Positions 1 through 24,000 of a stretch of 24,000 nt of DNA are shown here, one piece after another; the first letter of the stretch is position 1, and the number at the start of each line of letters is the position of its first letter. Under the pieces are notes generated by a model that saw nothing but the letters and a program-made list of their open reading frames with translations, ran no database searches and was not told where the DNA came from. Source of the stretch: Virgibacillus sp. SK37 (GTDB lineage Bacteria; Bacillota; Bacilli; Bacillales; Amphibacillaceae); contig NZ_CP007161.1 in assembly GCF_000725285.1 (NCBI RefSeq), positions 581,911 to 605,910 of the forward strand, given 5' to 3'. The position numbers and the translations under genes are program-made.

Positions 1-2
1 TC

Positions 3-530
3 CATTTATATTTAAAGGATCAGGGATATAAGCAGGAGTGTACTTATTTTAACCTTGAAGAAAATTCAATAAAAAAAGGGTTTGACGGTTACTACTCCAA
101 AGATGATATAGAATGGATCATGGAGAGTAAATCAGGAAGTATAGATAGTAATAATAGTAAACACTGGAATAAAGTAAAAACGGCATACGATGATTTGAAA
201 GATAAGTTCAATGGAAATGTTACAAATAACCCTTGGAAAAATGCATATAATCATGCATCACAAATTGATGTGGGGACGGAACAAAATATAAGGAAAAATA
301 TTAAAATGCTATCAGATAATTTTACTAGGAAAAATTACCCTTTAATTAGTGATTTTAATATTATTCCAGCATCAACAATTTTTTTGAATGGTCAATGGGA
401 GAACCAAGACCTTGATGAATTGAGCGATAAGATTGTTGAACTAATTTCTGAGTTTAAATATAAAGATATAATTATAATTTGTATTACAAAGAAATCAGTT
501 GAACAATTTTTGAATTTCATTAATTCCTAA
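3..530 (+). CDS. 3' part of a small PD-(D/E)xK nuclease-like protein (5' end off-window); candidate Hachiman HamA-like partner of the downstream helicase
   Basis: The frame is open from nt 3 with no stop, so the ORF-track Met at 120 is internal and the gene is truncated by the window edge. GFDG (D at 84-86) followed 12 residues later by E-S-K (123-131) is spaced like a D...ExK nuclease core. Same strand as the DEAH helicase, 88 nt upstream of it. Confidence 0.45.
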   Translation, partial: HLYLKDQGYKQECTYFNLEENSIKKGFDGYYSKDDIEWIMESKSGSIDSNNSKHWNKVKTAYDDLKDKFNGNVTNNPWKNAYNHASQIDVGTEQNIRKNIKMLSDNFTRKNYPLISDFNIIPASTIFLNGQWENQDLDELSDKIVELISEFKYKDIIIICITKKSVEQFLNFINS

Positions 531-617
531 AATGGGGGGAGAAATATTAATAGAACAGAGAAGTCAAAACTAACAAACATAAATAAGATTAATGAATTTA
601 ATGAAGTAATCAAGAAG

Positions 618-3005
618 TTGACTATTAACACGGAACTAACTAATGAAGAAAAAAGCTATATTTTAGGTTGTGCAATATTATTTATAAAACATTTTGAATC
701 AGACCGGCGATATACAAGTTATTTAGAGTTTGCTTATTACATTATTTTAAAATATTCCATAAGTTACGAAGACTATTCACCTCTATACGATTTTTCAATT
801 AACTTTGGCTTTTATCCAATTGCAAAGGATGTAATTAATTATAATTTATTAGGGAATCAACTCAGTTTACACGATAGTCTGCAGGAATTAAAAATTGATA
901 ATTTCTCAACTAAGAATTATATTGAGACGTACCAACAAAAAGAAGTAAGAAGAAACTTATTAAATGATGATTCACAAAATATAAGTTATGTAGCCCCTAC
1001 ATCCTTCGGAAAAAGTTCACTTATTATAGAGCATATTCTGAATAATGGTCATTATAAAAAAATAGGGATTATTGTTCCTACTAAATCTCTTTTAATCCAG
1101 ACTTATAGATCCATAAGGGAATCAAATATATACAGAAGGATTTTAATTCACGATGAAATGTATAAGAATGATGAAAAATTCATAGCAATTTTCACTCAGG
1201 AAAGAGCGCTCCGATTATTAGACAAAAATAATGTATTCTTTGACATATTATATATTGATGAGGCGCATAACTTGTTTGGAAAAGATTCTAGAAATATTCT
1301 ACTTTCAAGATTAATTCGAAGGAACAGATTGCTTAATCATAACCAGAAGACTATATATTTATCGCCATTGATATCTGACAGTGACAACCTAAAGATAAAC
1401 GAGCAGCAGGAAGGTATTAGTGAACAAAGGATATCCAATAACTTAAAGGAACCTGAGATTTTTGAATATAGGTTATCAGGAAAAGCATTCCAATATAATA
1501 GATTTGTAAATGAATTTTACCAACTCAGTAATTCAGCTAACAGCCTCACCTATATAAAACAAAATAAAGGGCAGAAAAATTTTATTTATATTAGATCTCC
1601 TAGAAAAATAGAAATGTTTGTTAAAGAATTTGCTTCAACCATAGATAATATAAATGATGAAGACACCAGTATTAACGAATTAATCGTAGAACTAGAAAAA
1701 TTTGTTCATAAAGATTTCTTTATGATAGAACTACTTTCTAAAGGTATTATTTATTTACATGGCAAAATGCCTGATATAGTTAAGGAGTTTTTGGAATATA
1801 AGTTTAATAGAATTAACAATCTTAAATATGTGGTTGCTAATAGTGTAATATTAGAAGGAATTAATTTACCGATTGACACACTTTTTATATTAAATACATA
1901 TAACTTAAATGGTAAAGAACTTACTAATTTAATGGGTAGAGTTAATAGGCTCAACAATATCTTTAATGGATTTTCAAATGAGTTACATAGGTTACTCCCC
2001 CCCATACATTTCGTTAATACAGAAACTTATAATAGAATAAATAGTAAAATGGAAAATAAAATAAAAAGTTTAAGAAGTAATATATTTGAGGATAAAATTG
2101 AGAATCCAACATTAGAATCTTTTGATTTTGAAAAATTAAAGATAGACCAAGATAGAAGGGTAGAGGCAGAAGAAAGATTTAATAGAATAAAAGAAAATGA
2201 GGATATATTATTTAATAATAAAGATGATAAAATCAGCCAATTAAAGAGGTATTTAATTAATTCTGGATTGGAGAGTATGTATGACATTAGAAATGATGAA
2301 TTCTTAAATCAGTTACTAATGAAGATTAATAGATTTGAAAAGCAGCAAACTACTGAATGGTTAGAATTGGATATTATAGACAAAATAAATTCAGTATTTA
2401 TTGAGGACTTAGAAAAATATATTATTGACTTTGAGTTTGCTAGGCTGTCTAATTCACAGGCTAGGAATTACTACAAAATGTACTTATTCAATTTTCGGAC
2501 ATACTCATTAAAAGATAATATTATTGCAACTTTTAATTATTTCAAGAAGAGAGTAAGTAAAGGAAATAGTCTATTTTATATAGGAAATTCATATGGCGAA
2601 GAAAGTAAGCAAACTGACAACTATTCGGATAGAAATAAAGAAGTTTATGTAGATTTATCAAATAAGACAGATCCAGAAATAATTAATTTAGCTATTGTTA
2701 AAATGAAAATTGAAGAAGACTTCATCAACTACCAGTTAAATAAATTGGTTGTTGCACTGTACGATTATTCTTTAATTTCTCAGGATGAATATCATTTAGC
2801 TATATATGGAACTAATGATGAAAAAAAGATTAACTTGATCAAAACAGGATTGTCTTTAAATTTAATTACTAGACTTCAAAAAGATAACCAACTTAAAAAT
2901 ATTCATTTGGATATAAATAATAATTTAGTAACAGACTTAGAATTTGAAAACTATAGAAGTACGATGCAGGGACTTTATCGATTTGAATTGGATAAATTCC
3001 TATAA
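618..3005 (+). CDS. SF2 DEAH-box helicase, 795 aa; candidate Hachiman HamB-like helicase
   Basis: Walker A APTSFGKSS (GKS 1008-1016), motif II YIDEAHNL (DEAH 1257-1268), motif VI-like NLMGRVNRL. The TTG at 618 is the first start-like codon after an in-frame TAA (528-530). A strong GGGGGGAG at 534-541 has no canonical start codon behind it, so the true start is uncertain. Confidence 0.6.
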   Translation: MTINTELTNEEKSYILGCAILFIKHFESDRRYTSYLEFAYYIILKYSISYEDYSPLYDFSINFGFYPIAKDVINYNLLGNQLSLHDSLQELKIDNFSTKNYIETYQQKEVRRNLLNDDSQNISYVAPTSFGKSSLIIEHILNNGHYKKIGIIVPTKSLLIQTYRSIRESNIYRRILIHDEMYKNDEKFIAIFTQERALRLLDKNNVFFDILYIDEAHNLFGKDSRNILLSRLIRRNRLLNHNQKTIYLSPLISDSDNLKINEQQEGISEQRISNNLKEPEIFEYRLSGKAFQYNRFVNEFYQLSNSANSLTYIKQNKGQKNFIYIRSPRKIEMFVKEFASTIDNINDEDTSINELIVELEKFVHKDFFMIELLSKGIIYLHGKMPDIVKEFLEYKFNRINNLKYVVANSVILEGINLPIDTLFILNTYNLNGKELTNLMGRVNRLNNIFNGFSNELHRLLPPIHFVNTETYNRINSKMENKIKSLRSNIFEDKIENPTLESFDFEKLKIDQDRRVEAEERFNRIKENEDILFNNKDDKISQLKRYLINSGLESMYDIRNDEFLNQLLMKINRFEKQQTTEWLELDIIDKINSVFIEDLEKYIIDFEFARLSNSQARNYYKMYLFNFRTYSLKDNIIATFNYFKKRVSKGNSLFYIGNSYGEESKQTDNYSDRNKEVYVDLSNKTDPEIINLAIVKMKIEEDFINYQLNKLVVALYDYSLISQDEYHLAIYGTNDEKKINLIKTGLSLNLITRLQKDNQLKNIHLDINNNLVTDLEFENYRSTMQGLYRFELDKFL

Positions 3006-3144
3006 AGATTTTAATGTGATTTTTTCCCTAAAGGAAAATAAATTTATGAAATTATGGCTTTCTATTATCTTCAGTATTTTCAATAAGAATTGTTTAAAAA
3101 ATTGGAATAGAGATTTACAAACTTTTTATTTGGGAGTCATTTAA

Positions 3145-6100
3145 ATGGAATTAATTAATTTTTTGGATAATAGAATTCAAGATGCAGTAAGACCCTACCA
3201 ATTAGATGCATTGGATAATATTAACCGCTATCTATACAGTGATTCTAACAAACAAGCTCTAATCAAGATGCCAATGGGAACAGGAAAAACAGTAATTATC
3301 GCAATAGCAGCTGCATTTTTCCCACATATCAAAAATTGTTTAGTAGTAACAAGCTCATCTGCAGTAAAAGAACAGCTTATAAAGGATATAAAAATAGGTG
3401 TTTGGAGCAATTTAAGTGTCCCCTTTTGTCCAATAAAACCTGTAGTCGAGTTATTACCGTCAGATTCAGGTAGGATTAACACTGATCAACACCCAACAAT
3501 ATATGTATGTACGGTTCAATCCTTGCTAAGAATTAAACAAGAGAATAATAGTAATTATAACTTATTAAAAAATAAATTGGATTTAGTTATATTTGATGAA
3601 GGGCATAAAGAACCAGCACAACAATGGCAAGCTACAATTAGAGAGCTAGAGGCTAAAGTAGTACTGTTTTCAGCTACTCCTGTCAGGAATGACTTGAATA
3701 AATTTTCAATAGATAATCAATTTGTATTTACGTATTCTTTTATTGATGCTGTTAATCAAGGTTATGTGAAAGATGTAATTTTTTCCATAATAGATTCAAC
3801 GACAATTTCAAACTCACAAAGGGTAGGTGAGTTTGTATCATACATTAATAATTCATTAGAGAGTTACGTTAATGAATATGATTGTGACAGAGATGAAGTA
3901 AAAGTAATTATAAGGTGTAATACAGATGAAGAGATTGAAATGCTAGTTGATGAATTAAATAACCGAGGATTAAAAGCAAAAGGAGTACATGAAAAATTTG
4001 CACAAGCAAATTCGAAATTACTTCAAAATGTACCTAGTGATTTACGAAGCGATGACACAGTATGTTGGGTTCATCAGTATAAACTGGTTGAAGGAATAGA
4101 TAATTATAAATTTTGTATTCTTGGTATCTATCAAGCGCTTCCTGACCCTCGTTCATTTGTTCAACAAGTAGGAAGAGTTATTAGAAAAAGAAATATAGAC
4201 ATAAATCAAAGTGCAAAAATCATTGTCTGGGATCATCAAGATTACCAATTACAATGGTGGGATTCTTATTTTAATTATGAAAGAGCTATAAGTGATGGAG
4301 AGACAGATACTGTTTTTAGTTTTTCTGAATACTTTTCGAATTTGTTAACAATTAGCCCTTCTGTTATGTATTTAAACAAGAAATATTTAAAACGATACTC
4401 AGTGGAAGAAGATATTAATAATCTATTTAAACTAGAGAAATACCAACTTCCAAAGAAAACAAACATATATGAGAGTCATTTAGAAGAATTTGATATTAAT
4501 AGTGTATTTACTAAAACAATAGATGCTATTCATAATGAATTAATATTAAGAGATAACAATATTCTCGATAAAATAGTAATTAATGAAAACCATACAGTTT
4601 GTTTTATTTATGCACATTATTATAATAGTCCGTATTTAACAAAGGAAGTATTACTAGAGCAAAAAATAGGGATATTAATTTTTAGAATTATAGAAAAAAC
4701 TTTATTCCTATATGATACTACAAATTTTACTCCAGAGCATATAAAGGAAGAATGGAAGAGAATTTCGGCTCTGAAATTAAAAAAACTTTTTGATAGAGAT
4801 ACATCATTTTCGTCAGCTACTATTCAAAATGGTAGTATAAATTTTAATCATTTTAATAGAATGGTTCTATATTCAGACGACATTGCACAGATGGCTCCAA
4901 GCATATCAGATCAATATAACTTCCTTACTACAGTCCAAAGTAAAAAAAGTAATTTAAGTGGACAATCATCATTAAGAAGGTATGTAGGGTTTTCAAATGC
5001 GCGAATTAGTCAGGCTTCCACAATGACTAGACTGGATCTGTATATAGATTGGCTAGACCAACTTTATCACTCTTTATATAGAGAAGGTGATGATCATACA
5101 TTTTTTCAAAGATATGCACCTGTAACTGACATACCGGAAGAGACAGAGCCAGTGAGCATACTGTTACAATTTGAGGGTAATGAATTAATTCAAGATTCTG
5201 TTGGGACTCTAATTGAATTAGACAGTAATTTTTATAGAATTACAGATAGAGTTTTTTACTTAAAATATATGCAAGAAGAATATGAGGTAGAGATAACATT
5301 TAATACAATTAAAGGCGAATATAATTTGCAATTTAGGAATGAAGAAGACGAACCAGACATCTTTTATGGAAAGCAACGAATATTAAATTGGCTGAATGAT
5401 AACCAGTCATTTCAACTTCTTTTAAATCAAAATGAATATCGTTATTTTAAGGGATATTTTTATAAGCTCGGTGTGCCAAGAAATTACGGTGGTCTATTAA
5501 ATTATCTTGATGAGAACAGCATTCAACTGTCAGCAAGAACTAAAATTAATGAAAAAGGAAAATTTTATAAGGATGGATCACCACAACCCAATACAGCAAT
5601 TTGGGATAAAAATTCTTTGTTTTATTTAGTTGCTAAAAAAGGAATAAATATAAATAATAATTCAAAATTAAAAAGATTATTGCAGGATTCTGATTATGTT
5701 ATTTGTACTGATTTAAATAGTGAGATAGCAGATTTTATAACTGTAAGTGAGTCAACGAACACAGTTTGTTTTATCCATTGTAAAGCTGGAAAAAGCAAGC
5801 TTTCAGCCTCTGCTTTTCAAGAGGTTTGCGGCCAAATATTGAAAAATTTAGACTACGTAAATGATGTGAGTAATAGGTTACCTGTTGATTTAGAAAGATG
5901 GAATGGTATTTGGACACATCGTAGTTATAGAGCTGTAGTTAATAGACGAATAATCAATCCTGATAATATATCTTCTGAAGATATCTGGAATAAACTTAAA
6001 GAAATTCAAACTAACCCAGATTCAACAACAAATGTAATTGCGCTTGTAGGAGATGCATTTTCCAAGGAAACATATGATCGTGAAAGCAGAAAGCCGTGGG

Positions 6101-6210
6101 GTAGACAAAAACCCGAAAAAATACAGATAGATTATATACTGCTTGAAACCGCATTAGCAGTAGAGCGATCTCAAGCAAAATTTTTAGTCTCATACACAAA
6201 AAAAGTGTAA
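3145..6210 (+). CDS. 1021-aa DExH (ResIII-like) SF2 helicase with a large unassigned central region and a restriction-endonuclease-fold-like C-terminus
   Basis: RPYQLDAL, Walker A MPMGTGKT (3277-3291), FDEGH (DEGH 3595-3606), SATP, QQVGRVIRK. C-terminal ADFITV (D at 5731-5733) ...VCFIHCKAGK (H-C-K 5776-5784) resembles the D...(E/Q)xK core of Mrr/NERD-type nucleases. GGGAG lies 8 nt before the ATG. No convincing terminator in the 139-nt gap to the upstream helicase. Confidence 0.6.
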   Translation: MELINFLDNRIQDAVRPYQLDALDNINRYLYSDSNKQALIKMPMGTGKTVIIAIAAAFFPHIKNCLVVTSSSAVKEQLIKDIKIGVWSNLSVPFCPIKPVVELLPSDSGRINTDQHPTIYVCTVQSLLRIKQENNSNYNLLKNKLDLVIFDEGHKEPAQQWQATIRELEAKVVLFSATPVRNDLNKFSIDNQFVFTYSFIDAVNQGYVKDVIFSIIDSTTISNSQRVGEFVSYINNSLESYVNEYDCDRDEVKVIIRCNTDEEIEMLVDELNNRGLKAKGVHEKFAQANSKLLQNVPSDLRSDDTVCWVHQYKLVEGIDNYKFCILGIYQALPDPRSFVQQVGRVIRKRNIDINQSAKIIVWDHQDYQLQWWDSYFNYERAISDGETDTVFSFSEYFSNLLTISPSVMYLNKKYLKRYSVEEDINNLFKLEKYQLPKKTNIYESHLEEFDINSVFTKTIDAIHNELILRDNNILDKIVINENHTVCFIYAHYYNSPYLTKEVLLEQKIGILIFRIIEKTLFLYDTTNFTPEHIKEEWKRISALKLKKLFDRDTSFSSATIQNGSINFNHFNRMVLYSDDIAQMAPSISDQYNFLTTVQSKKSNLSGQSSLRRYVGFSNARISQASTMTRLDLYIDWLDQLYHSLYREGDDHTFFQRYAPVTDIPEETEPVSILLQFEGNELIQDSVGTLIELDSNFYRITDRVFYLKYMQEEYEVEITFNTIKGEYNLQFRNEEDEPDIFYGKQRILNWLNDNQSFQLLLNQNEYRYFKGYFYKLGVPRNYGGLLNYLDENSIQLSARTKINEKGKFYKDGSPQPNTAIWDKNSLFYLVAKKGININNNSKLKRLLQDSDYVICTDLNSEIADFITVSESTNTVCFIHCKAGKSKLSASAFQEVCGQILKNLDYVNDVSNRLPVDLERWNGIWTHRSYRAVVNRRIINPDNISSEDIWNKLKEIQTNPDSTTNVIALVGDAFSKETYDRESRKPWGRQKPEKIQIDYILLETALAVERSQAKFLVSYTKKV

Positions 6211-6299
6211 TCAAACTTTTACAATTATATTATTCTAAATAACCCAATCTTTAATAATTGAAGGATTTTAACAATGAACTTTTTTAGGGAGTAGAAAAA

Positions 6300-6373
6300 A
6301 TGAGAGCTTCTCTACATGTTAAGCATTACACCAGTATGAATGAAGGTTTTATACTAAAGAGTAAATATTTAAA
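6300..6373 (+). pseudogene. Severed 5' fragment (first ~24 codons plus RBS) of the deaminase-like gene that resumes at 7807/7817
   Basis: GGGAG (6287-6291) then ATG 6300, encoding MRASLHVKHYTSMNEGFILKSKYL. The frame runs into the ISL3 end and stops at 6398-6400. Deleting 6374-7806 joins it in frame to the 7817 ORF (...KYLNWQK-MIVELK...). Confidence 0.7.
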
Positions 6374-7798
6374 GGTTCTCAGTCAAATGTGGTGGTGTGA
6401 TTTTCACTCCACCATCTCTTTTATTAAAAAGCCTTTGCTTAAATAGCTGCGTACGTATATTGGTTGCCGTTTCTATTGTGTCAAAACCCTTCTAACCTCT
6501 TGTCGCCACAGTATTTTCTTTTTTAATCGATTAAAATTTTTAATTCCATACGACATTCGTTTTGCCACTTTAATTGTATTATTTACGCCTTCAATATATC
6601 CATTATTAAAAGGATACATAAAGGAATGCAAGATCTCTTGCTTCCACCGCTCAAATGTTTTTCTTACTCTATGAAAAGACTCAATATTAGAATCCTTCAT
6701 CGCCATTAAACATCCTTCTAGACCCTGTGTAGCGGTCTTTTCGTTACTCTCTTTAAACCACTGATCAAGTTTGTTTTTTAGGTTGTATGCCTCTTCTAAT
6801 CGAGGATCAACCTGGAGTAACTGATTTACTTTCTCTCGCTCTTCTTCTGATAATTTATAGGTTGATTTCCAAAGTAACTTTTTACTTTTTTTCATATATA
6901 TCCGGTCTTTTTTCTCTAAGTCTCTTTGCACTTCTCGACGTACTTCATCTAGCGCCCAATATACTTGCCGCATAAAATGAAATCGATCAGCGATGATCAG
7001 TGGGTTACCAAGCGCCTTCCGTATTGCTTGCTTAAAAGACTTAGAAAGGTCCATGACGACAATCTCTACGTTACTTGTATCACAGGACTGAAGATAAGCT
7101 TTAATTGTATCTACCTTCCGATCAGGTAAGACATCCACAATCTCTTTATTTTCTACATCCGCAATGACCGTTTGAAACCTTTCACCGCCCGCATCCCCTT
7201 TAAATTCATCAATAGCTAACGCACGTGGCAGGACTTTCCTTGTTTTTATTTCTTTTCGATCATAAATACGAAGTAACCGTTGCGAACTCATCCCAGTTAA
7301 CTGGGCAGCTGTAGTAAATGAGCCCACAGCTGTATACGTTAGCGCTGTCGTTTGTATAGAACGGGTGCAACGTTGGTATCGTTCCACCATCTGAAGCTTT
7401 TCATAAAACGTATGATTACACGCCTTACATAAGTAGCGTCTCTTTTTCAAAGAAATACTAACTGGTTTATTGGAAACAATGGGCCCCTGAATCGTTTGGG
7501 TACGATAGCCGTGGATACTTTTTGTCCTATTGCCACAAAACGGGCACTTCTGCTTCTTTACTTTTGTATATAGCTCTACAAAAAACTTAGCTGAGTCACT
7601 AGAAACTTCCCATACATCTACATGTTTGTCTTCAATACCTAACATTTCTATGATAAAATGGTTTTGCACTCTTTCCCTCTCCTTTTCCTTTTGTGTCGCA
7701 ACTTTAGGTTAACAAAAGAGAGGGGAATGAGTGTATTTTTTTGTTTCTTACGGAAACACTGATCCTCCAAAGGAGACCACCACATTTAGTATAGAGCC
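6374..7798 (-). mobile_element. ISL3-family insertion sequence (1425 bp), complete
   Basis: Imperfect terminal inverted repeats: GGTTCTCAGTCAAATGTGGTGGT at 6374 versus the reverse complement of the right end, GGCTCTATACTAAATGTGGTGGT, ending at 7798 (17 of 23 identical by hand count). Perfect 8-bp direct target duplication TATTTAAA at 6366-6373 and 7799-7806. Single transposase ORF inside. Confidence 0.9.
6473..7669 (-). CDS. ISL3-family transposase (398 aa)
   Basis: N-terminal zinc finger CPFCG...CKACNHTF, followed by an HTH region and a DDE-type body typical of ISL3 transposases. Flanked by the IRs and target duplication described for the element. Confidence 0.85.
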   Translation of the reverse strand: MQNHFIIEMLGIEDKHVDVWEVSSDSAKFFVELYTKVKKQKCPFCGNRTKSIHGYRTQTIQGPIVSNKPVSISLKKRRYLCKACNHTFYEKLQMVERYQRCTRSIQTTALTYTAVGSFTTAAQLTGMSSQRLLRIYDRKEIKTRKVLPRALAIDEFKGDAGGERFQTVIADVENKEIVDVLPDRKVDTIKAYLQSCDTSNVEIVVMDLSKSFKQAIRKALGNPLIIADRFHFMRQVYWALDEVRREVQRDLEKKDRIYMKKSKKLLWKSTYKLSEEEREKVNQLLQVDPRLEEAYNLKNKLDQWFKESNEKTATQGLEGCLMAMKDSNIESFHRVRKTFERWKQEILHSFMYPFNNGYIEGVNNTIKVAKRMSYGIKNFNRLKKKILWRQEVRRVLTQ

Positions 7799-7816
7799 TA
7801 TTTAAACTGGCAAAAA

Positions 7817-8344
7817 ATGATAGTAGAACTTAAAAGAGCAGGTGAGCTTGGAAAAAAGGCATTTTTTAATCATTTAAATCGCAACTATGCGATAGGAATG
7901 CTAAAAACTAATATGGGAGAAAAATATTTTTATTCTACCTGCCAGATACAAAGTAAGGATGCATATAATAATTTTAAGGACAAAGTTGAAAAACATAAAA
8001 AATACATGTGGAATAATATGATTAATGATTTGTATTATGCAACTCCACCTTTCTTGTTTAATTATGTAAATGTGGACCGGTCAAGAGGAATTCGTACTCC
8101 CCATTCATGGAGTAGAGAACAAGACAGTGAAAGTGTTATCTTAGAGAAAATTAGTAAATATATGTTTGATAATAGATTGTATGATTGTAAAGTATTCATA
8201 TATTCACAAAAGGAGCCATGTTTAAACTGTGAAACAGTTTTCCAACAGTTTATTGAGAGGCACCCATTAACGAATCTAACAATATTTTATCATGAAACCA
8301 ACTATAAGCAGTTACCCTCAAAGTATAATTGGAGATTTAAATAG
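7817..8344 (+). CDS. 3' portion (175 codons from an internal Met) of an IS-disrupted deaminase-fold-like protein, possibly a toxin
   Basis: KEPCLNCE (PCxxC 8216-8230) is preceded 28 residues earlier by D-S-E (8123-8131), at the start of a helix-like stretch where deaminases carry H/C-x-E. The beta-strand-like FIYSQ and LTIFY context fits a deaminase fold. No SD precedes the ATG at 7817, and the frame is open upstream to the IS end. Confidence 0.35.
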   Translation: MIVELKRAGELGKKAFFNHLNRNYAIGMLKTNMGEKYFYSTCQIQSKDAYNNFKDKVEKHKKYMWNNMINDLYYATPPFLFNYVNVDRSRGIRTPHSWSREQDSESVILEKISKYMFDNRLYDCKVFIYSQKEPCLNCETVFQQFIERHPLTNLTIFYHETNYKQLPSKYNWRFK

Positions 8345-8347
8345 GAT

Positions 8348-8878
8348 ATGGAAATTAATAAAAATTTAATTAAAAATATTAAAAAGATAGAAGAAGAAAT
8401 AAAACTAGAGAACTTGTTTACTGCTGAAGAATTAATTGATTTAACTAAATCAAATTTAAAAGATAACTTGGAACTTTATAATAACGAGTACATTAAATCA
8501 ATTGACAGAACGATTGATGATTTATACTTGTTGTACTCTGAAAGTGTAAAAACACGATATTTATTAATTGCTACCTGTACATTTAGTTTATTAAAACATT
8601 ACGAAACTGAAATTTTTATTTCTTTTCAAGAAAATAATGCATCAAACAAGCGCAAGTCTAAATCAATTAGAACCTTTTTTAAGGAAGTTTCCGATTTGGA
8701 ATTTGGGAATATAGAACTAAGATCATACAATAATAATATTCTTCTAAATGATAACTTACCACCAACATATGTTTCCGAATATATTATTAAGCTTACGGAA
8801 GAATTGTTCTTTCTTATGCCATTAAAAATGAGTGAGGGGTTTAAAGAACTAAACTCAAAGATTTTACAAAAAATATAA
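8348..8878 (+). CDS. Hypothetical 176-aa helical protein, tightly coupled to the deaminase-like gene; candidate immunity/antitoxin partner
   Basis: ATG lies 3 nt after the upstream stop (8342-8344). No recognisable catalytic motif. The genomic arrangement resembles toxin-immunity pairs. Confidence 0.3.
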   Translation: MEINKNLIKNIKKIEEEIKLENLFTAEELIDLTKSNLKDNLELYNNEYIKSIDRTIDDLYLLYSESVKTRYLLIATCTFSLLKHYETEIFISFQENNASNKRKSKSIRTFFKEVSDLEFGNIELRSYNNNILLNDNLPPTYVSEYIIKLTEELFFLMPLKMSEGFKELNSKILQKI

Positions 8879-8951
8879 TTGTCTCTTTTTAAGTAATTGA
8901 ACTTAAAGATTACAATCATAAAAAATACTAATAATACTGGTAAAAAAATGC

Positions 8952-9100
8952 TAACATTTTGCTAACGCAATCTCATAAAAAACGGTAAATCACCGTTAAA
9001 GATGTTACAACCAACAACATCAAAAACGTTGATTTACCGCGCTTTTTGCATTCTACGTTAACGATATTACACACTCTCAGCTTACGGGCGGCATGATGTA
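8952..9100 (+). repeat. Copy A of a 149-bp direct-repeat module (partner at 18911-19059)
   Basis: Ungapped hand alignment at offset 9,959 gives 114/149 identical. The first 17 nt (TAACATTTTGCTAACGC) and last 15 nt (GGGCGGCATGATGTA) are identical. The internal motif GAT(G/A)TTACA occurs at 9001-9009 and 9063-9071. Weaker similarity extends left to about 8932. Confidence 0.85.
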
Positions 9101-9238
9101 GGAGATTTCCTACACGTCCAACCTAGCTTTTTGTGAAGCTGTTTAATGTATAAATGTAAGCGTAAAATAAAACACACATAGGAATCAGGTGGCCGCCATG
9201 AGATAATCTCTTTAGAAATTAACTCGGGAGGTTACGCA

Positions 9239-9565
9239 ATGACCCTGAAAGACAAAAGAATAGAATGGAAAGCGCGCTATAATGCCTGGAAAGATAGTGG
9301 CAAGAATATTGCTGAATGGTGCCGTGAACAAGAAATCAATGCTCATCCTATGTATTACGGGGTGCGGCAGTTTGAAACCGAACAGGTTTCGCTAGAATCG
9401 GAGTCCACTCAATGGCTGTCAGTCCAATTAGAAGAAGAATCCCTTTCTTCAGAAGGACAAGGGCCGATCTTTATTCATAAGGATTCTCTCTCGGTAGAAG
9501 TACGGCCAGGAGCTGATATGGGCTTACTATCCGATATCATGCATCTTTTACATAAGCAATGCTAA
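9239..9565 (+). CDS. tnpA: IS66-family accessory protein TnpA (108 aa, HTH-like)
   Basis: First ORF of the IS66 unit. Its stop overlaps the tnpB start (ATGCTAA at 9559-9565). Confidence 0.8.
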   Translation: MTLKDKRIEWKARYNAWKDSGKNIAEWCREQEINAHPMYYGVRQFETEQVSLESESTQWLSVQLEEESLSSEGQGPIFIHKDSLSVEVRPGADMGLLSDIMHLLHKQC

Positions 9566-9915
9566 CCAATACCTCTTATGATCGAGTTTATCTAGCCCGT
9601 GGGAGTACTGATCTTCGAAAGTCCATTGATGGATTAGCGGTCATCGTGAAAGAATGTTTTGACCTGGATCCCTTTTCTCCCAGCCTCTTCGTATTCTGTA
9701 ATCGAAAACGGGATAAGTTGAAAATCCTACAGTGGGAACACAATGGGTTTTGGCTTCATTACCGTAGGTTGGAACGGGGAACTTTTCATTGGCCCTCCGA
9801 GAAAGACGCTTCCCCTATGGATGTCAGTCCGCGCCAACTTCGTTGGTTATTGGATGGTTTGTCTCTAGAACAGAAAAAGGCCCACCATGAAGTAAAAGCC
9901 CGTACCATTCTATAA
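9559..9915 (+). CDS. tnpB: IS66-family Orf2/TnpB (118 aa)
   Basis: RVYLARGSTDLRKSIDGLAVIV...FVFCNRKRDKLKIL...GFWL is the characteristic IS66 Orf2 sequence. Translationally coupled to tnpA. Confidence 0.85.
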   Translation: MLTNTSYDRVYLARGSTDLRKSIDGLAVIVKECFDLDPFSPSLFVFCNRKRDKLKILQWEHNGFWLHYRRLERGTFHWPSEKDASPMDVSPRQLRWLLDGLSLEQKKAHHEVKARTIL

Positions 9916-9982
9916 AAGAGTGAAAGATATAAATACGAGAATTCGACTAGTCAAGTCGGATTCTTTTTCGTATACTTAATCT

Positions 9983-11560
9983 ATGAAAACGAACGAAGGA
10001 AAATCCAACAAATCAATTGAATATTACATGGAGCGCACGGAAACGTTAGAAATGGAGAATGAAGCGTTGGAAGCGAAACTAAAATGGTATGAAGAACAAT
10101 TTCGACTCAGCCAACAGCGCCAATTCGGATCTTCCAGCGAGAGAATTCACCCGGATCAACTCTCCCTTTTTAACGAAACGGAGGTAACAGCTGATTCGGC
10201 TGTTGAGGAGCCCTCGGTCGAGACGATTACCTACAAGCGCAAAAAGCAAAGTGGCCAGCGAGATAAGCAACTGGAGAACCTGCCGAAGGAAACGATTGAG
10301 TATCGTTTATCCGATGAGGAACAGGTCTGTTCGTGTTGCCAAGGTTCTCTCCATTCGATGAGCACGGAAGTGCGCAGAGAATTAAAAGTGATCCCCGCCC
10401 AAGTGAAAGTGGTGGAGCATGTACGTCATGTTTATAGTTGTCGTTATTGCGAGCGAAATGGCATACAAACACCTATCGTGACAGCAAGTATGCCAGAACC
10501 TGTATTTCCGGGAAGTCTGGCATCTCCATCTGCTATTGCTTATACCATGAACCAAAAGTATGTAGAGAGCATGCCTCTGTATCGGCAGGAGAAACATTGG
10601 GAACGCTTTGGCATTTCCATTCCACGGCAGACATTGGCCAATTGGATTACTTATGGGGCCAGCACCTGGCTCTCCCTTATTTACGAACAACTGCACACAC
10701 ATCTTTTAAACCAGGATAGCCTCCATGCGGATGAAACAACGCTGCAGGTTCTTTCCGAACCGGAACGCCCTGCCACGTCGACATCCTATATGTGGTTGTA
10801 TCGCACAGGAAGCGAAGGTCCGCCTATTGTTTTGTATGATTACCAGCAGACACGAGCAAGCAAGCATCCACGTCGCTTTCTAGATGGCTTTCAAGGATAC
10901 CTGCATGTCGATGGGTATGCTGGTTACAACGGCCTTCCCGGAGTAACGCTGGTTGGATGTTGGGCACATGCGCGCCGTAAATTTACTGATGCCCTCAAGG
11001 CATTACCTGAAAATGCGAGCACGACCAACTTGAAAGCGAAAGAGGGACTTGCCTTCTGTAATCAGCTGTTTAGCATTGAACGAGAATTAAAAGACGTCTG
11101 TGCTGACGAACGTTATAAAAAACGATTAGAGCGCAGCCAGCCAGTGCTGCAGGCTTTTTCAACATGGCTACGTGAACAGACACCACGCGTTCTGCCTAAA
11201 AGCGCTCTTGGCCAAGCAATCAAGTATTGTCGTAATCAATGGGATCGTTTAGGAGGATTCCTTAAGGATGGTCGTTTGGAAATCGATAACAATCGTGGAG
11301 AACGTTCCATTAAACCCTTCGTTATAGGAAGGAAAAACTGGTTGTTCAGTAATACAGCCAAAGGGGCAACCTCCAGCGCAATTGTTTATAGTATTGTGGA
11401 AACTGCAAAGGAAAATGGACTGAACCCATTTCATTATCTGGAATACTTATTTGAGAAGCTTCCCAATATGGATTACACAAACAGTGAAGACTTAAATCAG
11501 TTTCTGCCTTGGTCACCGACAATTCCGGAGGAATGTAGGGTCCCTAATAAAACTAAATAA
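9983..11560 (+). CDS. tnpC: IS66-family DDE transposase TnpC (525 aa)
   Basis: Leucine-zipper N-terminus, [12 protein letters not shown], zinc finger CSCC...[14 protein letters not shown] and CWAHARRKF blocks typical of IS66 transposases. Confidence 0.9.
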
Positions 11561-11633
11561 ATCATAACAATAGTCCCCATCTAATTAAAGGTGGGGACTA
11601 TTTTACGCTTACGTATAAATAGTTAGTTAGAAG

Positions 11634-11671
11634 AAGACTACTTCCTAAGTAAAAGGAGGTAGTCTTTTTTT
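11634..11671 (+). terminator. Rho-independent terminator
   Basis: 13-bp stem AAGACTACTTCCT (11634-11646) / AGGAGGTAGTCTT (11654-11666) with one G-U pair and a 7-nt loop, followed by a T-run to 11671. Confidence 0.6.
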
Positions 11672-11812
11672 GTGTTGTTAAAATTTGCATATCAAGATTT
11701 TATGGAAGACCGAAAATTTAGAAACACTACCAAGGTTAATATTCAAAATTACAAAGTTTTGTTAGGAGGATTTGTTAATTATTGTCAGGAGAACAAGTTT
11801 ACAACGTATTAG
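11672..11812 (+). pseudogene. N-terminal remnant (46 codons) of a tyrosine recombinase/phage integrase
   Basis: VLLKFAYQDFMEDRKFRNTTKVNIQNYKVLLGGFVNYCQENKFTTY* matches the SAM-like N-terminal core-binding pattern of Firmicute integrases (F..F...R......T...Y...L..F..YC). It ends at TAG 11810-11812, and no integrase catalytic domain follows in any frame. Confidence 0.5.
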
Positions 11813-11964
11813 AACTCTTCTAAATTACAATTTAATAATGAGATTGATAATTTCACTTTGGATAAGCTCGTGGTTTGCCTTTATAACATACCACTTATTG
11901 GTATATTCCTGTATAATAGAATTAGAAATTCTGCGCTTATTATGATAAGGACGGGTGCATGTGA

Positions 11965-12525
11965 ATGATTGATAAATTCAAGGATTTTATTATAAGTGTA
12001 CTAGCCTCTTTAGTAGCTACATTTTTAACCACATATGCTTACCATTTTATACAGATTGGGAAGGCTTTAGACTTCAGGGGATTTATAAATATAGTTATTA
12101 ACTACACATACTTAGTATATTGGATATTATTATTATTACTGGTGATTATTGTTCGTTGGTTTATAAGAACTAGAATTGATAAGTTACAAATACCCTATCC
12201 TATGGTAAGGAGTATAGGAAGTCGCTATGATTTAGAATACAGTGGAGAAGGGTATGGATTCAAGTGGAAGATATATGCGGATACTAAACGTAAAGATCCA
12301 TTTTCTAATGAAATAATGGATATAAATGTAGGTAGAGTAGATGGCCCCTATTGTAAAAATGATTATAGAAGAATGATAGTATCAAGAACATATTTTGGAA
12401 GGTATAGATATAAGTGTCCTAAATGTGGTTATAAAAGAATCCTATTAAAAAATATTTGGACACTTGAGTGTGATATTGAAGATGAAATTGAGGCTAAATA
12501 TAGGGCTAAGGTTAATACCATATAA
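11965..12525 (+). CDS. Hypothetical membrane protein (186 aa): two N-terminal TM helices plus a Cys-knuckle C-terminal domain
   Basis: Hydrophobic segments FIISVLASLVATFLTTYAYHFI and TYLVYWILLLLLVIIVRWFI. C-terminus is GPYC-x20-CPKCG-x16-C. No enzymatic motif recognised. Confidence 0.55.
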   Translation: MIDKFKDFIISVLASLVATFLTTYAYHFIQIGKALDFRGFINIVINYTYLVYWILLLLLVIIVRWFIRTRIDKLQIPYPMVRSIGSRYDLEYSGEGYGFKWKIYADTKRKDPFSNEIMDINVGRVDGPYCKNDYRRMIVSRTYFGRYRYKCPKCGYKRILLKNIWTLECDIEDEIEAKYRAKVNTI

Positions 12526-12707
12526 AAATTATGCTCATAATTGTTTGGAAGGTAACAAGGAAAAACCACCTAATCCATGTATAGAAATATGGGCTGTATG
12601 TTAACTATAAAAACATCATTAGTTCAGGCGGAAGATTAACACTAATACAGTGTACTTATGTTTTTATTTTTCATTACAAAGACTGAGCATTGAAAGGAGT
12701 TCACCCA

Positions 12708-14312
12708 TTGATAGAAAAAGTAATTATTAAAAACTATAAATCTATTGATTATCTAGATTTAAAATTAGACGACACAATAAATATTCTTGTTGGTAATAAT
12801 GAACAAGGAAAATCTACTATATTAGAAGCCGTTAATTTAGCACTAACTAGTACATTAAATAAGAGAAATATACATAATGAACTAAATCCATTTCTTTTTA
12901 ATAAGACTGTTGTTGAAGATTACATAAAAAACATTAGTAAAAATAAGCGTGTAATCCCACCTAGCATACTTATAGAAATATATTTAAAGGAAGATAATCA
13001 GAATGCATCTTTGAAGGGGTCAAACAATTCAATTAAAGAAAATGCATGTGGCATTAGTTTTTCCATAGAATTTGATGATGACTACACTGAAGAATATCAA
13101 CAATACATAGAACAATCGACTAATATAAGAAATATACCGATAGAGTATTATAAAATTAATTGGTATTCCTTTGCATCTAATCCAATAACTTCACGAAGCA
13201 ATCCTATTAAATGTGTATTAATTGATCCAACGGAAGGAAAGGCATGGAACGGAACAGACAGGTATATTTCAAGTGTAATTGGTGATACCCTAGACCCTAA
13301 ACAGCGCGCAACTTTAAATTTTAATTTTAGGGATATTAAAGAGAATTTCTCTCAAGTTGAATCTATATCAAAGATTAATAGTACACTCTCTAAAAAAACA
13401 GGTGATATCTCAGATAAAGAACTTGCTATTTCTCTAGATATATCTCAAAAGAATGGATGGGAATCCAATTTGACTGCTTATCTGGATGATATACCTTTTG
13501 ATTTCATTGGGAAAGGTGAGCAAAACTCGGTAAAATTGAAGTTATCACTCGAATCAAATGCTGAAGAGGCTCAAGTAATCTTAATTGAAGAACCAGAAAA
13601 TCACTTATCTCATTCAAATATGCAAAAATTAATTAATCAAATCTCCGAAAAATGTGAAGGGAAACAGTTAATAATTACAACACATAGTACTTACGTTTTA
13701 AATAAACTTGGTTTAGATAAAGTAGTATTGATGAATAATGGAAAACACATAACATTAAGAGATTTAAATGAGGATACTTATAATTATTTTAAAAAGTTAC
13801 CCGGTTACGATACACTTAGATTATTGCTAGCTGATAAGGCTATTTTAGTAGAAGGCCCATCAGATGAGTTAATTGTTCAAAAGGCATATCTTCAAAAACA
13901 TAATAGGCTTCCTATCGAAGATGGTATAGATATTATTACTGTAAGAGGATTATCATTTAAGCGCTTTCTTGAGATAGCTGATCTTCTAAATAAAGAGGTT
14001 GCTGTTGTTACCGATAATGATGGAGACATTGTTAAGCACATTATTGAAAAATATGGTGATCATTACCTAAAACATCCAACAATCAAAATTTGCTATAGTG
14101 ACGACACGAGATATGCAACGTTAGAACCACAGTTGGTATCAGCAAATGAGTTATCTATATTAAATGATATTTTAGGGAAGGATTATACATCAGAGGCTGA
14201 GCTTATTAAATTTATGACAAGTTCAGGTAATAAAAGTGAGTGTGCAATGCGTATTTTTGATTCAAACCAAAAAATTATTATACCGGGGTATATAAATGAT
14301 GCAATTCAATAA
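12708..14312 (+). CDS. gajA: Gabija GajA: OLD-family ATPase-TOPRIM endonuclease
   Basis: N-terminal ABC/AAA ATPase (IKNYKSI...LVGNNEQGKST; Walker B VILIEEPENHLSH; TTHS). C-terminal TOPRIM (ILVEGPSDE ... VVTDNDGD). Immediately followed by, and overlapping, a UvrD-like gene. I prefer the TTG at 12708 (AAAGGAG 8 nt upstream) over the track start at 12690. Confidence 0.85.
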   Translation: MIEKVIIKNYKSIDYLDLKLDDTINILVGNNEQGKSTILEAVNLALTSTLNKRNIHNELNPFLFNKTVVEDYIKNISKNKRVIPPSILIEIYLKEDNQNASLKGSNNSIKENACGISFSIEFDDDYTEEYQQYIEQSTNIRNIPIEYYKINWYSFASNPITSRSNPIKCVLIDPTEGKAWNGTDRYISSVIGDTLDPKQRATLNFNFRDIKENFSQVESISKINSTLSKKTGDISDKELAISLDISQKNGWESNLTAYLDDIPFDFIGKGEQNSVKLKLSLESNAEEAQVILIEEPENHLSHSNMQKLINQISEKCEGKQLIITTHSTYVLNKLGLDKVVLMNNGKHITLRDLNEDTYNYFKKLPGYDTLRLLLADKAILVEGPSDELIVQKAYLQKHNRLPIEDGIDIITVRGLSFKRFLEIADLLNKEVAVVTDNDGDIVKHIIEKYGDHYLKHPTIKICYSDDTRYATLEPQLVSANELSILNDILGKDYTSEAELIKFMTSSGNKSECAMRIFDSNQKIIIPGYINDAIQ

Positions 14313-15414
14313 CAAAGTTATTATTGCTGCAGCAGGTTCAGGAAAATCATCAGATCTAGTTGAAAAAGCATTGAAAAATAATGACAAAAGGATATTGATA
14401 ACAACATTTACAATAGATAATACAAAAGAAATTGAGAAAAAGTTTTTTGATAAAATTGGATATGTCCCTAAGAATGTTGTGGTTCAAACATGGTATTCCT
14501 TCCTACTAAGAGAATGTGTAAGGCCTTATCAAAACTTCTTATACGATAAAAAAAGAATTGAAAATATAAAATTTGTTAATGGTCAATCTACACTATATAT
14601 AGCTAAAACGGAAGTTGAAAAGTACTATTTTCGTGATGGAAAATATATTTATACTGACAAGTTGTGTGATTTCGTGCTTGAGGTTAATAAAATATCAAAC
14701 GGTTTGGTTATTGATCGATTAGAGAGTATATATGATATCCTAATGGTAGATGAGGTACAGGATCTAGCTGGAACAGATTTAGATTTTCTATATTTATTAT
14801 TAAAATCTAATATACATAACATTATAGTTGGAGATAACCGACAGGCTACCTACTTCACTAATAATTCAAGGAAAAACAAAAAATATAGGGGACAAACCAT
14901 TTTTGACTTGTTTAGTGATTGGCAGAAGGAAGGCTTCTGTTCTATTGTTTATAAGACAGAATGTTTCCGATGTAACCAATTAATCTGTGATATAGCAGAT
15001 TCACTTTATCCCCAAATGCCTAAAACAAATTCCATGAATGATATGGAGACTGGACACGATGGTGTTTTTTACATTCGAAGCAGTGAAGTTCTTGAATATG
15101 CAAAAAAATATTCTCCTGTTGTATTGAGATATGATAAAAGGACTAAGAATATACCAGATAATTTTACACCTTTAAATTTTGGAAAGTCTAAAGGATTGAC
15201 GTTTGATAGAGTCTTTATTTATCCAAATGGACCTATTCATAAATTTTTAAAAGGTAATTATGAGGCTATTAGTAGTCCAAAAACTAAAGCAGGCTTATAT
15301 GTTGCTTTAACAAGAGCGAGGTTCAGTGTTGCGTTTGTAACTGACCAAAAGGTAATTTCAAATGAGTTTGTTGAAGAATTCACTCTAAGAGATAGTGAAG
15401 GAATGACTGTTTAA
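14296..15414 (+). CDS. gajB: Gabija GajB: compact UvrD/PcrA-like SF1 helicase (372 aa)
   Basis: Walker A AAAGSGKSS, MVDEVQDL, GDNRQAT, FGKSKGLTFDRV, LYVALTRAR. The start overlaps the gajA stop by 17 nt. Confidence 0.8.
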   Translation: MMQFNNKVIIAAAGSGKSSDLVEKALKNNDKRILITTFTIDNTKEIEKKFFDKIGYVPKNVVVQTWYSFLLRECVRPYQNFLYDKKRIENIKFVNGQSTLYIAKTEVEKYYFRDGKYIYTDKLCDFVLEVNKISNGLVIDRLESIYDILMVDEVQDLAGTDLDFLYLLLKSNIHNIIVGDNRQATYFTNNSRKNKKYRGQTIFDLFSDWQKEGFCSIVYKTECFRCNQLICDIADSLYPQMPKTNSMNDMETGHDGVFYIRSSEVLEYAKKYSPVVLRYDKRTKNIPDNFTPLNFGKSKGLTFDRVFIYPNGPIHKFLKGNYEAISSPKTKAGLYVALTRARFSVAFVTDQKVISNEFVEEFTLRDSEGMTV

Positions 15415-15483
15415 GCTTAAATCTCCTATCAGTCAATTAACTCATAGGCACTAAATGCCTTGAATTTAATATACTTTTAACCT

Positions 15484-15492
15484 TGGTATAAT
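15484..15492 (+). promoter_or_regulatory. Candidate extended -10 promoter element (TGgTATAAT) for the ATPase-RT operon
   Basis: TGGTATAAT at 15484-15492 lies in the 228-nt gap after gajB. No good -35 at 17-bp spacing (TTGAAT at 15460-15465 is 21 nt away). Confidence 0.3.
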
Positions 15493-15642
15493 TTTAAAAA
15501 TAAGTAACTGTAGAGATAAATAAGATAAAAATAAAAACTATAGTTTTGAATATTGTTTGAAATATGTATAAAAACTGCAAAATAATTGAGGTTACAATTT
15601 GGAATAAAGATATTTGGCAAAGAGTAACTAGGAGATTAGAGT

Positions 15643-17643
15643 ATGCTAAAAAGAGTAAAATTAGTGAACTGCAAGTCTATCAAGAAAGTAGATATAAAGA
15701 TTGATAAAAACAACTGTATTATTGGCCAAAATGGAGTAGGTAAAACAACCTTTATAAAAGCCTTACAATACTTTTATAACTCTCTTGAAGGCAAGAAAAG
15801 TGATTTTATAATCTTTGATAAAAATAATCCTTATAATGAATTTGCTGAAATTGAGCTAATCTTTGATTATAAATACTTTGTCAATGTATATGAAGTTTAT
15901 TGGTTAAAAAAAATTATTGGTGAGATGAAGCAAAGCGATTTTATGGATAATATAGGAGAATTAATTTCCTTTGTAGACAGAAATAATATGTTAGCAATTA
16001 GATTATATATAGATAAAGAAGGTAATACAGAATGGGCACCGAGATTATCCTTTGAATTACGTAAAGTACTTAAAACAATTTACCCATTTTACTATATATC
16101 AATTAAAAATAATGATCATACAAATTGGGAAACACTATGGGAAATGGTTGGAGATATGGCTAAACTCCCAAGCTTTAACTTAGAAGAGGATCTTGGTGAT
16201 TTAATATACCAACAATATGGTGAGTCATATAGGAAAATTATAGATATATTAAGAGATAAACTTGATAGAAATAATATAGTAATTAGTCCTTTTACCAATC
16301 AAGAGAAGTTCTTAAATGCAATCAAGCTACAATTAGGTGGGGAGAAACTAAGGTATAAATATAAAGAGTTGAGTTACTTTTCTGAAGGGACAAACTCATT
16401 TAATTATCTACAGTTATTTTGTAGTTTAGTGGCAAAAATAGCAGAACAAAAATTAAAGATTCCATTACTATTAATTGATGAGCCAGAAGTAGGATTGCAT
16501 CCGAAGTATATAGACGATTTAATGAGTAATTTAATCAGAGATGAAAATAAAAGTCAAAGTATTATAGTTACACATGCCCCTAGAGTATTAAAAAATGTTA
16601 TTAAGAAAACCCAAGATTACAACATTTTACATGCAACCAACCAGATGAATGGTTATGCAGACATAACGACAATTTATCAATTCCAAGACCATAGGGAAAG
16701 AAATATATTATCAGATGAAGAATCTAGCTACTATTTTTCTGAACAAATTGTATTTGTTGAAGGTGATACAGAATTAGAGTTGTTTGACAATAATAACTTG
16801 CTAACTCTTTTTCCATTTTTAAAAAAAATAGACTTTTACTCATTCGAAGGGAAGACTGTAAAAATTTCAACAATACACCCAGATATTAGAAATACGAAAA
16901 TCCCATATATAATTATAGTAGATAATGATTATATCTTTGAAGTTGATTATGCTGGAAAGGTATTGCTAAAAAATGGGCAAAAGGATTTCCTAAATCCACT
17001 GGACAATGTAAGATTTAAAAAGCAGCATGAGAAAGAAATGTTTCACTTTGGGGGAAATGGAAAATTATATGATATAAGAATGAAAATAAATTCATTAAGT
17101 TCATATACATATAGTTTAGATAAGTATTGGTGTATAGTTTATGGGGATTATTTTAAAACATTTAAGGAATTGATTAAGCTTTATTGTTTAAAATATAAAG
17201 TTTATCCAGTTAATACAACCATTGAAGGTTCTTTAGTCAATTACAATAATTTAGAGTTATTTAGAGATTGGTTAATAGCTAATAATCCACATGACCAAAA
17301 TCAAATTAATGACTTATTTAATATCTCAAATAATAAAGAAGCTTTATCAACCGCATTTCGTCTTATTGTTAATGGTAAATATGACACTTTGAAAAAGATA
17401 ATGAAAGATAACAGAACTAATTCCTTTCCTGATAACATTAGAAAGTCATATCTTTTAATTAATAGATTTAGACGCAGGTATGATAAAACCTCTGGCTGGG
17501 TATCTGCATGGTTAGATTATGTTTTTAGTAAAGAAATAAATATTCACAACACGAGAGAGGAACAAGAAAAGCAGTTTAGTATTTACTTTCCAGAACTTTA
17601 CGATATAATAAAAAATATATATAAGATGAGTAAGAGGGAGTAG
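15643..17643 (+). CDS. OLD-family ATPase-TOPRIM protein (666 aa), predicted retron effector
   Basis: Walker A GQNGVGKTT, Walker B LLLIDEPEVGLHP, IIVTHAP, then TOPRIM-like VFVEGDTELE ... IIIVDNDY. AGGAG lies 8 nt before the ATG. A retron-type RT lies 197-236 nt downstream on the same strand. Confidence 0.75.
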   Translation: MLKRVKLVNCKSIKKVDIKIDKNNCIIGQNGVGKTTFIKALQYFYNSLEGKKSDFIIFDKNNPYNEFAEIELIFDYKYFVNVYEVYWLKKIIGEMKQSDFMDNIGELISFVDRNNMLAIRLYIDKEGNTEWAPRLSFELRKVLKTIYPFYYISIKNNDHTNWETLWEMVGDMAKLPSFNLEEDLGDLIYQQYGESYRKIIDILRDKLDRNNIVISPFTNQEKFLNAIKLQLGGEKLRYKYKELSYFSEGTNSFNYLQLFCSLVAKIAEQKLKIPLLLIDEPEVGLHPKYIDDLMSNLIRDENKSQSIIVTHAPRVLKNVIKKTQDYNILHATNQMNGYADITTIYQFQDHRERNILSDEESSYYFSEQIVFVEGDTELELFDNNNLLTLFPFLKKIDFYSFEGKTVKISTIHPDIRNTKIPYIIIVDNDYIFEVDYAGKVLLKNGQKDFLNPLDNVRFKKQHEKEMFHFGGNGKLYDIRMKINSLSSYTYSLDKYWCIVYGDYFKTFKELIKLYCLKYKVYPVNTTIEGSLVNYNNLELFRDWLIANNPHDQNQINDLFNISNNKEALSTAFRLIVNGKYDTLKKIMKDNRTNSFPDNIRKSYLLINRFRRRYDKTSGWVSAWLDYVFSKEINIHNTREEQEKQFSIYFPELYDIIKNIYKMSKRE

Positions 17644-17699
17644 CAAGGAATATTAATATAGAGTATTCCATACCTTGAGACTTATATTCTCAGTATTTC

Positions 17700-17879
17700 T
17701 ACATAGATTTACATCAGTGGGATATAAAAAGCCAAGGGTCTAGTGTCTCTATTAGAAGTGCCGATCGGCGCACTATAATTTGTTATCATGTTAACTTTGT
17801 TAATTGTTATTATAGTCGCTAAGTTGCGCTACGCGTAATTTTGAGAAAGTACTCCCTCTACTCTAAAATGAGGATAGTT
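17700..17879 (+). ncRNA. Candidate retron msr-msd non-coding RNA (boundaries approximate)
   Basis: Non-coding spacer directly upstream of the RT with locally GC-rich, structured sequence in an AT-rich island. It holds the perfect palindrome GCCGATCGGC (17760-17769). It also holds a longer hairpin of 17767-17779 with 17809-17820 (ACTATAAT/ATTATAGT plus a GCG/CGC extension with one bulge), and GCGCTACGCGT at 17826-17836. I could not find convincing a1/a2 repeats by eye. Confidence 0.35.
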
Positions 17880-18881
17880 ATGCAAATATACATATATAGA
17901 GAAGATTTCTTTTATAATAAGATACTAGCAACCTCAAAATCACTAGTCGAAGAAATACTAAAAGATAAAAGTAAATATTATACTAAAAGAAAAATCCCGA
18001 AAAAAAATGGTTTTCGTACTATTAACTGCCTTGAAAAAAATTCGGCTTTATCAAAAATTCAGCAAAGCATTCGAATTAACTTCCTAAATACAATATCAAT
18101 TCCAAATTATGTTTATGGTTTTGTATCAGGTCAATCATACAGCGATTATCTGAAACCCCACGTTAGACGAAAGTATTACCTGAGACTAGATATAAAGAAC
18201 TTTTTTGAAAACATTACAAATGACACTCTGGAATCTGTATTCTCCTATTATTTTCGTCTGAATGATAATAAAAATAATGAAGAATTATTATTACTTATTG
18301 ATTTAATCACATTAGATGGAAAATTACCACAGGGGGCAATCACGTCTCCCACTATATCTAACATTGTATTTAGGCAATTAGATATTAGAATAAATAAATA
18401 CTGTAAAAAGTTTAATATTAACTACTCTAGATATGCTGATGACCTTTTATTTTCTACTGATAATAAATTCTTACATAATGATTTTTTCATTAAGAAGATT
18501 AAATATATTTTATCTACTAGGGGATTCGAATTAAATAAACATAAAATAAGATATGATCAAGATTCTATCTCCTTAAATGGTTTTGTTATAGAAGATAATA
18601 TTAGGATCTCAAGGAGCAAACTAAAAGGATTGTCCAGTACTTTATTTATTATTGATAAGCATAGGAGTAATTTTGATATAACAAAATTACTCTCTGATAT
18701 TAACAATAGTGGATTAAATAGAGAAATTAAAAATAAATATTCACTACTAAATTATTTAGCTGGTTATAGAGCATTTTTATTGCAATTCTTAGATAGAGAA
18801 AACCCAGAGGAGTATTATAATAAAAAAGTTTCTAATTACGTTATTAGAATACAAAATTCCATTGAATTGTTACGAGGGTAA
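17880..18881 (+). CDS. Retron-type reverse transcriptase (333 aa from ATG 17880; the ORF is open from TTG 17841)
   Basis: IPKKNGFRTI, LSKIQQSI, YGFVSGQSY...YLRLDIKNFFENI, LPQGAITSPTISN, YADD (18432-18443), SLNGFVIED. Size and motif order fit retron RTs, and there is no maturase or endonuclease domain. GAGGA at 17870-17874 favours the ATG at 17880. Confidence 0.8.
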   Translation: MQIYIYREDFFYNKILATSKSLVEEILKDKSKYYTKRKIPKKNGFRTINCLEKNSALSKIQQSIRINFLNTISIPNYVYGFVSGQSYSDYLKPHVRRKYYLRLDIKNFFENITNDTLESVFSYYFRLNDNKNNEELLLLIDLITLDGKLPQGAITSPTISNIVFRQLDIRINKYCKKFNINYSRYADDLLFSTDNKFLHNDFFIKKIKYILSTRGFELNKHKIRYDQDSISLNGFVIEDNIRISRSKLKGLSSTLFIIDKHRSNFDITKLLSDINNSGLNREIKNKYSLLNYLAGYRAFLLQFLDRENPEEYYNKKVSNYVIRIQNSIELLRG

Positions 18882-18910
18882 GCTTTATTCTTAGACTGCT
18901 AAAAATTTGT

Positions 18911-19059
18911 TAACATTTTGCTAACGCTATCCCATAATAAACGGTAAATCCCCGTTAAAGATGTTACAGTTACAAAATCGTAAAATGTTGATTTACCGCA
19001 CTTTAGAAACACAACATGAAAGATGTTACAACTTATCATTTTGTGGGCGGCATGATGTA
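18911..19059 (+). repeat. Copy B of the 149-bp direct-repeat module (partner at 8952-9100)
   Basis: Same length and same terminal blocks as copy A. GATGTTACA occurs at 18960-18968 and 19022-19030, the same 62-bp spacing as in copy A. Similarity starts about 10 nt after the RT stop codon and ends abruptly at 19059. Confidence 0.85.
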
Positions 19060-19084
19060 AGCCCACTTTAAACCCATTGATATA

Positions 19085-19117
19085 ACGAGGTCTACCTAAG
19101 AGTAGATCTCGTTTTTT
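19085..19117 (+). terminator. Rho-independent terminator
   Basis: 11-bp stem ACGAGGTCTAC (19085-19095) / GTAGATCTCGT (19102-19112) with one G-U pair and a 6-nt loop, then a T-run to 19117. Confidence 0.7.
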
Positions 19118-19187
19118 ATGTGGAGACAACAAAACACACTCACAGTAATATTTTGTAATAAAATTTTCATAAAATAACCATTTTAAT

Positions 19188-19216
19188 TTTACTGTTAAAC
19201 GGGTATTACATATAAT
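19188..19216 (+). promoter_or_regulatory. SigA-type promoter candidate for the small DUF2187-like gene
   Basis: TTTACT (19188-19193), a 17-nt spacer, then TATAAT (19211-19216), about 45 nt upstream of the ATG at 19261. Confidence 0.5.
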
Positions 19217-19260
19217 AGAAAGAAATAGTAGTTAATACTAAACAATGGGGTGGAGAATAT

Positions 19261-19440
19261 ATGAGTTCAAATAAGACGGTAGAAGTAGGCGACAAGATAT
19301 CTTTTATGTCTGGAGTACAAGGAATTGTCGAGAAAATTAATGAGAATTCTGTAATAGTGCTAGTTACTAAAAATAATACGGAACATGATTTTGAAGGAAA
19401 TAAAACGGTTGTAGCTCATAAAAATTATGAAATTATTTAA
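19261..19440 (+). CDS. Small conserved protein, 59 aa, YkvS/DUF2187-like
   Basis: Not in the ORF track (under 60 aa). GGTGGAG lies 6-7 nt before the ATG. MSSNKTVEVGDKISFMSGVQGIVEKINENSVIVLV...VVAHKNYEII matches my memory of the Bacillus YkvS-type pattern (VGD.I.F..G..G.VEKINENSVIV...HKNY.II). Confidence 0.6.
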   Translation: MSSNKTVEVGDKISFMSGVQGIVEKINENSVIVLVTKNNTEHDFEGNKTVVAHKNYEII

Positions 19441-19447
19441 GTGTTAA

Positions 19448-19487
19448 TAAAAAAATCACCTGCGCTTCGTTTTACACGCAGGTGATT
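19448..19487 (-). terminator. Rho-independent terminator for the minus-strand FMN reductase gene (possibly bidirectional)
   Basis: 11-bp perfect stem AATCACCTGCG (19454-19464) / CGCAGGTGATT (19477-19487). The A-run at 19448-19455 on the + strand gives a U-tract on the minus strand. Confidence 0.7.
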
Positions 19488-19491
19488 CATT

Positions 19492-20043
19492 CTATTGCTT
19501 CACACTCATTTTTTCTATCCAGTGAACAAAGTTATCCATCACAGAATCAATAAACTGTGCTGTTTGCTCATCGGTTAAATTGCCGTTTTCATCTATTTTC
19601 TCATGGACGGCACCTACATAAACTTCATTTCCAGGTAGTGTAATAGTTCCAACGCCAGGTGCATTTAAAATTTGGCGAAGATGCATTTGCGCTTTTACTG
19701 TTCCTAAGCGTCCCATTGATGCGCCAACGATCATTGCGGGTTTGTTTACCATTACTTTATCTACACGAGAAAACCAGTCAATAGCATTTTTTAATACACC
19801 TGAGATGGACGCATTATATTCAGGTGTCGCAAATAGGATGCCATCACTGTTTCTGATTTTTTCTCTAATATCCTCTACAATATCAGATGGATTTAGTTCA
19901 TCATCCTGATTATAAAATGGAAGCTGCCCAATTGGTAAAATCTCAATGTCCAGCTTATCCTTATATCTTTCCTGCATAAAAGATGTGAGTTTCATGTTAT
20001 ATGAATCTTTACGGTTACTTCCTACCATTGCAACTATTTTCAC
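19492..20043 (-). CDS. NADPH-dependent FMN reductase family oxidoreductase (183 aa)
   Basis: MKIVAMVGSNRKDSYN..., ATPEYNASISGVLKNAIDWFSR and GASMGRLGT are signatures of the FMN_red family. Confidence 0.8.
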   Translation of the reverse strand: MKIVAMVGSNRKDSYNMKLTSFMQERYKDKLDIEILPIGQLPFYNQDDELNPSDIVEDIREKIRNSDGILFATPEYNASISGVLKNAIDWFSRVDKVMVNKPAMIVGASMGRLGTVKAQMHLRQILNAPGVGTITLPGNEVYVGAVHEKIDENGNLTDEQTAQFIDSVMDNFVHWIEKMSVKQ

Positions 20044-20290
20044 GTTTATTCCTCCGATTTTGTTCTGGTTGATTGTTGGGTAATCAGTATATTTTTATCA
20101 AATCTATAGTGGCAGTGCAAGTAATCTGTTTAGGTTCAGCCATTTAAATCTAATTTTAGGCTTCCATTTTGTAAATACACTTGTTTTGGTATTGAATTAT
20201 ATGTATCATCACATATTAAATAAATGTTATGTTGATTTCACTTAAAATTTCAACAACACATAAGAACCTGCTAAGTGAGAGGAGAAAAGA

Positions 20291-21766
20291 ATGGATTTCA
20301 ACAACATCGTTAAAGAACTTGCAACAGAAATGAAAACATTCACAGAAATAACAAGTAGAGATATACAAATTAAAGGGATTGCTTATGATTCACGTAAAGT
20401 AAAAGAAGGCTATCTTTTTATTGCGATTAAAGGTGTGCAAGCTGATGGACATCGTTTTATAGATGAAGCAATTAGACAGGGAGCTACTGTGATTGTTGGA
20501 GAAAATGACATTTCCCTTGAGGATACGCCGTATATAAAAGTAGATAATGCAAGAAGAGCCCTCGCTATTTTAAGTGACCGTTTTTATCATTCCCCATCTA
20601 TGAATAAATTTATCATTGGGATTACGGGGACGAATGGTAAAACAACGACAAGCTATTTATTAAAACATGTGCTCGAGCAGGCAGATGTCTCTTGTACGAT
20701 GATTGGCTCCATTCAAAATAGTGTAAATGGAAAAATCTATCCTTCAATGAATACTACCCCAGGCCCCTTGGAATTAAATCAGCTGCTGTACGAAAGTAGG
20801 GATGAAATTGTAGTTATGGAAGTCAGTTCTCACGCATTAAAGCAATGTAGAGTAGATGGTATACTTTTTGATGTCGCATTATTCACTAATTTAAGCCATG
20901 ATCATTTAGATTATCATGCTTCCATGCAAGAATATTTTAATGTAAAGAAACTATTATTTGATAAGCTGAAAAAAGGCGGAAAAGCTGTAGTAAACAGTGA
21001 TGACAGTTATGGTGAACAGTTGTTGGAGATCTTGTACGAAAAGGGAGTTGCTTCTTTTACTGTTGGAAGAACAAAAGGAAATGATGTTAGACTTGTGTCC
21101 CTGAATGATTCGCAACAAAAGATGAAGCTATATGATGGAGTGAACCCCTTTGAGATCGATACAAAATTGCCCGGAATGCACAATTTTTATAATATGGCGA
21201 CGGCGTATCTTGCAGCAAAAATAGCGGGAGTAGATACCGAGGCAATTGCTTTGGCCCTTACTAACTTCACAGGTATTCCAGGTCGTTTTCAGCAGATAAA
21301 AAGCGATGGGGTAACTTGTGTTATTGATTATGCCCATACTCCGGATGCTGTTTTTCATTGTTTACAAGCAGCAAGACAAGCAGGTGCTAAACAGCTCAAG
21401 CATATCTTTGGCTGGCGCGGGGGCCGGGATGAGACGAAACGGAGCGAAATGCTCTCCATTTCTGCAGAGATTTCTGATTACTATACATTAACATTAGATG
21501 ATTTAAATGGGGTCACACAGGAGAAAATGATTTCGGATATAGAGAAATTACAGAGCGAAAATGGCATGTCTAATGGCACTATTATTCCGGATCGAACTCT
21601 AGCGATAATGAAGGCGATAGAAGATGCTACGACAGGTGACTGGATTGTTATCACAGGGAAAGGCAATGAGGAATACCAGCAAGATTTCCACCTTGATAGT
21701 AAATCAGATGAAGAAACAGTCACATATTGTTTTAACAATTTAGTGATAAAGGGAGAAGAGGAATAA
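20291..21766 (+). CDS. MurE-family Mur ligase paralogue (UDP-MurNAc-L-Ala-D-Glu amino-acid ligase type), 491 aa
   Basis: GITGTNGKTTT P-loop, MEVSSHAL, and DYAHTPDA are typical of MurE. The C-terminus is GWRGGRDETKR instead of GCGGDRD, and TLDDLNG sits where DAP-type MurE has DNPR. The gene is not in a dcw-cluster context. Confidence 0.7.
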   Translation: MDFNNIVKELATEMKTFTEITSRDIQIKGIAYDSRKVKEGYLFIAIKGVQADGHRFIDEAIRQGATVIVGENDISLEDTPYIKVDNARRALAILSDRFYHSPSMNKFIIGITGTNGKTTTSYLLKHVLEQADVSCTMIGSIQNSVNGKIYPSMNTTPGPLELNQLLYESRDEIVVMEVSSHALKQCRVDGILFDVALFTNLSHDHLDYHASMQEYFNVKKLLFDKLKKGGKAVVNSDDSYGEQLLEILYEKGVASFTVGRTKGNDVRLVSLNDSQQKMKLYDGVNPFEIDTKLPGMHNFYNMATAYLAAKIAGVDTEAIALALTNFTGIPGRFQQIKSDGVTCVIDYAHTPDAVFHCLQAARQAGAKQLKHIFGWRGGRDETKRSEMLSISAEISDYYTLTLDDLNGVTQEKMISDIEKLQSENGMSNGTIIPDRTLAIMKAIEDATTGDWIVITGKGNEEYQQDFHLDSKSDEETVTYCFNNLVIKGEEE

Positions 21767-21782
21767 GCTTTTCTATATCGTG

Positions 21783-22157
21783 CTATTTCTCTCTCACCTC
21801 TATCATTATTTTTGTTACGTAATGATCTATCCCATTAACAGATATTTCATCTAGTATGTATTCTTCATATGCCCAGTTTCCCAATTTTAAATGTGCTTTC
21901 TGGATATAGTGAAGAAGCTTGGCATAGGTTTGATCAATGGTAGTCTCTCGGCCAATATGGTATCCAATAACACAGAAGCCTGCTTCCTTCGCATAGGTAA
22001 TTGTCTGAGTCGGAACCGTTTCCAGTCGGTTATACAAATAATAATAATTGTCGAAGTCTCCATCCAGCACTTCTTTTCTCCTTATCATTCCACCAATAGG
22101 ATGACCGCTATCTACCTTCATCTCTTTTAAACAAGAATGGAACTGTGAAATAGTCAA
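21783..22157 (-). pseudogene. GyrI-like effector-binding domain fragment of a MerR/BmrR-type regulator (124 codons, no HTH)
   Basis: C-terminal ...GYHIGRETTIDQTYAKLLHYIQKAHLKLGNWAYEEYILDEISVNGIDHYVTKIMIEV fits the GyrI-like domain. There is no N-terminal MerR HTH, and the sequence upstream of the Met is the antisense of a GNAT fragment. Confidence 0.45.
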
Positions 22158-22160
22158 GCA

Positions 22161-22328
22161 ATGCTGGATACCCTGAAAAAAGAGTATCCAGCCCAGACTA
22201 TTTATTTGAGTGTGTATGAAAATAATCTGCCAGCCATCTATTTGTACGAAAAATTTGGTTTCGCATTTATCGAAGAACGAGATATAAACGGAGAAAAAAT
22301 AATGAAGCTAGAGACTGCGATGAAATAA
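22161..22328 (+). pseudogene. C-terminal fragment (55 codons) of a GNAT-family N-acetyltransferase
   Basis: ...TIYLSVYENNLPAIYLYEKFGFAFIEERDINGEKIMKLE is the GNAT motif A/B tail (L.V...N..AI.LYEK.GF). The roughly 100 N-terminal residues of a normal GNAT are missing, and an in-frame stop lies at 22146-22148. Confidence 0.5.
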
Positions 22329-22342
22329 ACCGCAGTCTTTTT
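22312..22342 (+). terminator. Rho-independent terminator after the GNAT fragment
   Basis: 8-bp stem AGACTGCG (22312-22319) / CGCAGTCT (22331-22338), then TTTTT. Confidence 0.55.
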
Positions 22343-22399
22343 GTATGAATTGAAATAAGTATAAAATAAGATTCTCTGCAAAAAATTCTAATATGTGGG

Positions 22400-22429
22400 T
22401 TGACTTGAAAACGCATCCATTGATACTAT
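22400..22429 (+). promoter_or_regulatory. SigA-type promoter candidate upstream of the TetR gene
   Basis: TTGACT (22400-22405), an 18-nt spacer, then TACTAT (22424-22429). The palindrome CAACC-A-GGTTG (about 22516-22526) downstream could be an operator. Confidence 0.3.
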
Positions 22430-22566
22430 GGCCAAGGTAGAAAGAGCGTTCTATCTATTTTATTTATAAAAGTAATCCTATATGGCACAAATAACTCTAA
22501 TCGCTGTAAAAATGTACAACCAGGTTGCATCTTCCCCTGGTTTAATTTTATGAAGGAGGTAAAGCA

Positions 22567-23121
22567 GTGGGGAGATCAATGAAAAAAGAGAAAATACTTG
22601 AAGTAGCCGAACGTTTATTTTATGAGCATGGCTTTCGTGGAGTAGGTTTAAAACAAATTATTCGTGAAGCAGATGTAGCCACAATGACGCTTTATAATCA
22701 CTTTTCCTCAAAGGAAAGTCTTGTGCAAGAGGTTTTGAAACAAAGGGAACAGCGATATTGGAGTTATTTGGATGCGCACATCGAGAAAAATTCAGATTTG
22801 CCAATTTTACTTGCATTGGAAGCACATGGAGAGTGGCTGAAGCATCAATCCTACAAAGGAGATATGTTTCTTCGTGCCATGGTTGATTATGCGGGTTTTA
22901 ATAGTGAAATTGTAACTATTGTGAGAACACATAAAGATAGGTTATTACAATACTTTCAAGAATTGGCAAGTCAAAGTGTGGATGGAGATGCAGATGAATT
23001 GGCATATCAGTTCACGCTTTTGATAGAGGGAGCGACATCATTAACTGCTTTGGTAGGGGCGGACAAGGCTACAGAGCATTCTCTAGCTATCGCCCGCAAA
23101 TTAACGAGCAATATTAACTAA
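22567..23121 (+). CDS. TetR/AcrR-family transcriptional regulator (184 aa)
   Basis: N-terminal HTH EKILEVAERLFYEHGFRGVGLKQIIREADVATMTLYNHFSSKESL. GTG start with GGAGG 7 nt upstream. Confidence 0.85.
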   Translation: MGRSMKKEKILEVAERLFYEHGFRGVGLKQIIREADVATMTLYNHFSSKESLVQEVLKQREQRYWSYLDAHIEKNSDLPILLALEAHGEWLKHQSYKGDMFLRAMVDYAGFNSEIVTIVRTHKDRLLQYFQELASQSVDGDADELAYQFTLLIEGATSLTALVGADKATEHSLAIARKLTSNIN

Positions 23122-23139
23122 TTAAGGAGTAGAGTTTAT

Positions 23140-24000
23140 ATGAAGCAAGTTACAAGTGTATTTTGGGTATCTATTGTTATTTGTATAGCCTTTGTTTTAT
23201 GGGGTTCCCTGGCTCCTGAAAATTTAGGCACCGTAACAGGAGATATACAAGGATTTCTAACTAAGAACTTTGGATGGTTTTATTTATTATCTGTTACTAT
23301 ATTTCTTTTATTTTCTATTTATTTGATTTTCAGTCCTTATGGAAAAATTCGTCTTGGTAAGCAAAGTGACCGACCAGAGTATAACAAAATTACATGGTTT
23401 GCTATGTTATTTAGTGCTGGTATGGGAATTGGGTTAATTTTCTGGGGCTCAGCTGAACCGCTTGCCCATTTTGCGGCTCCACCAAACGCAGAGCCTGAAA
23501 CAATTGAGGCAGCCAGAAATTCTTTGCGCTATACATTCTTTCATTGGGGTTTCCATACATGGGCGATTTACACGGTTATTGGATTGGCCATTGCCTACTT
23601 TAAATTCCGCAGAGAAGCACCTGGTTTGATCAGTGCAACATTTCAGCCGATCCTAGGAAACAGAGTGAACGGGCTAATTGGTAAGACAATTGATGTAATT
23701 GCCGTATTTGCAACCATATTTGGTGTAGCTACATCTCTTGGCTTAGGCGCTTCCCAGATTGGTGGAGGTCTTGCTTTTCTTACCGATATTGATAATGATT
23801 TCTTAACGCAATTTATTATTATTCTAATTGTTACCGTACTATTTATGTTCTCTGCATGGACAGGTATTAGTAAAGGGATTAAATATCTAAGTAATACAAA
23901 CATCGTTCTAGCCGTTATATTAATTTTGCTAACTATTATTATCGGACCTGGTGTCTATATTATGAATTTATTCTCTTCTACTTTAGGTGAATATTTACAA
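23140..24000 (+). CDS. BCCT-family (OpuD/BetT-like) glycine betaine/osmolyte transporter, 5' part (runs off the window)
   Basis: ATG at 23140 with AAGGAG 10 nt upstream. The frame stays open to nt 24000 (287 codons). WFAMLFSAGMGIGLIFWGSAEPL and FHWGFHTWAIY are BCCT signatures. Absent from the ORF track because no stop lies in the window. Confidence 0.85.
   Translation, partial: MKQVTSVFWVSIVICIAFVLWGSLAPENLGTVTGDIQGFLTKNFGWFYLLSVTIFLLFSIYLIFSPYGKIRLGKQSDRPEYNKITWFAMLFSAGMGIGLIFWGSAEPLAHFAAPPNAEPETIEAARNSLRYTFFHWGFHTWAIYTVIGLAIAYFKFRREAPGLISATFQPILGNRVNGLIGKTIDVIAVFATIFGVATSLGLGASQIGGGLAFLTDIDNDFLTQFIIILIVTVLFMFSAWTGISKGIKYLSNTNIVLAVILILLTIIIGPGVYIMNLFSSTLGEYLQ

What the first reader, a model, noticed from the sequence alone, without database searches (positions are those of the whole stretch)
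3145..6210. Unassigned 1021-aa DExH helicase with nuclease-like tail, apparently co-transcribed with the Hachiman-like pair
Seen: the first ~380 aa carry complete SF2 motifs (GTGKT, DEGH, SATP, QQVGRVIRK). About 450 residues with no motif I can place follow. The C-terminus has D863...H878-C-K880 in a beta-strand context (ADFITV / VCFIHCK) that resembles the Mrr/NERD restriction-endonuclease core, but with His where E/Q is expected. The gene has its own SD, lies 139 nt after the first helicase, and I see no convincing terminator between them. Inference, two options: a stand-alone helicase-nuclease defence protein (an architecture I recall for Hna-type proteins), or a third component making a two-helicase Hachiman derivative. 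I do not recognise either as a described system, so this is my best candidate for a novel helicase-based defence component.
Basis: partly seen in the sequence, partly recalled or inferred. Interest (0 to 1): 0.7.

Follow-up and report, generated by a model that had tools for sequence, protein, structure and literature searches.

The report
Stand-alone helicase-nuclease phage-defence candidate (PDC-S71)
This gene encodes a 1021-residue motor protein with a probable DNA-cutting tail; it belongs to a large, untested family already flagged by computer as a single-gene anti-phage candidate, and it sits beside the neighbouring Hachiman-like system because defence genes cluster, not because it is part of that system.

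Summary
ORF 3145-6210 (+) encodes a 1021-aa protein of Virgibacillus sp. SK37 with a complete N-terminal SF2 (ResIII/XPB/SauUSI-like) ATPase core, about 450 unassigned residues, and a tail with a conserved D...H-x-K motif.

The protein is not unknown to databases. Residues 441-995 match the PADLOC candidate family PDC-S71 (E 1.7e-34). This is a computational "phage defence candidate", and I found no paper that discusses it.

The family is large (about 1,300 clusters at 50% identity), spans many phyla, and keeps a fixed architecture of about 1000 aa. It occurs on plasmids and in a prophage. Its neighbours are variable defence systems: Gabija, type I R-M, Lamassu, Shedu, Avs2 and McrBC.

Only 3 of 45 non-redundant loci have a HamB-like gene directly upstream. 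The closest relatives of the window's HamB-like pair lack the gene. It is therefore a stand-alone gene, not a third Hachiman component.

It is not Hna. It has a different helicase clade and shows no sequence match to the Hna structure.

The tail fits the PD-(D/E)XK strand order with near-invariant D856, E860, D863, K880 and Q897. Support from fold and profile searches is weak. The central region weakly resembles RdgC-like DNA-binding proteins.

The most likely function is an ATP-driven DNA translocase-nuclease. It is untested.

The parts
3132..3136 (+). Shine-Dalgarno GGGAG, 8 nt upstream of the ATG. Homology to the Oceanobacillus picturae copy begins just upstream, at 3126.
   Evidence: Sequence read. 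blastn boundary 3126-6210. Alignment of the junction.
3145..6210 (+). Complete ORF of 1021 aa, a member of the PADLOC candidate family PDC-S71.
3145..4299 (+). SF2 ATPase/helicase core (aa 1-385, two RecA-like lobes). Motifs: Q/RPYQ 16-19, I GTGKT 45-49 (nt 3277-3291), II DEGH 151-154 (nt 3595-3606), III SATP 176-179 (nt 3670-3681), VI QQVGRVIRK 340-348 (nt 4162-4188).
   Evidence: Pfam ResIII/DEAD/Helicase_C. PDB profile hits to SauUSI 7clg (E 2.7e-18), UvrB and XPB. Foldseek hits to SF2 cores at E ~1e-11. Invariant motif residues.
4300..5634 (+). Central region (aa ~386-830) with no sequence-level family. The model shows two alpha/beta sheet domains (aa ~434-645) and a beta-rich domain (aa ~660-800). 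It may be an RdgC-like DNA-binding module.
   Evidence: AF2 models with pLDDT 85-87. No Pfam or PDB sequence hit. Foldseek against BFVD finds phage RdgC-like proteins (E 1.3e-4, prob 1.0, TM 0.30-0.36). Only weak PDB hits to RnlA, Whirly and TBP-like folds. The region is covered by the PDC-S71 model.
5635..6207 (+). C-terminal tail (aa ~831-1021), a putative variant PD-(D/E)XK nuclease. Conserved residues are C854-x-D856-x3-E860-x2-D863-F (nt 5704-5736), H878-x-K880 (nt 5776-5784) and Q897-x2-K900-N901 (nt 5833-5847).
   Evidence: Conservation in 120 sequences and alignment A4. The secondary-structure order is alpha 841-847, beta 851-854, beta 864-868, beta 873-879, alpha 888-900. Sub-threshold Pfam hits to HSDR_N_2 and RRG7 fall on the motif region. 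Weak Foldseek hits to CdiA-CT 4g6u, HincII, the HamA C-terminal domain and DUF2800.
546..3005 (+). Neighbour, not part of the system: a HamB-like SF2 helicase. The ORF is listed from TTG 618, but N-terminal conservation extends back to an ATT at 546.
   Evidence: PADLOC HamB at E 7e-41. 1,461 homologues. N-terminus comparison.
3..530 (+). Neighbour, not part of the system: the C-terminal 175 aa of the ~256-aa partner of the HamB-like helicase, cut by the window edge. It has no DUF1837/HamA match.
   Evidence: Translation. 72% identity to the partner in B. thuringiensis locus L097. No PADLOC or Pfam HamA hit, even for the full-length orthologues.

Best explanation
The gene encodes a self-contained, single-polypeptide anti-phage defence candidate of the PDC-S71 family. 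It has an N-terminal SF2 DNA-dependent ATPase/translocase of the ResIII/XPB/SauUSI type, a central module that probably holds DNA (possibly RdgC-like), and a C-terminal variant PD-(D/E)XK nuclease that would act as the effector. The proposed mechanism is as follows. The protein engages DNA through the motor and central module. ATP binding or hydrolysis drives translocation or gates the enzyme. The tail, using D856/E860/D863 for metal binding and K880/Q897 for catalysis or positioning, then cleaves invading (or, in an abortive mode, any) DNA. The gene sits next to the Hachiman-like pair because defence genes accumulate in the same low-GC island. In this window it may be read through from that operon, but it does not depend on it. 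What is shown: family membership, fixed architecture, motif conservation, defence-island and mobile-element context, and lack of a conserved partner. What is inferred: DNA as substrate, nuclease activity, how the ATPase couples to the nuclease, the trigger, and defence activity itself.
For: PADLOC PDC-S71 match at E 1.7e-34 over 551 of 589 model positions. Complete SF2 motifs, invariant in 41 homologues. The helicase core is closest in PDB sequence to the ATP-dependent restriction enzyme SauUSI, then to UvrB, XPB and HsdR. The C-terminal module is found almost only fused to this helicase, in ~1000-aa proteins, across 1,300 cluster representatives. Immediate neighbours in 45 non-redundant loci match many different defence families: type I REase, PDC-M01B, HamB, SduA, LmuA/B and GajA. 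Further neighbours include Avs2, Lamassu, McrBC, an SLFN helicase, AIPR and bacterial HORMA. No neighbour family is conserved by all-vs-all BLASTP. Homologues occur on 33 plasmid records, 17 of them conjugative, and in a Mycobacterium prophage beside integrases. The window itself is a dense island at 26-30% GC against 35-38% in the flank. It holds a Hachiman-like pair, this gene, IS elements, a deaminase toxin, Gabija and a retron I-B. The homologous segment shared with O. picturae is exactly SD plus ORF, so the gene behaves as a discrete module. Tail: near-invariant D856, E860, D863, K880 and Q897 are placed on a beta-beta-beta-alpha order that fits the PD-(D/E)XK core. All weak profile and fold hits on the motif region belong to that superfamily.
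Confidence: 0.6

Rival explanations
1. The gene is a third, accessory component of the upstream Hachiman-like system (a two-helicase Hachiman derivative). It would be co-transcribed and functionally dependent on it.
For: It is on the same strand, 139 nt downstream, with no detectable terminator or promoter in the gap. In O. picturae the 87%-identical copy lies 35 nt after a HamB. In a Holdemania MAG (L051) a HamB C-terminus 43% identical to the window's lies just upstream of a homologue. That makes 3 of 45 loci, all in the order HamB then X.
Against: 42 of 45 non-redundant loci have no HamB among their nearest neighbours. The closest HamB-like pairs (72% and 69% identity) have no such gene downstream. 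The partners do not co-vary. X is 87% identical between Virgibacillus and O. picturae while their HamBs are 27% identical. Conversely, the window and L051 HamBs are 43% identical while their X copies are ~24% identical. About a third of loci have a divergently oriented upstream gene, so X must have its own promoter there. The only described three-gene Hachiman uses HamC, a DUF3223 protein (PMC8565338). The tail shows no profile similarity to HamA or to the HamA-like partner.
Confidence: 0.1
2. The tail is not a nuclease. The protein defends, or acts, without cutting. For example, it could be a translocase that strips or blocks phage replication or recombination proteins, or an RdgC-like clamp that interferes with recombinases. 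The conserved tail residues would then serve binding or regulation.
For: There is no significant nuclease-family hit by sequence or fold. The canonical acidic position is His/Ala/Val. The best structural lead for the C-terminal half is RdgC-like proteins. From my own knowledge, RdgC binds DNA and inhibits RecA without catalysis.
Against: A near-invariant D/E/D...K...Q constellation across phyla, placed exactly on the beta2/beta3/alpha2 elements, is typical of an active site. Every weak hit on that stretch is a PD-(D/E)XK family.
Confidence: 0.15
3. It is a modification-dependent (type IV-like) or otherwise restriction-type ATP-dependent endonuclease. In this reading the beta-rich central domain reads a DNA modification, as the C-terminal reader domain does in SauUSI.
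For: The helicase core's best PDB sequence match is SauUSI. TIGR04095 (dnd-associated restriction enzyme) gives a weak N-terminal hit. There is no adjacent methyltransferase in the window, which fits a type IV logic.
Against: There is no match to the SauUSI PLD nuclease or DUF3427 reader, and none to SRA, EVE or PUA-type domains. The similarity is confined to the generic SF2 core.
Confidence: 0.1
4. It is a housekeeping DNA repair or recombination helicase that happens to lie in a variable region.
For: XPB, UvrB and RadD are among the helicase matches. There is an RdgC-like structural lead.
Against: The distribution is patchy and the gene is carried on plasmids and a prophage. It has defence-system neighbours in most loci examined. 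It is frameshifted in O. picturae. It lies in a low-GC island.
Confidence: 0.05

Closest known systems
PADLOC candidate PDC-S71 (PDLC05077)
   Same: Direct HMM match at E 1.7e-34, covering residues 441-995 and model positions 15-565 of 589. It is classed as a single-gene candidate, which agrees with the variable neighbourhoods found here.
   Different: The PADLOC model covers only the C-terminal module. In nearly all real proteins that module is fused to the ~420-aa helicase. PDC-S71 is a computational candidate with no published test or mechanism that I could find.
Hna (Sinorhizobium meliloti helicase/nuclease abortive-infection protein)
   Same: Both are single polypeptides with an N-terminal SF2 ATPase and a C-terminal PD-(D/E)XK-type nuclease, and both are found in defence contexts (PMC13381803).
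   Different: Hna is 845 aa with a DinG/XPD-like core and a reduced Arch domain, and its nuclease follows HEL2 after a linker. This protein has a ResIII/XPB/SauUSI-like core and an extra ~450-aa central region. No PDB sequence hit named Hna appeared at E <= 0.01. The only DinG-related signal is a weak N-terminal match (typeIV_DinG, E 9e-7, residues 16-82).
SauUSI and other ATP-dependent restriction enzymes (type I HsdR, type III Res, type ISP)
   Same: The ResIII-type SF2 motor is joined to a nuclease in one chain. SauUSI is the best PDB sequence match for the motor (E 2.7e-18). HsdR fragments match by fold.
   Different: The nuclease here is C-terminal and of a different family (SauUSI has an N-terminal PLD nuclease). 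There is no DUF3427 reader domain and no methyltransferase or specificity partner.
Hachiman (HamA nuclease + HamB helicase)
   Same: It uses a helicase-plus-nuclease logic, and it lies directly downstream of a HamB-like gene in 3 loci.
   Different: There is no HamA, HamB or HamC model match for this protein. The tail has no profile similarity to HamA. Most loci lack Hachiman.
RdgC (recombination-associated DNA-binding protein)
   Same: Foldseek matches the C-terminal 641-aa model to phage RdgC-like predicted structures over 250-340 columns (E 1.3e-4 to 1e-3, prob 1.0).
   Different: TM scores are low (0.30-0.36). There is no Pfam RdgC or PDB sequence hit. RdgC did not appear among the top 50 PDB Foldseek hits.

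Membership tests
PADLOC PDC-S71 candidate family | Significant match to HMM PDLC05077 over most of its length | tested here: met
   E 1.7e-34, 117.6 bits, residues 441-995 against model positions 15-565 of 589
PADLOC PDC-S71 candidate family | Single-gene system with no obligatory partner gene | tested here: met
   No conserved neighbour in 45 non-redundant loci. Neighbours belong to many unrelated defence families.
PADLOC PDC-S71 candidate family | Confers phage resistance | not testable with these tools
   No paper in the library mentions PDC-S71. This needs plaque assays.
Hachiman (as a component) | Match to HamA (DUF1837), HamB or HamC (DUF3223) models | tested here: not met
   PADLOC gives only PDC-S71 and a weak typeIV_DinG hit for this protein. 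hhalign of the tail against HamA gives probability 0.2. The HamC definition is from PMC8565338.
Hachiman (as a component) | Consistent co-occurrence with hamAB | tested here: not met
   A HamB-like gene is upstream in 3 of 45 loci. The closest HamB-like pairs lack the gene.
Hna | DinG/XPD-like SF2 core with reduced Arch domain | tested here: not met
   Pfam and PDB matches are to ResIII, XPB, UvrB and SauUSI. None of the 42 hit names at E <= 0.01 in the PDB sequence search was Hna. The Hna description is from PMC13381803.
Hna | C-terminal PD-(D/E)XK nuclease with P-D...E-x-K (D713/E727/K729 in Hna) | tested here: inconclusive
   An analogous D863...H878-x-K880 is present, but with His in place of Glu and without a significant family hit.
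PD-(D/E)XK (restriction-endonuclease-like) superfamily, including Mrr/NERD | [quoted passage not shown] | tested here: inconclusive
   The AF2 secondary-structure order and motif placement fit. Model coordinates could not be inspected. Foldseek hits to CdiA-CT, HincII, HamA-C and DUF2800 are all non-significant.
PD-(D/E)XK (restriction-endonuclease-like) superfamily, including Mrr/NERD | Profile match to a member family (NERD, Mrr_cat and others) | tested here: not met
   No NERD or Mrr_cat hit. Only sub-threshold HSDR_N_2 (3 of 34 tails, best E 0.024) and RRG7 (E 0.08).
Type III / type I restriction-modification | ResIII-type motor subunit | tested here: met
   PF04851 at E 3.3e-20
Type III / type I restriction-modification | Cognate methyltransferase or specificity gene adjacent | tested here: not met
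   No methyltransferase ORF flanks the gene in the window, and none recurs in homologous loci.

The most novel reading that the evidence does not exclude
The PDC-S71 family could be a new class of one-chain immune enzyme. Its ~450-aa central module would be an RdgC-like DNA clamp that recognises phage replication or recombination intermediates and licenses a variant (His-x-Lys) PD-(D/E)XK nuclease. In addition, the gene could move as a promoter-less SD-plus-ORF cassette that plugs in behind other helicase-nuclease operons so that it is co-expressed with them. Hachiman precedes it in 3 loci, and Gabija lies within 8 kb in 4 Bacillus-type loci. That would be a modular 'second layer' rather than a random neighbour.
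Probability: 0.12. Interest if true: 0.7.

Novelty: new variant of a known kind. Interest (0 to 1): 0.42.

Why it matters
Single-chain helicase-nuclease proteins such as Hna, Nhi and SauUSI are an emerging theme in bacterial immunity. Each family studied so far has shown a different way of sensing infection. This family is large (about 1,300 clusters at 50% identity), crosses many phyla, and rides on plasmids and prophages. About 60% of its length has no recognisable sequence family or solved structure. The Virgibacillus copy is intact and comes from a Bacillus-type host, so it could be tested directly in B. subtilis. A positive result would turn a PADLOC candidate into a validated system and would expose a new central module and nuclease variant. 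A negative result would help to prune the candidate lists that many surveys now count as defence.

Tried and rejected
1. Hna membership is rejected: different helicase clade, different length, and no sequence hit.
2. The fused-Hachiman idea (tail homologous to HamA) is not supported by sequence: hhalign of the tail profile against HamA and against the window-type partner gave probabilities of 0.1-0.2. The only hint is a Foldseek E of 0.09 to a HamA C-terminal domain.
3. HamC / type II Hachiman is rejected, because HamC is DUF3223.
4. Search for a conserved partner gene: all-vs-all BLASTP of 114 nearest neighbours from 45 loci found none.
5. Sequence-level annotation of residues 385-830 and 822-1021 gave nothing significant. 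I tried Pfam per member at E <= 1 and PDB profile searches at E <= 10.
6. Foldseek of the C-terminal model against PDB gave no hit at E <= 1e-3. The full-length model gave only generic SF2 cores.
8. The promoter/terminator scan and RNA fold of the 139-nt gap were uninformative, so co-transcription is neither shown nor excluded.
9. A look-up of the window's own contig to see the full upstream partner failed, because the protein is not on record.
10. The Rfam scan of the window returned nothing.
11. Literature searches for 'PDC-S71' and for RdgC plus helicase plus defense island returned nothing.
Full report
**Observation**

The ORF at 3145-6210 (+) is real. It starts with ATG and encodes 1021 aa. 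It is preceded by GGGAG at 3132-3136 and lies 139 nt after the stop of the upstream helicase gene. The protein is identical to a 'DEAD/DEAH box helicase' of Virgibacillus sp. SK37.

Pfam recognises ResIII (15-181, E 3e-20), DEAD and a weak Helicase_C (248-348), and nothing beyond residue ~350. NCBIfam gives only weak N-terminal hits to a dnd-associated restriction enzyme, XPB and RecQ.

**What it is**

PADLOC-DB v2 matches residues 441-995 to PDC-S71, a single-gene 'phage defence candidate', at E 1.7e-34 over 551 of 589 model positions. The full-text library has no paper that mentions PDC-S71. The family is therefore catalogued, but as far as I can see it is neither tested nor described.

- A whole-protein search found 42 homologues of ~1000 aa at 24-60% identity, mainly in Bacillaceae and Bacteroidota.
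- A search with the C-terminal 581 aa alone found the same architecture again and again. The few short hits are fragments.
- A profile of the C-terminal module against 1.84 billion cluster representatives found 1,300 proteins (990 at E <= 1e-10). Nearly all are 960-1060 aa with the module at about 420-1000.
- A genome scan found full-length relatives in Bacillota, Bacteroidota, Actinomycetota, Alpha- and Betaproteobacteria, Acidobacteriota, Nitrospirota, Chloroflexota and Saccharibacteria.

The family is thus large, old or highly mobile, and architecturally fixed.

**Domains**

AlphaFold2 with the family alignment gave confident models: pLDDT 85.3 for the full length and 87.5 for residues 381-1021.

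*Helicase core.* Residues 1-385 form a two-lobe SF2 core. Foldseek finds eIF4A, FANCM, XPB, MrfA, RadD, HsdR and SauUSI at E ~1e-11, but no hit covers more than the core (TM normalised to the query <= 0.29). By sequence profile the closest solved protein is the ATP-dependent type IV restriction enzyme SauUSI (7clg, E 2.7e-18; identified through), followed by UvrB and XPB.

*Central region.* Residues ~386-830 have no Pfam or PDB sequence match, even at E <= 1-10 with a 15-member profile. Foldseek of the C-terminal model against PDB gave no hit at E <= 1e-3. The weak hits were RnlA, Whirly, TBP-like and DUF4468 folds. Against predicted viral structures, the best hits were phage 'RdgC' proteins (E 1.3e-4 to 1e-3, probability 1.0, 250-340 aligned columns) with low TM scores of 0.30-0.36. 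I treat an RdgC-like DNA-binding module as a lead, not a finding.

*Tail.* In the tail (~831-1021) the model's order of elements is helix 841-847, strand 851-854, strand 864-868, strand 873-879, helix 888-900.

- D863 sits at the start of the second strand, H878 and K880 at the end of the third, and Q897/K900 in the following helix. That is the layout of the PD-(D/E)XK core.
- Across 120 family members from many phyla, C854, D856, E860, D863, F864, K880, S887, Q897 and W923 are at least 96% conserved.
- H878 is conserved in 109 of 120 members and is Ala or Val in 10 (alignment).
- The canonical second acidic position is therefore dispensable, and D856/E860 are the better candidates for metal ligands. 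From my own knowledge, such relocation of the acidic residue is known in this superfamily, for example in Cfr10I and NgoMIV.

Independent support for the fold is consistent but weak:

- Sub-threshold Pfam hits fall on exactly this stretch, to HSDR_N_2 (3 of 34 tails, best E 0.024) and RRG7. By my recollection both belong to the PD-(D/E)XK clan.
- Non-significant Foldseek hits go to CdiA-CT 4g6u, HincII, a HamA C-terminal domain and DUF2800.
- There is no NERD or Mrr_cat hit.
- A tail profile finds nothing in PDB sequences.

**Stand-alone gene or Hachiman component?**

I examined 45 non-redundant loci with a full-length homologue.

- All-vs-all BLASTP of the 114 nearest neighbours found no recurrent partner.
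- PADLOC scans of those neighbours hit many different systems: type I REase in 3, PDC-M01B in 3, HamB in 2, Shedu SduA in 2, Lamassu LmuA/B in 2 and GajA in 2. Individual loci add Avs2, Lamassu, McrBC, an SLFN-type helicase, AIPR and bacterial HORMA.
- In about a third of loci the upstream gene is divergent, so the gene must carry its own promoter there.
- Homologues sit on 33 plasmid records, 17 of them conjugative. These include Bacillus megaplasmids and Escherichia, Klebsiella, Xanthomonas, rhizobial and Mycobacterium plasmids. One sits next to integrases in Mycobacterium prophage prophiT36-1.

All of this is the signature of an autonomous defence-island gene.

A HamB-like gene lies directly upstream, on the same strand, in three loci: the window, Oceanobacillus picturae (L014) and a Holdemania MAG (L051).

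- The O. picturae case is instructive. DNA homology with the window is confined to 3126-6210, that is SD plus ORF, at 88.6% identity with unrelated flanks. The HamB there is only 27% identical to the window's, and its HamA is a canonical DUF1837 protein.
- Conversely, the Holdemania HamB fragment is 43% identical to the window's, while its downstream homologue is only ~24% identical.
- The supposed partners therefore do not co-vary.
- The closest relatives of the window's HamB-like gene, in B. thuringiensis (72%) and B. altitudinis (69%), are two-gene modules followed by unrelated genes.
- The only described third Hachiman gene, HamC, is DUF3223 (PMC8565338).

I conclude that the adjacency is island clustering. 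Three same-order juxtapositions in 45 loci is somewhat more than I would guess from Hachiman's prevalence (my estimate, not computed), so I leave the accessory model at 10%.

In the window, co-transcription is possible. No terminator or promoter was detected in the gap, and the gap has no stable fold. This is not evidence of functional dependence.

**Comparison with known systems**

- Hna shares the general plan of an N-terminal SF2 and a C-terminal PD-(D/E)XK. It is an 845-aa DinG/XPD-like protein without the central region (PMC13381803), and none of the PDB sequence hits at E <= 0.01 was named Hna.
- Hachiman shares only the helicase-plus-nuclease logic. hhalign of the tail against HamA, or against the window-type partner, shows nothing.

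**Mechanism**

My committed reading, at confidence 0.6, is an ATP-driven DNA translocase whose C-terminal PD-(D/E)XK-like domain is the effector nuclease, with the central module holding or sensing DNA.

- Shown: family, architecture, conservation and context.
- Inferred: substrate, catalysis, coupling, trigger, and defence activity itself.

**Novelty and interest**

The gene is a member of a catalogued but uncharacterised candidate family. It is a new variant of the known helicase-nuclease kind, not a new category. It is a good experimental target because it is intact, comes from a Bacillus-type host, and is ~60% unassigned. A specialist would not be greatly surprised by it. Interest 0.42.

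**Surroundings**

The window from 1 to about 19,000 is a low-GC island (26-30% GC against 35-38% in the flank). In order it contains:

- a divergent Hachiman-like pair
- this gene
- an ISL3 transposase
- a deaminase toxin with a small downstream ORF
- an IS66 element
- Gabija
- a type I-B retron (ATPase-TOPRIM plus RT)

.

Noticed in passing
window 3-530 and 546/618-3005; L097 5215-8454; L099 5230-8448: The 'Hachiman-like pair' is divergent. The helicase matches HamB models only moderately (E 7e-41, against 4e-224 for a canonical HamB). Its ~256-aa partner has no DUF1837/HamA hit in Pfam or PADLOC, even for full-length orthologues. The partner does carry a D...E-S-K stretch (WIMESKSG) that could be a nuclease motif. 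The two-gene module is conserved at 69-74% identity in several Bacillaceae.
   Followed up: partly
window 528-620: The HamB-like ORF is listed and annotated from TTG 618 (795 aa), but homologues are 815-818 aa. Their N-terminal residues align with the in-frame translation upstream of 618. The position that aligns with the homologue's Met is an ATT at 546, just after a GGGGGGAG run. This suggests either a non-canonical start or a damaged start codon.
   Followed up: partly
L014 7745-10809 (Oceanobacillus picturae) versus window 4186-4191: The 87%-identical orthologue is split into 350-aa and 602-aa ORFs. The cause is a 1-nt deletion next to an A-run inside helicase motif VI (RVIRKRN). It is either a pseudogene or an assembly error. 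The Holdemania copy (L051) also looks broken (807 aa plus 181 aa).
   Followed up: partly
window 3126-6210 versus L014 7726-10809: Homology between the two genomes starts 19 nt before the ATG and ends exactly at the stop codon, and the flanks are unrelated. The gene behaves as a promoter-less SD-plus-ORF cassette in these two genomes.
   Followed up: partly
window 12690-14312 and 14296-15414: A compact Gabija system: GajA (540 aa, PADLOC E 4e-210) and a short GajB (372 aa, E 3e-127). An unassigned 186-aa ORF lies upstream at 11965-12525.
   Followed up: partly
window 15643-17643 and 17841-18881: A type I-B retron: ATPase-TOPRIM effector (PADLOC E 2e-182) followed by the RT (RT_I-B, E 4e-99). 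No Rfam retron RNA was detected in the window, so the msr/msd locus is not located.
   Followed up: partly
window 6473-7669 (-), 7817-8344, 8348-8878, 9239-11560: An ISL3 transposase begins 263 nt after the target's stop. A BURPS668_1122/APOBEC-like deaminase toxin domain protein (175 aa) follows, with an unassigned 176-aa ORF 4 nt downstream that may be its immunity protein. Next comes a complete IS66 element (TnpA, TnpB and transposase).
   Followed up: no
L001 3025-11039 (B. inaquosorum) and L099 3943-8448 (B. altitudinis): The same chromosomal spot, downstream of yyzF and a SPOUT methyltransferase, carries different cargo in the two species. One holds a 1234-aa unassigned protein plus the target's homologue. 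The other holds the HamB-like two-gene module. This is an apparent defence hotspot in the B. subtilis group.
   Followed up: no
L005 8001-14664 (B. cereus plasmid CP023246.1): The homologue is followed, 533 nt downstream on the same strand, by a second 1020-aa ResIII helicase. The two share only the N-terminal ~215 aa (30% identity). The second protein weakly matches PbeA and type IV REase models, and its C-terminal part is different and unexamined.
   Followed up: partly
L015 5382-7346 and L039 13088-15058: A 654-656-aa protein (Pfam Y4bO_3rd in one, no PADLOC hit) is a neighbour of the homologue in two distant genomes, B. albus and Herpetosiphon (37% identity). It lies once upstream and once downstream.
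   Followed up: no

What the first reader, a model, noticed from the sequence alone, without database searches (positions are those of the whole stretch)
8932..9100. 149-bp module repeated exactly 9,959 bp apart, with conserved blocks, equal-length diverged blocks and a spaced internal motif
Seen: 8952-9100 and 18911-19059 align without gaps (my hand count: 114/149 identical). The 17 nt at the left end and 15 nt at the right end (GGGCGGCATGATGTA) are identical, and similarity stops abruptly after them. The central blocks are diverged but keep the same total length. The motif (A/C)GAT(G/A)TTACA occurs twice per copy at identical 62-bp spacing, and its reverse complement TAACAT forms the left terminus. 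CGGTAAATC (near 8983 and 18942) can pair with GATTTACCG (near 9031 and 18990) in both copies. Both copies sit just downstream of a + strand operon and upstream of a + strand terminator (11634-11671 once the IS66 is removed; 19085-19117). No annotated feature explains this. Inference, two options: recombinase or accessory-protein binding arms of an att site (the spacing-constrained repeats favour this), or a structured 3'-UTR/ncRNA shared by two defence cassettes.
Basis: seen in the sequence. Interest (0 to 1): 0.7.

Follow-up and report, generated by a model that had tools for sequence, protein, structure and literature searches.

The report
Integration-site scars downstream of groEL
The repeated 149-bp module is the conserved attachment-site arm left by mobile elements that insert at the very end of the chaperonin gene groEL; it marks the right ends of two stacked elements that delivered this bacterium's anti-phage genes. 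This is a known kind of mechanism, seen here in a family that I did not find described.

Summary
In detail: 8952-9100 and 18911-19059 align without gaps (114/149 identical), and similarity stops at both ends.

The module is one arm plus the crossover core of a tyrosine-integrase att site, not an RNA. Its last 15-16 nt, GGGCGGCATGATGTA(A), are the last codons of groEL (…GGMM*).

The window's MurE is 100% identical to that of Virgibacillus sp. SK37. V. halodenitrificans has groES-groEL-DUF2187-FMN reductase-murE with no island. Its homology with the window begins exactly at the core of copy B. Copy B is therefore an attR, and 19061 onward is the native groEL flank and terminator.

Copy A is an internal junction. 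It is followed by an IS66 insertion, then a 46-codon N-terminal remnant of a tyrosine integrase.

More than 150 homologous modules occur across Bacillaceae genera. They are always co-oriented, often in arrays, and lie downstream of groEL where groEL is visible. About half are followed by a matching second arm and/or a decayed integrase gene related to that of Paenibacillus phage HB10c2, whose own attP arm is homologous to the module.

There is no covariation and no Rfam match.

Verdict: tandem accretion of decayed groEL-targeting elements. It is a new member of a known kind, of moderate interest.

The parts
8950..9101 (+). Module A: the att-site arm on the cargo side plus the crossover core. 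It is an internal junction between two accreted elements.
   Evidence: Family profile hit at E = 1.5e-48. Alignment with copy B and 130 homologues.
18909..19060 (+). Module B: the same arm plus core. This is the attR of the island, next to native chromosome.
   Evidence: Homology with the empty site of V. halodenitrificans starts exactly at 19045. Profile hit at E = 1.6e-39.
9086..9101 (+). Core of copy A, GGGCGGCATGATGTAG, equal to the last groEL codons GGMM plus a stop (TAG here).
   Evidence: The same core ends full-length groEL in L026, L047, L050, L105 and L110.
19045..19060 (+). Core of copy B, GGGCGGCATGATGTAA (GGMM plus stop). This is the crossover region shared with groEL.
8950..8966 (+). 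Candidate integrase arm-type sites in copy A: GCTAAC-N5-GCTAAC, 11 bp start to start. Copy B has GTTAAC/GCTAAC at 18909-18925.
   Evidence: These are the most conserved columns of the family. The same motif recurs at two preferred distances (clusters at 44-46 and 54-58 nt) beyond the core next to integrase remnants. Phage HB10c2 has GTAACA-N5-GGTAAC on both sides of its attP. Binding is inferred.
8994..9009 (+). First 16-nt direct repeat CGTTAAAGATGTTACA in copy A (copy B: 18953-18968).
9056..9071 (+). Second 16-nt direct repeat CGTTAACGATATTACA in copy A, 62 bp after the first (copy B: 19015-19030).
   Evidence: The spacing is 62 bp in 94 of the 104 family members that carry both repeats.
8983..9039 (+). 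Inverted repeat CGGTAAATC ... GATTTACCG in copy A (copy B: 18942-18998). It is a candidate protein-binding palindrome, not an RNA helix.
   Evidence: Both halves are kept in 61/131 members. No covariation.
9156..11612 (+). IS66-family insertion sequence, inserted 55 bp after the core of copy A. Target duplications GTATAAAT lie at 9148-9155 and 11613-11620.
11628..11672 (+). Hairpin plus T-run that precedes, and contains the ribosome-binding site of, the truncated integrase gene. It is conserved after modules in other loci.
11672..11812 (+). 46-codon N-terminal remnant of a tyrosine integrase (VLLKFAYQDFMEDRKFRNTTK...), the left end of the second element.
   Evidence: The same remnant lies after modules in at least 10 other loci. 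An 82-aa homologue hits Phage_int_SAM_4/5 below Pfam's cut-off. Database relatives are annotated as phage integrase SAM-like domain proteins.
11965..18881 (+). Cargo of the second element: ORF186, Gabija GajA and GajB, and a type I-B retron (ATPase-Toprim and RT).
120..8878 (+). Cargo ending at module A: a HamB-like helicase, a PDC-S71-like helicase, an ISL3 transposase (minus strand), and a deaminase toxin with its partner ORF.
19061..19117 (+). Native sequence downstream of groEL (the B' side of attR), including the groESL terminator at 19084-19113.
   Evidence: It is collinear and nearly identical with the sequence after the groEL stop codon in V. halodenitrificans.

Best explanation
The module is the cargo-side arm plus crossover core of the attachment site of integrative elements that use a phage-type tyrosine integrase and insert at the 3' end of groEL.

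The core GGGCGGCATGATGTAA duplicates the last five groEL codons and the stop, so insertion leaves groEL intact. After integration the arm and core stay at the element's right end, as an attR. Later elements inserting at the same core stack up in tandem. Their integrase genes then decay, leaving co-oriented modules that punctuate an island of accessory genes.

In this window copy B is the terminal attR against native chromosome. Copy A is the junction between an older or newer neighbour and the element carrying Gabija and the retron, whose integrase survives only as 46 codons.

Three parts are inferred rather than shown. The GCTAAC repeats are taken to be integrase arm-type binding sites. The two 16-nt repeats 62 bp apart (about six helical turns) and the inverted repeat are taken to be sites for the integrase, an excisionase or a DNA-bending protein that shape the recombination complex. 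In this genome both copies are most likely inactive scars.
For: - **Empty site.** The window's MurE is 100% identical to that of Virgibacillus sp. SK37. V. halodenitrificans has groES-groEL-DUF2187-FMN_red-murE with nothing between. Its alignment with the window becomes near-identical exactly from GGGCGGCATGATGTAA (window 19045). Left of that point it is groEL coding sequence and the window is module B.
- **Core equals the groEL end.** Eight related loci have groEL, or a 3' fragment of it, ending in this core.
- **Family.** A profile found 151 hits in 125 of the 126 sequences searched (the window, 120 genome loci, 3 plasmid loci and the phage locus). Every multi-copy locus or contig has all copies on one strand, and the module lies downstream of and co-oriented with groEL where full-length groEL is visible.
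- **Integrases.** Of 130 modules with enough downstream sequence, 62 are followed by a second arm with the same GCTAAC repeats and/or a convergent C-terminal remnant of an integrase that is 28-81% identical (mostly 40-73%) to phage HB10c2 Int. Nine are followed by the + strand integrase remnant seen after copy A.
- **Phage homologue.** The intergenic region abutting the 3' end of the HB10c2 integrase gene is homologous to the module (profile E = 7.5e-12).
- **Geometry.** The 62-bp and 134-bp spacings are kept in 94/104 and 87/119 members.
- **Precedent.** Staphylococcal PICIs integrate at the 3' end of groEL with an 18-bp overlap (PMC8125051). Tandem accretion with decay is an established pattern (PMC5704250).
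Against: - No intact cognate integrase, no second arm and no HB10c2-like integrase remnant is detectable in the window.
- The island's left junction with groEL lies outside the window and was not seen. Lookups for four window proteins failed, and the MurE lookup returned only short contigs to the right of the island.
- Every integrase next to a module in the sampled loci is truncated or cut by a locus end, so no demonstrably active groEL-targeting element of this family was recovered. Two scans of viral contigs found none.
- Protein binding to the motifs and recombination itself are untested.
- The element between A and B starts with a different integrase type from the one whose attP resembles the module, so the pairing of arm and integrase is not fully resolved.
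Confidence: 0.88

Rival explanations
1. The modules are still-functional recombination sites. The groEL-linked array would work as a cassette platform (CIME-like or integron-like) in which integrase-less segments bounded by modules are excised, captured or shuffled by an integrase supplied in trans by a resident or incoming element.
For: - Modules stay about 75-90% alike across genera while neighbouring integrases are reduced to fragments.
- Arrays with spacings as small as 1-2.5 kb exist, in L033, L036, L052, L057 and L085.
- About half of the modules retain a complete arm-core-arm junction.
- Cis-mobilisation of accreted elements is documented in streptococci (PMC5704250).
Against: - No intact integrase was found beside any array sampled.
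- In the window neither copy has the second arm, so A x B is not a canonical attL x attR pair.
- Conservation could equally reflect recent horizontal spread.
- There are no hits in viral contigs.
Confidence: 0.12
2. The module is a structured 3'-UTR element or small RNA shared by the upstream operons, for example for stability or processing.
For: - It lies between the stop codons of + strand operons and terminator-like hairpins, so it is probably transcribed.
- Single-sequence folds give a long imperfect hairpin, -33.5 and -32.0 kcal/mol.
Against: - RNAalifold on 131 members predicts 0 pairs.
- The proposed helices show no covariation above shuffles: 86/500 and 108/500 shuffles reach the observed score.
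- Many members break the pairs.
- Rfam gives no match at gathering scores.
- The right end is groEL coding sequence and the left end recurs beside integrase genes.
Confidence: 0.03
3. The module is an autonomous miniature dispersed repeat (MITE or REP-like) that spreads by itself.
For: It has many copies across genomes, discrete ends and a constant length.
Against: - It has no terminal inverted repeats or target duplications.
- All copies on a contig are co-oriented and clustered.
- The right end is the groEL 3' end.
- It is associated with integrase remnants.
Confidence: 0.02
4. Copy B is the non-coding RNA (msr-msd) of the adjacent type I-B retron.
For: It lies 30 bp after the retron RT gene and has about the size of a retron ncRNA.
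Against: - The same module follows unrelated genes (a deaminase pair, transporters, Avs2 and others) in the window and elsewhere.
- A better candidate with flanking inverted repeats lies upstream of the retron ATPase at 15415-15642.
Confidence: 0.01

Closest known systems
Staphylococcal phage-inducible chromosomal islands integrated at the 3' end of groEL (SeCISE48 and related islands; PMC8125051)
   Same: They use a tyrosine-integrase element that inserts at the 3' end of groEL. The att core overlaps the last codons (18 bp there, 15-16 bp here), so groEL stays intact. The islands carry accessory genes.
   Different: The host family (Bacillaceae) and the core sequence differ. No PICI gene set is present in the window. 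The integrase remnants here resemble a Paenibacillus phage integrase, and homology to SaPI integrases was not tested. A conserved 150-bp arm recurring in arrays was not mentioned in the passages of that paper I searched (only its groEL mentions).
attP-int region of Paenibacillus larvae phage HB10c2 and its relatives (Fernvirus)
   Same: The arm is homologous: 84 nt at 74% identity, and 121 nt by profile. Tandem GTAAC-type repeats lie on both sides. The integrase gene converges on the site. That integrase is 28-81% identical (mostly 40-73%) to the remnants next to modules.
   Different: The sequence at the core position differs, so the phage very probably uses another attB. That element is a complete temperate phage.
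Lambda-type attP architecture: a core flanked by arms with arm-type Int sites and accessory-protein sites (textbook knowledge, recalled)
   Same: The core is flanked by about 135 bp on one side and about 60-120 bp on the other. The arms carry repeated motifs at fixed, helical-phase-compatible spacings.
   Different: Which protein binds which motif is unknown. No excisionase was identified.
Tandem accretion and cis-mobilizable elements (CIMEs) of ICESt1/ICESt3-type islands at the fda 3' end (PMC5704250)
   Same: Successive site-specific integrations occur at the 3' end of a housekeeping gene. The recombination genes decay, and internal att sites remain in direct orientation.
   Different: A CIME keeps both attL and attR. 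Here the internal junction A has lost the second arm. No conjugation or mobilisation genes were seen.
Integron attC sites and cassette arrays
   Same: Each gene cassette ends in a recombination site of about 150 bp at its 3' end, and cassettes form co-oriented arrays next to a fixed chromosomal point.
   Different: There is no imperfect palindrome with R''/L''-L'/R' symmetry, no predicted folded single strand, no IntI-type integrase and no attI with a Pc promoter. Here the anchor is the groEL stop codon.

Membership tests
att site (attR / arm plus core) of a tyrosine-integrase integrative element | A short core identical between the element's end and the chromosomal target | tested here: met
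   GGGCGGCATGATGTA(A) ends both modules and ends groEL in 8 related loci and in V. halodenitrificans.
att site (attR / arm plus core) of a tyrosine-integrase integrative element | Comparison with an unoccupied site breaks exactly at the core | tested here: met
   The alignment of L126 (groEL-DUF2187 with no island) with window 18985-19285 is near-identical from 19045 onward and unrelated before it.
att site (attR / arm plus core) of a tyrosine-integrase integrative element | A cognate integrase gene adjacent to the att site | tested here: inconclusive
   In the window there is only a 46-codon N-terminal integrase remnant after copy A and none after copy B. In the family, 35 of 130 modules have a convergent integrase remnant and 62 have that and/or the second arm. 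The integrase is intact in phage HB10c2.
att site (attR / arm plus core) of a tyrosine-integrase integrative element | Repeated arm motifs present on both sides of the core in the unrecombined or junction form | tested here: met
   GCTAACA-N4-GCTAAC lies at the module's left end and again at two preferred distances (clusters at 44-46 and 54-58 nt) after the core in 38 module junctions and after the groEL stop. Protein binding was not tested.
att site (attR / arm plus core) of a tyrosine-integrase integrative element | Integrase-dependent integration and excision | not testable with these tools
   This needs experiments or population sequencing.
Phage-inducible chromosomal island (SaPI-type) at groEL | Integration at the groEL 3' end with an overlapping core | tested here: met
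Phage-inducible chromosomal island (SaPI-type) at groEL | The PICI gene set: int, repressor pair, primase-replicase, and packaging or interference genes | tested here: not met
   The window ORFs are defence systems, toxins and IS elements. None of those functions appears in the Pfam or PADLOC scans.
Cis-mobilizable element (CIME) from tandem accretion | A segment without recombination genes, flanked by an attL and an attR in direct orientation | tested here: inconclusive
   The segment 9101-19059 is flanked by two co-oriented cores and lacks an intact integrase. However, the left junction has no detectable second arm.
Integron attC | An imperfect inverted-repeat structure that folds as a single strand, and an IntI integrase nearby | tested here: not met
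   There is no consensus structure, the module ends are not inverted repeats, and no integron integrase is present.
Structured non-coding RNA or 3'-UTR element | A conserved secondary structure supported by covariation | tested here: not met

The most novel reading that the evidence does not exclude
The region downstream of groEL in Bacillaceae is a cassette-capture platform, not merely a graveyard. Integrase-less gene cassettes, each ending in the conserved ~150-bp arm-plus-core site, would be inserted, excised and reshuffled in trans by HB10c2-like integrases. This would be functionally analogous to an integron but built from a phage-type att site anchored on the groEL stop codon, and it would be enriched for anti-phage systems.
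Probability: 0.12. Interest if true: 0.7.

Novelty: new member of a known kind. Interest (0 to 1): 0.4.

Why it matters
- **Origin of the island.** The result explains how this defence island (Gabija, a type I-B retron, a Hachimoji-like helicase and a deaminase toxin) was assembled. Integrative elements inserted successively at one fixed point, the groEL stop codon.
- **A practical landmark.** The conserved module and its core give a simple sequence handle for delimiting accessory and defence cassettes downstream of groEL in many Bacillaceae genera. This could help mine new defence systems, as other integration hotspots have.
- **A wider target.** groEL-end targeting, documented for staphylococcal PICIs, extends here to a different integrase/att family.
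- **No new mechanism.** The finding does not reveal a new kind of mechanism.

Tried and rejected
- **Rfam.** A scan of the whole window at gathering thresholds gave no family.
- **RNA structure.** The local hairpin and the long-range CGGTAAATC/GATTTACCG helix showed no covariation above shuffled or slid controls, and RNAalifold predicted 0 pairs. The RNA reading was rejected.
- **Retron ncRNA for copy B.** Rejected, because the module follows unrelated genes elsewhere and a better candidate lies at 15415-15642.
- **Small ORF inside the module.** By eye, the reading frames differ between the two copies (19 versus 36 codons). Rejected.
- **Tn7-end or SCCmec-like resemblance.** This was recalled from memory for TGTGGGCGG and ATGATGCGG. 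It was dropped once the core proved to be the groEL end.
- **Integrase or second arm in the window.** Profile searches of the IS66-free window found nothing. No further cores or arm motifs were found.
- **Source contig lookups.** Lookups to see the left junction failed for four window proteins. The MurE lookup gave only short contigs to the right of the island.
- **Viral contigs.** Two pattern scans gave 0 hits.
- **The + strand integrase remnant.** tblastn against phages found nothing. tblastn against plasmids found one truncated homologue.
- **Literature.** Searches for a Bacillaceae groEL hotspot found nothing specific. IME8 of Lysinibacillus targets yolD, not groEL.

Full report
**1. Observation**

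The two stretches 8952-9100 and 18911-19059 are each 149 nt and align without gaps at 114/149 identities. The first 17 nt and last 15 nt are identical. Identity to the right drops to chance immediately. To the left it drops after about 20 nt of weaker similarity. The motif (A/C)GAT(G/A)TTACA occurs only at 9000/9062 and 18959/19021, 62 bp apart in each copy.

Copy A follows a deaminase-toxin gene pair (7817-8878). Copy B follows a type I-B retron (ATPase-Toprim 15643-17643, RT 17841-18881), which itself follows Gabija (GajA 12690-14312, GajB 14296-15414).

An IS66 element occupies 9156-11612, with inverted repeats and an 8-bp target duplication GTATAAAT. Terminator-like hairpins lie at 11628-11672 and 19084-19113.

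**2. The module is a widespread family with fixed ends**

BLASTN found full-length homologues with the same ends on megaplasmids of Peribacillus, Cytobacillus and Metabacillus. It also found a partial match in 14 records of Paenibacillus larvae phages.

These include Neobacillus, Psychrobacillus, Evansella, Virgibacillus, Ornithinibacillus, Lysinibacillus and Sporosarcina.

A profile built from five copies then found 151 hits in 125 of the 126 sequences searched. An alignment of 131 distinct full-length copies has 75% mean column identity. The most conserved parts are:
- TGCTAACATTTTGCTAACGC at the left end;
- two CGTTAAAGATRTTACA repeats;
- GGGCGGCATGATGTAA at the right end.

The geometry is strict. 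The two repeats are 62 bp apart in 94 of the 104 members that carry both. The left motif is 134 bp from the right block in 87 of 119.

**3. The right-end block is the end of groEL**

I searched the loci for the right-end block outside modules. This found it at the end of ORFs of 520-544 aa that finish ...MPDMGGMGGMGGMM*, the C-terminal tail of GroEL. GGC GGC ATG ATG TAA encodes GGMM plus the stop. After the block in modules the next bases are nearly always a stop codon (TAA, sometimes TGA or TAG), as the alignment shows.

**4. The decisive test in the window's own lineage**

The window's MurE is 100% identical to that of Virgibacillus sp. SK37 and 89% identical to that of V. halodenitrificans.

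The V. halodenitrificans contig carries groES, groEL, DUF2187, FMN reductase (minus strand) and murE in a row, with no island. I aligned its groEL 3' end and downstream region with window 18985-19285. The two sequences are near-identical from GGGCGGCATGATGTAA (window 19045) onward, through the hairpin at 19084-19113 and into the DUF2187 gene. Left of that point one is groEL coding sequence and the other is module B.

So copy B is the right junction (attR) of an island inserted at the groEL stop codon. The 'terminator after copy B' is the native groESL terminator. The groEL gene and left junction of the window's genome lie beyond position 1. I could not retrieve them, so that part rests on synteny.

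**5. Integrases**

In phage HB10c2 the homologous stretch lies in the intergenic region that abuts the 3' end of a phiLC3-type tyrosine integrase gene, the usual attP position. Tandem GTAAC-type repeats lie on both sides (profile E = 7.5e-12).

In the bacterial loci, tblastn with that integrase finds convergent C-terminal fragments starting roughly 60-130 bp beyond the module (28-81% identity, mostly 40-73%, ending at or near residue 413 of 413).

Between the core and these remnants lies a conserved stretch. It has three parts:
- a terminator hairpin (AAACCCTTGATATATAAGGGTTT);
- two or three GCTAAC repeats at 11-bp spacing, the same motif as at the module's left end;
- a second hairpin that ends the integrase gene.

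The same stretch follows the groEL stop codon in loci where groEL is visible.

Of 130 modules with at least 300 nt of downstream sequence, the breakdown is as follows:

| What follows the module | Number |
|---|---|
| Second arm and/or convergent integrase remnant | 62 |
| A different, + strand integrase remnant | 9 |
| Neither | 59 |

All integrases seen were truncated or cut by a locus end.

**6. Arrays**

Every locus or contig with several modules has them on one strand. Examples are four copies in 9.4 kb in B. canaveralius, three in 4.8 kb in Ornithinibacillus salinisoli, and groEL followed by three modules in B. rubiinfantis. Where full-length groEL is visible, the modules are downstream of it and co-oriented.

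This is the signature of repeated site-specific integration at one target followed by decay. The pattern is established as tandem accretion (PMC5704250).

**7. Copy A**

With IS66 removed, the sequence after copy A has homologues directly after modules in at least 10 other loci. It consists of a hairpin and then an ORF start, VLLKFAYQDF(L/M)(D/E)DR(R/K)F(K/R)NTTK..., truncated after 13-50 codons everywhere. In the window it runs 46 codons, at 11672-11812.

An 82-aa homologue on a B. thuringiensis plasmid matches Phage_int_SAM_4 and Phage_int_SAM_5 below Pfam's cut-off (E = 4e-4). Its database relatives are all short proteins that carry those domains and are named phage integrase SAM-like.

Copy A is therefore the junction between the right end of one element and the left end of the next. 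The next element's integrase has been deleted down to its first 46 codons. No second arm, HB10c2-like remnant, further core or further module exists in the window.

**8. The RNA alternative**

Rfam gives nothing. RNAalifold on the 131 members predicts no pairs. The few double changes are matched by the controls, and many members simply break the pairs.

The inverted repeat is better read as a protein-binding palindrome. The module is probably transcribed as read-through 3'-UTR, but nothing indicates an RNA function. Copy B is not needed as the retron's ncRNA. The 228-bp region upstream of the retron ATPase (15415-15642) folds with flanking AATCTCCTA/TAGGAGATT repeats typical of such RNAs.

**9. 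Cargo**

The nearest upstream ORFs of 91 modules are very diverse. Defence proteins appear (Avs2, DrmD, SoFic, type I restriction subunits, several PADLOC candidates). So do SUKH immunity proteins, transporters, a beta-lactamase and metabolic enzymes. The plasmid copies follow nickel and iron transporter operons. The module is not specific to defence cassettes. The site is a general accessory-gene hotspot that often holds defence genes.

**10. Mechanism**

*Shown:*
- the identity of the core with the groEL end;
- the exact break against an empty site;
- co-oriented arrays;
- adjacency to integrase genes or remnants;
- homology to a phage attP arm;
- conserved motif geometry.

*Inferred:*
- the GCTAAC repeats bind the integrase's arm-binding domain;
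- the 16-nt repeats 62 bp apart (about six helical turns) and the palindrome bind integrase, excisionase or bending proteins;
- both window copies are now inactive;
- the order in which the two elements arrived is unknown.

**11. Comparison and novelty**

Integration at the 3' end of groEL with an overlapping core is documented for staphylococcal PICIs (PMC8125051). The arm and core architecture is that of lambda-type sites. Accretion and decay match the CIME model. The window does not contain a PICI gene set, and the module fails the defining features of integron attC sites and of structured RNAs.

I found no paper in the searchable library that describes this Bacillaceae module or a groEL-linked defence hotspot. 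From memory, and untested here, the 'prophage 3' region of B. subtilis 168, which carries the BsuM restriction-modification genes, also lies just downstream of groEL. That would fit the same hotspot.

Verdict: a new member of a known kind, of moderate interest, mainly as a landmark for delimiting and mining accessory and defence cassettes.

Noticed in passing
window 11628-11812: A hairpin with a T-run contains the ribosome-binding site and is followed by a 46-codon N-terminal remnant of a tyrosine integrase on the + strand. The hairpin stem differs between the window (GACTACTTCC/GGAGGTAGTC) and other loci (ACCACTTCC/GGGAGTGGT) but stays paired. It may terminate read-through from groEL or the previous cassette just before the integrase start.
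   Followed up: partly
window 15415-15642: This is the likely ncRNA of the type I-B retron. It is a 228-bp intergenic region upstream of the ATPase-Toprim gene and folds with flanking AATCTCCTA / TAGGAGATT inverted repeats (MFE -43.1 kcal/mol). The 197-bp gap between the ATPase and RT genes (17644-17840) is also strongly structured (-47.6 kcal/mol).
   Followed up: partly
window 9148-11620: An IS66-family element with three ORFs (the first has no Pfam match, the second carries TnpB_IS66 and the third DDE_Tnp_IS66) and an intact 8-bp target duplication GTATAAAT. Its GC content (about 42-48%) is well above that of the surrounding island (about 26-32%), which suggests a recent insertion.
   Followed up: yes
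window 7817-8878: A BURPS668_1122-family or APOBEC-like deaminase toxin domain protein (175 aa), followed by a 176-aa ORF with no family match that could be its immunity partner. The pair sits as the last cargo before module A.
   Followed up: no
window 120-6210: A HamB-like DEAD-box helicase (618-3005), preceded by a 136-aa ORF with no match rather than a recognisable HamA. It is followed by a 1021-aa ResIII helicase whose C-terminal half matches the PADLOC candidate PDC-S71.
   Followed up: no
window 13441-15394 versus L092 1-1954 (Salirhabdus euzebyi): The Gabija genes are 94% identical at the DNA level between two different genera. In both they lie upstream of a module of this family, but with different neighbours. 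This points to recent horizontal exchange of a cassette.
   Followed up: partly
L026, L050, L054 (just after the core / groEL stop): A GC-rich insert of about 110-130 nt (AAGTTTAGGAAGCGGAAAGGGCTCGCCAGGCGCGACACGCATAAGCAGAGCG...) sits between the core and the usual terminator hairpin in three genera. In L026 and L050 the core is the end of groEL. It looks like a different small repeat or structured element and was not identified.
   Followed up: no
L076 3356-3515; L002 14670-14710: Fragments of the groEL 3' end (138 bp and about 26 bp) plus the core occur inside an array and on a Peribacillus megaplasmid, away from any full groEL. Some elements evidently carry or pick up extra groEL sequence, and parts of such islands have moved to plasmids.
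   Followed up: no
L020, L075, L090 (cores not preceded by a module or groEL): The same core is preceded by unrelated AT-rich sequence and followed by the integrase-side arm and/or a convergent integrase remnant. This suggests further element families with other cargo-side arms that target the same groEL core.
   Followed up: no
L053: A 912-bp contig labelled Halomonas sp. carries a typical module. This is probably contamination of that assembly by a Bacillaceae sequence.
   Followed up: no
window 8939-8949 and 18898-18908: A possible third, degenerate arm repeat (GGTAAA / GCTAAA) lies 11 bp upstream of the two clear GCTAAC repeats.
   Followed up: partly
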